DNA from: Eledone cirrhosa | Taxonomy: Eukaryota | Assembly: GCA_964016885.1 (NCBI GenBank) | Contig: OZ024740.1 | Location: 121,768,001-121,832,000 of the forward strand | Length of the DNA stretch: 64,000 nt | Direction of reading: 5' to 3' | In this document: one piece after another, positions 1 through 64,000 of the stretch | How positions within the stretch are numbered: the stretch's first letter is position 1 | Layout: every line of letters starts with the position of its first letter | The notes under the pieces: generated by a model | The model's database searches: none | The model's input: only the letters and a program-made list of their open reading frames with translations | What the model was told of the DNA's origin: nothing | Position numbers and translations under genes: made by a program

Positions 1-3000
1 GATATTATCGTAATTTCATGATAAAAGTTGTATGATGTAAGCGCAATGGACCTGTTTGAAAGGCCACATTTAAAGGTGGAGCAAAGGGGGAACATTATTG
101 CCCCAACCCTTTTGCCAAAAAGAAGTATATTTTAACAAAAAGTATTTAACATCCTTCAGGTGGCAAACTACATCACATTTTCTCAACCTTAGTAATATGA
201 GGTTGTTATCAGAAAACAAATGTCGTTGTGTAATACGGTTGTGGCGTTATCGCAAATACAATCTTGCCCTAAACATTCTAAAATGGTTAGTTTAGGAAGG
301 GCATCCAACCATAGAAACCATGCCATATATGTGATGTATGAACAATATGAGGTCATTCCGACATGTCTTGACTTTGACTGCGAGAAACTGTCTGACTCAT
401 GCCATTGTGGAAAGAGGGCGTAAAATGAGGAAGGTTAGAATTTTGAATTTAATACCTCTATGTATAAATTTTCAATTTTACATATCAATGCTAGTCGACA
501 TTCGTATTTAAAATTGGGTTTTTGATGTGTATATAAATTTGTTGGTATGAGGGCTCCACCCTCAACCCTGCAGTGCCCCTGGCGTCAGAAAGTCTAAATC
601 TGGCCCTACCTCTCTGGGGTTAATAAGATAAGTATGGGTAAAATTTGAAAAGGGAATTGACAAGAAAGTAATCTGAGGCCTTTAAAAAATAAAACGTTGA
701 TGAATATAAAATTTATGCATTTGCCATCTCCACCGGGACAGGTTTAAGGGACAGGTTCTGCTCGGGGCATTTCTTGGTGAGAGTAGTTACCCTAACAATC
801 AATGTGAAGACAGACACCAGTCGTAAATGTTCAACATCATTGCAAACTTTCGATTGATCTAAATTGATCAGTGCCTGCATATGTTTTTTATGTTGTTTAG
901 CGTGTGTGTTGCTGTGAGACAAGAAATATTTTTCGTTGTGGCTTATTTTTAAGTAAATCGTGGCATTTTAATCTGAAAAACCCATGATTACAAAAGTATA
1001 ACTCGAATCCCCCTCTATATTGTTGAGATTTGAATTTCATATGATGGTATCAGGTTCTGGTTGGCCAAATCTCATAATTTGTGTTAATAAAGTGTTTAAA
1101 TTCTGTTGGTTGCCGTTTTGCCACCAAATACACAATTATTTTATATTGCATATCGTCTCTTCCACATTCGATATTAGATAGCTATTTCCAAATAATATAT
1201 GCCTTTCTTAAAAGACGTATATAGAGCCAGTGATCACCACGAACTGGTGAATAGTTTTTTGTTTCTTCTAATCTTTTTTGCTATGCAGAATCCAAGATTT
1301 AACTAAATGTTGTCAACGAAGATTTGTTTTCTCTAGCTGATTTCTTACTATGTGAGATATATATTCTACCTTATTTTTAATGTACTTTATCTCGATTTTC
1401 CTTTCTTTTATCCACCGTATATTGATCAATACTTATTTAAACCCTCTCTTAGCGTTACTGTCAATAAAAACCCATTTGACTTTGAGTATTTGATAAATTA
1501 TATTCTTCTGTTTGCATATACTATTCTTAACAGTCCCCTATAACTCGGAATTTTAATTTTGACCACTTAATATTAATTAAATCATATCACAGAGAATCGA
1601 CTCTTCAGTAATGTTCTTTCACTATAAAAGATTGTGATGATCTGTTGTGTTTATGAGGTCTCATCTAAAACTAAATCGTCGAGAATTTGTAGATTTTCTT
1701 CCAAACTGCATATTATATAATATATCATTTAATGTTTTTCTTTTCTTTTAAACGAAGCACATTTTGAAAGCTAAATTCTATTCATATATATGTGTTGAAG
1801 GCATGTGTTGACTATGGGAAATTATAGATTGAAACATATTGTAGGTAACTAATTCTTATATGCGGATATTTACTATTATCCTTCATTTCTGTAATACTCA
1901 CCCCAGAATCCAATTAAGAAACATTTTTGCATATTACTGTAATATTTCAACCATTTTCCCCTACATAGAAATAAAAAAAATAAATCCATAGAATGTTCCA
2001 GTTAGAAAACATTATTCGTTTGATTTATATATTTTCCATTTCATTGAATGCACTCGCAAGTTTTCTTCTGACAGAAATTATCCAATCAGTCTTAATATTG
2101 GGGTATAGAGCCTTTCATCGTAGTCTTTGGGAAAATTGTCTCAGTAATATTTCGACAATTGTTTTCCCTACGATTGTGCTTGCGGTGTTAACACATTGAT
2201 TGTCATTTAGGGCATCAATATATTATTTAGGACCTATGTTACTTCTAATATATTTTTCACTTTGCAAGCCTACTATATCAGTCGCATAACCACTTGCGAT
2301 ATTAGTAGTATACTCTTTCACTCTTTCTATCTCTTTCCATAATATTTCGTATCAATTCTTGTTTTATGTATTTTTTTTTTGCAAATGCAAATACTGTAAT
2401 AGCCTGCCTATCACTAATTTGCCGCTCTGAATTCTCTTCTTGAAGCGGTTGCCCATTCTTCCCATGACCCTGGTTGGTACGAGATTGTACCCCTGTTGTG
2501 TCTGCAGATCAATAAATCAGATATTCGTGATATTGTTACATTTATCGAATTATTTCTATATTCGAGTTACATCTAATATTTCCATTCTAAAAATATGTTT
2601 ATTTTAATAGAAATGAAAACTTGCAGGTAATCTATAAAAATCTTTTTAAATAATTATGCATTTAATGGAAAAGTTTAATTCAGATTAATCCTTTAACATT
2701 AATGCAGTTTTCTCCTAGATTAAAACCAAGTTAAGTTTAAATAAACATTTAATGATTGGAAATACTTTAGTAAATATATACGCTCAGATAACGGGATGCA
2801 ATGATTAGCAGTCGAAAATACAATTGCATTTCAGTGACCCAAAGAAAATAACCGTTCTGCTATCAAGTCTAAAGAAGGAACCGAAAGATAAGCTGACCTT
2901 AAAAATATAGTCTATGGAATATGATGACGATTACACGACGAAATCACTACTTCTAAATAGAGCAACCCTTGTAGCTTGAATTGTGCTGAAAAATCAATTC

Positions 3001-3689
3001 CATTTAGAGAAACTCTTTAACTGTATTTTTATTAAACGTGTATTTATCTTTCCGGTATGTACGTTGCTTCTAAACAGTATAGAATTTAACGTATTCTTCG
3101 AATTTCTTTAGTTGTTATTATTGATGCTACTCTACCTAGTCGCTCCTGCAGTTAAAGTTGAAAATGGTGTAGGTGTAGATGGAACACAGTTTTTCTAATA
3201 ATTCTGCTGCTTTCTGTACAATTTAATGAATAGAATCTTTACAGTCCTATGACTCGGAAGGAAAGCTTGTCTAAAGAAAATTGCAGACGACAATATGAAA
3301 ATATATCTAGAAATATAAATACAAAGATACACATGCAATATACATCCATATATATTACAGCATACATACGTTCATGTACAAACACAGATGAACTAAGTTC
3401 TTCACACACACAAACGAAAGCACAAATACACATATATACAGACACCGCTCCACAGACACGCCGCACACACACACGCACACATATTTATATACATATGGGT
3501 ATGTGTGCGTACAGGCGTATGATTATAAAATACAATGGGAAATATACGTATATATTTTGTAGCAATACTTACGGACACTCAATTCCTATGTAGATATATA
3601 TATGCTTTCTCATATATGTAATTCTACATATATATTCTACAGATATATAGACGTGCAGGGACAATACAAATGTATACACGCTCACCCAC

Positions 3690-4179
<490 letters not shown>

Positions 4180-4239
4180 CTACCAATACTGGAATTGAAT
4201 AATCAAGACCGTAGCGATATGTCATGTATCAAATCATAT

Positions 4240-4302
4240 ATTTTGTCTGATGAGGACGTACTGAAAAAACAACAGCGTACCTTTGAAATATATATAAAGT
4301 AT
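4240..4302 (+). ncRNA. Degenerate type-I hammerhead-like motif in a ~180-bp island between (TA)n tracts
   Basis: CTGATGA at 4247-4253, imperfect stem II, GAAA at 4285, palindromic ATATATAT-A stem III; stem I pairing is weak. Confidence 0.35.
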
Positions 4303-4404
4303 ACATTTTGATTATGAGAATAGTTTACTTTTGTTAATATTTTGAATAATATCATACATATATATATATTATAGTGAGAGGGAGAGCGAGAGAGAGAGAG
4401 AAAG

Positions 4405-4536
<132 letters not shown>

Positions 4537-5120
4537 TAAGAGAGAGAGAGAGAGACGTACCCAATTCCCGGAAAACATAAGAATGCGCCCCGAACATGTA
4601 AAAGAAACAACATCTCATTGCTCAGCCATAATTTTCTACGTTAGCGATTGTGTATCTCTAGGAAGAAGAAACCACTGTTGCAGCATAATATGTCTTACTT
4701 TTTATTTACGGTAACGAATAATTAAATAAGAAGAAGAGTCATACAAGTAAAAATAATCTTATTGCTTGGAAAGACAAAAACGATAATGATTTTAAAGTTA
4801 TATATTAACTGGAGGAAATTATTTCAAGTATTCTATCGGCAATGTGGTTATATTAAAACTATCGAAAATTGATTGTTCAATGCAATCAGGTTTTATGGAA
4901 TACCCGATTCCACCTCCACGGAAAAAATATCCTCCATCATTGAATTTAGTTATAAAGTTGTGGAAAACCAACTAATAATGTAATAATTCAATTACATCTA
5001 AGTATTTATTCTTTGAGTTTTTTTTACTCTTATATATGAAGTAATGTGAAGCAGAATTCAAGACTGGAATATTATCGAGATATGTACATGTATGTATGCA
5101 TATATACAGCTAACATTATT

Positions 5121-5312
5121 TTGTGGATTGGCAGTATCAGTAGAGGGTCGGACGCCATGCTTTGACGCATAGAGTTACGGCCCTTGCTATTCTGAGTTCA
5201 AATCCCGCCGAGGTTAACTTTGCCTTTCATCCTTACGGGGTCGATAAAATAAAGTACCAGTAATGCACTGGAATAATTGCTGGTCTTGTGTCAAAAGTAG
5301 AAACAATTATTT
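5121..5312 (+). mobile_element. tRNA-derived SINE (octopod-type)
   Basis: A-box-like TGGCAGTATCAGT, B-box GTTCAAATCC, core CTTTGCCTTTCATCCTTACGGGGTCGATAAAATAAAGTACCAGT, ATT tail; near-identical copies at 12793, 16572 and 16773. Confidence 0.9.
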
Positions 5313-5476
5313 TATATGTTATTCCACAAGATTATATGATGACATTTACATACTCTGTCTGTTGTCTCTCCCACACAGATACAGACACATAGACGAAGAC
5401 ACATACACGCACGCATATATAATTACATAACTAAATAACTAAATAAATATCTATTTATCTATCTATATCTCTCTCC

Positions 5477-5526
<50 letters not shown>

Positions 5527-5532
<6 letters not shown>

Positions 5533-7410
5533 TAAAATAATAGATTAAAGTTTAAACAAAGAATCGCTGCTTTCAACATTAACGGGATCTTCTGAAACTA
5601 ACAAAGTAAATCTGTAAACGCAGAACTGGATATTTCAAAAAACGTTGCAGCCGGAGGAAGACAGGAAGACGATACTTTGGTTCGTGGTAACGTTCGCTGG
5701 CAAAGAACGGGAAAAAACGAATAATACGTCATTAATAGGAGCGGTGAAAAACAATTACGCGCAAAGACAAAACCACGTTAATGGTATAAAAGAGGTCGTA
5801 GACTAATGTTCTCTTAGGTGGTGCATAGAGACGTTCTCTGGCAATGAACGAAAAAACGAAGATAATAAGTCATATGTGGAGCGTGGAGAACAATAGCACG
5901 CAAAGACAAAACCACGTAAATGGTATTGCAGAAATCGTAGACTAAAATTCTAACTAGGAGACCAAATGAATCTCCGCTACAGAGTTAAGAACAAAGTAAA
6001 TAAATACAATACAGAAGTAATAGGAACAAATAAATACATACACGCAAACAGATACGTACATACACAAGCATACGCAAGACCTTACCATGGGTATACAAAA
6101 CCACGCCCATATAAATATGTGTGTGTGTGTATCCTTGTGTACAAATAAATAAATAAGTATATAAACGTATATAAGTAAATAAATACGTATATAACAAGCG
6201 CACACACATACCTACATATAAATACACGAATGTTCGGAGACGTAAGTCAACTAAAACAAGAAGTACACATATACACACACCCACCATACGTACGAACCTG
6301 CACACTCACGCGGACGCAAAACTCCCGTATACACATAGCCAAACCCTAAATACCAGAATATGTAAAAATTATACGCTATAACAGTCAAATATACGTACGA
6401 GAAGGTATACATACCTTCACAAAACATACGGGTAATATATACTTACCTATGCAAATAAGTAAAGGAATAAACAAAACATATACTTAGCTCCCACATCAAG
6501 ACGTAAAATATCCACGTATAGATCGTGCTATCCGTTAGGGTATAACGTGGGGCTGTAATACAGGAAAGTTTTGTGCAATTTATGTTTACAAGCCGAAATT
6601 GCCTCAGATTTTTTGTTTAAGATGTGGTCTGTAGCGTAGAGTATTTCCAGGGCCTCAGCGGCGCAGAGGTCACATGGTATTTTATTTCCGTTATACGATC
6701 TAGCCCTAGCTAGGATCTCCCAGTGTAACTTATATTGGATGTGGTTGTCTTTTAGACTCCAGATATAAGCTGAAAGTGACGTCATATTCCTTCTTAGAGG
6801 GTAACGAAAAGAATGGGTATGGATGTAAAGACGCTGCTTGAAACTATTGTCGGTTAACCCTATGTAGGCCCTACGGGACGTGGATGTTTCAACCTTACAT
6901 TTGTAGACAATGTTACTAGAGAGGCAATTCCCGGATAGGGGGCAATCAGCCCTATTCCTACAATTACAGTTAGTACTACCTACAGGGTTGCACGTGTTCC
7001 TACGGCTAGGTAGTTTAGCTAAATTTGAAGCTGTGATGTTATGTGCAAGGTTAGGAGTCGTAGAGTAAGACATTTTAATAGTATTTCTATTAACAATTTT
7101 ACTATATTTATGTGTAGGGGGAAAATGCTTCGTAATAAGGGAAAGAAAGATATTAGCTAATGGTGTGGCCACCTCTATATTAAATGGTGGGTTAAACCAA
7201 CAAATGCGACGGGATCTATTTCTTCTAGGTCTATTTTCGTACTCTGTATATGCTACCTTATCGACAAATCCACTTCGAGCAAGAGCTTCATTGTAATAAG
7301 TGGAATGGTGGTTGAAAATGTGCTCGTTGGTGGAAAGACGGGAAAGCCTCAACGAAACGTTTCTTACCAGGTTCTTGGTTATGCTGGCAGGATGGTTGGA
7401 ATGCTTACTT
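5527..7410 (-). mobile_element. Penelope-like element, 5'-truncated (RT C-terminus, linker, GIY-YIG, 3' pLTR), ending at (TA)n
   Basis: ORF 6528-7532(-): SNHP, WFNPPF, CNCRNRADCPLSGNC, IVYKC..YIGLT..FKQR, CDLC, LNKKSE; its 3' region recurs at 58297 and 63583. Confidence 0.92.
6528..7410 (-). pseudogene. PLE ORF C-terminal part (thumb, Cys linker, GIY-YIG endonuclease)
   Basis: Open frame with GIY-YIG motifs; the first ~40 aa of the listed ORF (7411-7532) are read from the adjacent inverted copy and are not real. Confidence 0.88.
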
Positions 7411-8537
7411 AGATCCCGTCGCATTTGTTGGTTTAACCCACCATATAATATGGAGGTGGCCACACCATTAGCTACGATCTTTCTTTCCCTTATTACGAAG
7501 CCTTTTCCCCCTACACATAAACATAGTAACATTTTTAATAGAAATACTACTAAAATGTCTTACTCTACGACTCCTAACCTTGCACATAACATCACAGCTT
7601 CAAATTTAGCTAAACTACCTAGCCGTAGGAAAACGTGCAACCCTGTAGGTAGTACTAACTGTAATTTAGGAATCGGGCTGATTGCCCCCTATCCGGGAAA
7701 TGCCTCTCTAGTAACATTGTCTACAAATGTAAGGTTGTAACACCCACGCCCCCTAGGGCCTACATAGGGTTAACCGCCAATAGTTTCAAGCAGCGTCTTT
7801 ACATGCATACCCATTCTTTTCGTTACCCTCTAAGAAGGAATATGACGTCACTTTCAGCTTATATCTGGAGTCTAAAAGACAACCACATCCAATATAAGTT
7901 ACACTGGGAGATCCTAGCTAGGGCTAGATTGTATAACGGAAATAAAAGACAATGTGACCTCTGCGCCGCTGAGGCCCTGGAAATACTCTACGCTACAGAC
8001 CACATCTTAAACAAAAAATCTGAGTCAATTTCGGCTTGTAAACATAAATTGCACAAAACTTTCCTGTATTACAGCCCCACGTTATACCCTAACGGATAGC
8101 ACGATCTATACGTGGATATTTTACGTCTTGATGTGGGAGCTAAGTATATGTTTTGTTTATTCCTTTACTTATTTGCATAGGTAAGTATATATTACCCGTA
8201 TGTTTTGTGAAGGTATGTATACCTTCTCGTACGTATATTCGACTGTTATAGCGTATCATTTTTACATATTCTGGTATTTAGGGTTTGGCTATGTGTATAC
8301 GGGAGTTTTGCGTCCGCGTGATTGTGCAGGCTCGTACGTATGGTGGGTGTGTGTATATGTGTACTTCTTGTTTTAGTTGACTTACGTCTCCGAACATTCG
8401 TGTATTTATATGTAGGTATGCATGTGCGCTTGTTATATACGTATTTATTTACTTATATACTTTTATATAATTATTTATTTATTTGTACACAAGCATACAC
8501 ACACACACATATTTATATGTGCGTGGTTTTGCATACC
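7411..8537 (+). mobile_element. Inverted second copy of the same PLE 3' region (GIY-YIG, frameshifted)
   Basis: Reverse complement of ~6095-7216; ORFs 7300-7740 and 7803-8099 give the same peptide with frameshifts. Confidence 0.9.
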
Positions 8538-8539
8538 AA

Positions 8540-10650
<2,111 letters not shown>

Positions 10651-11049
10651 TAGAGGGAGAGAGAGAGAGAGAGATTGTGCAGGAATGACCCTACGCAACT
10701 TAAACATGTGCCCCCTTTACAAGTGCCCCGATTTTTTCACACAACATTAAAGAATAATTAAAGGAAAACTTCATTAACAAATTTAAACCAAATTTAAATA
10801 TGTAATCACCATCATTTGATCCCCCCCCACCCCACCCCACACACACCACGAAATAAGAGAGAAAGAATTGCTCATTCACATATTTTTCCAAAGATTCTTG
10901 ATTGAAAGCCACCACAATACTAAGAAATAGGTGTATGTAAACAGACTCATTAACTGCTTAATGAACACAACCACAAGGATATGGAGCGGACGTGAAAGAG
11001 CCGAACTCCCACTGCCATTGCTTCTATCTCACTCGCCCTCCCAACCTCA

Positions 11050-12260
11050 CTGTATGGTGAGCAAATGGGGTGCCACGTGCTAGCCTCCCCACAGCCACGG
11101 CGGACAGAATGGGTCGGCGTTTCCCCGAGGATGGTAAGGGAGATACGCTGGAAGAGTCATTTCAACTGGCGAGGGTCATATATGTGGCTGGCCAGCTCAG
11201 CACCTATGGTGGTGAGTAGGGAGGTAGCCCTAGGACAAGGACAACAAAAGTCACCACAGCCAAAAGCACGACCGCGAACCTGTCGGAGAGTGACCGGTGC
11301 TTGGAGAGTTTGGCCTCCTCAGCCCGACGTGCAGCAGAACCTGGATCAGTCGCAGACTACTCCAGGTTGAGGCTGGAGAAAGTGTCGCGGCAAGTGGCAT
11401 CCCTGACAAGGGGTTTGCCAACGCGGAACGGGAAGATGGTCATGCCGTCTGGCCTATTTCCGTTGCTCCCGATCCAACCCCACCAGCTCGAGCTGGGCGG
11501 TGGAGCCTACAGAGTCCAAGCCATGCTTTATGATCTATTTAAGGGCAACATGGCGTGGAAGGCGAAAGGAAAGCGGGTGGAGACCGAAAGACTCCATGGT
11601 GGATCCACAGTGCCATTTATGTGGCTCGCAGATCCGGAGGCCAAGCCTCAGGGAAACGTCGATGCGCAGGCTATCATTATCCAGCTGCGTGCCAGTGTAG
11701 AAGGAGGGAAATGCATGGAGCCAGGCACCACTGTGGTGTATGGAGGCCGCGCGAAAAGAGGCAAGGCGGTACTGGTCGAGCTGGCGCGTGAGCTTGTCTG
11801 AGCCCCGGCTGCACTATATGGCATCCCAAATGCTTTTGGGTGACTTAACGTCAGCAGGGGGAGAAGTATGAGGGACGTCTACTAGGCTAAGTCCCAGCCG
11901 GTCCCACGTCTCACAGGAGGCCTCACGTTCCCCGATCACAAAAGGTCCCATTGAGTTTTGGAGGACACTGCTGACGAGGACGCGGCATGATGTTACCGAC
12001 GAAAAAAATAAACGCCGGCGAAGCCAGTGAGATCGGGTACCGGAGGCCAAGGGCAACATATCTGACAGGTAAAGTTGCCTGTTGCCAACCAATATCGTCA
12101 AACCTGACGTTGCATATCTCCTCGGCGTCCGCTCTGAGAGATATATATCGAGGTCAGTGAGGAAAGATGCGTGGCTGTAGCACGGAGCCCTGCGAAGGGT
12201 ATAGAGGAGTTTCGGAATGGTGAAAGACTGCTGCTCTGGTCTGTTTTTTTAAATTTCTAC
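11050..12260 (-). mobile_element. Probable degenerate ORF1/5' fragment of a Tx1-like LINE
   Basis: GC-rich island; minus strand has a decayed 'RRP.C..C...HVA..C' knuckle resembling ORF1 near 31360. Confidence 0.35.
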
Positions 12261-12792
12261 AACAAAGGGACTGTGACAGACAGGCTGGAGCACACACACA
12301 CACCCACACACCCACACACACACATGTGTGTATTTTTATATATACTCTGAGACTAAACATACTCCGTAAAAATATATTCCAAATATAGAATATCTTTTAC
12401 AACCCTAGTGTTGCCATAGAATTTGTTTCTAACTCACAATTCCACTCTCACCACCCCCATCTGAACTCATGACCAGTCCATTAACACAATTGAGATATAC
12501 TCATACATATTTACAGAATATTTCCTTTGTCCCAAAAAACAATTTTGATCTCTGAAGAAACACACCAACCACCACAATTGCTACTACTGTATGACTACAC
12601 CTCTCCCCCCTATACATAGGAGTTCATTCCCTAGTCTCCTTCTTAACAAGGAAGATGCAAAAATCTTACATCTTAATTTTAAATATTTAATTTTTAGTTT
12701 TTAATTGTTACTATTTCTTTTTAATTGTAATACTCAATATTTGATAATATGAAATTTAATAATACCTCGAAACCGGTTATAATTTATAAACA

Positions 12793-12940
12793 TGACGCAT
12801 AGAGTTACGGCCCTTGCCATTCTGAGTTCAAATCACGCCGAGGTTAACTTTGCCTTTCATCCTTACGGGGTCGATAACATAAAGTACCAGTAATGCACTG
12901 AGTATTTGCTGGCCTTGTGCCAAATGTAGAAACAATTATT
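12793..12940 (+). mobile_element. tRNA-derived SINE, 5'-truncated
   Basis: B-box and core nearly identical to the 5121 copy. Confidence 0.88.
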
Positions 12941-13188
12941 AAACTATTTTTCAAAGATTTGTCCCTCTCATTTTTTAATAATGTCACTTTCACGAATCAA
13001 AGAAAAGAGAAAAAAAACAGACCCTAAAATGTATTGTCCCTGCTATTTCCAACTTCTCCTTTACTTTCTTCCTCTCTCTCTCTCTTTCTATCACACACAC
13101 CCGCTCTCTCTCTTTCTCTCACACACACACAATCTCTCTCTCTTTCTCACTCTCTCTCTCTCTCTCTCTCTCTCTGTCTATGTGTATA

Positions 13189-13281
<93 letters not shown>

Positions 13282-13304
13282 ATATATATATATATAAATA
13301 CATG

Positions 13305-13416
13305 AAAACGTCTTGTTGAGTCAAACTAAGGCACACGTTAATACTATCCACTACACGGAGTACTCTAACTGGACTACATATAAGTGGACTGCCTATAAAG
13401 ATGACCTGTTACCCTG
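13305..13416. repeat. Short dispersed repeat between (TA)n tracts
   Basis: Reverse complement is homologous to 57908-58015. Confidence 0.55.
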
Positions 13417-13489
13417 TATATATATATATATATATATATATATTTCTAAATGCATACACACACATATATGTTTAAACCCTCTCCCTATA

Positions 13490-13685
13490 TATAACAAAGA
13501 ATGAGTGCCAAGATACTAGGTGGACTAAAACGTAACAGAGTACTCGATACTTAGGATAGTAGAGTGGATAATATGAAAAGAGTCAGGACCTACGAGTAGG
13601 CTCGGGGCGTTCGACAACTAGATCCGAACTCATCGGATCTAGCTCTCGAAATGGCCGGAGCTAAGCCCATCGGGGTCCTAACTCT

Positions 13686-13689
<4 letters not shown>
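13490..13689. mobile_element. Fold-back element family P, copy 1 (palindrome 13575-13689 with HHR 3' half)
   Basis: Homologous to 49678-49884, 53611-53780 and 57764-57881; hairpin, GAAA, stem III, ATC, GGGGTCC. Confidence 0.7.
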
Positions 13690-13751
<62 letters not shown>

Positions 13752-13989
13752 CCACACATATATATATATATATATATATATTTATTTATAACTTTATTAA
13801 GGTTTGTTGGTTCACCACTGGATAGAACTGGCCATTCCGTATGGTCAATCCTGGTGTAATATTGTGATGAGTACTCAACGCAGTGCAGTTCACCCATCTT
13901 CGTTTGTGTAGTTGGTGGTGCGAATACGGAGTTAATTATAAATGAAATAACAGGAGGCTGGACAGGTGTAAATCCTTGAAAGGTTTATT

Positions 13990-14047
13990 ATACTATGATC
14001 ATTTCAATGATAGGGTTCCATATGAATCTGGTGATATCATCAGGTAT
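13990..14047 (-). ncRNA. Type-I hammerhead motif (stem II decayed) within a ~390-bp (TA)n-flanked element
   Basis: Minus strand: ATAC-CTGATGA-...-GAA-ATGATCAT-A-GTAT followed by AATAAA. Confidence 0.6.
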
Positions 14048-14299
14048 TGTAATATAACAAAGGAATATGTAAAAAGCCATGGGTCCGAAAGACTATGGGT
14101 CCGAGACACACTGTGGAGCTAGTTGGTCAGCCGCCCTCTCTGTCTCTGGTTTCTCGGACCCATGTTTTTTTATATATATATATATAAATATATATAACTG
14201 AAATAATATATATATATAATATATATAAATAATATATATCTATAATATATATATATATCTATATATGTATATATATATATATATAATTATTATTATTAT

Positions 14300-15955
14300 T
14301 ACTGCACAAACTGGAGACGTTGAAGATCTGACGGAAGATCTGTGTCACCACAAGCGGATGATGTCACCGTAGTGGTATCGAACGCCAAATACATCGACAG
14401 GAGCAATGATCAACCAGAAAAGGTCGGTGGGCCTGCACCTCGGCACCTGACGAAGCAGGTCCATGCCATCCAACGGTGTCGTCGGGCGCTGGACGGACGG
14501 ACCGCTTAAATTGCTGAGGGGTCTGGTTCGGTCCGGAACTCTAGACGGACAAAAACTGGGACGAGGTGACGAGCAGGGTGGCTTCTCTCACCCAGAAATA
14601 GGCGGAGAGGAAGCTAGCCCTGAAAGGTCGAGCCGAGGTGGCAAACGAGTACATCGCGTCCTTCATCTACTACCGCCTGACCGTCGTGCCTTGTCCTAAA
14701 CCTCGCCTGACTGTGCTGGAGCGTTTGCTCTTTCGCTTTTTGGGGAAGAGACGCGCTCCGATTGTCAGGCGGTCCATCTGCTGTCAACATCCGCTACGTG
14801 GAGGGCTGGGAATGCCGTGGCTGGTGATGTGCAGACTGGCGCTCAGGATACGACATCTCCACCTCTTCCTCGACGGTGATCAGGTGTGGTCGCCGTTGGC
14901 TTGACGCGTCTTTCCTAGCTCGTCTCCTTGACGGAGCTGCAGCCCTGGGTCAAGCGAAGACCGAGAGGGAGCGCTTGGAGACTGGAACGACATCTTGCGC
15001 TCACAGCCCTCGACCAATCGGGCAATGTGATCGGTGCAAACTCGACCTTGGCGTTCTATAGAGGATTAGTGGAGGGGAAGAGTGACGTCGTACTTGGGGA
15101 AACTCTAGGCGTCGACGAAAATCAGCTAGCCAATCTCTTTGGAAGAACTTTCGGGCCGGGGCCTATGGACAACTTCCAGAAATCCCAGGCCTGGCAGTGC
15201 TAACGAGGATATTTGCGAGTTCGGGATAAATTCTACAGGCATGGAGGTGCCGTCAGCCGGGCATGTCCGAGATGTGCGCACTACGACGAAACCGTCCTGC
15301 ATGCACTCGTCCAGTGTCCGAGCATTGCTGACTTGTGTGTTTATGTCGAACACCTGCTGACACGTGTAGAACGAATTCGACTATCATCTGAATCCATCGT
15401 GAGGATCGCCCCGCCCTCCTCCTTTAGCTGGAAAGAGCAAGCAGTTTTTATCTGTCTGGTGGCCATGGTGAAAGAGATAGTGTGGTGGACGAGTCTGAAA
15501 GGGCTGAAGACGAGCACTTACCTCTTCGGTGATGCCCTGATTAACGTTTTCCAATTTCATTTGAAAAGGAAAATCAGGGTATAGAAGGAACTGCTCTCTT
15601 CCCAGCTTTTTGTTGAAAGATGGGTGAGAGAGGCAAGAATGGCCCGAGCGAATGGACCTACTCTGAGTATATGCTTGTAAATTGAAGGTGGAAAACTGGG
15701 AGAGGACATCTGACCTAGTGGTCAGGTTCACCTGGCTTTTTTTAATGGACTTTCTCCACGATGTCCCTCGGAATTCTCCTTCTTATTGGGGTTTTTTCAT
15801 TATTCTTTTATTACATCCTTTGTTTTTTTTTGTTTTTTTACACGCAGCAATGCCCATTTGTACCGTCCTCTATTGTCCTGTACTGTCCTTAATATCTACT
15901 TTGTTTAAACCCTTGTGGTTAATAAAGAATGCATTATTATTATTATTATTATTAT
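14300..15955 (+). mobile_element. Tx1-clade LINE, 5'-truncated and degenerate (RT end plus CCHC zinc finger)
   Basis: ADDVT, LFRFLG..P.VRR..CC.HP..GGLGMP, CPRCAHYDETVLHALVQC; AATAAA plus (ATT)n tail. Confidence 0.9.
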
Positions 15956-16570
15956 TGTCGACTGAGTCCATTGTGCAGATGGTCTCTCCGTCTTCCTTCG
16001 AGGAGGAAGGGCAGGCGGTTTTCATATGCCTGGTGGCCATGGCGAAAGCGATTGTGTAGTGGACAAGGTTAAAAGGGTTAAAGACAGACATTTTCTCTTC
16101 GGCAAATCCCTAATTAACTTTCAAGTTTCACTTGAAGAGGTAAATCAGGGTGGAGAGGCAAGTGCTGCTTTCTAGCAAGTTTGTTGAAAGGTGGGTGAAT
16201 GTAGCGAGAATGGTCCGAGTGAACGGGATAACTCTGAATATTCGTCTGTAGTTTGAGAGATGGAAATTTTTGAGAGAGGGCGCTTGCCCTGGTGGTCAGG
16301 GTGGCCGTGGTCTATTGTGTGGTTCTCGCCACGAGTAACCCTCGGAGGTTTCCCCCCTATTGGGGAATGTTTCATTGTTTCAATTTTCATTTTTAGTGTT
16401 TATATATATATATGTTTCTATGTCCTTTTTTTTCTTTTCTTATATGAATAATAAAAATATTTACACTCACAAAACCCACATCGTACCGTCCTGTACCGTC
16501 CTGTGCCGTCTGTAATGTTTTTCTTTATGTCAGCCCTTATGGCCAATAAAGAAATCATTATTATTATTTT
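15956..16570 (+). mobile_element. Tx1-clade LINE 3' fragment
   Basis: Highly similar to 37318-37770; AATAAA plus (ATT)n tail. Confidence 0.85.
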
Positions 16571-16571
16571 T

Positions 16572-16768
16572 AAGGTGGATTGGCAGTATCGGTAGAGTGT
16601 TGGACGCCATGCTTTCTTGCATAGTTACGTCCCTTTACGATCTGAGTTCAAATCCCGCCGAGGTTGACTTTGCCTTTCATCCTTACGGGGTCGATAAAAT
16701 AAAGTACCAGTAATGCACTGGGTAATTGCTGGCCTTGTGCCTAAAGTAGAAACAATTATTATTATTTT
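16572..16768 (+). mobile_element. tRNA-derived SINE (tandem copy 1)
   Basis: A/B boxes, core and ATT tail. Confidence 0.92.
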
Positions 16769-16770
16769 AA

Positions 16771-16988
16771 AGGGCGGTGGATTAGCAGTATCGGTAGAGA
16801 GTCGGACGCCATGCTTTCCAGCATAGTTACGTCCCTTTACGATCTGAGTTCAAATCCCGCCGAGGTTGACTTTGCCTTTCATCCTTACGGGGTCGATAAA
16901 ATAAAGTACCAGTAATGCACTGGGTAATTGCTGGCCTTGTGCTAAAAGTGGAAACAAGTATTATTATTTTTATTATTATTATTATTAC
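16771..16988 (+). mobile_element. tRNA-derived SINE (tandem copy 2)
   Basis: A/B boxes, core and ATT tail. Confidence 0.92.
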
Positions 16989-19690
16989 AGCTGCATTTAT
17001 CTTGCTTTATGTTCATACGAGTTATCACCAAGTCACAACCAGTGACCTCAAGAGACAACAAGGTCCGCCTTGTTCAAGAAAGAACATATATACACACACA
17101 TGCATCTTTAGGTGTTTAGACTTGTGGTGTACTTATATTGACAGAATCTTCCTTAGTATATATTAGCAGGCATACCCTCTTTTTAAAGTCTTTCAATACT
17201 ATATCAGGTCTATTTGCATCTATTTTTCGGTCTGTTTGGATGCTAAAGTTCCACAAGATTGAGATGTGATCTTTTTCAAGTATGGCAGGTGGTTGATGCT
17301 CCCACCAATTCTTTTGATGGGGCAGGTCAAAATGCTTACACATTATCCAATGTATGTATTGTGCAGCTCTGTTATGCCTGTTTAGGTATTCGGTTGGAGC
17401 TATAGGACTGCACATTGAAATTATATGGTCAATGGTCTCTGGTTGTTTTTTACATACACGGCATAATGGGCTGCATCCATTTTTTATTATGTTGGCTTGG
17501 TAATTTTTTGTTGGCAGACACTGATCTTGTGCTGATATAATCAGTCCTTCAGTCTCCGATTTCAGTCCAGAGGATGCCAACCACTGGTGGGTTAAAGTTT
17601 TGTCAACATCAGGATTGTTAGCTCGTTCTGGGTATTTTCCATACAGATGCTTTTCTTGCCATTTCTTAGCCAGTTTCTGTAGCAGTTCTTTATTTGCAGT
17701 TACTTTTACCTGCTTTGCTTTTTTGTGTGTTTTCCATTTCAGCAGTAAATGGGACTTCTGAAATGTGTAGTCCATTACTGTGTGCATCTTTTGTAATGGA
17801 GTATGATCTTTTGATGCTTTCAAGTTTCAAAACGAGTTTAATCATCCAATCATGTGATTCCCTTAGATATGTAGATAATCCAATTGTTGCAGTTTTCAAC
17901 GCAATGTCTAACTGGATTAACCCACGTCCTCCTTCTTTTTTCTAGGGAGATATATTCTATCTGTATATGCCTTAGGGTGATGCATTCTGTGCATGGTTAA
18001 GAATTTTCAAATTTTTGTATCGATCCTACGGATCTCTGTGCTTGACCAGTTGATGAAATTGTAACTGTAGGTTACTACTGGTATGCCAAGCGTGTTTATG
18101 GCATCGATCCTATTCCTTGCATTCAATTCCGTTCTTAAGATTGCTCTTACTCTGCGGTAACATTCCTTCTTTATCCTTTCCCTCATTGTCGAGTGCTTGA
18201 TTCCGTCTCCTTCACAAACACCCAGATATTTGTAAGATTCCTCTTGATCAAGTTCTCTTATCACATTCCCTTGATCAGGATTAATGTCTGAACTTTTCAG
18301 CAGCTTTCCTCTGGTGAACGTTGCTTTGGCGCATTTATCTAGTCCAAACTCCATTTTAATGTCATCACTGAACTGTCCACAGTGGATAATAGCCCTTGCA
18401 AACGTTCATCATTTTTTGCAAATAGTTTCAGGTCATCCATGTAGAACAAGTGATTGATGGTTTTGTCATAGACTTTATATCCATGTTTTGTTTCATTGAG
18501 CATTTTACTTAATGGTATAAGTGCGATGCAGAATAAAAGCGGTGATAAAGAATCACCCTGAAAAATTCCACAATTAATATTAACTTCTCCAGCTTCCAGT
18601 GATTTTGTTTCACTATTCAAAAGGAGTGTCGTTTTCCATGTCTTCATACTGAATGACAAAAACCTCCTGACAACGCGTGATATTTTGAAAATCTCTAAAC
18701 ATTTTTCAATCCAACTGTGTGGCAAACTATCAAATGCTTTTTTATAATCTATCCAAGGAATTGATAGATATTTGTGTCTATTATGACAAACTTCCAGTAT
18801 CATTTTGTTAACAAAAAGCTGATCCTTTCAGCCATATGAGCCTCGTTTACACCCTTTCTGCTCAATGGGAAATAGGTCATTTGTTATCAGGTGGTCATAT
18901 GTATATTCAGTTAGGACTGATGTTAACATTTTATACATTGTGGTCAAGCAAGTTATCGGTCTGTAAGTTTTGGGATTGTTTGTCTCATCATTCTTCGGAA
19001 GCAGGAATGTAATGCCGTTAACTAGCCATGATTGTATCTTTTCTGGCTCCTTAAATATTTCATTGTAATGTTGGGCTAACAGCTCATGAGACTCTATGAA
19101 GGCATTTATCCAAACATTTTGTATTTTGTCTTTTCCTGGGGATTTCCATTTGCTGGTTTTTCTTAGAGCCAAACGCTTATATTTTCCTGTTATATTTTCC
19201 CATATTTGTTCCTCAAGGTGAGCTGTATCTTTCATTTGTCTGTCTATCCATGGGGCATGTATATTATGAACTTTTTCTTCGGCCCAAATCTTTTCCCAGA
19301 ATTCTTGCACTTCCTCCTTGGGTGGTATTGATTTAGCAGTTATTGTTGACTTACCAATTTTTCTGTAGAAGTTTCTTTGGTTGGTTTTGAACATATTATT
19401 GTCCTTATAGAATCTAGATCGTTTTTCAAAGCGCCTTATACGAGCAGCTTTGGCCGACACTTTTTGCTTGATTATTTCTATCAGCATGCCTATGTCACTT
19501 GTTGGTTTTATACTGTACTTTCTTTTCAATTTTCTAAGTTTAGTTTGTTTAACATGTTCACCTACTTTATAGTTTTTTTTAATTTCTCTTTCAGATCGGA
19601 GAAGGTTTATTTGGCGATTAATGTTCTCTTGCAAAGTAGATATCTTGTGGGAATTCCTTTGTTTTTTCATCTTCACTCCACATAAGTTAG
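16989..19690 (-). mobile_element. R4/Dong-clade non-LTR retrotransposon family A (RT + CCHC + REL), frameshifted, 5'-truncated
   Basis: WKSPGKD, YRPITCL, WIDYKKAFDS, GIFQGDSLSP, FYMDDLK, CRVC..ETIDHIISMC, NRPDIV; REL C-terminus internally deleted near 17155. Confidence 0.92.
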
Positions 19691-19691
19691 T

Positions 19692-22600
19692 TATTATTAT
19701 TATTATTATTATTATTTTTATTACTCTTTGAGTCTCAGTCATTGATGTTTGTTAACTGGAAATTTTGTTGAAATGAATATCAAGCCACTACCTGCAGCCT
19801 CAAATATTCAGGACGTATCGGATGGTTCTTGCTGTTCCCAGCAAGCATGCCTTTTGAAGCATTCCAAAAAGCGTGAAGGGGACAATTTTATTTAACCATC
19901 CCTGGGAACTTTTTGAGATAGTCCCTAGTGCGCCTATGACAATCGGGATCACTTTGACTTCATGGCAGTTCCAAATCCTTTTTACTTCCCACTTTAAGTC
20001 CTGGTATCGGTTAATTTTCTCCTTCTCCTTCTCTTGCACTCTCGTGTCGAATGGGCAGGCCACATCCACAATCAGGCACGATCTTTTTTCTTTGTCCAAA
20101 ACCACCAGGTCAGGTCTATTGTGTTCCAGTTTCTTGTCCGTCTGTATCCTAAAATCCTACAGCACCTTCACCTGATCGTTTTCTATCACCGCCTCTGGCT
20201 TATGCTCATACCACTTCTCAAAATGTGGTAAATTGTTTACTTTGCATAGGTGCCAGTGGATCACCCTGCCCATCACATCATGTCTCCAGCCCTTATAGTG
20301 AGTCTGGGCTAGGTGTTTACACTCGGATACAATGTGAGCCACAGTCTCCTCTCTCTCTCCACATATCCTGCACAGTGGGCTAGCCTCCTCCTTGTAAATG
20401 TGGTGTTTCAACCACTTCGGTTTGAGGGCCTGCTCCTGCGCAGCCATTAACATTCCTTCTGTAGCCTTTTTAAGGTCTCCTCTTTTCAACCAGTTCCATG
20501 TCTGTGGATCTCTAAATTCAATTCTCTCAAAGAAGGTACTCTGAAGGGATTTTTCCTGAAGGCTGCTCTTTCTTGTTGATGTTATTTCCTCCTTGGACAT
20601 CCCCTGGCCTATTGTCCCCTCCTTCAGTACAGTTCTGAGAATTGGCTCCTTACTATCAGTCACGTATTTGTGTAGGTTGTTTATCTCTATCTGAACACAG
20701 TCCTCTATGCTGATAACACCTCTTCCATCCTCAGATCTCCTTAAGTAGAGTCTATCGACATCACTCCTCTTGTGGAACATGTTGTAGATAGTCAATAGTT
20801 TCCTAGTCTTCCTATCCATTTCTTTTTGTTCATCAACATTCCATCTCAGAATTCCCGCACTGTACCTAATAATAGACACAGCTCGGGAATTTACTGCACT
20901 TATGGCATTCCTACTGTTCAGATGTGACTTTAATACGCTCCTTACTCTCCGAAGGTATTCAATTCTTATCAATTCCTTCATTTTTTTGTTCTTGATGTCA
21001 TCAGCCTCCAGAACACCCAAATACTTGTATCCTTCCTCAGAGTCAATTTCCTTTATCATCTCACCTGTTGGTATCTGGATTCCGTTACTTCTGCTCAACT
21101 TTTCCCCCTCATCACAATGACTCCACACTTACTAATACCAAATTGCATACATATATCATTGCTGAAAATACGGACAGTGTAAACAAGCACATCCAACTCC
21201 TTCTCACTCTTCCCGAAGAGCTTAAGATCGTCCATGAAGAGGAGGTGATTGATGGTAAGCCCTCCCTTTCCAAACCTGTATCCTGCTCTCACTGGTCAGG
21301 CGTATCAGGGGCGCAGTACACCGGTCAGGGGCATCAGGGCAAGGACAAACAACAGAGGGGACATACTATCTCCCTGGATGATACCTCTCTTGATCTTCAC
21401 GCATCCCAAGGATTCTCCAGTTGATGTTAACTCTGTTTCCCAGGATTTCATACATTTGCCCAACAACTGTCTGATGTTATCTTCCACCTTGAAGATCTCC
21501 AGACTTTTGGTGATCCAAGAATGAGGCACCATGCCAAATGCCTTTTTGTAGTCTATCCATCCCATGGCAAGACCAGTGTGTCTCCTCCTACAATTCCTCA
21601 TTACCATCTTATCAATACGTAACTGGTCCTTTGTACCACGTGACTTCTTTCGGCATCCTTTCTGTTCGTCCGATAACAAGTTGTTTGTGTGGAGGTGATG
21701 GTAGATTTCCTCCGACAATGCTTGTCAACAGTTTCCACATTAAGGACAGATATGTGATAGGTCTATAGTTGGTAACATCATTACCCTTGATTCGGTCTTT
21801 CATTATCAGAACTGTGGTACCTTTTGTCAACCACTCTGATACCTCACCTGACATCAAGCAGTCATTGAACATGGTTGTCAGTTTCGGGTGGAGGGATGTT
21901 ATGTTTTAATCCAATACTTCTGCACACCATCTGGGCCAGGTGATTTCAAGTTGGTTAGTTTTTTGGCCTGCCCCTTAAGAGTTTCAACTGTGATACTCAA
22001 ATCAGTTTGTTGGTGTGCCTGTTCACTGATCTCCTTCTGTGCTGTCTTAATCCACACTGCCTGGTCATTATGTTTAACATCCTGCTCCCATATTCCTCTC
22101 CAGAATGTTTTAGTTTGTTCCGCCTCAGGGATGAAGTCGTTGCCTCTTTCTTTCCCTTCAAGCTGTCCAACCAAACATCTTCTGGTTGTTGTCGAACATA
22201 TGGTTCTGTCTATACTGACTGACTCTGTTCTCGTATCGCCTGATTTTTGCACTCTTTGCTATAATGCGTTGCTTCAGTTCCTCTTTGATAATATTTAGCT
22301 TTTTACTCCTAGTTTTGTACTTTATTTCCAGTCTATTTTTAGTGTCTATGTTTTTTAGTGTCCCATTCAGTAGGGACTCAAGCTTTCCAATGTCATTTCT
22401 CATTTCCCTGATTTAACGACTCAGTCGTTTCTTCCACCAAGGCTCTGCTCTTTCTTGTCTGTTGTTTCCTCTCGCTTTTATACCAAGTAGTTTCCTCACC
22501 GTATTTGCTGTTGCTTTGAGGATATTGTTGCACTGGTGAAGGCTCCTCGCCTCAAGGTATGGGATGACTTTGTTTACCTTAGCTGTTGTTTCTTTTAACT

Positions 22601-24843
22601 TTTTCCTGTCTACAAATCTTAGGTTCATAGGTCTCCCACTATCATTGTTCAATTCATCTACCACTAAGTTTAGGAGATCAACCAAATCTTGTCCTACCCC
22701 GTCAGCATTCATCTCCTCAGTGGCCGTATTTCTGTTCCAGGTACTATTTATCTCAGCATTCAGATCATTGTCTGCTTCGGGTGGTTACTCCGTTCTCTCG
22801 ACCTCTTCACCTCTATTTCCCACTAGCTCGTTTGCATGGCATACCCCACTCTCCCTCTCCAAGCTAATCTCTCTGCTCAGTTCCTCCAGTTCTAGCTCGC
22901 TTATCCACCCATTAGTTCTTATTACCCGAGCCTGCCCGGCCAATTTTTGTTCATCTAATTTAAATAGACCAATCTCGTTTCAGATGTTATGCATCCGTTT
23001 CCTATAGCCTGTCTCCTTGGGGTTACTCTTCAGGTAACATTGCATAACAGTTCTATTCAATTCTTTCGTCCAGTTGGTTCTGGTCCCTTTCCTTCTTCTT
23101 CTTCCTCCGACACCAGCAGTATTTGGTTGACAGCCAGGTTCTTGCTGCTGAGCTAGGGAGCACCTGTTGGGTGAGAGTCTGTTACATGACATTCTAGTCT
23201 CCATTTCACCGTTATTCGAACTGTTTAGGTTCGACATTTAAACACTCCTATCGAGGATTGGCGAATGTATGGTTACATAACCAGCGGTGAATTCATCGTC
23301 TCCGGTGGTTTCATCACTCCACGTGACTTTTGTGTGGCATTATCACGCTGTAGACGAACACAAATAAACAAACAAACAAACAGCCAGAAAAAAACCCCAA
23401 AATGAATAAGCATAATTTCATTGTAATGTAGTGTTTGAATGTCTGACTTAGTTTTTCCCTTCCCTTCTCAGTCCGTCTGTTTGTTTTTCTCTTCATTCTT
23501 ATTTTCTTTACGTTTGTCGTTGTTGCTGTGCTGCTTTGATTTTGATTTTTTTTTTATTTGACCGGGTCATCAATTCAGTCTATTTATATATTTTGATGCC
23601 TTCCTCTTTTTGTGAGAATTCTACAATGTAGCATGGGCTAGCGGGAGAGAATAGCGGCGGTAGTGATAATGAGGCTGTGGTGGTGGTAGTGGTGGTGGCG
23701 GTGCTGTGCTAGCAGCAACTAGCAGGAGGTGGTGGGAGAGAATAGCAGCGGTAACGATAATGAGGCAGTGGTGCTGGTGATGTGGTCGTATTACTGTAGT
23801 GATGGTGTTGAAGTTGGAGTAGAAATTTGTGTCGACTTGACCAGAGTTTTCATCGTGGTAGTGGTGGTGTTGGTGGTGAAATTATCTTTAGTGAAATTAT
23901 TATTAGTCGCGTATATGTGATGACATATTTTTCTTAATAATGGAATTAAACATTTTGTTAAAACTAAAACATGATTTTTATTTTATTTTTCTTTATTTTG
24001 ACCGGGTCATCAATTCAGTCTATTTGTATATTTTGATGCCTTCCTCTTTTAGTGGGAATTCTACAATGTAGCAGGGGGCAGCGGGAGAGAATAGCGGCGG
24101 TAGTGATAATGAGGCAGTGGTGGTGGTGGTGGTGGTGGTGGTGGCGGTGCTGTGCTAGCAGCAACTAGCAGGAGGTAGTGGGAGAGAATAGCGGCGGTAG
24201 CGATAAGGAGGCAATGTTGGTGGTGATGTGGTCGTATTACTGTAGTGATGGTGTTGAAGTTGGAGTAGAAATTTGTGTCGACTTGACCAGAGATTTCATC
24301 GTGGTAGTGGTGGTGGTGTTGGTGGTGAATTTATGGTTAGTGAAATTATCGTTAGTCGCGTATATGTGTTGACATATTTTACTTAATATTGGAATTAAAC
24401 ATTTTGTTAAAACTAAAATTTGAGGCAATAATAAAAGTAATTATTATTATTATGCTGAGATTGGTGGTGGTGGTTGTGAAATTGCCGTTATCTGGCTGTT
24501 GTGTTTAGTGTACACAGAGGGGTGATGGGGTAGGTGGTGTATCTAGTTTCTGATGTTGGTGAAATTGCTGTTATTTGCCTGTTCTATATAGTGTAGACAG
24601 AGGGGATTTCTTCCATTTATAACTATTTTCTTTTTTTGAATATAAAATGTATAATACAACATTGAATATTTGAGCGATATAACAATATATTATGGATCCG
24701 AAATTGTTTGGGACTCAAGCCGGATGTTTTATGTATCATTTGTACTAAGAATTGTTATTTCACAATTGATTTAAATATGTTAAAAAATCAAAACTTACGG
24801 TAGTGAGTTCACGACCTTCTATCCACCATGTGCGTCTTCTTCC
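19692..24843 (-). mobile_element. R4/Dong-clade element family B, full-length degenerate copy
   Basis: ORF pieces 19800-23237 colinear with the 24979-28370 ORF; (TAA)n tail; 5' end homologous to ~29880-30045. Confidence 0.93.
23545..24420. repeat. Two ~440-bp tandem units in the 5' UTR of the Dong copy
   Basis: TTTGACCGGGTCATCAATTCAGTC...TTTTGTTAAAACTAAAA occurs twice (from ~23557 and ~23997). Confidence 0.85.
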
Positions 24844-24844
24844 C

Positions 24845-24892
<48 letters not shown>

Positions 24893-24978
24893 GTTATTGT
24901 TATTCCTTGAATCTCAGTCATTGATGTTGGTTAACTGGAAAGTCCGTTGGATTGAATATCAAGCCACTACCTGCAGCC

Positions 24979-27900
24979 TCAGATATTCAGGACGTATCGG
25001 AGGGTTCTTGCCGTTCCAAGCAAGCATGCCTTTTGAAGCGTTCCAAAAAGCGTGAAGGGGCCGATTTTCTTTAACCATCCCTGGAAACCTTTGGAGATAG
25101 TCCCCAGTGCGCCTATGACAATCGGGATCACTTTGACTTCATGGCAGTTCCAAATCCTTTTCACCTCCCACTTTAGGTCCTGGTATCGGTTAATTTTCTC
25201 CCTCTCCTTCTCTTGCACTCTCGTGTCGAACGGGCAGGCCACATCCACAATCAGGCACGATCTTTTTTCTTTGTCCACAACCACCAGGTCAGGTCTATTG
25301 TGTTCCAGTTTTTTGTCCGTCTGTATCCTAAAATCCCACAGCACCTTCACCTGACTGTACTCCATCACCGCCTCTGGCCTATGCTCATACCATTTCTCAG
25401 AATGTGGTAGATTGTTTACTTTGCACAGGTGCCAGTGGATCACCCTGCCCATCACATCGTGTCTCCAGCCCTTATAGTGGGTCTGGGCTAGGTGTTTACA
25501 CTCGGACACAATGTGAGCCACAGTCTCCTCTCTCTCTCCACAGATCCTGCACAGTGGGCTAGCCTCCTCCTTGTAGATATGGTGCTTCAACCACTTCGTT
25601 TTGAGGGCCTGCTCCTGCGCAGCCATTAGCATTCCTTCTGTAGCCTTTTTGAGGTCTCCTCTTCTCAACCAGTTCCATGTCTGTGGATCTCTAAATTCAG
25701 TTTTCTCAAAGAAGGTACTATGAAGGGATTTTCCCTTAAGGCTGCTCTTCCTCCTTGATGTTATTTCCTCCTTGGGTATCCCCTGGCCTACTGTCCCCTC
25801 CTTCAGTACAGCTCTGAGCATTGGCTCCTTACTATAGGTCACGTATTTGTATCGGTTGTTTTTCTCCATCTGAACACAGTCCTCTATGCTGATAAGACCT
25901 CTTCCACCCTCAGATCTCCTTAGGTAGAGTCTATCGACATCACTCCTCTTGTGGAACATGTTGTAGATAGTCAATAGCTTCCTAGTCTTCCTATCCATTT
26001 CTTTTTGTTCAGCAACATTCCATCTCAGGATTCCCGCACTGTACCTAATAATAGACACAGCTCGGGAATTTACTGCGCTTATGGCATTTCTGCTGTTCAG
26101 ATGTGACTTCAATACGCTCCTTACTCTCCGAATGTATTCAGTTCTTAACAATTCCTTCATTTTTTTGTTCTTTATGCCATCAGCCTCCAGAACGCCCAAA
26201 TACTTGTATCCTTCCTCAGAGTCAATTTCCTTTATCATCTCATCTGTTGGTATCTGGATCCCGTTACTTCTGCTCAACCTACCCCTCCTCATCACAATGA
26301 CTCCACATTTACCAATACCAAACTGCATACATATATCACTGCTGAAAATACGGACAGTGTCAACAAGCACATCCAACTCCTTCTCACTTTTCCCGAAGAG
26401 CTTAAGATCGTCCATGAAGAGGAGGTGATTGATGGTAAGCTCTCCTCTTCCCAACTTGTATCCTGCTCTCACTTTTCGCAGCATAATGGTCAAGGGCATC
26501 AGGGCAAGGACAAACAACAGAGGGGACAGGCTATCTCCCTGGAAGATACCTCTCTTGATCTTCACGCTTCCCAAGGATACTCCAGTTGATGTCAACTCTG
26601 TCTCCCAGGACCCCATACTCCTGCCCAGCAACTGTCTGATGTTATCTGCCACCCTGAAGATCTCCAGGCTTTTGGTGATCCAAGAATGAGGCACCATGTC
26701 AAATGCCTTTCTGTAGTCTATCCATCCCATGGCAAGATCAGTGTGTCTCCTCCTGCAATTCCCCATTACCATCTTATCAATAAGCAACTGGTCCTTTGTA
26801 CCACGTGACTTCTTTCGGCATCCTTTCTGTTCGTCCGGCAACAAGTTGTTTGTGTGGAGGTGATGGTAGATTTCCTCAGACACAATGCTCGTCAACAGTT
26901 TCCACATTACGGGCAGACATGTGATAGGTCTATAGTTGGTAACATCATTACCCTTGATTCGGTCTTTCATTATCAGAACTGTGGTACCTTTTGTCAACCA
27001 CTCTGGCACCTCACCCGACACCAAGCAGTCATTGAACATGGCCGTCAGCTTCGGGTGGAGGGATGTTAAATGTTTAATCCAATACCCCTGCACACCATCT
27101 GGGCCTGGTGATTTCCAGTTGGTTAGTTTTTTGGCTTGCCCCTTAAGAGTTTCAACTGTGATACTCAAATCAGTCTGTTGCTGTGCCTGCTCACCGATCT
27201 CCCTCTGTACTGTCTCAATCCACCCTGCCTGGGCATTGTGTCTAACATCCTGCTCCCATATTCCTCTCCAGAATGTTTTAGCTTGTTCCGCCCCAGGGAT
27301 CAAGTCGTTGCCTCTTTCTTTCCCCTCAACCTGTCCAAACAGCATCTTCTGGTTGTTGTCGAACATGCGGTTCTGTTTATACTGACTGACTCTGTTCTCG
27401 TATCGCCTGATTTTGGCACTCTTTGCTACAATGCGTTGCTTCAATTCCTCTATGATAATATTTAGCTTTTTACTCCTAGTTTTGTATTTTATTTCCAGTC
27501 TAATTTTAGTGCCTATGTTTTTTAGTGTCCCATTCAGTAGTGACTCAAGCTTTCCTATGTCATTTCTCATTTCCCCGATTTGCCCACTCATCGCTTCCTC
27601 CACCACGGCTCTGCTCTTTCTTGTCTGTTGTTTCCTCTCGCTTTTATACCAAGTAGTTTCCTCACCGTATTTGCTGTTGCTTTGAGGATATTGTTGCACT
27701 GGTGAAGACTCCTCGCCTCAAGGTATGGGATGACTTTGTTTACCTTAGCTGTTGTTTCTTTTAACTTTTTCCTGTCTACAAATCTTAGGTTCATAGGTCT
27801 CCCACTATCATTGTTCAACTCATCTACCACTAAATTTAGGATGTCAACCGAATCTTGTCCTAGCCCGTCAGCATTCATCTCCTCAGTGGCCGTATCTCTG

Positions 27901-28370
27901 TTCCAGGTATTATTTATCTCAGTATTCAGATCATTGTCTGCTTCGGGTTGTTCCTCCGTTCTCAGGACCTCCTCACCTTCATTTCCCGCCGGCTCGCTTG
28001 TCTGGCATACTACACCCGCCATCTCCAAGCCATTCTCTCTGCTCAGTTCCTCCAGTTCCAGCTCGCTTATCCACCCATTAGTTCTTATTACCCGAGCCTG
28101 CCCGGCCAATTTTTGTTCATCTAATTTAAATAAACCAATCTCGTTCCAGATGTTATGCATCCGTCTCCTGTAGCCCCTCTCCTTGGGGTTACTTTTCAGG
28201 TAGCATTGCATAACAGTTCTATTCAATTCTTTCGTCCAGTTGGTTCTGGCCCCTTTCCTTCTTCTTCTTCCTCCAACATCAGCAGTATTTGGTTGACAGT
28301 CAGGTTCTTGCTGCTGAGCCAGGGGGCACCTGTTGGGTGAGAGTCTGTCACATGACGTTCTAGTCTCCAT
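24979..28370 (-). CDS. Reverse transcriptase / zinc knuckle / restriction-like endonuclease polyprotein (frameshift near 27590)
   Basis: ORFs 27588-28370 and 24979-27699: WKSPGPDG, YRPITCL, GIFQGDSLSP, FMDDLK, CRIC..ETVAHIVSEC, RHD, NRPDLVV, DVACPFD, K..RYQDL. Confidence 0.93.
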
Positions 28371-28939
28371 TTCACCGTTATTCGAACTGTTTATGTTCGA
28401 TATTTAAACACTCTTATCGAGGATTGGCGAATGTATGTTTACATAGCCATCTGTGGATCCGCCATCCCACTTGGCCCTTGTGTGGCATTATCACCACGCT
28501 GTATACGGACACACATAAACAAACAAACACACGGGCAGAAAGGGCCCCAAAAATGAATAAGCATAAGTTTCATTGTAATGTAGTATTCGAATGTCTGACT
28601 TAGTTTTTGTTTTTTAAGTTTTACTTTTTCCCCCCTCTTCTCTGTCCGTCCGCCTGCTTCTCTCTTCATTCTTATTTTCTTTACGTTTTGGGGGTTTCTT
28701 TTTTTGTTTTTGTTTTTCTCTGTTTTTCTCGTTTTTTACTGTTGTTGCTGTGCTGCTTTTGTTGTTTGTTTTTTCTTTTTTCTTTTGAGTCTATCTATAT
28801 ATTTTGATGCCTTCCTCTTTGTTAGTAGTAGGAATTCTATAATGTGGAAGTGGTAGCCAGCAGAGACTGGCGGCGTTGGCGATACTGAGACAGTGGTGGT
28901 GGTGATGTCGGTACTGAGGCAGTGGTGGCGGTGATGCGA

Positions 28940-29882
28940 CCGTATTACTGTAGTGATGGTGCTGTAGCGGTGGCAGCAGCAGTGAAGGAGTCAGGGGGGG
29001 TGGTGGTGATGGGATAGTGGTGGTAATGATGGCCGTAGTGAGCGGTGGCGGTGAAGGTGAAAATGCTGTTGTGTTTAGTGTACACAGATGATGGGGTGGG
29101 TGGTGCATCTAGTTTCTGGTGTTGGTGAGTTTCGCTGTCCTATATAGTGTAGCCAGAGGAGAGGAGGGGGGGGGGTTCTTCTTCTTCCATTTATAGCCAT
29201 TTTATTTTTTTTTTGGATATACAGTGTACAATACAAAGTTGAATATTTGAATATTTGAGCCGTATTACTGTAGTGATGGTGCTGTAGCGGTGGCAGCAGC
29301 AGTGAAGGAGTCAAGGGGTGGTGGTGGTAATGATGGCCGTAGTGAGCGGTGGCGGTGAAGGTGAAAATGCTGTTGTGTTTAGTGTACACAGATGATGGGG
29401 TGGGTGGTGTATCTAGTTTCTGGTGTTGGTGAGTTTCGCTGTCCTATATAGTGTAGCCAGAGGAGAGGAGGGGGGGGGGGGTTCTTCTTCTTCCATTTAT
29501 AGCCATTTTATTTTTTTGGGATATACAGTGTACAATACAAAGTTGAATATTTGAATATTTGAGCCATATTACTGTAGTGATGGTGCTGTAGCGGTGGCAG
29601 CAGCAGTGAAGGAGTCAAGGGGTGGTGGCGGCGGTGATGGGATAGTGGTGGTAATGATGGTCGTAGTGAGCGGTGGCGGTGAAGGTGAAAATGCCGTTGT
29701 GTTTAGTGTACACAGATGATGGGGTGGGTGGTGTATCTAGTTTCTGGTGTTGGTGAGTTTAGCTGTCCTATATAGTTTAGCCAGAGGAGAGGAGGGGGGG
29801 GTTCTTCTTCTTCCATTTATAGCCACTTTTTTTTTGGATATACAGTGTACAATACAAAGTTGAATATTTGAATATTTGAGCC
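28940..29882. repeat. Three ~300-320-bp tandem units in the 5' UTR of the Dong copy
   Basis: CGTATTACTGTAGTGATGG...TTGAATATTTGAGC units start at ~28940, ~29260 and ~29564. Confidence 0.9.
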
Positions 29883-30044
29883 TTATAACAATATATTTTG
29901 GGTCCGAATTTTTTTTGGGCTCAAGCCGGGTGCTTTACGTAGCATTTGTACTAAGAGTTGTTATTTCACAAATGATTTAAATATGTTAAAAATTCAAAAC
30001 TTACGGGAGCGATTTCATGACCTCCGTCACCTCGTGCGTCTTCA

Positions 30045-30121
<77 letters not shown>

Positions 30122-30124
30122 GAT

Positions 30125-33100
30125 TAGGAACCACACGCGCATGTATGAAGACGTACAACTCTGCGGGGGGAAAGATTCGTAACTTTAAGTTGTTTTAAAT
30201 AATCATTTTTTGTATTTTCTTGGCGTTAACGAAGAATAGGGTACCCACCTTAATTCCAAGGAAGGGAGACCTCTCAATATTCGGGCTTTAAGCCCGAATA
30301 TTCAGATTTATTTTTAAAAGCTTCGAAAAGATCGCTTCCCCACAAAAAAAAATGGTATTTGCCGACCTTGAAACGGTAAACAACGTTCAGTTTAAAAGTT
30401 CAAAAACAGCCAATGTAGATCTCACCGCAACTACTACCACTACAGACATGCCTGTCGACCATTCAACTGAATGTGAAGGCAAAACACAAAAGTTACCATC
30501 ACAACCGCTCCCTTCTGTGATAGTAGCAGTATCATCTCAAAACAACATCACCGCCACCACCACCAACACCATCACCAAAACATCAACCCAAAACAACAAC
30601 CACGATAACACCAACAGCCTCAATGTAATCACGCATGGCGTTCGCAACAGCAACAGCAAACAAATCAACAACAACCACAGCAACAACAACAGGAAGAACG
30701 ACAACACCAACAACAACAGCAACAGTGGCACCACATTTGTAGCGGCAGCAGCGAAAACAAAGCGCATATTGAATGTTGAAATTAGCGATAAAGACGAAGA
30801 GTTGGCCCACGGGTGGAGGTTAATTAAACGGGAGGAGTCCTGGGCAAACCTGATTATCCCGGACGGGGCAATAGCGGCCATGCAAAGGAGGATGGTGTAC
30901 TTTCGATGCATTTCAGTGCAGACGTGCAAGTGTAACTTGCCAGCCAAGCAGAGGTCGAGGCTGCTTTGAAGTGCATCGGAAGTGACATAGAGTATAAAGC
31001 AAGGGCCTAGCAGTTTGGTACCATCTCGGTACTGTTCAAAACCGAGGTCTTTGCTATTATGCACTCGGTGACCCCCTGCAGAACGGAATGCATTATCGTG
31101 CACCCGTCCTACATGGGTAAAAGGACAGTAAAGGTCCGCATTCCCAGCATCCCACTAGTAATGAACATTTGGTGGATTCTGGCATGCGTAATTGAGGAAG
31201 GGACAGACACTACCCTCCTGGATGTCAAAAGTACAGAGAGAGAGAGACTGGTCCGGAATGGATTCGGATCTTTTTCTCCGAATGAAACCAGAGAACATGG
31301 ACAACATACCCGATTTTGCCCGCCTGCAGGACGAGACAACAATGCAATTAATCGCTGAGGCAAAAAGGCCGCACTGCTTCGTCTGCAGGTAAGCAACGCA
31401 TCTGCAAGCTTTCTGCCCTCAGCTCAAAAAGTTCAGGGGTTCGCAAACCACCTTTGTCGCCAACACCAGTGTCAGCACGGAAAGCTGCACCACCACAACC
31501 ACCACCAAAAACAACACCAACAATGACACGGGTAACAACACCAACATCAATAATAGTTGGACCACCACCACACCGAAACCAATCCAAGGGGAAAATGAGG
31601 AAAGCTCTCCCACTCCCCCCCCTACCCGTCCAATTATACACATAGACAAAACAATAAATGCACACACAGACACAGAGACACTCACATCCACATACCCTTT
31701 GTCTTCCGGCAGTGAAGATGAAGGAAAACCCTAAAGTGCCAAAAAACAAAAGAAAACACTCACCAAATAAGAGCCCTGACAAAACACAAAAATATACGCA
31801 ACAAAAAATACAGACACCACTAACGCAAACATTTCCCAATAACATCAACACCAACATCAACATCAATACCTCCAAAACCATCACCATCACAGTCACCAAC
31901 ACGAAAACAAATAAAACAACACCAAAAAACATTAAACACTTCGATAAATTGATGGCCCTCTTAGCACGAAAGGAGGACATCCAAACAGAGGCGGAAATCT
32001 TTGAATTGAACACATTTTGCGTGCCAGAAGATTTACTTCTAGTGCGAATGTCGCTCAATTCCTACAAAGAAATTTGAGAGAGTTTTCCTCAAGACGTGGG
32101 AACCCCGAACGTGAAATACACATCAAGACTTTTAAAGGGGTTCCCAAAATAAACCCCACCAACCATGGAGGTAGAACCACCCGACTTTCACAAGACCCCG
32201 GGAGGTAAGTAAACCTTCCCTCTCTCTTTTAGCTTGCAAACATGGCCATATTAAGAGTAGGATGTTTAAATGTTCACGGCCTGGGGTTTCCCTAGAAGCA
32301 GGGTCGCCTGCTCAACGACATCAGGTCTCTGGAAATGGATGTGATTTCCGTCAGCGAGACCAGGAATTCCGACACGCGCGCACTAGCCACCGTTTTCTAT
32401 GACTATTATATCTTCGCGTCTGTTAGAAGGCTGGGAATGAGGATGTGGGGTGGCAGTGCTGTTTAGGAAAGGTCTTGATCTCGAGGTATGGTCAATCTTC
32501 CGGAACCGGACGGTAAGTTGGCTGTCCTGGATGTGAGCAGTAGCGAAGGTGGTGCCTTTAGACTGCTAGCCGTCTACGCCCATACTGGGGCCGGACGACT
32601 GGACCTCTTTATGCGCCTGGAAACCTTTCTGTGTACGTCTCGCCCTCTACTGTTAGCGGGGGACTTGAACGGCATCTTAGACGCACGCTGGGATTGTGTG
32701 TGAGTAGCTGATAGGAGCGGGTGGTACAAAAGCCTCAAAAACCTAATCAGCCAGTTCCAACCGTCTGACAGCTATCGACTAGATTTCACCAATGCGCAAG
32801 TGTGGACATAGACCAGGCGCATAGGGTCATCTAGATTGTATATAGACAGCATCTTCATTAAGAAAATAGATAGAAATAGTTTAGGCTACCCAATTTTTAA
32901 AACGGTCTCCTAATCAGATCACAAATTTGTGATCTGTTTAGTCGACCTAGATAAAACGCGTAAATTGGGACCGGGTTCCTGGAAGCTGAACATGTCATTT
33001 CCGGCACGTAGGGCTTACAGGGACCGAGTCAACAATTTAATTAATCAAAAGTTGACCGGGGAGGGGGATCATCAACAACAGATGGTAGGGGGCTCTCAAA

Positions 33101-35900
33101 AGAGAGATGAGAGTAACGTCGATAGAGTTCAGCAAAGAACTAGTGTTAGAGAAAAATTGAAAGGAGTGGAGCTGGTAGATAAGTTAGACGAGGCTATTTG
33201 TAGTGGCTTTGCAACGGACGTGCTAGCGGCGAGAATGGCATTAGAACATTTCTTCAATGCGAAGCACGAAGGTTGCATTGTCAGAGCTAAAGCGCGTGCG
33301 GTGAGAAACGTGGGAACCAAAGATGTTCGATTGTCCCGCATGGCGGAGGCACAGCGTGGTAATACAACCACAATTAGGTCTTTGACGGACCGATATGGAT
33401 ACGAAATATACGATTCCAAGCGGTGGGTGAGGCCTTTCACCAGCTCTTTGCTCGGTTGTTCGGGGAGAGTGGCGAGTCAGGAAAGTTAGTGGATTTCAGG
33501 CCCTACCTTGACGGCTTGCCGCGCATCTCGACGGTCGACGCTGAGCGCTGCGAAAGGCCGATTACTTCAGGCGATATTCAGGACGCCCTTGTCGGCTGCA
33601 TGAGGCGCGATTCACCCGGTTTGGATGGCCTAGCCTATAAACTTTACGTAAATGTGCTAAACTTGTTCTCCGATCTCCTCGAAGCACTCTACTGCAACTG
33701 GCAGCAGAATGGGAGTATTCCCAGTACTGTGAGCAAGGTGAATGGTGATGCTGATAAGGAAAGACGAGAACAAGAGGGATACATTAGACAACTTCAGGCC
33801 CATAACTCTACTCAACACAGAGTTTAAGATTTTGGCCAAGGTGTTAGCCAGGAGATTGGTTGGGGAGGCGCAAACTTGTGCAATCCCAGCCAGGTCCATA
33901 CGCGAGAATCTCCACCTCTTGCGATACATCATATATAGGGTAGGGTTTAAACCTGGCTTGGGTGGGGCACTGATCAATTTAGATCAATCCAAGCATTCGA
34001 TAGGGTCAACCATCGGTATATGGAATTTGTCATCAAAGCCTCTAGCTTCGGCCCTGTCTTCAGAGGCTGGATTGCTGCAATGCACAGCGGCACACGCTCG
34101 GTGGTCAGGGTTAATGGCCACCTCTCGGAATTATTTCGGCACTCCCGATCGGTCCGTCAATGGTGCTCTCTCCCTTCCCTTCAGTACGTATTGACTCACG
34201 AGCCTTTACTGCGGAAACTGGACCTGTTGTAATGCATCCCACTCGAACAGGGACGTGAAAAAGCGGTGTTGGCTTATGCGGACGACATCACCGTGATGGT
34301 GTCGGACACATCAGAAATCGAGGTGGTCGGCACCTTATTGAAGGAATATGAAAGGTTGACAGGAGCCAAACTTAACCCAGAAAAGTCGGTGGGCTTGCAG
34401 CTCGGAACCTGGAGAGGCAAGCCTATGCCGTCCAACAGTGTCGTGGGGCGCTTGACGGACGGACCGGTAAAGTTGCTCGGAGTTTGGTTCGGACCATACC
34501 TCCAGGTGGAAAATAATCGGGGCGAGGTAACAAGCAGAGTAAGCCAGTCTCAGCCAAAAATGGGCGGGGAGGAAGCTATCACTGAAAGGTCGCGCGGAGG
34601 TGGCAAATGCGTACATCGGGTCCATCAACTACAACCGCCTGACCGTCGTGCCTAGCCTCCATCCGCGCCTCATAGGCTGGAACGGCTCCGCTTTAAATTC
34701 ATGTGGAAAGGACAGGTTCCGTTGGTGAGGCGGTCGATCTGCTGCCAGCACCCTCTACGCGGAGAGATGGGCATGTCCTGACTAATGATGCGCAGACATG
34801 CGCTGAGGCTGTGGCATCTCCAGATATTATGCCTAAACGGTTAACAGGTGTGGTCGCCTTTTATCAGACGGGCCTTTCCGCAGCTTGTTTCTTTGATTGA
34901 GTTGCAGTCCTGGGTCAAGAAGAGACCAAGAGTGGGTGACTGGCAGCTGGAATGTTGCTAGGCACTCACTGCCCTGTACCAAGCGGGTAATGCGATCAGT
35001 GGAACTTCCACTCTCGAGTTCTGTGAGGATTAGTGGTATGCAAGTGCGATGATGCACTCGGAGAAGCTTTGGGCCTCGACGATGTCGAACTGACCAGTCT
35101 GCACCGGAGGACTTTCGAGCCGAGGACGATGAACTGTTCCCAGAAATCCCTCGCTTAGCAGTGCTACCGGGGGGCACTGCAGGTTCGGGATAGACTCTAC
35201 AGACGCGGAAGTGCTGTCAGACGGATCTGCCCAAGATGCTTACAGAGCGACGAAAACGTTCTGCATGGACTTTCCAATGTCCGTGCATTACTGACTTGTG
35301 GAGTCATGTCGAACAGCTACTGCTACGTGTGGAACGGATCCGACTATCGGCCGAGTCCATAGTGCAGATCGACCCGCCGCCTTCCTTAGGTCAGGAAGAG
35401 CAGGCAATTGTCCTCTGCCTGGTGGCCGTTGCGAACGAGGTTATATGGTGGACCAGATTGAAAGGACTGAAGATAGACACATTTCTCTTCAGCCAATCCC
35501 TCATGAACTTCTTCAAGTTTCACCTGGAAATGAAGGTGAGAGTGGAGAGAGAAGTGCTCCCGACACCCCCTCCCAGTACATTTGCTAAAAGGTGCATGAA
35601 TGTGGCGAAAATGACCCGTGTGATGGGCCTAATCTGACCATGCGCCTATAGGCTAGCTAACTTGAGGAGAGGTGTGCTCTCCCTGGATGCCGTAGAAGCG
35701 CAGTGTGGTTCAGGATTGGTGTGGTACCTGAGTCACTCCTGGGTCGTCCACCCCCTCTAGGGGTATTTATTTTGTTATATTTATGCATAGTTTATTTTAT
35801 ATTATTATATCTTCATTGTTAAATTAGACTTGCCATTGGGCACTTTTACTCGACCTTATTGTAAACCATCACTTTCCCTGTCTTTGTATTGTCCCCTACA
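30125..35900 (+). mobile_element. Near full-length degenerate Tx1-clade LINE (ORF1 + APE-RT ORF2)
   Basis: ORF1 remnant 30352-32077 with CFVC...HL..FC knuckle; ORF2 from ~32241: GCLNVHGL, VYA, AGDLN, SDH, WKLN, SPGLDG, FRPITLLN, YADDIT, C-terminal zinc finger; many stops and frameshifts. Confidence 0.9.
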
Positions 35901-35904
35901 TGTC

Positions 35905-37800
35905 GGCCCTAGAGAGGGTGGTTAAGGAACCTGGCAAGGGTGGGGCCCTGATCAACTTGGATCAATCCAAAGCATTCGATAGGGTTGACCATCGGTACCT
36001 GGCGGCGGCCCTCGAGGCAGCCGGTTTCGGGCCCGTTTTCAGGGTGTGGATCGCTGCGATGTACAGCGACATCTCCTCAGTTGTGAGCGTGAACGGTCAT
36101 CTCTCGCAGTGTTCAACATCATGCGCTCGGTCCTCAGAATTGGACCCTCTTGTCCCTCTCGTACGTATTGGCTATCGAGCCGTTACTGCACAAACTCGGG
36201 GAGATGAGGGGCGTTCCACGCGAACTAGGATTCGGGAAATCCGAGTTGGCTTACGCGGATGACTTCACCGTGGCGGTGTCGAGCACCAGACATGTCCAGA
36301 TGCTCGGCACCGTTCTCAAGGAATATAAAGCGTTGACAGGAGCAAAGATAAACCAGGAAATGTCGGTGGGCTTGCAGCTCGTCACCTGGATAGGCAAGTC
36401 CATGCCGTCCGACAGCGTCGTGCTGCATTGGACGGACGGACTCGTTAAATTGCTCGGGGTCTGGTTTGGACCGGACCTCCAGATGGAGAAAAACTGGAGC
36501 GAGGTGACGAGCAAGGTGGCCTCCCTCAACCGAAATGGGCCGAGAGGAAGCTGTCCCTGAAAGGCCGGTGGAGGTGGTGAATGCGTACATCGCATCCGTC
36601 ATCTGCTACCGCCTCACCACCATCCGTTGCGCCCGCCCAACTCTCACCAAAATGGAGCGCCTCCTCTTCCGCTTTTTGTGGAAGGGACGCGCTCCCATGG
36701 TCAGACGACCATCTGCCGTCAACACCCGTTGCGTGGAGGACTGGGCATGCCATGGCTGATGATGCGCAATCATACCCTGAGGCTGCGACATCTCTAATGC
36801 TTCCTTGACGGTGAACAGATGCAGTCGCCGTTCGCCAGGCACGTTTTCCCACAGTTCGTCTCCTTGATGGAGCTGCAATCCTGGGTCCGGAAAAACCGAG
36901 GGATAGCGCTTGGAAACTGGAATGTCTCCAGGCGCTCACTGCCCTCTTCCAGCTGGGCACCAGTATCGGTGGAACATCCACCTCGGCGTTCTATAGAGGA
37001 CTAGTGGAGGGGAGGAGCGATAGCGTTCTCGGAGAGATCCTGGTCGTCGAAGAAGATCAGCTGTTTGCTCTCTTCCGGAGAACTTTCAGCCCAGGGCCTA
37101 TGGATAACTTCCAGAAATCCCTGGCCTGGCAGTGCTGCCGGGGAGCGTTGCCGGTTCGAGATAAGCTCTACAGACAAGGAGTGCCGTCAGCCGAGCCTGT
37201 CCGAAATGCGCGCAGAGCGACGAAACTGTCGTGCACTCACTCGTTCAGTGTCCGAGCATTGCTGACTTATAGAGCTATGCCGAACAGTTGCTGTCGCGTG
37301 TAGGACTGATCCGGCTATGGACTGAGTCCATTGTGCAGATAGTCTTGCCGTCTTCCTTCGACGAGGAAGGGCAGGCGGTTTTCAGCCGCCTGGTGGCCAT
37401 AACGAAAGAGATTGTGTGGTGGACAAGTTTGAAAGGGTTAAAGACATACTTTCCTCTTCGGTGAATCCCTAATTGACTTTTTCAAGTTTCACTTGAAGAG
37501 GAAAATCAGGGTGGAGAGGCAAGTGCTGCATTGTAGCAATTTTGTTGAAAGGTGGGTGAATGTACCGAGAATGGTCCGAGTGAACGGAACCGCTCTGAAT
37601 ATACGCCTGTACTTTGAGAAATGGTAAATTTGAGAGAGGGTGCTTGCCCTGGTGGTCAGGGTGGCCGTCGTCTTTTGTGTGGTTTTCGCCACGAGTAAAC
37701 CTCGGAGTTTTCCCCCCTATTGGGGAATTTTTCATTGTTTCAATTTTCATTTTTATTGTTTATATATATAGATATGATTCTATATATATATATGTTTCTA
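35905..37800 (+). mobile_element. Tx1-clade LINE, 5'-truncated, degenerate
   Basis: LINLDQSKAFDRVDH, YADDFT, LGVWFG and zinc-finger remnant. Confidence 0.9.
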
Positions 37801-37989
37801 TAGTTAGTTGTGTTGTCGTTTCTGTGTATATTTCCACTAGATAATAACAATGAGGCAGAGGAAAGAGACAGGAGCAACACTGAGAGACAGAGAAACAACC
37901 ATGAGGCTGTTGGTGGAAATAGAATTAGAAACAACAACAAACCTATATATAGCAATAGAACACACAACGCAGCCTGGACTCTATTTTTT

Positions 37990-40700
37990 ATAACCCTTCC
38001 GATATGTCCTTCGACCTACGACGAGTCCACGATACGACTTTCGCTTTTAACAAATGCACGTAATTGCCGTCGCAGGTCGATGAACAAACAGAAGAGGAAT
38101 TTAATATAGCTAGATCTAAACTTAGAAATATTATAGAACAGTATATCAAGAAGCAAAATAGAATGGAGGCCCAGCAACTGGGAGAATGAAATCTGCAAAT
38201 GGCTTGCGTAAGCTCATTCAGCGCTCACGTAATGGAGAGATTGCATGCTTTCCAAACAACAGACAAGTCTGGCAGAATGTTGGTTGACAGTCTGTAAAAC
38301 TACATCCAGGCAATGCAACCCCATATCACTAACACAAGAGAAGTAACACTACAAGAACATGAGGATAGGGAGAAAACACTCAACGCTCATATGATGATGT
38401 GGACAAACATAATGCAGCCCAATAAACGGACTGCCAACAACTTCCAGGCTTGGTACAATGACGTGCCAGTGTTGTATGGGCTTCGAAAAGACAATAAGAC
38501 GAACAGTGACCCAGTCACAGGACCACCAACACGGCCAGTGTGTGGAGCTAACATTGCTAGTAACTACAGACTTTCCTACTTCCTCTCCCTGATCGTACGC
38601 CCCATTATTGAAATGTCCCCGGATATATGTGACAGCACGGAGGACCTCCTCAGCAGAAATAACCGATCTAGGGACCTCACAGACTGTATAAAAGGTAGTA
38701 TGGATGTAGTGTCCCTATATCCATCCATTGACGGGAATTTTGAAGTGGAGAAATGCGTAGAAATGATTAGTGAGAGCAATGAATTCCGTGGGATTGATAC
38801 CAGTAAGCTGGGACTCCTACTTAAACTTACTTATAATAATGATTATCTAGATACGTATGACCTTAGCAACCTCTGCCCCACAAGGGCAGCAAGAGGCAGA
38901 CCATCTACCATTACCTCAATGGCCAAGAAAACCCACACAGAAAGATGGAACGGGTGAACGAGAGCCATACGGACCCCGAAAACCATGATGAACTAAAGAA
39001 AATGATTGCACATGCGGTGCGGTACAGTATAAAATTAACTCTTAAGTAACATATGTTCAAATTTAATGGAAAAACATATGCCCAAAAAGAGGGAGCAGCC
39101 ATTGGTGTTAGCATTGCAGGTGACATAGATAACCTATTCATGGTATGGCGGGACAATAAATTTAAAGAACAATTAGAAGACAGCAACCTCTTAACCCTGA
39201 TAATATACTCTCGCTACGTTGATGATATAAACATCGTAGTAAAAAGACGCCCACTAGAGAACAGTCAGGAATTAGAGAAAAACACCATGGAAAGCATCCA
39301 GAAAATAGCTAATCCATTACACGAGAGTATTAGAGTTACTATAGACTACCCAAGCAAACACCCCAACCATAGATTACCTGTACTAGACACAGAGCTCTGG
39401 TTAGAAACCATTGATAACAAAAAAACAAATGCTCCATTCCCATTATGCCAAACCCATGACTTCCAAATACCTGATCCACCGAATCTCACCTGTTTCAGAT
39501 CACACTAAAATCAACATACAGATTGCGGATTTAGTACGGGTGATGAGGAACGTGTTCCGCATGTGCAACCCCAAGGAACTAGAGAGACACATACAACACT
39601 TCATCCCCCGTATGCAGTTCTCTGGTTACAATCAGAGAGATAAAATAAGAGTATATAGTGGAGCCAGAACCAAATGGGAAAAAATGGTTAATAATGATAC
39701 AAATGGGACCTGCCCCTTGTGTAGGAGCAAATTTTGAAATAGAATAGAAAGAACTAGGAATAAGGTTAATAGAATAAACTCATTTTATGATAGCAATAAA
39801 TACCAGAGTGTAATGTTTACAACGCCTAGAGGTGAACTTGCTTACACATTTAGAAGGGCCCTACATAACCTTAAACTAAATATTAAGATAGTGGAAAGAC
39901 TAAGTACCTCCATAAAAACACATATTAGCAATACATACCCTTTTCAAAGACATCCCTGTATAGATAAGAAATGCATAATCTGTAAACTAAGTCCCCATAT
40001 TAACTTCAAAACAAGAAACATAGTATATAGCATAAGATGTACTGAGAGAAAATGTAAAGATAAGAATTTAGTGTACATAGGTAAAACAGCTCGTAGTATA
40101 GAATAACGATTAAATGAACACTGGCGAGAGCTTCAAGATAGAAAAAAATCATCAGTACTCCACCAACATGCTAAAATAGAACACAAGGGCAAATTAGAGA
40201 ACGTAGAAATAAAAATAAAATCTACACACAGAAAAGACGCAATGTTGGACAAATCACAGAGGCAATAAACATAAATGAACTCCAACCAACATTAAATAGA
40301 AAACATGAATGGAATAGCAACATCACAACTTACAATTAAGGACAAACATGAAAACAGACACACATAGAACAAACAACCAACTAGTAACATGTAAATAAAC
40401 AAACAAATAAACAAATACATAAACAAATAAAAACACACACAGACACCCGGATGTAACATATGCGCAAACTAAGCACACAACACACACAAAAATAAGATGG
40501 CGTAGGACAGAACAAAGGAGAGGCACAAAAAACAAAGAAATAATCCCCAGTCACTGAAGAGGTCACATATTGTGGGACGAAAGCACTTTGGCAATATATG
40601 AACAACCCTCCTGTTGTGCAACCAACCAACCAACCGACAATTTACAAATTTCTTAAATTTATAAATTTAATTTATAATAAATTGGAGTGAAGCATCTGGT
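37990..40700 (+). mobile_element. Degenerate Penelope-like element of a third family (Neptune/Nematis-like linker)
   Basis: GLRKDNK..PPTRPV, SMDVVSLYPSI, FKFNGKTYAQKEGAAIG, YSRYVDDI, LPVLD, C..KCIIC linker, NIVYSIRC..YIGKTAR. Confidence 0.88.
40550..40592 (+). ncRNA. Minimal type-I hammerhead in PLE 3' region
   Basis: GTCA-CTGAAGA-GGTCAC ATATT GTGGGAC-GAAA-GCAC-TT-TGGC; stem I GTCA/TGGC. Confidence 0.65.
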
Positions 40701-41227
40701 GCGTGTGTTTCTTATTAGCAACATGACCCTCCCAAAGTATAACAATATCGGTTTCAACACACGTTTTCAGATAAAGAATCTTGCCAAACAAATTCAGAAA
40801 CGAAATATATATATATATACATATATATAAACATTCCAGATTCCATTATAGATTTTCATTATATAAACCGTATGTATAACATGGAAGATACAGACAAGCG
40901 TACTTTCAGCAATCCCATCTTCTTCGCGTTGTTTTTCCTTCATTTTTACTTGTCTAAGACTTGCAATATTCTTATTTTTCATTTCATTTGATTCATCTTC
41001 CTAATTTTACTTTCTTTAGTCTCTTTACGGATGTACTTTTATTTCGCTACATCTGCTGCTCATTTCAATTATTGACGGTGCGTTATTGTTTTTTGTTTTC
41101 ATAGTTATCATAATAGCTGTGCTCAATAACATGCAAGTGCCCTCTGTTTTCCTGTACCTTACTAACAATATTCATTCACTTCTGCTTGTCCTTTGCTGAA
41201 TGTACCGCATGTTGTAGTAGGAAATAT

Positions 41228-41309
<82 letters not shown>

Positions 41310-41531
41310 TTCAGCAAGAGCATCAGTAATAAATGAAGCAGCAGCACAGGCAGTAGTAATAGTATTAATTATTTGTAGTAGAAGCCGTAGTAGCATCTGA
41401 AACAATTTTTCATTTTATATATTTTGCTGCTGTTGGTGTTGTTGTTGTTCCATTTCCCTCCTCTTTTGTTTAGTACTACTAGTACTACTAATATTAACAC
41501 CACCACCACCGCCACTACACACGCTATTACG

Positions 41532-41592
<61 letters not shown>

Positions 41593-42306
41593 TCCATCTT
41601 TCCTTTTCATTTAATCTTGAGAAATTCACTGTTGGAAGGAAGTCTTTAATAATTGCTAGCTAAAAGTCTTTCATCTCACTATCAAGACTGGAAGCTATTT
41701 TGAAAACAATTCACTCTATATTGATTGACTTGACACCAGTTAATGGAATCGGTTTATTATAGAAAGGAAATGCTATCATTCAACTGGCTGAAAAACGATA
41801 AAATGTAATAGATGCATACAGATATGGATTTTTCAACTGACATAAATCACAGGAACAAATATAGAGAAGAAAACCATATACTTCCTCGTTGACTACATAT
41901 ATATTACGTAATCAATTGTACTATAGTGAGGAAAACTGTATCTTATGAGGATCAATTGCTTTCTTTCATTCTTCCAGATCAATTTATTTTTTAAATAGCT
42001 GCAATTTTCTTTTGCTTTTTGACCAATTTATTCACACAGTGTTAGAAGAGTCTGGACAGTAATAGTGAGAATGTGAATTAAATGTTTAATAATTGCATAA
42101 ACTCATCGCTAGTTGTTCCAGTTAAACACTGCCGTTTACTATCTTCTTTTAATACAATATTACATCTTCACATCCATCAAATCATTCATTCATTGATTCA
42201 ATTCGTACGTATTTACTATAATCGTTACTTTCATTCTCAATATGAGTTATAACATAAATATCGATGGATAGATACGTAGATATTTTCATAGGTGTATACA
42301 TGTCAG

Positions 42307-42360
<54 letters not shown>

Positions 42361-42362
42361 TC

Positions 42363-42438
<76 letters not shown>

Positions 42439-42547
42439 TCTCTATATATATATGGTATTGGGATCGGTGCTCTGAAGTAGCGATGTTTACATGAATGTAT
42501 GTATAGTATATATGGCAATATACCGTATGTTTACTTAAAATAAATTA

Positions 42548-42726
42548 GAAGACTATACGCTATCAGTTTTAATGTAGTGACTTACTTCTTTTCGGCAAAA
42601 GAAGGGAGATAAACTGACAGTCTGTTCACGCTGGTTGGCGTTCATCAGAGCCAGATACACCACTGGTTTCGCCGAAAATTATAGAAGGTGGATTCTTATA
42701 GAATTACAGTAATAATCAGGAAATGA

Positions 42727-42730
<4 letters not shown>
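42548..42730 (-). mobile_element. Fragment of retrozyme-like family R1 with HHR (42612-42652)
   Basis: Homologous to 54051-54245; minus strand GGCT-CTGATGA-ACGC CAACCA GCGT-GAA-CAGACT-GTC-AGTT (one core A missing). Confidence 0.75.
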
Positions 42731-42814
<84 letters not shown>

Positions 42815-42921
42815 GTTAAAATACTGGAGTATGTTGGAGTTAAACACCCTCCTCGTATTATAGAAATGACAGTAAAAGGTATAGCTCAATGTAGTTAAAC
42901 AGAGCCGAAAAATTATTTTAA

Positions 42922-44101
42922 TTTTTTTAATTTCCGGTTGATTCTATTTATTTATTTTATTTTATATTTTATATTTTATATTTTATTTGTAATACTACTG
43001 TGCATTATATTTACTGTCTGGCACTTACTCACTCATCCATATACATGTCTGTCTACCAACCTTGTAATTATAAGTAATTATATATTATATTATAGTATAT
43101 TAATTTATTTTATATAATATATTATATTATATTGTATTTTTTATTGTAATATTGATCCTTATTACTTACCGTTAATTGTATGTAACATTATGATATGTTA
43201 AACTTTATATATCATGTAAGATGTTTGGACTTTTGTACCATCAACATTTTTTTGAGGTATTGTACAATTTATTTTTCCTCACCTACTCTGTAACCCAGTA
43301 TGAATTGATTTGTTAACTTGAGTACCTTTATATTGTTTATTATAAATGTTAGTATATTGTATATTGTAAATGTTAATATATTATTATTATATTATTATTG
43401 TGACATCTATATTGTTTGTGTAAATTAACCGGAGATTATCTATCCTATTATATTGTATTATATAGTATATAACTGTATTATTTATTATTTATTATATGTG
43501 CTACTTATAATTATATCATATTATTACCTCATGTATATTGGGTAGACGTATTAGTAATATTATTATTATTATTTTCATTCCTATCATGCTTATTTTTATA
43601 TTCAAACTCTTAATACGGTTTAATTTGTGCAGTTGAAGATGGATGTGTATATTGTTGTATGTGTATGTGTGTGTACGTGTGTGCATATATATACATATGC
43701 ATATTGTACCTTTTGATTTTTATTGTAATTTTAATGTTGGTAAAGGTATATTATATTATATTATATTATATTATATTACATTGTATTATATATAATTCCT
43801 GCTATATATAACCACCTTTGTTTAGCTCTAGTTTTTTTTGCTTTGGACTATATTTGTAATATGGTTCTTAATGTTATATACATCCTTAGTAATTTTTATT
43901 ATATATTTTTATTATTTTTATTATACATTTTTGCAATACTTTAGTGTATGTACACTCCATATTCTTCGGAGCTTCCGGCTGTATCTGCCGATATTACTTC
44001 TTGTTGTTTTAATTGCCCTGATGAGTCCTTAATAGGACGAAACATTGTCGGCTAATAAAGACTTTTGATGTATTGAAGGCTTCTTTGTTTTACTCTCTTA
44101 A
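42922..44101 (+). repeat. 5' pseudo-LTR
   Basis: Near-identical to 47688-48858. Confidence 0.95.
44015..44052 (+). ncRNA. Minimal type-I hammerhead ribozyme (canonical core)
   Basis: GCC-CTGATGA-GTCCT TAAT AGGAC-GAAAC-ATT-GTC-GGC, followed by TAATAAA. Confidence 0.93.
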
Positions 44102-44277
44102 TTTTTCGGCTCTGTTTAACTACATTGAGCTATACCTTTTAATGTCATTTCTATAATACGAGGAGGGTGTTTAACTCCAACACACTCCAGTATTTTAACC
44201 CTTGTCACTGCTCCCGATCGGTTGAGCTTCCTCATATATACTGGTATTTTGGCCTTTATATATATACATCTGACAGT

Positions 44278-46963
44278 ATGCTAACAAATAGTTACCTGCC
44301 TTTATCGCTGAAGAATATCCCCACCCCTCTAAGAATACTTACGAAAAACTATTGATAGCTAGTGTTAACTCCTTTGTAAAAAGGATTAGATGGCGTGCTT
44401 TCCACTATGATAATAATAAGAATAGGAAGGACCCCAGGAATAGAACTATTTTTAATAACTACGGCTTCAAAACTTATAAGAGCCCACCACACAATATTCT
44501 GTTAGATAGTTTTGAAAGTGACTTACTCTCTCTTGTCAAAAATATTAGGTATAGGCCAAATAATAGACATAGAAATTATAATAATTTTGATAAGTTCCAG
44601 TCTAGACTTAAAAATATTGTTAAGGGTTTCGGTGAGAATAAGTCCATTCTTGTCCCGGCAGATAAGACTAGGAATCTATACTCCATGGATTATAGTGCTT
44701 ACCGCGACTTTATTTTTAAGGAGCTGCATAGAAACTATAAAAAAACCTACGCTTGAGAATTTGAACCACATCAATAGTGATGGCCTTAGAATTGTCTCTG
44801 ACCTCGGCCTCGATAAGTATACCCAGCCATATTACCCTCGAGAACCGAGATTCACTCTTAAGGATTATAAGGTTGATTTTATTAGTAACCCCTCTGTTAG
44901 ACTCATCTGTCCTTCTAAGTCTGATATAGCCATTATCAGTAAAAAAATCCTTGACCTTATTATACCAGATGTTAGGGATAAGGTTAATTTTAACCTATGG
45001 GGGAACACTAAGGAAGTTATAGATTGGTTCTCCGGGATTAATAGACTTGAATCTAATAATTTATCCAATTCGATATTGATGCCTACTACACATCAATTTC
45101 ACCCATCCTCCTCAATAAAGCTTTAATGTTGGCCATGAGAGTATCCGGCCTTACACGATCACAGGTAGAGATTATACTAGCAGCCCGTAAAACTATTATT
45201 AAATTTGAGGACACATTTTGGACCCGTAAAAACACGCCCAATAATTTCGACGTTACAATGGGTTCGAGTGATTCGGCCCAGGTTACTGATCTTGTTGGGT
45301 TGTTCCTCCTTAATGAACTATATGCTACCTTCCCGCACCTTATAGGCGGACTATATCGTGATGATGCATTGTTTGTAATTAACTCTAGCACCAACAATGT
45401 AGAACATAATAAGAAGAAGCTTTATAAGTTTTTTAAAAGCTATAACCTTTCGATCACGATAGATAGAAATGATAGAGCGGTTAACTTTTTAGATGTGACT
45501 TTGGACTTGGTCACTAATAGTTTTAAACCCTTCCATAAGCCTAATGAAATACTTTCTTATGTTAGTCCCAATTCTAACCACCCCAAGTCTATGATAAGCT
45601 CTATAATTAAGGGTGTATCTAATAGGATTTCCACACTCTCTAAGGACGTAGGAACATTTAATGAACATGCGGAGTACTATAATAATGCCCTAGCAAATTC
45701 AGGTTACTCTAATAAAATACAATATAATAATAGTAACCTTAGAAAGTCTCCGTCTACTTTTAATAATAATAACATAATATCACATAACATGGCCATGAAT
45801 GGGAGTAGCAAACATAGTAACCGTAAAAATTATATAGGTGTATCTGAAACCATCCATAAGTCAAACCACCGGACTCGTAATAGTGAATATAATACCTCTA
45901 GGAAACAAGTTGAACCCCCTGAGCGCTCACACATTGGTGATAATTTTGCTGGATCTTATTCTAATAATATTGCTCCTACTGATCCTATCATTGGCCCTAA
46001 TCCTTATGATGGGATTCCGGACAGCAGCAGATCTACTGGAGGTGGAAACTGTAATAGACAATGAAATTTTGGCTGATTCTATAAATGTGGCTTTAACTAA
46101 TCCTTGTAGTAACCCTAGTCTCGATGGTGGGATATTTGATAATGGTAGAGTCGGTAAGAATAAAAATAGAAGGCGATTAAATACTTATTTTAACCCGCCA
46201 TATAATCAGGAAGTATCAACTAATATCCCTAGGTCTTTCTTCTCTATCTTAGAGAAAAATGTCCCCCCTTCTCATAAATGCCATAGTATTTTTAATAAAA
46301 ATGTTATTAAACTTTCATTCTCTACCACCCCTAATATTAGTTCTCATTTAGCTAGCACTAACAATAGGAAAATTAGGGATGGATTCTCCTCTCTACATAC
46401 TACTAGTCTGAACAGATCTGGCAATGCATTACCACCAGAACAGTCCTTAACTAATAGCAATCCTACGTGTAATGCATCACCACTTGAGTCAACCAATAAC
46501 ACCCGGAAGTGCAATTGTAGAGTGAGATTCCTAACTTCCCTTTAAACGGTAACTGCCTTTCTAAGAACATTGTCTATGCTTGCGAAGTTATAACTAATTC
46601 CTCTAATAGAACTCATATAGGCTCTACATCTAACACTTTTAAGACTAGGTTTAACTCTCATATCTCTAATTTCAAGCATGTTAAGTTTAAGAATTCTACT
46701 TCTTTAGCACATTATAGCTGGGATCTTAAGGGAGCTAATATACCATATAGCCTTAACTGGCGTTTAGTAGCACGCTCTAATCACCTTTCTACACATACTA
46801 AGTTTTGTAATCTCTGTATCCTCGAATCACACTCTATAATCTTCTCTAGCGCATCTTTACTTAATAGAAAGTCTGAGATATTCTCTTCTTGCCCCCATGC
46901 TATTTCTAATTCATACTTTTATTATAAACCTAAACGTTCTAGTAGTACAAATTGTACCCATTA
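44278..46963 (+). pseudogene. PLE RT-GIY-YIG ORF with several frameshifts
   Basis: SLKNIP, RIRWRAF, ADKTRN, VRLICP, FDVTMGS, GLYRDD, NFLDVT, SNHP, YFNPPY, CNC, IVY..HIGST..FKTRF, CNLC, LNRKSE. Confidence 0.92.
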
Positions 46964-47687
46964 GCTGGTATATTCCATTATTTATTTTTTAGTTTAGGTT
47001 CTTTTGTTTGCCAACGTTATTATTATCATCATTATTATCATTGGTTTTTGATGACTCTTTATTCTAACTCTCATAATCTTTTGGCTACTGTACCATATCT
47101 ATCTTCTTATGCATTAAATTTTCACTATTACACCTTATGAATGTATATAAGATTATATATTTTACGCTATTTATTTTATTTTATTCTTATTTTTATTTTT
47201 TTTTATTCGGATTCTTCTTTGGAACCCGCCCCCCCCCCCCATGCGCACATAAACTTAGTGTCAACCCCTCCAAGTTGACTATGATTATATTATATTTAAC
47301 CGCCCCTCCTTTACGCTCCTTTCTATTATGTAATATAGTATATCGACTATATTTTATGCCCCTTTGCATCCTCCATATATTTCTCCATTTCTGTCCCTAT
47401 TAGCCTACCTTAATTCTGCTTAAGTCAGTTCTTTAGATATCGTTATGTATATGATAATAAAAAATGTTCATTCCTTTTTGTAAAGATTTGTAACGAAATA
47501 TTAAGGTTTATAAACTTTAATGACTTAAACTATAGCTAATATTATACTGCCTTATTGAATAGTTTAAATATTTTTAATATTAATTTATCAAATGGGGTTT
47601 TTGAGTCATTTACAGGGGTTGTTTCCTTAGTTTTTACTTAACTACTTAACTGCATGTGAGACCTAAATGTATACGTTTGTTTTTGTT

Positions 47688-48854
47688 TTTTTTAATTTCC
47701 GGTTGATTCTATTTATTTACTTTATTCTATATTTTATATTTTATATTTTATTTGTAATACTACTGTGCATTATATTTACTGTCTGGCACTTACTCACTCA
47801 TCCATATACATGTCTGTCTACCAACCTTGTAATTATAAGTAATTATATATTATATTATATTAATTTATTTTATATAATATATTATATTATATTGTATTTT
47901 TTATTGTAATATTGATCCTTATTACTTACCGTTAATTATATGTAACATTATGATATGTTAAACTTTATATATCATGTAAGATGTTTGAACTTTTGTACCA
48001 TCAACATTTTTTTGAGGTATTGTACAATTTATTTTTCCTCACCTACTCTGTAACCCAGTATGAATTGATTTGTTAACTTGAGTACCTTTATATTGTTTAT
48101 TATAAATGTTAGTATATTGTATATTGTAAATGTTAATATATTATTATTATATTATTATTGTGACATCTATATTGTTTGTGTAAATTAACCGGAGATTATC
48201 TATCCTATTATATTGTATTATATAGTATATAACTGTATTATTTATTATTTATTATATGTGCTACTTATAATTATATCATATTATTACCTCATGTATATTG
48301 GGTAGACGTATTAGTAATATTATTATTATTATTTTCATTCCTATCATGCTTATTTGTATATTCACACTCTTAATAAGGTTTAATTTGTGCAGTTGAAGAT
48401 GGATGTGTGTATTGTTGTATGTGTATGTGTGTGTACGTGTGCGCACATATATACATATGCATATTGTACCTTTTGATTTTTATTGTAATTTTAATGTTGG
48501 TAAAGTTATATTATATTATATTATATTATATTACATTGTATTATATATAATTCCTGCTATATATAACCACCTTTGTTTAGCTCTAGGTTTTGTTTGCTTT
48601 GGACTATATTTGTAATATGGTTCTTAATGTTATATACATCCTTAGTAATTTTTATTATATATTTTTATTATTTTTATTATACATTTTTGCAATACTTTAG
48701 TGTATGGACACTCCATATTCTTCGGAGCTTCCGGCTTGTATCTGCCGATATTACTTCTTGTTGTTTTAATTGCCCTGATGAGTCCTTAATAGGACGAAAC
48801 ATTGTCGGCTAATAAAGACTTTTGATGTATTGAAGGCTCCTTTGTTTTACTCTC

Positions 48855-48858
<4 letters not shown>
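47688..48858 (+). repeat. 3' pseudo-LTR
   Basis: Near-identical to 42922-44101; abuts (TA)n. Confidence 0.95.
48772..48809 (+). ncRNA. Minimal type-I hammerhead ribozyme (canonical core)
   Basis: Identical to 44015-44052. Confidence 0.93.
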
Positions 48859-48900
<42 letters not shown>

Positions 48901-48906
<6 letters not shown>

Positions 48907-49650
48907 GCGAGAAGAAACATTTAGATATAATTAGTAATAAGATGTATCATACCTAAACTGCTTCTAGATTCCTCGACTACGTAGTTTCGTGGCATAATCA
49001 AAAACAATACATCATAGAGATATAGAGCTTTTGTGAGGTATGCCGACTTATCAAGAGGATACCTCATTTTACTAGCTTCAAAGAGCACGTCTATAAGATG
49101 TGAGATAGAATCCCAAAAGGCGGAGGGGGAGTCAATCACGTGATACGACGGTCAAGAAACAGAGCTAAGCCCCTTATAACCCCGAAAAAAATACCACGGA
49201 GGCGGAGGGGGTATTTATATCGAGGCCGCAGAAGAGGTGGTTAAGGAGGCAAGAAGTATGAGTAATGGCAGCTTTCCAGCAGTCACTACACTTCAAGGAT
49301 TACTCGACAAGGGGGAGTTATAAACAATATATTGAGAAACACACAGATACATGCGGACACATACATATACATGAATATATCCACATCCATCCTTGAAACT
49401 ACGTAGTCGAGGAATCTAGAAGCAGTTTAGGTATGATACATCTTATTACTAATTATATCTAAATGTTTCTTCTCTCTTCATAATGTACTTATAGCTCTGG
49501 TTCAGTCTAATCCATTCGGATTGGTTTGTCCCAGTTATTCATAGAGCAACATCGGTTAAGGTTGGCACCATTAACTCAAGGATGGATGTGGATATTTTCA
49601 TGTATATGTATGTGTCCGCATGTATCTGTGTGTTTCTCAATATATTGTAT
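48901..49650. mobile_element. Retrozyme-like family R2: head-to-head, circularly permuted arms
   Basis: 48901-48988 is the reverse complement of 49395-49482; ~49318-49396 is the reverse complement of ~49576-49652; (TA)n on both sides. Confidence 0.8.
48970..49059 (-). ncRNA. Type-I hammerhead, U3-A8 core variant, long stem II
   Basis: Minus strand: TCCTC-TTGATAA-GTCGGCATA...TATGCCAC-GAAAC-TACGTA-GTC-GAGGA. Confidence 0.8.
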
Positions 49651-49677
49651 ATATATATATATATATAGATAGATATA

Positions 49678-49879
49678 TAACGAAGGAAATGTGGTAACGA
49701 ACCAGGTGGACCATAACGCACCAAAGTACTCAATACTTGGGGTAGTAGAGTGGGTAATAGGAACGAGTAGGACCCCGACGGCTGAGCTCAAGCCGTCTCG
49801 ACGGCTAATTATGGACTAAATTTAGTCCAGAATTAGCTGTCGAAACGGCTAGAGCTCAGCCGTCGGGGTCCTACTCGTT

Positions 49880-49884
<5 letters not shown>
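49678..49884. mobile_element. Fold-back element family P, copy 2 (near-perfect ~127-bp palindrome 49757-49884)
   Basis: Arms are reverse-complementary about ~49820; GAAAC-GGCT AGAGCTC AGCC-GTC-GGGG at 49842-49868. Confidence 0.85.
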
Positions 49885-49942
<58 letters not shown>

Positions 49943-51559
49943 TTGTTTTAAATTTCGACAGGGTCAAATAATTTCTACTTTATTTACTAAATATCTTTGA
50001 AACTATACATTCAGACACATGTAGTGAATTATGTAAAATGATTCTTGTGATACCTTTTACCTTACACATTTTCCCGTTAATAAATACATGTTGATTATTT
50101 AACACCACATAAATGTCTTCTTCACCTTGATATTGGCATTAATTTAAGTGTTAATTATTTAATGCTGGAATATATTTCATTCCAAATGTTGTGATATTTG
50201 GAGTATTTTATAACCGACTAACAGAAAAATTGTATGTATGAAGAATGGGCGCCTTAGCCTAATCGGCCTAAATTAAGCCACGTTTCTTGTCTGTAATCAA
50301 ATAATGATTCATTTTGCTTGAACACGATTTTCATTACATTTTTTCAATAACAATGTCTGTGATTTTAATTCCTGTGGCTTAATTATTCAATCCAGTTTTT
50401 GTTCTTAGCGAATTCTACGTTTCTCTTTGTAATCCATTTAAAGCAAAAATCTGTTATTTAAATATTCAAATCCTTTACACGGGCTTAATGCTGTTATTTT
50501 TTATCATTCCAAATATCGTTTGTACATTGTAAAATAAGAAAATGCATGTGGATTTTGTTGAGATCTATATTTGTATTAAACTAGATGTTTCATACTAGTT
50601 CTCTTCAGAGAAAACTAATGAAAACCCCGTTCAAAAAGGTAATCTACGCCAACTCCATCGAGCAATGCCAGTTTTGATAGATTAGACAACAATGTTCAAC
50701 CAGTGTATTTAATTCTTTGTTAAAATGCCATTGATTGGTAATCATGGCACAGGTGGTAAACAATCTATACACGTCCCAACGTTAAATTCAATAAAGATTT
50801 ATTAGCATAGGATAGGGACATCATATATTATCTAGTATATCTGGTATTCTCATTCATTAGATATATAAATATTTCCAGTATCAAAGAATTCAAACATTAT
50901 ATATCAGGGAGTTTCGTGTTCTAAACAATCCAATAGGAACTGAGAAACTTGTTTTGCAGTTGAGAAAGAGATCAATCTAGTTGTGAGTGTTGGCACTGTC
51001 AGGGAGGTCAATAGTGAAGGAAAGAAGCTGATATATAGAAATGATGCGCAAAAAAGATGCACTCTCTGAGTAATGACAGAAGAAGGGGATGCATGTAGAG
51101 ACTAGAAGAGTTGTAAACATCAAAGTCTTTGAGGATGATGACTTCGCGGAATGTCAACAAGGTAAGACATATATTTGAAGATATGTTAGCAAGTTAAAAG
51201 AGTGCTAAAAGGAGCAGAAGTATTTGGAAGACTATATTGTGTAGGGTTTCAGGTAGCATTACGAGAAACCTTGGGAACGAATGTATGTACTGACACGTCG
51301 TTGGAATTAAGTTTGAAATGTGTTGGCATGACATCAGTGATAGTTCGCAAACATTTGATTTTCTGACTGGAATAAGATGTAGATGCTGCTTGTTAATAGG
51401 TGAGCTGTACATGGGAAATATGTAGGATTTATACTTCACTGTACTCCAAGATAAGGCGGGTGTTACCACTCAGGAATGATGTTAGGTTTTCACCATTCAT
51501 GCATGAAATAATGTTCATATATGTCTTTGCTACTGATTACATACACACATACAGAAATA

Positions 51560-51735
51560 AGAGGGTGCTTCAAATATTACGTGGAAAAGGGACAGTTGAA
51601 AAAACAGTTTAAGTTATGACTTTTATTTTTCAACATATGCTCCATCTTGGTCAATACACTTCTGCCAGCGTTAATACCAGTATTTCTATTCATCTGTGTA
51701 AAACTGTGGACCATGCGATTTAAACCATGACAAAG
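51560..51735 (-). mobile_element. Mariner transposase C-terminal relic plus element end
   Basis: Minus strand reads WFKSHGPQFY..RWQKCIDQDGAYVEK*, the typical mariner C-terminus. Confidence 0.75.
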
Positions 51736-51959
51736 TAGTATTTATTTTACATCTGCAACCTAATCTCTTCCACCCTAGCTTCACCATGAATTTGATTATT
51801 TGAGGGAGACCATGTTACATGAGCAGGTGATGACATAGTGTGATCTCAGGAAGTTTAGCTAAGAACGTTGGCTTTATATAGAGCAGTTGCACCAGAACAC
51901 TAACCAGCCAACGACCGCCGAGAACAAGAACTAAAACATTCCTGGAGGGCTCAATAGTA

Positions 51960-52535
51960 ACAGTAGACAGCGTCTGCTACTTAGGTGACCACATGGGGAG
52001 TGGTGTTGGGTATTCTGAAAGTACAGTAGAAAGAGTAAGAACGGGATGGAAGAAATTCAGGGAGCTACAAATACTGCTGGCTATAAAAGGCTTTTCGCTC
52101 ATAATGAAAGGCAGACTGAATGATGCGTGCATACGAACATCAATGTTGCATGGTTGTGAGACCTTGGAGCTGTGTGCAGGAAGCTTACGTAGATTGGAAA
52201 GAGTTGGAAGCGGCATGCTCCGATGGATGTGTAAATGTAATATACGAGAACTGCGAAGCATAAAAGAACTGAGAAAGAAACTAGGCATAAGAGATATCAA
52301 ATGATGTGTGCAGGAGAGGACATTACGTTGGTATGGACATGCGATGCGTATGAAGGATGGCAGTTGCATAAAAAGGCACAGAGCACTCAAGGTCGATGGA
52401 AACCTTTGAGTTGGGAGATACAGGAAGACTTGGGATGAGGGGATAAAAGCCGACCTTTCTCAAGTGCACCTCTTAAAGGCGAGGACACAAGGCCGAGATC
52501 TGTGGCGATACGCAGTAATACAGAAGACCCGAATT
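51960..52535 (+). mobile_element. RTE-clade LINE 3' fragment
   Basis: YLGD, RVRTGWKKFREL, KGRL..ACIR..MLHGCET, MLRWMC, LRWYGH, GR.RKTW. Confidence 0.88.
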
Positions 52536-52719
52536 CCCATGGCCATGACATGCAGCATATATGCAGTATGCCCTAACCCGAAATCCCTTAACCCCCTATG
52601 AAGACAGGGCGACGTAAATGCATCTAGTAAAGCCCCCAGCCCAAACTGTAAAGAGGACGTGATGGTGACACGGGAAAAAGGGCCCAGCCTACACTGTAAA
52701 ATACACCCAGTCCACACTA

Positions 52720-52920
52720 TAAAGTGGTCGTGTAAGGCAATCAGAAACCACTGTAAATGAGTTTGGCGTTGGGAAGGACAGCCAGCTGTAGATACTAAGC
52801 CAGAATCAGTCCTTTATGAGCAATATATGGTCACCTGAGCTAGCATTACCCACAATAGGACAACGCGTATAACGCATGCTAGCGTGGAAATTAGACGTAA
52901 AACGGTGGTGATGATGAGGA
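52720..52920 (+). mobile_element. Decayed SINE/RTE-related 3' tail
   Basis: TTGGCGTTGGGAAGGACAGCCAGCTGTAG motif and (GAT)-like tail resemble a common cephalopod repeat (from memory). Confidence 0.45.
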
Positions 52921-53538
52921 TATATTATATATACACACATAATACATACATATATATATATATATACACACGTGTGTGTGTGCGTGTATATATATATATA
53001 TATATGTATGTATTATGTCGGTACCTACCACAAAACATCGACAGACACACACACAGACGCATATATATATATATATAAAGATACATGATTTGATTATTGG
53101 GGTCGACTAGAAACGCTCAAACGTCATTCTGTCCAACATCGCCATGATCGCTACATCATCTGCAAGATGTGGGAAATATTCAGTCGGCATTTCGCAAATC
53201 ATGCTGCCATCACCTTTAAGGTACACCCATGTCTTGGGTCCCATGCTATCCACCAACAACAAAAATCACACTCGCATCTAATAACAACAATACAGCACAA
53301 TGATTTTACCTCAATTGGCCGCGCCCTCATTAACATTACACTCAAACACATTAAAACAAAGCTAGACAACATAAATAAAGTTGAAGAAGTCCTTCAACAA
53401 ACCTCCTATACACGGATATGTCCCAGCAAACAATAACTCTCTAATTGAGTGGGCCATGGTGTCCAAATACTGATTTAATAGCGGTGCTATTAAGTTAGAT
53501 ATGGCCTGGGCAAATACTGGCCGAGATCTATCAAAGTA

Positions 53539-53610
<72 letters not shown>

Positions 53611-53614
<4 letters not shown>

Positions 53615-53777
53615 AGAAAGTATGACCCGACGGTAGAAATAGTACTGAAAGAGTCGTCGAAACGGCTTCAGCTCTACTGACGGGGTCATACTTTCTCCTA
53701 TTACCTACTCTACTACCCTAAGTATTGAGTACTCTGGTGCGTTATGGTCCATCTGGTTCCTTACCACAAATCCTCCG

Positions 53778-53780
<3 letters not shown>
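53611..53780 (+). mobile_element. Fold-back element family P, copy 3
   Basis: Inverted arms 53611-53637 / 53673-53700; GTCGAAACGGCT; tail homologous to the reverse complement of 49678-49757. Confidence 0.75.
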
Positions 53781-53820
<40 letters not shown>

Positions 53821-53942
53821 TATAATAGGTTACTTGTCTAAAAACCTAGCATTTCGAGCCACTTTTTTCCATATAAAAGAGAAGTAACATTCGAACACCA
53901 ACCAGATGCAAGAAAAACGACAACCCCTCCATTCCAATTCTA

Positions 53943-53978
53943 CTTTTGAAAAGCACAAGAACTGCGAAACCGGTAAAG
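53943..53978 (+). ncRNA. Minimal type-I hammerhead, U3-A8 variant
   Basis: CTT-TTGAAAA-GCA CAAGAAC TGC-GAAAC-CG-GTA-AAG; palindromic ACCGGT stem III. Confidence 0.65.
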
Positions 53979-54121
53979 AAACAACATAAACATTTTTAAA
54001 AAGACTGTAGTTGCATTTTCGATTTCACCTTTTTTCTTTATAATATATATGAAGACCTTACGCTATTGTTTTAAAGTAGTGACTATGTCACTTACTTCTT
54101 TTGTCAGCAAACAAAGGGAGA

Positions 54122-54169
54122 TAAGCTGACAGATCTCTGTTTGGTACTGTTGGTACTCCTCAGAGCTTA
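54122..54169 (-). ncRNA. Type-I hammerhead (G12->C)
   Basis: TAAGCT-CTGAGGA-GTAC CAACA GTAC-CAAAC-AGAGATCT-GTC-AGCTTA. Confidence 0.75.
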
Positions 54170-54528
54170 CCACCCCTTTTTCCTGCTGAATATTATTGAA
54201 TGTTGGATTCTTTTAGAATTCCAGTAATAATCAGGAACTGATTATAGAGAGCGGTGCCGGTCAAGCAAACATTGAACATTAGAATTGGTGCTTTGAAAAA
54301 GCCATATATATATATGAATGTATATATATAGTGTATTTTGCAATAGACTGTATGCTTAATTAAAAGTATTTTGAAGACTTTAAGTAAGCATACAGGGTAT
54401 TGCAAAATACACTATATACTCTGTATAATCAGTTAATCGGCAACCGCTCTGTATAATCAGTTCCTGATTATTACTGGAATTATATAAGAATCCAACATTC
54501 ATAATTTTCAGCATGCAGAGGGAGTGGC

Positions 54529-54574
54529 AAGCTCTGAGGAGTACCAACAGTACCAAACTGAGAGATGTCAGCTT
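54529..54574 (+). ncRNA. Type-I hammerhead (G12->C)
   Basis: AAGCT-CTGAGGA-GTAC CAACA GTAC-CAAAC-TGAGAGAT-GTC-AGCTT. Confidence 0.72.
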
Positions 54575-54811
54575 ATCTCCCTTTGTGTACGGAAAAAAGA
54601 AGTAAGTGACATAGTCACTATTTTTAACATAATAGCGTAAGGTCTTCAAAATGCTTTTAATTAAGCATACTGTGTATTGCAAAATAGACTATATATACAT
54701 TCATATATATATATATCGCTATTTCAGCGCCCCAATTCTAATATATATATATATATGTATATACATATATATAAATATATACGTGTGTCTGGTTTTGTGT
54801 GTGTGAATATA

Positions 54812-54895
54812 TACAATGTGTCCTTCAAACATCTATGCATAGTTCAACAACATTCTAATAAATATGTGTATACATATTTTGGGGACACACTGTAT
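54812..54895. mobile_element. Tc1/mariner-type MITE (~80 bp)
   Basis: Imperfect TIRs TACAATGTGTCCTTCAAA / TTTGGGGACACACTGTA flanked by TA. Confidence 0.55.
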
Positions 54896-55939
54896 ATATC
54901 ATGCACTCATCTGTCCATCTCGACGTATGAGTGTCTAGTTGCTTTACCTAAGTCAGTTAGTGGTAGTCCGACCCGACGAGGATGTGTCAACAAATATGTC
55001 GCCAAAGTCTTTCAAAAAAGGGTACATGTGATACAACAGTGTAGGCTTTGAGAGAGTTTAATTGGAAATAGAGCAAATGCGTTTGTCATCAATCATGCCT
55101 CTTCAAAATGCTGAAGTCAACTACATTCAAACACCTTAATGGTACCATAACAACTCGTTTTTCCCTTTTCTCTGTCCAGACTACTCGATCTAATATATTC
55201 ATGTGTGTATCTACAAACTGTATGAAAGCATCCCTTCTGGAACACATTTAGCTGATATCATTGTGTACCATATGGAGTCCAGAATCCACAACCATACATA
55301 TATAATAAATGCATGTTGGTTAATGATTAGGGTGTCTATTCATGGAACAGATGGAGCGTTGTGTTCTTAAGTAAAACACTTCATTTACATATTGCTGTAG
55401 TCCAGTCAGCTGAAAATGAGAAACAGCAGTAGCTGTGCTTTTGTCCTGCGATCAACTGGCCTCCTGTTAAGGAGATAGTGATGAAATTAATGCCTATGAA
55501 TGTGAGTTAAACACCGGAGTGGTGACTGTCTTGGCTTGGATCTAGCTTTCATCTATTTTCTTCTCCACAAACACGAATATATGAATGTATTTTTGAATAT
55601 ATGAATGTATATATATGAATATATGAAGTTAAATCGTGTGAAACCATAGCCGGACTAGAAGCTGATGAGTGTATAAAAATGTTTGTATGATATTCTGGCG
55701 TTCATTGTCTTCCTTTTCCTCTTTCTTCCTATCACTTCTGTAGACAAAAACACATCTGGCCGCTTAATTCTGTTCTTTCAGGTATAATTTACCCAACACT
55801 CTCCCTGACGACATTTTGCTCTTTTAAGAGCTTCATTGTGATTAGTGCATCTCATTATTCTACGAATTCCAATACACTCGCGCTTCAAACTCAATATCTC
55901 GATATACGGTATAACTTGTATACATACATACATACATAC

Positions 55940-56292
55940 ATGGTGGCTCCCAACTCGTTTTCAAGTACGGACACTACTTTATATCCATGTAGGAGAACCC
56001 CCAAAGATGCACTGAACGAGTGTGACTTTTTAGTCCAGCCAGAGCAAACTCACTGCACAAAGCCAGTCCCACTCTCTTAACCAAGATGATATTTACGAAA
56101 AAGAATAACAAGTCAACATCATTGGATACCATCAGAGTTGCAGGTGTTATATCAGAGTTTTCCTTCTCCTAGAATTATGCCTTGACAAAGGCTAAGGGAT
56201 CATCTCTGATATATATATATATATATACACATATATACATACATATATACATACACATATATATATATATACATACACATATACATACATAT

Positions 56293-56347
<55 letters not shown>

Positions 56348-57685
56348 CATATATACATACATATATACATACATATATATATATATATATGGTGGCTGCC
56401 AACTCGTTTTCGAGTACGGCCACTACTTTATATCCATGTAGGAGAACCCCCACCGATGCGCTGAACGAGTGTGACTTTTTAGTCCAGCCAGCGACTTGAA
56501 AACTCTGGTACAAACACTACACCTGTGACAATTATTGACACATAGTGCTGGGCCCATGGTACCATGTGACGACAAGTGCAGAGATCTCCAGATATAAAGC
56601 AATGCCTGTGCCGTGAAGCTTTTATAGTGAGCAAAGGCACTGCACAAAGCCAGTCCCACTCTCTTAACCAAGATGATATTTACCAAAAAGAAGAACAAGT
56701 CAACATCATTGGATACCATCAGGGTTGCAGGTGTTATATCAGAGTTTTCCTTCTCCTAGAATTCTGCCTTGACAAAGGCTAAGGGGTCATCTCTCCCGGT
56801 GATTTTGGATGGCCATTGACTATTAAGAGCTCATTTTCCCTTTGACAGGTTTTGTTTTTAGTCCTGCAGGATGTCCAAAGTCACCCTCCTCACCAAGAAA
56901 CCTCGGTGGGGTTGCCAGTTTAGTCGCCAACGACCCGACCATGGGACAGGTTGTACTGAGATACATGTTACCAGTAGCACCAATTGGTAACCTGACATAC
57001 ATACATACATACATACACACATGCATACATACATACATACATACATACATACATACATACATACATACATACATACATACATGGTGGTGGCTGCCAACTC
57101 GTTTTCGAGTATGGCCACTACTTTATATCCATGTAGGAAAACCCCTACCGATGCGCTGAACGGGTGTGACATTTTAGTCCAGCCAGCGACTTGAAAACTC
57201 TGGTACAAACTCTACACTTGTGACAATTATTGACACATAGTGCTGGTACCATGTGACGACAAGTGCAGAGAGATCTCCAGAAATAAATCAATGCCTGTGC
57301 CGTGAAGCTTTTATAGTGATCAAAGGCACTGCACAAAGCCAGTCCCACTCTCTTAACCAAGATGATATTTACCAAAAAGATGAACAAGTCAACATCATTG
57401 GATACCATCAGGGTTGCAGGTGTTATATCAGAGTTTTCCTTCTCCTAGAATTCTGCCTTGACAAAGGCTAAGGGATCATCTCTCCCGGTGATTTTGGATG
57501 GCTATTGACTCTTAAGAGCCCCTTTGCCTTTTGACAGGTTTTGTTTTTAGTCCTGCATGATGTCTAAAACCACCCTCCTCACCAAGATACCTTGAGGGGT
57601 TGCCGGTTTAGTCGCCAACGACCCGACTATGAGACAGGTTGTACTGGGATACATGTTACCAGTAGCACCAACTGGTGACCTGACA
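55940..57685 (-). mobile_element. Tandem array of three short internally deleted RTE-like elements with (ATGT)n tails
   Basis: Units ~55940-56207 (partial), 56389-56995 and 57081-57685; C2H2 remnant [22 protein letters not shown] typical of RTE/BovB C-termini; separated by (CATA)n. Confidence 0.7.
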
Positions 57686-57763
57686 TATATACATACATAC
57701 ATACATACATACATACATACATACATACATACATGAAGAAAGCATGCACGGTAGTGGAAATTA

Positions 57764-57881
57764 GAAAAAGTATGACCCGACGGCAGAGCTCAAGCCGTTT
57801 CGACGGCTATTTCTGGACTTAAATAGTCCAGAATTAGCCGTCGAAACGGCTTGAGCTCTGTCGTCGGGGTCATACTTTTTC
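57764..57881. mobile_element. Fold-back element family P, copy 4 (palindrome)
   Basis: Arms reverse-complementary about ~57821; GAAAC-GGCT TGAGCTC TGTC-GTC-GGGG at 57843-57869. Confidence 0.82.
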
Positions 57882-58061
57882 CTCTATATATATATATATA
57901 TATATATGGGATACCTAGTTATCGTTTAGGTAATCCAGTTAGAAGTTGTGACTACTCTGTACCGTTGATAGTTTTAACGTACGGCGTTGTTTGACTGAAC
58001 AAATGGTTTCCAAGGTAGCGAGTTGCCGAGAATTCCCATGCAGGTTACTCTTGGAGTAATA

Positions 58062-58270
58062 ATAGTCAAAGAGTGAAGAATAACAAGGTCGGCTGTACAA
58101 AAAGGGTTTTATTTATAGTATTAACAATTTGTTTAATGATCATGTCGAGTGACGCAACTTCGAGTGATTAGCGTGTTTTAGACTCATCTGATCAATGAAA
58201 CAATTGTTAATACTATAAATAAAACCCTTTTTGTACAGCTGACCATGTTATTCTTCACTCTTTCACTACT
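58062..58270. repeat. Imperfect ~205-bp palindrome with HHR-3'-half-like motif
   Basis: Arms 58062-58142 / 58189-58268; right arm GAAAC-AATT-GTT, then AATAAA. Confidence 0.75.
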
Positions 58271-58296
58271 CTATATGTATATATATATATATATAT

Positions 58297-59485
58297 ATTT
58301 ATTAAAATAACAGATTAAAGTTTAAGCAAAGAATAGCTGCTTTCACCCTTAACGGGATCTTCTGAAACTAACAAAGTCAATCTGTAAACGCAGAACTGGA
58401 TATTTCAAAAAACGTTGCAACCGGAGGAAGACAGGAAGACGATACTTTGGTTCGTGGAAACGTTCCCTGGCAAAGAACGGGAAAAAACGAATATAATACG
58501 CCATTAATAGGAGCGGTGAAAAACAATTATGCGCAAAGACAGAACCACGTTTATGGTATAAAAGAGGTCGTAGACTAATGTTCTCTTAGGTGGTTCATAG
58601 AGACGTTCTCTGGCAATGAACGAAAAAAACGAAGATAATACTTCATATGAGGAGCGTGGAGAACAATTGCACGCAAAAGCAAAACCACGTAAATGGTATA
58701 ACTGAAGTCGTAGACTAAAATTCTAACTAGGAGACCGAATGAATCTCCGCTTCAGAGTGAAGAACAAAGTAAATAAATACAATACAGAGGTAACAGAAAT
58801 TAAATAAATACATACACGCATAAAAATACGTACATACACAAGCATACGTGGAAACACTTACCATAGGTATACAAAACCACGCACATATAAATATGTGTGT
58901 GTGTGTATGCATGTATACAAATACATAAATAATTAAATAAACGTATATAAATACATAAATACGTATATATCAAGCGCACACACATGCCTACATGTAACTA
59001 CACAAATGTTCGGAAACGTAAGTCAACCAAAACATGAAGTACACATACACACACCCTACATACGTACGAACCTGCATACTCACACAGACGCAAAACACCC
59101 GTATACACATAACCAAACCATATGTACCAGAAAATATAAAATTATACGCCATAACATATACAATCAAATATACGTACGAGAAGGTATACGTACCTTCACA
59201 AAACATACAGGTAATATATACTTACATATGCAAATAACTAATGGTATAAACAAAACATATACTTAGCTACCACATCAAGACGTAAAATATCCACGTATAG
59301 ATCGTACTATCCGTTAGGGTATAAAGTGGGGCTGTAACACAGGAAAGTTTTGTGCAATTTATGTTTACAAGCCGAAATTACCTGAGATTTTTTGTTTAAG
59401 ATGTGGTCTGTGGCGTAGAGTATTTCCAGGGCCTCACGGCGCAGGGGAGACATGGTCTTTTATATCCGTTATACGATCTAGCCCT

Positions 59486-59486
<1 letters not shown>
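58297..59486 (-). mobile_element. PLE 3' fragment (GIY-YIG end plus pLTR), same family as 5527-7410
   Basis: Colinear with 5527-6707; (TA)n at both ends. Confidence 0.92.
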
Positions 59487-59561
<75 letters not shown>

Positions 59562-59583
59562 CTCTCTACATGACTGAATACAA

Positions 59584-59788
59584 TAAATTTAATCTGAGTT
59601 TTTCGAATAGTAATGATAATATTCGATTCATTTGCAATTATGCAAACACGCCTCAATCTTAAAGCCATGTCAGTAGAATGAGTCCCGCATTCTTGTTGTC
59701 GTGTTGGCATAAGAATGAGGCCTGTTTGCATAATTGCAAACAATTCGAATATTATTATTAATGTTCGAAAAACTCAGATTAAATTTAT
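59584..59788. repeat. Imperfect ~205-bp palindrome between (TA)n tracts
   Basis: ATAAATTTAATCTGAGTTTTTCGAA... / ...TTCGAAAAACTCAGATTAAATTTAT, with internal hairpins in each arm. Confidence 0.85.
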
Positions 59789-59800
59789 ATATATATATAT

Positions 59801-60480
59801 ATACAAATAAAATATAGAGTTATTAACTCATATAGATACCCTGCAATTAACAAGCTCAAAGTGTAAATACTGAGCATTATAATATTAATATGTGTAGAAG
59901 TAAACACAGTAAACCCTTGTCTAAAATTACGAGGGTAGATTACACCACAAATGTTATATATCATTCAACCTGAATCATATGGGATGTTACAAGATTTCTT
60001 ACAAGATTTCTCATACATACCATATCAATAACCATTTCATCTCCCGTATCTATATGAGTTAATCACTCAATATTTTATTTGTATTTCGGCTCCTTATCTG
60101 TTGAGCTTATAAACATGAGTGTAAATAGGCTATTATGTCTAGCATAATCACTCGCACCGCATATAACTTTCAACGCACGAGGTGTAAACTTTAGTGAGTT
60201 TATTGTTATAGGTGTTATGTAACATTTAGTCTTATCTCCTGCTGACGAAATGCCTACGTATTACTTGTTACAAACACGATTCATTCAGGGCGAAACAGAT
60301 TAAATCTTTAGTTGACCGGGAGATGAATTGGTTATTGATATGTATGTATGAGAAATCTTGTAAGAAATCTTGTAACATCCCATATGATTCAGGTTGAACG
60401 ATATATAACATTTGTGGTGTAATCTACCCTCGTAATTTTAGACACGTCTTTACTGTGTTTACTTCTACACATATTAATAT

Positions 60481-60482
<2 letters not shown>
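59801..60482. mobile_element. Retrozyme-like family R3: head-to-head, circularly permuted arms
   Basis: 59879-60046 is the reverse complement of 60317-60482; 59801-59839 is the reverse complement of 60046-60084; HHR-like motif at 60234-60324. Confidence 0.78.
60234..60324 (+). ncRNA. Degenerate type-I hammerhead
   Basis: Stem I ATCTCCTG/CGGGAGAT, CTGACGA, GCC..GGC stem II, GAAAC; stem III and cleavage triplet irregular. Confidence 0.5.
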
Positions 60483-60544
<62 letters not shown>

Positions 60545-60621
60545 TTGACTCTGTTTTCCTATGATTTTTATCCTTAATTTCTGAATGCATTTACTCTTTT
60601 CATGATATCTTCTATATTTGG

Positions 60622-60898
60622 AACTCTTTTCTATTGGTCAATTCAAAACCTGTTCCCAAACAGACCTTTTATATTAATACTTTGTTTCTTTCAATAAACA
60701 TACTTCATCATTTCTGAAGATGACATGTATAGGTAAGGGTATGTATATCTCCTCCGAGAATTTGTAATATTTTTTACATAGGTCTTTAACATGATATACA
60801 TACCAACACATATGTATCCCAGAAACGATCGTAAAATGATGAATTTTTCAATATAAGGAACCTGTTCTTTGTTTTTATTTCATTGTTTCTATTAATTT
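60622..60898 (+). mobile_element. Solo pLTR end of the 8540-10522 PLE family
   Basis: Homologous to 10248-10525; ends at (TA)n. Confidence 0.85.
60704..60843 (+). ncRNA. Type-I hammerhead with extended stem II
   Basis: TTCATCATTT-CTGAAGA...GAAAC-GATC-GTA-AAATGATGAA. Confidence 0.75.
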
Positions 60899-60905
60899 AT
60901 ATATA

Positions 60906-61005
<100 letters not shown>

Positions 61006-61838
61006 CCAGATAGATAGAATAAAAATATACCCTCTAATTACAATTTGACGACAAAGTTAATATGACATTTATTGATATATTCTACATTTCTAGATTTTTT
61101 AGGATCACGATATTTCCTTTTCTTACAATATTTAAATCTTCCATGCTGTGCAATTTACTAAAACTGTGTAATTTACTAAAACTACAATCATTCAACATTA
61201 AGCCTATTTCATATTGATACTGTGTAACAGAAAAACCTATTGAAAACGATAACAGTTTGCAATCACGACTTGCTCTTACTTCTTTATATCTAAAATTTTG
61301 ACTTTAAATTTGTTTAAGTTGAAGGTGTTTCTCTTCTAAATGCTGCGTGACTAATCAGAAGACATATGTACGTATATAATCATTATTTAAAATGTTCGTG
61401 CGGTTTTCCATCTGTAAACTAATAAGAGACAATACATTTAGGCATCTCTAAATTCTGTCTATATGAGTAAAACATTTCAGATTGTATCAACGGGTTACAT
61501 TCAGATATATTGCAGGGGTTGTCATATTCGTGTTAGAACGGTGTTTTAAGTGAAAAGGTTAAATAAATTCTATTCGACAATGAATAGTTTCATAATCTTT
61601 ATTATCGAAAATTATCAGCGCGTAATGTTCTTCGGTCAGGAGTTTCTTCCATCTTCTTTTGACTTCTTGTGTGTCACATATCGTATATATAGGAATATAA
61701 TATTTAAATCTTTATCAGTGTATATAGACATGCAAGCAGTATATATCGTCTACACGCATGACAGATTGTGTATGTATACATATGTGCACTGATACACACA
61801 CACACACGCACATACACCCCCCACACACACATATATAT

Positions 61839-61873
<35 letters not shown>

Positions 61874-62030
61874 GATAACAAGTTCGCAAGATCATAATGT
61901 TTGTCGCATAAAATGCTATGTGAAATAAATGCCGGTCTATATGCATTCTGAGTTCAAATACGGTCATGGGTAACATTCACTTTCAGGACTTTCAACATCA
62001 ATAAATTACATTTACTATTACTGGGATCGG

Positions 62031-62693
<663 letters not shown>

Positions 62694-62818
62694 GTGCGTG
62701 TCTGTAATTTAGTAGGGCAGAAAGTGCGTAAAATGGGAAAATACTTGAAATGTATTTACCCTGAAACGTGAATGGAATTGAATAGTACAAGTTAACCACA
62801 CACACACTCACACGCAGG

Positions 62819-62917
<99 letters not shown>

Positions 62918-62936
62918 ATATATATATATATATATG

Positions 62937-62985
<49 letters not shown>

Positions 62986-62990
62986 GTATG

Positions 62991-63069
<79 letters not shown>

Positions 63070-63072
63070 TAT

Positions 63073-63103
<31 letters not shown>

Positions 63104-63289
63104 GGGCTATCCAATTGCAATTTACATCATATTACATATCTGTATAGTTTAATTATTTAAAAAATATTTAGTGAACACGATTTTTGAAAAAAATGTTGAA
63201 GTCAACAGCCCCAAAGCGTTATGACTCGTCTAGTAAATATATTTATATATATATATACATATATATATAGATACATATATATTTATTAC

Positions 63290-63320
<31 letters not shown>

Positions 63321-63388
63321 CTTACATATATATATATATATACAATATATATATATGTACATATTTATACATATATATATATACAAAC

Positions 63389-63496
<108 letters not shown>

Positions 63497-63582
63497 ATAT
63501 TAATAAATTTGAAGACTAAAATCCAAAGAGGGCTCGATAAGGATAAATATATATCAAATATATAAGAACCGTAGAGCAAATA

Positions 63583-64000
63583 TTTATTAAAATAACAGAT
63601 TAAAGTTTAAGCAAAGAATCGCTGCTTTCACCCTTAACGGGAACTTCTGAAACTAACAAAGTCAATCTGTCAACGCAGAAATGGATATTTCAAAAAACGT
63701 TGCAACCGGAGGGAAGACAGGAAGATGATACTTTGGTTCGTGGAAACGTTCGCTATGCAAATAAGTAATGGTATAACAAACATACTTAGCTCCCACATCA
63801 AGACGTAAAATATCCACGTATAAATCGTACTTATCCGTTAGGGTATAACGTGGGGCTGTAATACAGGAAAGTTTTTGTGCAAGTTATGTTTACAAGCCAA
63901 AATTGCCTGAGATATTTTGTTGAAGATGTGGTCTGTGGCGTAGAGGATTTCCAGGGCCGCAGCGGCGCAGAGGTCACATGTTCTTTTATTTCCGTTATAC
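63583..64000 (-). mobile_element. PLE 3' fragment with internally deleted pLTR, runs off window
   Basis: Matches 5527-5697, then jumps to ~6448-6696 of the first copy. Confidence 0.9.

What the first reader, a model, noticed from the sequence alone, without database searches (positions are those of the whole stretch)
42548..60482. A multi-family retrozyme-like system: small non-coding HHR elements that mimic PLE insertion into (TA)n
Seen: at least three sequence-unrelated non-coding families (R1 54051-54742 and 42548-42730; R2 48901-49650; R3 59801-60482), plus singletons (13990, 53943, possibly 4247). Each carries a type-I hammerhead motif and lies in or beside (TA)n. R1-R3 share one architecture: two divergent arms, where one arm runs past the end of the other and into its start. 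The coding PLE at 42811-48858 has the same HHR class, target and 5' inverted segment. Established: PLE pLTRs carry minimal type-I HHRs, and non-LTR retrozymes in some metazoans are HHR-containing repeats that yield circular RNAs and are thought to use PLE proteins. Inference: this genome hosts a diverse retrozyme radiation riding on (TA)n-targeting PLEs. I am not aware of a description in cephalopods but cannot verify novelty.
Basis: partly seen in the sequence, partly recalled or inferred. Interest (0 to 1): 0.85.

Follow-up and report, generated by a model that had tools for sequence, protein, structure and literature searches.

The report
Ribozyme mini-elements riding Penelope-like retrotransposons
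Several high-copy, protein-free repeats here carry a hammerhead ribozyme motif and sit in TA microsatellites with the same two-ended footprint as the neighbouring Penelope-like jumping gene, so they are likely hitch-hikers of such genes: new members of a known class, the animal retrozymes, whose cleavage and circular RNAs remain untested.

Summary
Real, and mostly as read. R1/R1b (~320 nt), R2 (~589) and R3 (478) are high-copy, ORF-less families whose arms wrap round a closed unit. All carry family-level type-I hammerhead motifs; R2 has the known U3-A8 core. The window's R1, R1b and R3 ribozyme copies are mutated. The 'singletons' split: 13990 is a fourth ORF-less family (1861-nt unit), while 53943 and 4247 are truncated ends of coding Penelope-like elements (PLEs). 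Each family has two fixed 3' ends in (TA)n. Head-to-head insertions use one of each in 43 of 45 resolved R1-R3 loci and 11 of 11 loci of the coding Hydra-type PLE. This is the known PLE 'tail', explained in vitro by two RT start sites, so these elements are likely moved in trans by PLE proteins. No sequence link to a particular partner was found, and no RNA data were available. Verdict: new members of a known kind (non-LTR retrozymes / non-autonomous PLEs); my searches found no cephalopod description. The scan noted similar patterns earlier in other genomes.

The parts
42454..42730 (-). R1b: single arm of a sister family of R1 (period ~320 nt), ending at its distal end (about +162) in TA; hammerhead 42648->42616 (this copy lacks one core A)
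42811..42915 (-). Inverted 'tail' arm of the coding PLE: the 105 nt between its two 3' ends (+53 and +154 from the ribozyme cut site)
42916..48858 (+). Hydra-type PLE: pLTR 42916-44101, frameshifted RT-EN ORF ~44290-46964, pLTR 47681-48858; unit 4757 nt; hammerheads 44018-44049 and 48775-48806; other copies have open 950-970-codon frames
48901..49396 (-). R2 arm A, ends at proximal end E1 (+74) in TA; hammerhead with U3-A8 core and long stem II at 49054->48975
49395..49653 (+). R2 arm B, starts inside the hammerhead (3' half) and ends at distal end E2 (+245) in TA; unit ~589-595 nt
53830..54040 (+). 5'-truncated 3' end of a coding Neptune-like PLE (unit ~4.57 kb); minimal U3-A8 hammerhead 53946-53975; not a retrozyme
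54051..54382 (-). R1 arm A (ends at +76, not a family end); hammerhead 54163->54128 with G12C
54379..54742 (+). R1 arm B, ends at distal end E2 (+171) in TA; hammerhead 54534-54569 with G12C; unit ~321 nt
59801..60046 (-). R3 arm A, ends at distal end E2 (+246) in TA
60046..60482 (+). R3 arm B, ends at proximal end E1 (~+167) in TA; hammerhead 60242-60316, cut site mutated in this copy; unit 478 nt
13793..14170 (-). R5: piece of an ORF-less family with an 1861-nt unit, ends about +53..62 and +198..208; non-canonical hammerhead-like motif 14043->13994
4180..4355 (+). 5'-truncated 3' end of a second Hydra-like coding PLE; minimal hammerhead from 4247; not a retrozyme

Best explanation
R1/R1b, R2, R3 and R5 are ORF-less, hammerhead-bearing repeat units that are likely copied into (TA)n in trans by Penelope-like element (PLE) proteins, that is, non-autonomous PLEs or non-LTR retrozymes. 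Shown: closed units without an ORF; head-to-tail wrap; head-to-head arms with 3' ends outward in TA; two fixed 3' ends per family, one used per arm; the same rule in the coding Hydra-type PLE. Inferred mechanism: the PLE protein, probably a dimer, binds one RNA that is a circle or a tandem multimer. It nicks both strands of (TA)n and starts reverse transcription at two internal sites downstream of the ribozyme, one at each nick. The two cDNAs stop at variable points, sometimes after more than one unit, and are joined head to head through 0-4 nt of overlap. The hammerhead would cut multimers to unit length and permit circles, but that step is untested here. The partner clade is open; the young, intact, TA-targeting Hydra families are my first guess (about 50%).
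For: Wrap beyond one unit by at least 40 nt: R1 19 of 29 loci, R2 23 of 29, up to 3.4 units; R3 arms pass the same marker twice in 13 of 30 loci (read); R5 3 arms exceed 1861 nt. Longest stop-to-stop frame 61-81 aa and no tblastn hit of two PLE proteins on the R1-R3 units. Unlike ends in 43 of 45 resolved two-arm loci (R1 11/12, R2 20/20, R3 12/13; binomial p 3e-11), 15 of 15 for R5 read by eye and 11 of 11 for the coding PLE among 20 fetched. Contigs of independent-looking runs also break into TA near both R2 ends. Arms of one locus share private variants at 2.56 vs 0.17 per kb between loci (R1), 1.78 vs 0.08 (R2) and 0.78 vs 0.21 (R3). Ribozyme structure is conserved: 3 of 4 stem II pairs are compensated between R1 and R1b, and R2's U3-A8 core is a described variant (PMC4209133). 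Circular folds are more stable than shuffles: z -4.6 (R1), -6.3 (R2), -2.3 (R3). A purified PLE nicks and extends both strands and starts at two internal sites that bound the tail (PMC11167929).
Against: No sequence similarity between any ORF-less unit and the four coding PLE families seen; the best was 31 nt at 81%, E 0.004. Only the top 15-30 loci per query were examined. Many two-arm loci had one unresolved end (R1 8, R2 3, R3 7). Two loci scored as like-ended: L009, whose end is not in TA, and L079. Within-locus divergence was not lower than between-locus divergence for R3 (6 of 16, provisional unit) and for several R1 loci, including the window's; shared variants could also come from gene conversion. 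In vitro, the PLE studied showed no strand preference between start sites and did not need ribozyme cleavage for insertion. Isolated hammerhead folds were mostly no better than shuffles.
Confidence: 0.78

Rival explanations
1. R1-R3 are only truncated pLTR pieces of ORF-bearing PLEs that were not sampled; they were never independent elements.
For: True for 53943 and 4247 in this same window. The endonuclease query had 59,644 first-look candidates, of which only the top 150 were scored, all 92-100% identical to the query. PLE ORFs lie within 1.5 kb of several R loci.
Against: The arms return to their own start after 321-589 nt, so the unit cannot hold an ORF. The 10 flanks inspected are separated by TA or other sequence, or interrupted by the R copy, and are unrelated to each other except one 68% pair. 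The same extension method did recover ORFs for 53943 and 4247.
Confidence: 0.08
2. The elements are PLE-mobilised, but the template is a linear read-through transcript of tandem source loci; the hammerhead is a passenger and no circular RNA is involved.
For: Tandem arrays exist (L033, L038, L041). Ribozyme cleavage was dispensable for PLE insertion in vitro. Eight of nine Xenopus retrozyme dimers did not cleave. Successive units in one arm differ by 0-3% in R2 and 5-11% in R1.
Against: Core and stems are conserved with compensatory changes, which suggests selection on the ribozyme. Coral, mussel and axolotl retrozymes give abundant circles. L041 units are identical over 582 positions.
Confidence: 0.35
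3. The two-arm structures are DNA elements with terminal inverted repeats (MITE-like), or fold-backs made after insertion.
For: Long inverted repeats at the ends and a TA target.
Against: The outer ends are two different fixed positions of one unit rather than matching inverted ends. The central junction varies freely between copies, single arms occur, and the coding PLE shows the same layout.
Confidence: 0.03

Closest known systems
Non-LTR retrozymes of animals (Cervera & de la Pena 2020, PMC7229834; Li, Clavereau & Pollet 2026, bioRxiv 10.64898/2026.07.22.740005)
   Same: Non-coding, low-GC (33-41%), self-paired units with a type-I hammerhead, occurring as monomers to short tandems in a genome with PLEs. 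Unit sizes 321-589 nt lie within Li's 51-972 bp range.
   Different: Here the sampled copies are mostly dispersed head-to-head two-arm insertions in (TA)n with two fixed ends, not long arrays. No pLTR homology to a partner was found, whereas 24 of 57 Xenopus families match known TEs, nearly all PLEs. R5 is 1.86 kb. Expression and circles are untested. No cephalopod was among the species named in the parts read.
PLE insertion unit with pLTR, inverted 5'-truncated copy and 'tail' (Arkhipova 2013 PMC3846280; Craig 2021 PMC8557442; Frangieh 2024 PMC11167929)
   Same: Inverted truncated copy, tail on one end only, two internal RT start sites, microsatellite target.
   Different: Tails here are 26 (R1), 78 (R3), ~100 (PLE), ~145 (R5) and ~160 nt (R2), against 30-40 nt described. 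The one-of-each pairing is counted here as near-obligate. The units are ORF-less.
Non-autonomous Chlamys PLEs such as MRC1 (Craig 2021)
   Same: ORF-less elements that make pLTRs and head-to-tail copies.
   Different: Those resemble their autonomous partners at the 3' end, and Chlamys elements mostly lack canonical hammerheads.
Hydra-clade PLEs, including Hydra-1_Obim (Craig 2021, File S1)
   Same: The coding element has RW[KR], DKT, CxCx5C, CxxC and CxH motifs, a hammerhead and a (TA)n target.
   Different: Unit 4.76 kb with a ~900-aa ORF, against under 3 kb described. No sequence comparison with Hydra-1_Obim and no tree were made.

Membership tests
Non-LTR retrozyme | Type-I hammerhead motif in each unit | tested here: met
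   Family alignments, covariation; window copies of R1, R1b and R3 are mutated; R5 motif is non-canonical
Non-LTR retrozyme | Head-to-tail repeat units of a few hundred nt | tested here: met
   Wrap in 19/29 R1 and 23/29 R2 loci, up to 3.4 units; R3; R5 unit is larger
Non-LTR retrozyme | No protein coding, low GC | tested here: met
   Frames at most 61-81 aa, GC 0.33-0.41
Non-LTR retrozyme | Highly self-paired unit RNA | tested here: met
   Circular fold z -4.6 (R1), -6.3 (R2), -2.3 (R3, weak); 25-40 shuffles each
Non-LTR retrozyme | Expressed as linear and circular RNA | not testable with these tools
   No RNA holder listed
Non-LTR retrozyme | Self-cleavage | not testable with these tools
   Needs an in vitro assay
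Non-autonomous PLE | PLE insertion footprint (inverted truncated copy, tail at one end, microsatellite target) | tested here: met
   43/45 R1-R3 loci, 11/11 coding PLE loci
Non-autonomous PLE | End similarity to an autonomous partner | tested here: inconclusive
   None against the four coding families seen; the rest were not sampled
Hydra-clade PLE (42811-48858) | DKT, RW[K/R], CxCx5C linker, CxxC and CxH in a C-terminal endonuclease; hammerhead; (TA)n target | tested here: met
   DKT, CxCx5C, CxxC and CxH in 4/4 intact copies, RW[KR] in 2/4 and in the window copy; criteria; Pfam gave no RT or GIY-YIG hit
Hydra-clade PLE (42811-48858) | Placement in the RT phylogeny | not tested
   No reference sequences fetched
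Retrozyme status of 53943 and 4247 | ORF-less closed unit | tested here: not met
   Both extend into PLE ORFs (GIY-YIG Pfam hit for the 53943 family)

The most novel reading that the evidence does not exclude
At least four unrelated hammerhead RNA circles, with no sequence kinship to any local PLE, are recognised by structure and inserted by one PLE dimer that primes both target strands at two sites of a single RNA molecule. This would be direct genomic evidence that animal retrozymes move by PLE twin-site priming, and it would give a ready in vitro system.
Probability: 0.3. Interest if true: 0.75.

Novelty: new member of a known kind. Interest (0 to 1): 0.5.

Why it matters
That animal retrozymes are moved by PLE proteins is proposed from co-occurrence and pLTR homology; the 2026 preprint says the mechanism is unresolved and also offers local tandem amplification. 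Here dispersed ORF-less units carry the PLE two-start-site footprint next to young, intact PLE copies, so the question becomes directly testable with defined RNAs, start sites and target DNA. The near-obligate pairing of unlike ends, and the variants shared between arms, constrain how PLEs complete an insertion. In practice such families are easily misannotated as MITEs or unknown repeats, and their long, variant hammerheads were missed by Rfam.

Tried and rejected
Rfam scan of the window: only the PLE hammerheads. Genome-wide RF00163 search: 18 matches, all of the window's PLE family or close to it, with 74 of about 415,000 candidates scored, so it gives no census. Strict and relaxed descriptors missed R1-R3 in the window. 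Sequencing runs: no RNA holder listed; three runs of unrecorded kind from one sample were laid, gave contigs only, and say nothing on expression. I first read the extra ~180 nt in some R3 copies as SINE cargo of the unit; rejected because lengths and flanking duplications differ and both forms occur in one arm. The R3 rows used a faulty reference and are provisional; one search replaces its mapping. PLE ORFs beside R loci were checked as possible parents and rejected. Pfam did not recognise the Hydra-type ORF. No tRNA in four unit loci. L016 and L042 were dropped as duplicates of L008 and L032. Copy numbers were not obtained; first-look candidate counts are not copy numbers. No further whole-genome search was available for the palindromic family at 49679. 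Literature searches finding no cephalopod retrozyme; the Octopus vulgaris repeat paper has no 'ribozyme' or 'hammerhead' in its main text. No paper linking PLEs to twin priming was evident from the listing. Subscription papers, Repbase/Dfam and the preprint's supplements were not visible.
Full report
Observation. R2: 48901-48988 inverts 49395-49482, and 49319-49396 inverts 49576-49653. R3: 59880-60046 inverts 60317-60482, and 59801-59839 inverts 60046-60084. R1: 54278-54382 inverts 54638-54742. PLE: 42811-42915 inverts 44099-44203, with 1.19-kb pLTRs 97.7% alike. All abut (TA)n. Rfam and my descriptor saw only the PLE hammerheads and 4247, because the window's R1, R1b and R3 copies are mutated and R2's core is a variant. 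A 3.0-Gb genome and a SINE that I recall as octopus-like suggest an octopus; that is inference.

Families. Searches of the window's genome gave 1812, 3368, 1676, 2766 and 2584 first-look candidates for R1, R2, R3, R1b and 13990; 40 were scored each and 15-30 loci fetched. Mapped on a circular reference, arms run continuously round the unit. This exceeds one unit by at least 40 nt in 19 of 29 R1 loci and 23 of 29 R2 loci, up to 1980 nt or 3.4 units. R3 arms pass the same marker twice in 13 of 30 loci (read). R1b has a ~320-nt period. 13990 belongs to an 1861-nt unit with three arms longer than one unit. No unit has a frame above 81 aa, and the R1-R3 units have no tblastn match to two PLE proteins. 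By contrast, the 53943 family extends over 4 kb into RT and GIY-YIG frames with a CxCxxCxxC linker (Neptune-like by my reading of the clade motifs), and the 4247 family reaches a Hydra-like endonuclease about 1.3 kb upstream.

Ribozymes. R1 is canonical in the family (20 of 39 copies fully intact), with a palindromic helix III. R2 reads U3-A8 in all 51 aligned copies with a ~65-nt stem II region; the same covariation is described for PLE hammerheads (PMC4209133, first quarter read). R3 has an 8-10-bp stem I and a long helix III. Between R1 and R1b three of four stem II pairs change on both sides (related sequences, so not a probability). Only R3 and the PLE motif fold better than shuffles in isolation. 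Activity is untested.

The two-end rule. Measured from the cut site, 3' ends fall at two fixed points: R1 +145/+171, R2 +74..85/+245, R3 +169/+246, R5 about +53..62/+198..208, coding PLE +53/+154. Where both outer ends of a head-to-head insertion resolve, they are one of each in 43 of 45 R1-R3 loci (18 further two-arm loci had an unresolved end; p 3e-11), in 15 of 15 R5 loci read by eye, and in 11 of 11 PLE loci among 20 fetched, plus the window's own. This is the PLE 'tail', described as present at one end only (PMC8557442, passages and section 11; PMC3846280, passages). It was traced in vitro to two internal RT start sites, with both strands nicked and extended by a protein predicted to be a dimer (PMC11167929, first half read). 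Arms of one insertion share private variants 4-22 times more often per kb than arms of different insertions, though only 14 of 59 two-arm loci show any, and gene conversion is not excluded.

Mechanism. Shown: unit structure, target, end pairing, and a young coding PLE family with open 950-970-codon frames and Hydra-clade motifs. Inferred: a PLE protein acts in trans on a circular or multimeric RNA, primes the two nicks at the two start sites, and the cDNAs are joined head to head over 0-4 nt (overlaps). Untested: transcription, cleavage, circles, and partner identity; no unit resembles the four coding families seen. I put PLE-mediated mobilisation of independent ORF-less units at about 0.78, and a circular intermediate at roughly even odds, since cleavage was dispensable in vitro while retrozymes of coral, mussel and axolotl do form circles (PMC7229834, results parts read).

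Novelty. Non-LTR retrozymes and their PLE origin are in print (PMC7229834; bioRxiv 10.64898/2026.07.22.740005, main text read, supplements closed). Non-autonomous PLEs are known in Chlamydomonas, opposite-strand hammerhead pairs 100-700 bp apart in Schistosoma, and a (TA)n-targeting Hydra PLE in an octopus. Searches found no cephalopod retrozyme. Earlier notes of this scan report like patterns in other genomes (unchecked). What is added is several new families and a counted PLE footprint on ORF-less units. Verdict: new members of a known kind, interest 0.5.

Noticed in passing
window 49679-49884, 53612-53780, 57756-57886, 13489-13680: A further very common two-armed family in (TA)n with unequal arms (about 78-nt tail) and the 3' half of a hammerhead (GAAAC, long helix III, GUC) near a variable palindromic centre; looks like a MITE but is probably PLE-type. 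Seen in over 30 BLAST rows from fetched loci; upstream part not recovered.
   Followed up: partly
L066, L069, L071, L073, L074, L078, L080, L081 (R3 near +170): A SINE (copies in the window at 5127-5310, 12803-12939, 16579-16961) sits antisense at the same position beside R3's proximal end in 9 of 30 internal crossings counted, with different 5' lengths and flanking duplications: a repeated SINE insertion hot spot.
   Followed up: partly
window 5533-8540, 58272-59436, 63557-64000: A second Hydra-like PLE family with a large head-to-head inversion (6087-7218 against 7410-8540); its hammerhead was not located.
   Followed up: no
window 8535-10520 and 60542-60900: Another degraded PLE family and a short 3' end of it beside R3; matches the PLE next to L009.
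   Followed up: no
window 59583-59788 and 58094-58237: Small palindromic elements bounded by TA, possibly stumps of further two-armed insertions.
   Followed up: no
window 24979-27717 (-) and 19800-23000: An open 912-aa RT frame (Pfam RVT_1), with a C-terminus that I recall as restriction-like endonuclease, in partial tandem with a broken copy; by recall a site-specific non-LTR element in (TTA)n.
   Followed up: no
L142, L145, L146, L147: The Hydra-type ORF is about 900 aa with long asparagine-rich stretches between RT and endonuclease, longer than the described clade; recalls the N-rich inserts of rotifer Penelope elements.
   Followed up: no

Follow-up and report, generated by a model that had tools for sequence, protein, structure and literature searches.

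A permuted, head-to-head copy of an abundant 589-nt non-coding repeat with a predicted hammerhead in a (TA)n run: probably a retrozyme inserted by Penelope-type enzymes

How does a short sequence with a hammerhead ribozyme motif come to lie in a (TA)n run as two unequal, inverted and permuted arms, directly beside a Penelope element (PLE)? This question is raised by positions 48901–49653 of the window, the 64,000-nt stretch of Eledone cirrhosa DNA that was analyzed here. The anatomy of the locus is set by two inverted repeats: 48901–48988 is the reverse complement of 49395–49482 (87/88 identical), and 49319–49396 is the reverse complement of 49576–49653 (76/78 identical, with one mismatch at the TA edge). 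These matches confirmed the order B, middle, hammerhead, A that an earlier note on this DNA had assigned to the minus arm. The order given there for the plus arm (GAAAC, stem III and GTC, then A, spacer and B) was also recovered, but a start exactly at GAAAC was not, since the bases GA at 49395–49396 fit both arms and the plus arm can begin anywhere from 49395 to 49397, which leaves a 2-nt microhomology. Closing both arms gives a permuted unit of 589 nt, in agreement with the circle of roughly 590 nt that had been proposed. Unit positions are numbered from the first base 3' of the predicted cut (Table 1). The two arms stand head to head in (TA)n, both cross the predicted cut site, and the outer end of each is a 3' end that abuts a TA run.

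Table 1. Coordinates of the element and its surroundings in the window
Feature	Position	Strand	Remarks
Hydra-like Penelope element, ORF frameshifted	42811–48858	+	Same head-to-head two-site layout; canonical hammerheads at 44012 and 48769
(TA)n target (inferred), left flank	48859–48902		TA runs; common to the 3' end of the neighboring PLE
Long arm of 496 nt, with B, middle, complete hammerhead and A	48901–49396	−	Unit 168/170 through the predicted cut site to 71–74
Segment A, 3' of the predicted cut	48901–48974	−	Predicted hairpin, unit 1–71; 3' foot is end site 1, unit 71–79
Type I hammerhead motif	48970–49059	−	Stem I of 5 bp, long stem II, then GAAA and a short stem III; the cut is predicted to fall between 48975 and 48974
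Self-complementary stem III segment	48976–48985	−	ACTACGTAGT; predicted duplex −14.3 kcal/mol
Core UUGAUAA	49048–49054	−	U3 is 49054, A8 is 49049
Middle segment, single-copy here, non-coding	49060–49318	−	Contiguous with B and hammerhead in other copies
Segment B, long-arm copy	49319–49396	−	3' end is end site 2 (unit 237–245); (TA)n loose ends at 49319 and 49327
Head-to-head junction, 2-nt microhomology	49395–49396		Bases included in both repeats
Short arm, 259 nt: 3' half of ribozyme, A, spacer, B	49395–49653	+	Unit −13/−11 to 241–245
Spacer, 93 nt, single-copy here	49483–49575	+	Contiguous with A and B in another copy (X4 record)
Segment B, short-arm copy	49576–49653	+	Predicted hairpin, then end site 2
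(TA)n target (inferred), right flank	49648–49667		TA runs

Read round the circle on both strands, the 589-nt unit (41% GC) has a longest open frame of 76 codons, or 48 codons from ATG. No long coding element, which the earlier note had named as a finding that would speak against its reading, was seen in the arms. The unit lacks an ORF for a reverse transcriptase (RT) or a GIY-YIG nuclease, as an autonomous PLE would carry; it is a short non-coding unit with one predicted type I hammerhead, as is typical of animal non-LTR retrozymes. The inverted, 5'-truncated, head-to-head copy with a microhomology junction is the form expected of a sequence mobilized by a PLE. A head-to-tail tandem with two ribozymes was absent at 48901–49653, and the records of other copies are too short to span a dimer. 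With a single complete ribozyme and neither strand carrying the entire unit, this copy is likely a dead end. By the right flank lies a 128-nt palindromic, MITE-like element (49757–49884), with relatives at 53578–53818, 57691–57907 and 13487–13680.

On the minus strand, the hammerhead motif comprises stem I (TCCTC/GAGGA), the core TTGATAA (49054–49048), GAAA, the stem III loop CTACGTAG and a following TC. Stem II is an interrupted hairpin of 59 nt that opens with a G-C pair, stem III consists of 2 bp and a tetraloop, and U3-A8 supplies the Watson-Crick pair required at 3:8. A strict motif scan, which accepted C3-G8 or U3-A8 cores and was tested on dinucleotide shuffles of the element, found the motif in 0/5000 shuffles. 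The Rfam hammerhead models had no match in the element, either with the whole window searched at E ≤ 5 or in a local search at E ≤ 10; Rfam microRNA and lncRNA matches were dismissed as microsatellite or hairpin noise. The 19-nt ribozyme pattern had no match among viral contigs, and its single match in a metagenome contig, GC-rich and without upstream core or stem II, was set aside as chance. We describe the motif as a predicted type I hammerhead with a U3-A8 core, self-cleavage likewise being a prediction. As the earlier note held, U3-A8 is a known functional variant; it is reported to be active in vitro in PMC3088659, which also describes natural examples, and ~1,300 such motifs were found via a Schistosoma PLE (PMC4209133).

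The 90-nt motif folded with a z-score of −3.4. With an open-ended stem I, stems II and III formed and G10.1-C11.1 present, the constrained fold reached −42.6 kcal/mol, and in the same monomer predictions a blocked fold, in which a segment upstream of the ribozyme pairs with the 5' side of stem II, reached −45.3 kcal/mol, 2.7 below the active one. The fold of 48970–49059 (minus strand) that had been suggested as a check gave a divided answer: the active fold forms, but it is not the fold of lowest energy. The segment 49067–49034 (minus strand) could pair either with the 5' side of stem II or with the sequence of end site 1, and is predicted to act as an on/off switch of the ribozyme. Stem III is self-complementary, as stated before, and its intermolecular duplex was predicted at −14.3 kcal/mol vs. 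−3.7 for stem III of the neighboring PLE. Dimer cleavage at this locus, with which the earlier note had found this palindrome consistent, is not supported, as the second (half) ribozyme lies on the opposite strand and one transcript cannot contain two ribozymes of the same sense. Dimer cleavage could occur only at tandem source loci, or in trans. Beyond the ribozyme, the predicted fold of hairpin A (plus-arm copy) was −21.5 in the sense and −8.1 in the antisense direction, and that of hairpin B −21.2 and −6.0, respectively. The circular fold of the unit reached −165.6 kcal/mol compared with −131.4 ± 7.0 for shuffles (0/40 as low) and −131.4 for the antisense strand. The better folding of both hairpins and of the circle in the ribozyme sense points, in these models, to selection on RNA of that polarity.

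Other copies of the unit were investigated in sequencing runs. Nine runs were listed, six of which contained part of the stretch (three studies; best word share 0.41), and four were compared at a likeness of 82. None of the runs listed was from RNA, which carries no information on expression. Run X1 may represent another species or population than the source of the window, given this best word share, and X4 and X6 contributed only three records and one record, from which nothing is claimed on their organisms. The 589-nt family is abundant, with 1313 contigs in X1 (82–100% likeness) and 2988 reads in X7, depth not being equivalent to copy number. Every pair of neighboring parts of the unit was contiguous in other copies (48921–49060, 49031–49259, 49140–49345, 49245–49356 and 49474–49618), which covers the joins of A with the ribozyme, the ribozyme with the middle, the middle with B, and A with spacer and B. 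Among the 40 variants listed out of 152, none fell at 48964–49027 or 49045–49075, U3 and A8 included. U3-A8 thus appears to be the family norm, and a minority with C3-G8 is compatible with these 40 variants. Homologues without U3 and A8, which were to count against the earlier reading, did not turn up among the variants listed, and the covariation that it had claimed is, within this family, an apparent conservation. Both arms of the present copy have the same letter at unit positions 12, 34 and 230, unlike the majority of X1 (~94–98%), and only two internal positions distinguish one arm from the other. The shared letters and the two differences fit one template and a young insertion, with the proviso that X1 is possibly from another population or species.

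Among the 16 loose ends of other copies listed out of 188, four led into a TA run, and all of these lay at two sites: 49319 (7 contigs; unit 245) and 49327 (4 contigs; unit 237) at one, and 49487 (5 contigs and 160 X7 reads; unit 79) at the other. The arms of the present copy end at the same two sites, while the loose ends of other copies carry no label as to which arm ends where. Among these listed ends, the unit has two alternative internal 3' ends downstream of the hammerhead (unit 71–79 and 237–245), as expected of a sequence mobilized by a PLE. The sites are ~165–170 nt apart and AT-rich, and each lies just 3' of a predicted hairpin.

Six of the nine joints listed were head-to-head, with upstream arms starting at unit 168–495 and downstream arms at unit 62–178. 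Given as upstream and downstream unit positions, these are 386/100, 362/62, 194/159, 495/178, 382/124 (window 49182/49532, found in both X1 and X7) and ~168/76, the last with 25 letters between the arms. Some of these joints are backed by no more than a single contig or a single read start, and two include sides shorter than 30 letters. The remaining joints (48993/49105, 49203/49350 and 49357/49600) were rejected as skips within one orientation. Permutations at other breakpoints, which the earlier note had suggested searching for, therefore exist in the family. None of the six downstream arms begins at GAAAC, which argues against GAAAC as a special or fixed boundary and makes it one of several breakpoints. 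Five of the six downstream arms start at or past site 1 and four of the six upstream arms start past site 2, as would follow from a tendency of each cDNA to end short of the opposite primer. The junction at 49395–49396 itself was absent among the joints and pieces listed.

The neighboring PLE (42811–48858) has direct repeats at 42916–44102 and 47681–48859 (97.7%), and its inverted arm, 42811–42915, corresponds to 44099–44203. In its own coordinates, 52 is the end of the long arm, and ~50–154 is covered by the short arm, which means that the latter runs back from the second site to the first and stops there. This inverted arm consists of the ~102 nt that separate the two end sites, in other words a copy of the "tail" in the other strand. 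The ORF contains the motifs RWR, DKT and YRDD, with a weak C-terminal GIY-YIG match (E 0.011, below the cut-off), and the hammerheads score 31.7 bits in Rfam, below the gathering score of 34. CxCx5C is not intact in this copy and is present in a second PLE at 6528–7559. With RWR in place of the RWK of the Hydra clade, DKT, a weakly matched GIY-YIG, a (TA)n target and a canonical hammerhead, the element agrees by its motifs with that clade as described in PMC8557442. It may serve as a model for the kind of helper, as a candidate only. Both ends of the PLE and both ends of the 589-nt element are flanked by (TA)n, and for this reason we read the TA run as a shared target microsatellite and not as a tail made by the PLE, as had been thought.

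In sequence, the two elements are similar only over 31 nt at 81%, with no clear homology. Segment B (49581–49646) scored 53 against a TG-rich part of the PLE terminal repeat (43637–43696; 0/300 shuffles); the tile with the second copy of that repeat scored 43 against a background of up to 46, and homology to the neighboring pLTR was dropped on this ground. An autonomous partner may lie elsewhere in the genome. A third, unrelated small element at 59801–60483 has the same permuted head-to-head layout, with a 477-nt unit and both ends in (TA)n. Its long arm reads B, middle, hammerhead-like motif, A and its short arm A, spacer, B, with 161/166 identical positions between the arms. Its hammerhead-like motif, with the core near 60242, is degenerate, and the cut triplet is non-canonical. 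No more than 1 nt separates the start of the short arm from the predicted cut, and no Rfam hammerhead was found at 60050–60480. The element at 48901–49653 has no convincing sequence in common with either neighbor.

We consider 48901–49653 to be a dispersed copy of an abundant 589-nt non-coding repeat, probably a non-autonomous retrozyme put into (TA)n by Penelope-type enzymes acting in trans. Source loci elsewhere would produce multimeric RNA, which would be cut by the ribozyme and circularized by a host ligase. A PLE GIY-YIG nuclease would cut both strands of (TA)n, and each free DNA end would prime reverse transcription at one of the two fixed internal sites (unit ~71–79 or 237–245). Both cDNAs would be copied back along a single RNA, whether a circle or an uncleaved multimer. 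In this copy, each cDNA would have overrun the start of the other, duplicating A and B, and the two cDNA ends would have been joined via the 2-nt microhomology. Such overrun on both sides would require either a multimer or, if the template was a circle, strand displacement. Given that both arms cross the cut, a cleaved linear monomer could not have been the template unless a jump occurred. That the short arm stops at GAAAC is likely due to stalling close to the base of stem II, and not to a programmed boundary. Points against this reading are the lower energy of the blocked fold, the missing Rfam match, the lack of a tandem source copy among the short contigs, the lack of clear homology to the neighboring PLE, and an interval between the end sites far above the published tail of 30–40 nt.

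Several of these steps have counterparts in published PLE work. Purified PLE protein was reported to cut and extend both strands of AT-rich DNA and to start at two internal RNA sites, with hammerhead cleavage dispensable in vitro and unprocessed RNA as the main template (PMC11167929), and Hydra PLEs were described as carrying hammerheads and targeting (TA)n (PMC8557442). Circular and uncleaved multimeric templates are equally compatible with the present sequence; the in vitro results of PMC11167929 favor unprocessed RNA and make a circle unnecessary. A more general proposal, which we put forward tentatively and with more doubt than confidence, is that Penelope insertion is a programmed form of twin priming, in which both (TA)n ends prime at two fixed sites, marked by hairpins, on a single circular RNA made by the ribozyme. 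That mechanism would account for the "tail", for the inverted pLTR and for the permuted arms of the retrozyme alike. If this is true, the 589-nt U3-A8 family, with its many dated junctions, is a direct genomic record of animal retrozymes moved by PLE enzymes from circular RNA.

The same helper and the same family may have worked without any circle, the template being an uncleaved linear read-through multimer (or two RNAs of one source locus) and the ribozyme being weak or acting at another step. We regard this as a credible though somewhat doubtful alternative, and it is a sub-case of the explanation preferred here. It would suit the crossing of the cut site by both arms and the predicted preference for the blocked fold, and it has parallels in the reports that hammerhead mutants had no effect on PLE insertion in vitro and that no RNA-seq reads ended at the cut site (PMC11167929), and that eight of nine Xenopus retrozyme dimers stayed uncleaved in vitro (10.64898/2026.07.22.740005). 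The core and short stems, however, look conserved among the abundant copies (within the 40 of 152 variants listed), the circle folds far better than shuffles in the ribozyme sense only, and the short arm at 59801–60483 begins where a cleaved 5' end would, within 1 nt of the predicted cut. An unlikely alternative is that a longer coding PLE elsewhere in the genome has this unit as its terminal repeat and tail, the locus being a pair of truncated end fragments of that PLE. Xenopus retrozymes are indeed reported as homologous to PLE pLTRs (10.64898/2026.07.22.740005), and some records continue in unlike sequence (from 49326 and 49369 in X4, from 49259 in X6; a share of 0.85 in X7). In X1, by contrast, that share was 0, and site 2 is followed directly by the middle and the ribozyme, both here and in the X1 pieces 49140–49345 and 49245–49356, which leaves no room for an ORF. 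The neighboring PLE does have its ORF after site 2, unlike the 589-nt unit with no open frame above 76 codons. Descent of the unit from a coding PLE is nevertheless likely.

Inversion could also have arisen through fold-back self-priming on an antisense template, following the model of PMC3846280, or, once inserted, through DNA-level rearrangement within a tandem array. That paper reports palindromes where inverted PLE arms meet and takes them as signs of self-priming, and a 10-nt palindrome lies just inside the plus arm. We nonetheless judge this route improbable, as the junction is non-palindromic and the arms begin ~180 nt apart in the unit (168/170 vs. −13/−11), with an offset in the six other junctions too, and a simple inversion would not give two 3' ends at recurrent sites, each on (TA)n. 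The palindrome that the PMC3846280 model predicts for the junction was looked for at 49395–49396 and was absent. An assembly artefact produced by a high-copy repeat would account for a joint that is missing from the joints and pieces listed, in a highly repetitive family and with a dip in depth in the bin 49379–49403. Against it, the arms differ at two internal positions yet have three X1-uncommon letters in common, like junctions occur in independent runs (49182/49532 in both X1 and X7), and two other elements in the window have the same layout; we hold an artefact to be very improbable.

Compared with known systems, the element would work like a non-autonomous PLE and, judged by its sequence, has the anatomy of an animal non-LTR retrozyme, the defining tandem copies and circular RNA aside. 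Its likeness to animal non-LTR retrozymes as described in PMC7229834 and 10.64898/2026.07.22.740005 includes the non-coding unit, a type I hammerhead with a short stem III, GC below 50%, a highly self-paired predicted circle, abundance and co-occurrence with PLEs. At 589 nt, the unit is inside the range of 51–972 bp (10.64898/2026.07.22.740005) and above that of 170–400 nt (PMC7229834). Those retrozymes are described as head-to-tail tandems or solo monomers, whereas at the present locus two permuted arms stand head to head in (TA)n and the two end sites recur among copies; the family is known here from DNA alone. A fold predicted to block the ribozyme, as found here, is attributed in PMC7229834 to plant and some mussel retrozymes and not to most animal ones.

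With EN+ PLEs of the Hydra clade (PMC8557442) and PLEs with an inverted pLTR or tail (PMC3846280; PMC11167929), the element has in common the inverted, 5'-truncated, head-to-head copy with a microhomology junction, the (TA)n target and a hammerhead upstream of two internal end sites. It differs in the lack of an ORF, in an interval of ~165–170 nt between the sites compared with the published 30–40 nt, in the overrun by each arm of the other's start, and in having no clear homology to the adjoining PLE. Head-to-head is given as the most frequent inverted PLE arrangement in PMC3846280. The Cercyon PLE hammerheads of Schistosoma mansoni (PMC4209133) and the variants of PMC3088659 resemble the present motif in the U3-A8 swap, the type I topology and a palindromic 15.2–16.2 region, and dual motifs on opposite strands, separated by 100–700 bp, had been described before in S. 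mansoni (PMC4209133). Those motifs are minimal, with a helix II of 7–8 bp, in contrast to the 59-nt stem II and the stem III of 2 bp and a tetraloop found here. The use of a palindromic stem III for dimer folding was also published in PMC4209133.

The ribozyme variant is not new, and U3-A8 cores, palindromic stem III, head-to-head PLE insertions, (TA)n targeting and retrozymes as PLE derivatives are all known already. The last of these, with retrozymes as derivatives or parasites of PLEs, was put forward in a 2026 bioRxiv preprint (10.64898/2026.07.22.740005), which bases the link on co-occurrence and phylogeny only. The route of tandem and inverted PLE insertion and the enzyme that moves animal retrozymes are stated as open in PMC8557442, PMC11167929 and PMC7229834. 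A small, abundant, ORF-free family with the insertion marks of PLEs (TA target, head-to-head arms and two end sites) adds mechanistic evidence. In the literature covered, which included few subscription papers or repeat databases and so gives weak evidence on this point, we found no unit of retrozyme size whose permuted arms stand head to head, end at two fixed sites and both cross the cut, and the same coverage showed no application of twin priming to PLEs.

Twin priming of L1 uses the poly(A) tail and a variable internal site on linear RNA. The likeness to the Ostertag and Kazazian model (PMC2246262) is that two ends of a target break prime two regions of one RNA and so give an inversion. 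In the present element, each of the two sites is internal and recurs among copies, and the long arm extends across the predicted cut site of the ribozyme.

Further repeats were observed in the window. Two hammerhead-like repeat copies at 10246–10594 and 60622–60967 are 88% alike, with a CTGAAGA core, a long stem II and a palindromic segment after GAAA, and they end in (TA)n. A second Hydra-like PLE family, with CxCx5C before GIY-YIG, occurs at 5528–8540, 58298–59486 and 63580–64000; it includes a 1132-nt inverted pair (6087–7218 and 7410–8540), on the minus arm of which no hammerhead core was found, and further fragments in (TA)n. At 55920–57734, direct repeats of ~690 nt are split by (TACA)n and (TA)n runs, with no hammerhead detected by motif scans. 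A tandem pair of LINE-like elements of ~5.2 kb each, 89% alike, occupies 19691–28903, and one of the two contains an RT-like frame of 912 codons on the minus strand (24979–27717).

Follow-up and report, generated by a model that had tools for sequence, protein, structure and literature searches.

Insertions of Penelope-like elements (PLEs) are described as carrying an inverted, 5'-truncated copy of the element, a tail of 30-40 bp at one end and a bias towards (TA)n targets (PMC8557442, PMC3846280), and the origin of both the inverted 5' copies and the tails is treated as still undefined in the relevant part of PMC8557442. Self-priming at the palindromes of PLE junctions was proposed in 2013 (PMC3846280), and pairs of hammerhead ribozymes on opposite strands of such elements were noted in 2014 (PMC4209133). 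For a PLE of the anole, whose protein is a predicted dimer, in vitro work describes nicking and extension of both target strands and reverse transcription that starts at two sites, the distance between which equals the tail (PMC11167929). According to the same account, ribozyme cleavage is not needed and a template starting just inside the 3' half of the ribozyme is accepted, and the minimal template needs sequence beyond the start sites (PMC11167929).

The window analysed here (the whole stretch of DNA under study, 64 kb in length) holds four copies of a short repeat, family P, the unit of which runs (TA)n, tail, palindrome and (TA)n or (CA)n over ~205 bp. It resembles the Pen2 and Pen3 insertions of Adineta vaga, in which an inverted and a direct terminal repeat stand head-to-head with a tail at one end (PMC3846280; scheme in PMC8557442), and in which the junction palindrome has been read as the outcome of self-priming and the target is AT-rich or (TA)n (PMC3846280). 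Against insertions of this type, as that paper presents them, family P is without an ORF, totals 205 bp and has a tail of 77 bp. Furthermore, both of its copies are cut at one and the same point, a stem II-like tip, so that the 5' half of the ribozyme is replaced by a mirrored 3' half, and the palindrome is far more abundant than its non-palindromic form (compare PMC3846280). The arms are also reminiscent of the minimal type I hammerheads of metazoan PLEs in having C-GAAA-C, GUC, the 3' strand of helix I and, in the loop of helix III, a palindromic element, and those hammerheads, too, come in opposite-strand pairs, theirs 100-700 bp apart (PMC4209133). However, in comparison with what is set out there, the family P palindromes lack CUGANGA, their halves are fused at helix II, and helix III is of 6 bp as opposed to the usual 1-2 bp (PMC4209133).

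With the non-LTR retrozymes family P shares its short length, lack of coding capacity, probable origin from PLE terminal repeats and presumable movement in trans (bioRxiv 10.64898/2026.07.22.740005; PMC7229834). Yet retrozymes, as the first of these sources portrays them, are head-to-tail tandems with a whole hammerhead per unit, whereas family P is dispersed and head-to-head, with no whole hammerhead in the window copies (bioRxiv 10.64898/2026.07.22.740005). The octopus Naiad PLEs labeled 'HHR_half_core' show the same preference for (TA)n and, close to their 3' end, a hairpin-GAAAC-hairpin junction that no canonical core precedes, but in the supplement that lists them eight family P motifs had no relevant match, and the three consensus ends compared by eye did not match either (PMC8557442 supplement). 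Our search of the open-access literature turned up no account of an abundant palindrome composed of two 3' halves of a hammerhead. Inverted copies, tails and self-priming at junction palindromes are already in print; neither a link with stem II of the ribozyme nor a predominance of palindromic copies was met with in that literature.

The window is animal DNA in which retroelements abound, and the neighborhood of family P offers its own standard of comparison in the form of further PLEs. A decayed full-length element (42811..48859, plus strand) is composed of (TA)n, an inverted piece of 105 bp with the tail, a pLTR (42916-44102, hammerhead at 44012-44056), RT and C-terminal GIY-YIG remnants, a second pLTR (47681-48859, hammerhead at 48769-48813) and (TA)n. 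The inverted piece extends ~101 bp past the end of the direct repeat, and this extension constitutes the tail. Its hammerhead scored 31.7 bits under the Rfam model Hammerhead_1 (E 6e-4), somewhat short of the gathering score, which is 34, and its RT and GIY-YIG motifs were read directly from the sequence, Pfam having named none of six PLE fragments of the window and the relatives having given weak RVT_1 and GIY-YIG matches in two of seven cases. For one RT fragment, every relative with a named source comes from an octopod (at least 5 proteins, in a listing of 120 out of 165 matches), which makes an octopod the likely host. Two non-coding mini-PLEs accompany it. The first (48905..49653, minus strand; unit ~590 bp, tail ~171 bp) has a U3-A8 covariant hammerhead core with a long stem II, and it is in the (TA)n at its end that copy 2 of family P sits; the second (59801..60482, plus strand; unit ~480 bp, tail 79 bp) has a hammerhead-like motif at 60242. 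The full PLE, both mini-PLEs and family P have the same layout, with pyrimidine-rich bases before the (TA)n, and from this shared sequence organization family P appears to be the PLE insertion plan at its smallest, namely an inverted copy with a tail followed by a direct copy without one.

Where the inverted copies begin differs among these neighbors. In the first mini-PLE the inverted copy starts exactly at GAAAC (48988), and in the second at the predicted cut site (60317); in contrast, that of the full PLE starts 50 bases behind the cut site (44099), and that of an element at 54050-54648 starts ~96 bases in front of the core. Thus, two of the four other hammerhead-bearing inverted elements break at a ribozyme landmark and two do not. 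In this small, post hoc sample ribozyme landmarks account for some PLE inversion junctions, not all, which is as far as one can follow the proposal, made from the sequence alone, that the palindromes are a clue to PLE inversions; self-priming as such had, moreover, already been put forward (PMC3846280).

Several other repeats of the window deserve record. The regions 54050-54742 and 42443-42730 belong to a family with whole hammerhead-like motifs on opposite strands ~380 bp apart, in which CAAAC or GAAC replaces GAAAC. At 59561-59788, between flanks of (TA)n, lies an imperfect palindrome that contains nested hairpins and has an arm of 22 bp on one side; it may represent a second such family. 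At 58063-58268 there is a palindrome of ~205 bp, the arms of which carry GAAAC-AATT-GTT around a non-palindromic center, a possible mirrored hammerhead 3' half. PLE sequence, a GIY-YIG remnant and inverted repeats of 1.1 kb occupy 5502-8540, 58272-59486 and 63580-64000, where a simple core scan found no hammerhead. A hammerhead-like motif at 40554-40600 lies behind RT-like fragments (38298-39508). On the minus strand, 17116-29900 contains tandem non-LTR retroelements with RT and C-terminal restriction-like nuclease motifs, one of which retains an open frame of 912 aa; we take these to be R4/Dong-like.

The four diverged palindromes of family P had been pointed out by the sequence-only reading, and all of them bear out as such (~13574-13690, 49757-49884, 53611-53700 and 57764-57881). 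Their folding energies, in the order of copies 1 to 4, are -60.5, -115.1, -46.2 and -103.8 kcal/mol, with z-scores against shuffles of -7.8, -21.3, -7.4 and -19.5, and in no case was any of 200 shuffles as low. A profile search built from the four brought up no fifth copy within the 64-kb window. In copy 2 the tail-bearing arm, the inverted copy (49757..49820, minus strand), consists of the stem II 3' strand, GAGAC, stem III, GTC and the stem I 3' strand, and the tail-less arm, the direct copy (49821..49884, plus strand), has its short end near 49881, passing into (TA)n. The center of symmetry (49813..49828), the axis of which falls between 49820 and 49821, corresponds to an apical hairpin in the non-palindromic form described below. 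Copy 1 (13574..13690) is decayed, has another center, of the GATCCGA type, and ends in (CA)n. Copy 3 (53611..53700) is of opposite orientation, has GAC at the site and is an incomplete palindrome, ~38 bp being absent from the loop outward in its tail-less arm. Copy 4 (57764..57881) retains GAAAC and GTC in both arms, and its right end lies in (TA)n. In all four the identity between arms is higher within than between copies: 60/64 within copy 2, as against 52-54 with copy 4; 55/62 within copy 4; 25/28 within copy 3, as against 21-23/28 between copies; and 43/57 within copy 1, as against at most 40/59. The observation that variants are mirrored between arms thus stands, although the independent fold-back events once read into it are not thereby proven, since any model that builds both arms from one template, or indeed a set of MITE subfamilies, mirrors variants too.

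While the palindromes exist, they are not the whole unit for which they had been taken: that reading passed over both the incompleteness of copy 3 and a one-sided arm, or tail, of 77-79 bp that lies outside the palindrome and is common to copies 1, 2 and 3. In copy 2 the tail measures 77 bp (49680..49756, minus strand, the presumed sense strand of the PLE end) and its outer end adjoins (TA)n; in copy 1, a diverged subfamily, it is of 79 bp (13493..13571, minus strand); in copy 3 it is again of 77 bp (53702..53778, plus strand), followed by (TA)n. The tails of copies 2 and 3 agree at 69/77 positions and both agree with copy 1 at 57-58/79. Copy 4 has lost its tail, a possible remnant of which is seen at ~57742-57763. 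Directly in front of it, at 55920-57734, lies a tandem repeat of ~700 bp with (TACA)n spacers, which probably removed or replaced the tail. A tRNA-SINE reading of the tail was rejected, as the B-box-like word in copy 2 depends on a private base (49698).

The ends of the unit are informative as to its class. All seven preserved ends adjoin a microsatellite, whereas 3.6% of window positions lie that near to one; any target-site duplication would be masked by the microsatellite. MITEs of DNA transposons are short, non-coding, high-copy elements with a long hairpin and TA flanks. In contrast to these, the hairpin of family P covers one end of the element, and the ends are not inverted repeats of each other: the left end differs from the reverse complement of the right end, so that terminal inverted repeats, the finding that was to speak against a retroelement origin, are absent from the unit, and a MITE bounded by them is not at hand. 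Instead, as in PLE insertions, an inverted 5'-truncated copy lies beside a direct copy with the 3' ends outward; the tail is at one end in three of the four copies; and the window copies have an AT-rich or (TA)n target, with which the read ends agree. By the features compared, family P is neither a hammerhead, nor a retrozyme, nor a MITE, and its structure is that of a PLE end insertion.

The ribozyme likeness of the arms is best preserved in copies 2 and 4. GAAAC, GGCT..GAGCTC..AGCC, GTC and GGGGTC follow one another in copy 2 (49842-49869) and in copy 4, as had been proposed. The right arms of both read, more fully, stem, C, GAAAC, GGCT..GAGCTC..(A/T)GCC or a decayed form of it, GTC and GGGGTC (in copy 2, on the plus strand, GAAAC at 49842-49846, stem III at 49845-49863 and GTC at 49862-49864). 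The proposed decay of the site in copy 3, to GAC, is likewise there, but the left arm of copy 2 departs from the scheme in having GAGAC instead of GAAAC. The combination of C11.1-GAAA, stem III, NUH triplet and stem I 3' strand is found in both arms of copy 4 and in the right arms of copies 1 and 2, and is decayed in copy 3. Where the 5' side of the core should be, the description of a mirrored 3' half was correct: CTGANGA, TTGANAA and GTGANCA occur in none of the four window copies on either strand by direct motif search, on which we rely here, a type I descriptor scan having missed two hammerheads scored by Rfam. Rfam itself gave no hammerhead at the four copies, its matches there being sub-threshold ones to miRNA hairpins. 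Taken alone, the half-ribozyme motif is weak evidence: it was defined post hoc, has nine matches in the window as against 5.4 in 30 shuffles, and turns up in 0.7-1.6% of 20,000 shuffled arms. Stems II and III, moreover, have the same base (AGCCGT twice), a repeat that a working ribozyme would not need. The pair AT..AT of copy 1, which had been held to be compensatory, fails on inspection, as it is present in one arm while the other retains ACG..CGT. CpG-type transitions are the commonest change among family reads (G>A at 31 places and C>T at 24 in the read set X16), and both changes of the pair are of this type and are therefore no evidence of covariation. Judged by its sequence, the family P palindrome cannot fold as a hammerhead in cis, and self-cleavage would not be expected of it.

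To gauge the family beyond the window, three data sets of organism A (X1, X4 and X16) and one of organism B (X5) were aligned to 49679-49884 at 80% likeness; X1 may derive from the source of the window itself, and X5 was the one set aligned out of X5-X15, all of which had low word shares. On the unit fell 15,827 of 17,142,217 contigs in X1, 434 of 762,587 contigs in X4, 23,844 of 12,467,656 reads in X16 and three of 3,257,293 contigs in X5. Four copies per 64 kb together with 0.19% of reduced-representation reads make a copy number of tens of thousands or more likely, as a rough inference, read depth not being a copy number. The tail is the best-covered part of the unit in X1 and X4. In X4 it is ~6x deeper than the arms, as against ~1.5x in X1, for which library type or hairpin drop-out is a possible reason. 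A pile of molecule ends in X16 at 49810, 49819 and 49822 was discarded as a signal, for it falls on AATT, likely the restriction site of the library. Elsewhere the family pattern drew blanks: three scans of viral contigs gave zero, zero and one match, the last a chance occurrence inside a phage-like coding region; metagenome contigs gave zero and 27 pattern matches, all 27 without similarity beyond the pattern; and prokaryote genomes gave none. Accordingly, these scans found no family member in the viral, metagenome and prokaryote collections, and neither there nor in the window was an RT gene linked to family P, or an autonomous partner of it, found.

What happens at the boundaries of the unit can be followed in the 20 loose ends listed out of 493 and the 15 joints listed out of 81. 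Loose ends past the short end and past the tail end are (TA)n, and those at 49757 and 49872 likewise enter (TA)n. The center is of two types, one shared by copies 2-4 and the other found in copy 1, the latter also present among the loose ends listed from reads and contigs. Contig depth drops to ~1% at the palindrome center, and in the joints listed the tail arm breaks off at numerous points from 49717 to 49790 and continues in an arm starting at 49819-49834. The joints and the variability of the center fit imprecise joining; artifacts in the assembly of palindromes, or later hairpin-driven deletion (compare copy 3), can give similar depth and joints.

A check for non-palindromic copies, which the sequence-only reading had called for, was rewarded, in that a form with its own stem II 5' strand and apical hairpin exists. 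In the rows listed, other sequence stands in front of 49819-49820 in 28 contigs of X1, one of X4 and two of the three of X5, this front sequence measuring 34 letters at the median in X1 and 73-129 letters in X4 and X5. Record 18 of X5 reads center, GAAAC, stem III, GTC and directly into the tail, and its 129 front letters match the unit nowhere, so that there is no mirrored arm in it. Of the front sequence 30 letters are listed. The strand with which they open is complementary to the stem II 3' strand, forming 8 of 9-10 pairs when set against copy 2, and the 7-mer with which they close pairs at 6-7 of 7 positions with the first bases of the right arm. From these pairings the non-palindromic form would have a long interrupted stem II capped by an apical hairpin, resembling the long stem II of the neighboring mini-PLE, and it is at that hairpin that the palindromes turn round. 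The listed part of its sequence reaches no further than the base of stem II, just short of the position of CUGANGA, and the parent may have had a true hammerhead or a half-core look-alike as in the octopus Naiad. Within the window a pattern search for the non-palindromic motif gave zero matches. Separately, sequences with the center type of copy 1 have a heterogeneous, non-mirrored front before 49834 in 214 contigs of X1, 16 of X4 and 1,566 reads of X16 among the rows listed; these are either single-arm copies or a second non-palindromic master.

Taken together, we think it probable that family P represents the last ~140 bases of a PLE, that is, the hammerhead-like 3' half and the 77-bp tail, inserted as two head-to-head copies through the joining of two cDNAs where stem II has its tip. 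Both strands of a (TA)n tract would be nicked by a PLE protein supplied in trans; one cDNA would be primed at the tail end and the other 77 bases further in, at the two start sites that make PLE tails; each would extend through stem III, through GAAAC and along the stem II 3' strand as far as the apical hairpin, where it would stop; and once they are joined at the stem II tip, each would replace the CUGANGA side of the other. With both arms copied from the sequence of one arm, variants would come to be mirrored within a copy. Such a course of events would account for the fixed position of both ends, for the single tail, for a turning point that is constant in place but varies in detail, and for the mirrored variants. 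Several findings tell against it: CUGANGA was seen in none of the forms, the scans brought up no linked RT gene or autonomous partner, the half motif is weak taken alone, the base of stem II repeats that of stem III, and the tail, at 77 bp, is longer than the 30-40 bp in print, although other PLE-like elements of the window have tails of ~101 and 171 bp.

As to the template, the chances are about even between a rare non-palindromic master and a palindromic copy, of which the tail-bearing arm would be used: that non-palindromic copies are so rare speaks for self-propagation from palindromic ones, while the sequence beyond the start sites that the anole template needs is lacking in palindromic copies and argues against it. 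It is a tentative suggestion, which we would hold somewhat short of an even chance, that family P propagates itself as a 'retro-MITE', a non-autonomous PLE of palindromic form with no need of an intact ribozyme. In that event the tail-bearing arm would template both cDNAs, each round would rebuild the palindrome and make the arms identical, and the element would have come to outnumber its parent by orders of magnitude, seeding the genome with perfect hairpins of ~60 bp.

The joining of two cDNAs has to be weighed against the idea, close to that of the sequence-only reading, that a single cDNA primed at the tail of the same PLE folds back at the tip of stem II and serves as its own template, after which either cutting by an endonuclease or the resolution of an intermediate fixes the short end. 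The apical hairpin of 6-7 bp that the non-palindromic form has at the fold-back point suits this, and there is precedent in the cDNA snap-back reported for R2 insertions (PMC11371274), in the attribution of PLE tails to endonuclease resolution (PMC8557442) and in the self-priming proposed for junction palindromes (PMC3846280), so far as these sources treat the matter. Yet an extra step is needed to obtain one fixed short end, for the ends at 49757 and 49872 both enter (TA)n; snap-back on the apical hairpin would leave a loop of 5-7 bases where the center of copy 2 has none; and copies 2 and 4 each have one arm mismatch at a site polymorphic in the family (49851; 49808/49833), which weakly favors two templates. 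Of the stalling at stem II and snap-back first envisaged, the origin from a retroelement is upheld, as is the position of the fold-back point within a hairpin resembling stem II, but snap-back by itself leaves the fixed short end opposite the tailed one unexplained, and we regard it as unlikely.

A departure from retroelements altogether, which we consider quite improbable, would make family P a non-autonomous DNA element that ends in a hairpin (MITE-like or of a rolling-circle/hairpin type), that targets (TA)n and has come by its ribozyme likeness by chance through nested hairpins with GAA/TTC loops. Very high copy number and fixed ends are what such an element would show, three hairpins share one common base stem, and the frequency of the half motif in shuffled arms (0.7-1.6%) and the want of an intact core in the four window copies can be read in the same way. 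Nevertheless, the unit ends that are not inverted repeats, the one-sided tail, the non-palindromic sense-strand form in two organisms and the same layout in neighboring hammerhead-bearing PLEs all tell against it. Finally, the halves might be kept as trans-cleavage substrates of a separate CUGANGA-bearing RNA, for which one may cite that GAAAC and GTC have survived in copy 4, in each of its arms, and in a single arm of copy 2. This alternative, likewise raised from the sequence alone, gains no support from the analysis and strikes us as scarcely credible: the half is locked in a perfect hairpin of 60 bp (-115 kcal/mol), copies 1 and 3 have a decayed site, a partner strand was not seen, and there is no signal of selection beyond CpG decay.

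If family P is of PLE origin, as we favor, it has implications beyond its own locus. With a unit of 205 bp, many thousands of copies, two fixed starts and one fixed turn, it is both a data set and a minimal substrate for separating two-primer joining from cDNA snap-back, and it allows one to ask whether ribozyme stem II acts as a stop signal. It also means that hairpin repeats with TA flanks, where genomes of this sort have them listed under MITE-like or unknown, can be the ends of retroelements, and that scans for hammerheads miss palindromes of this origin. If transcribed, such a multitude of near-perfect hairpins could feed double-stranded-RNA pathways.
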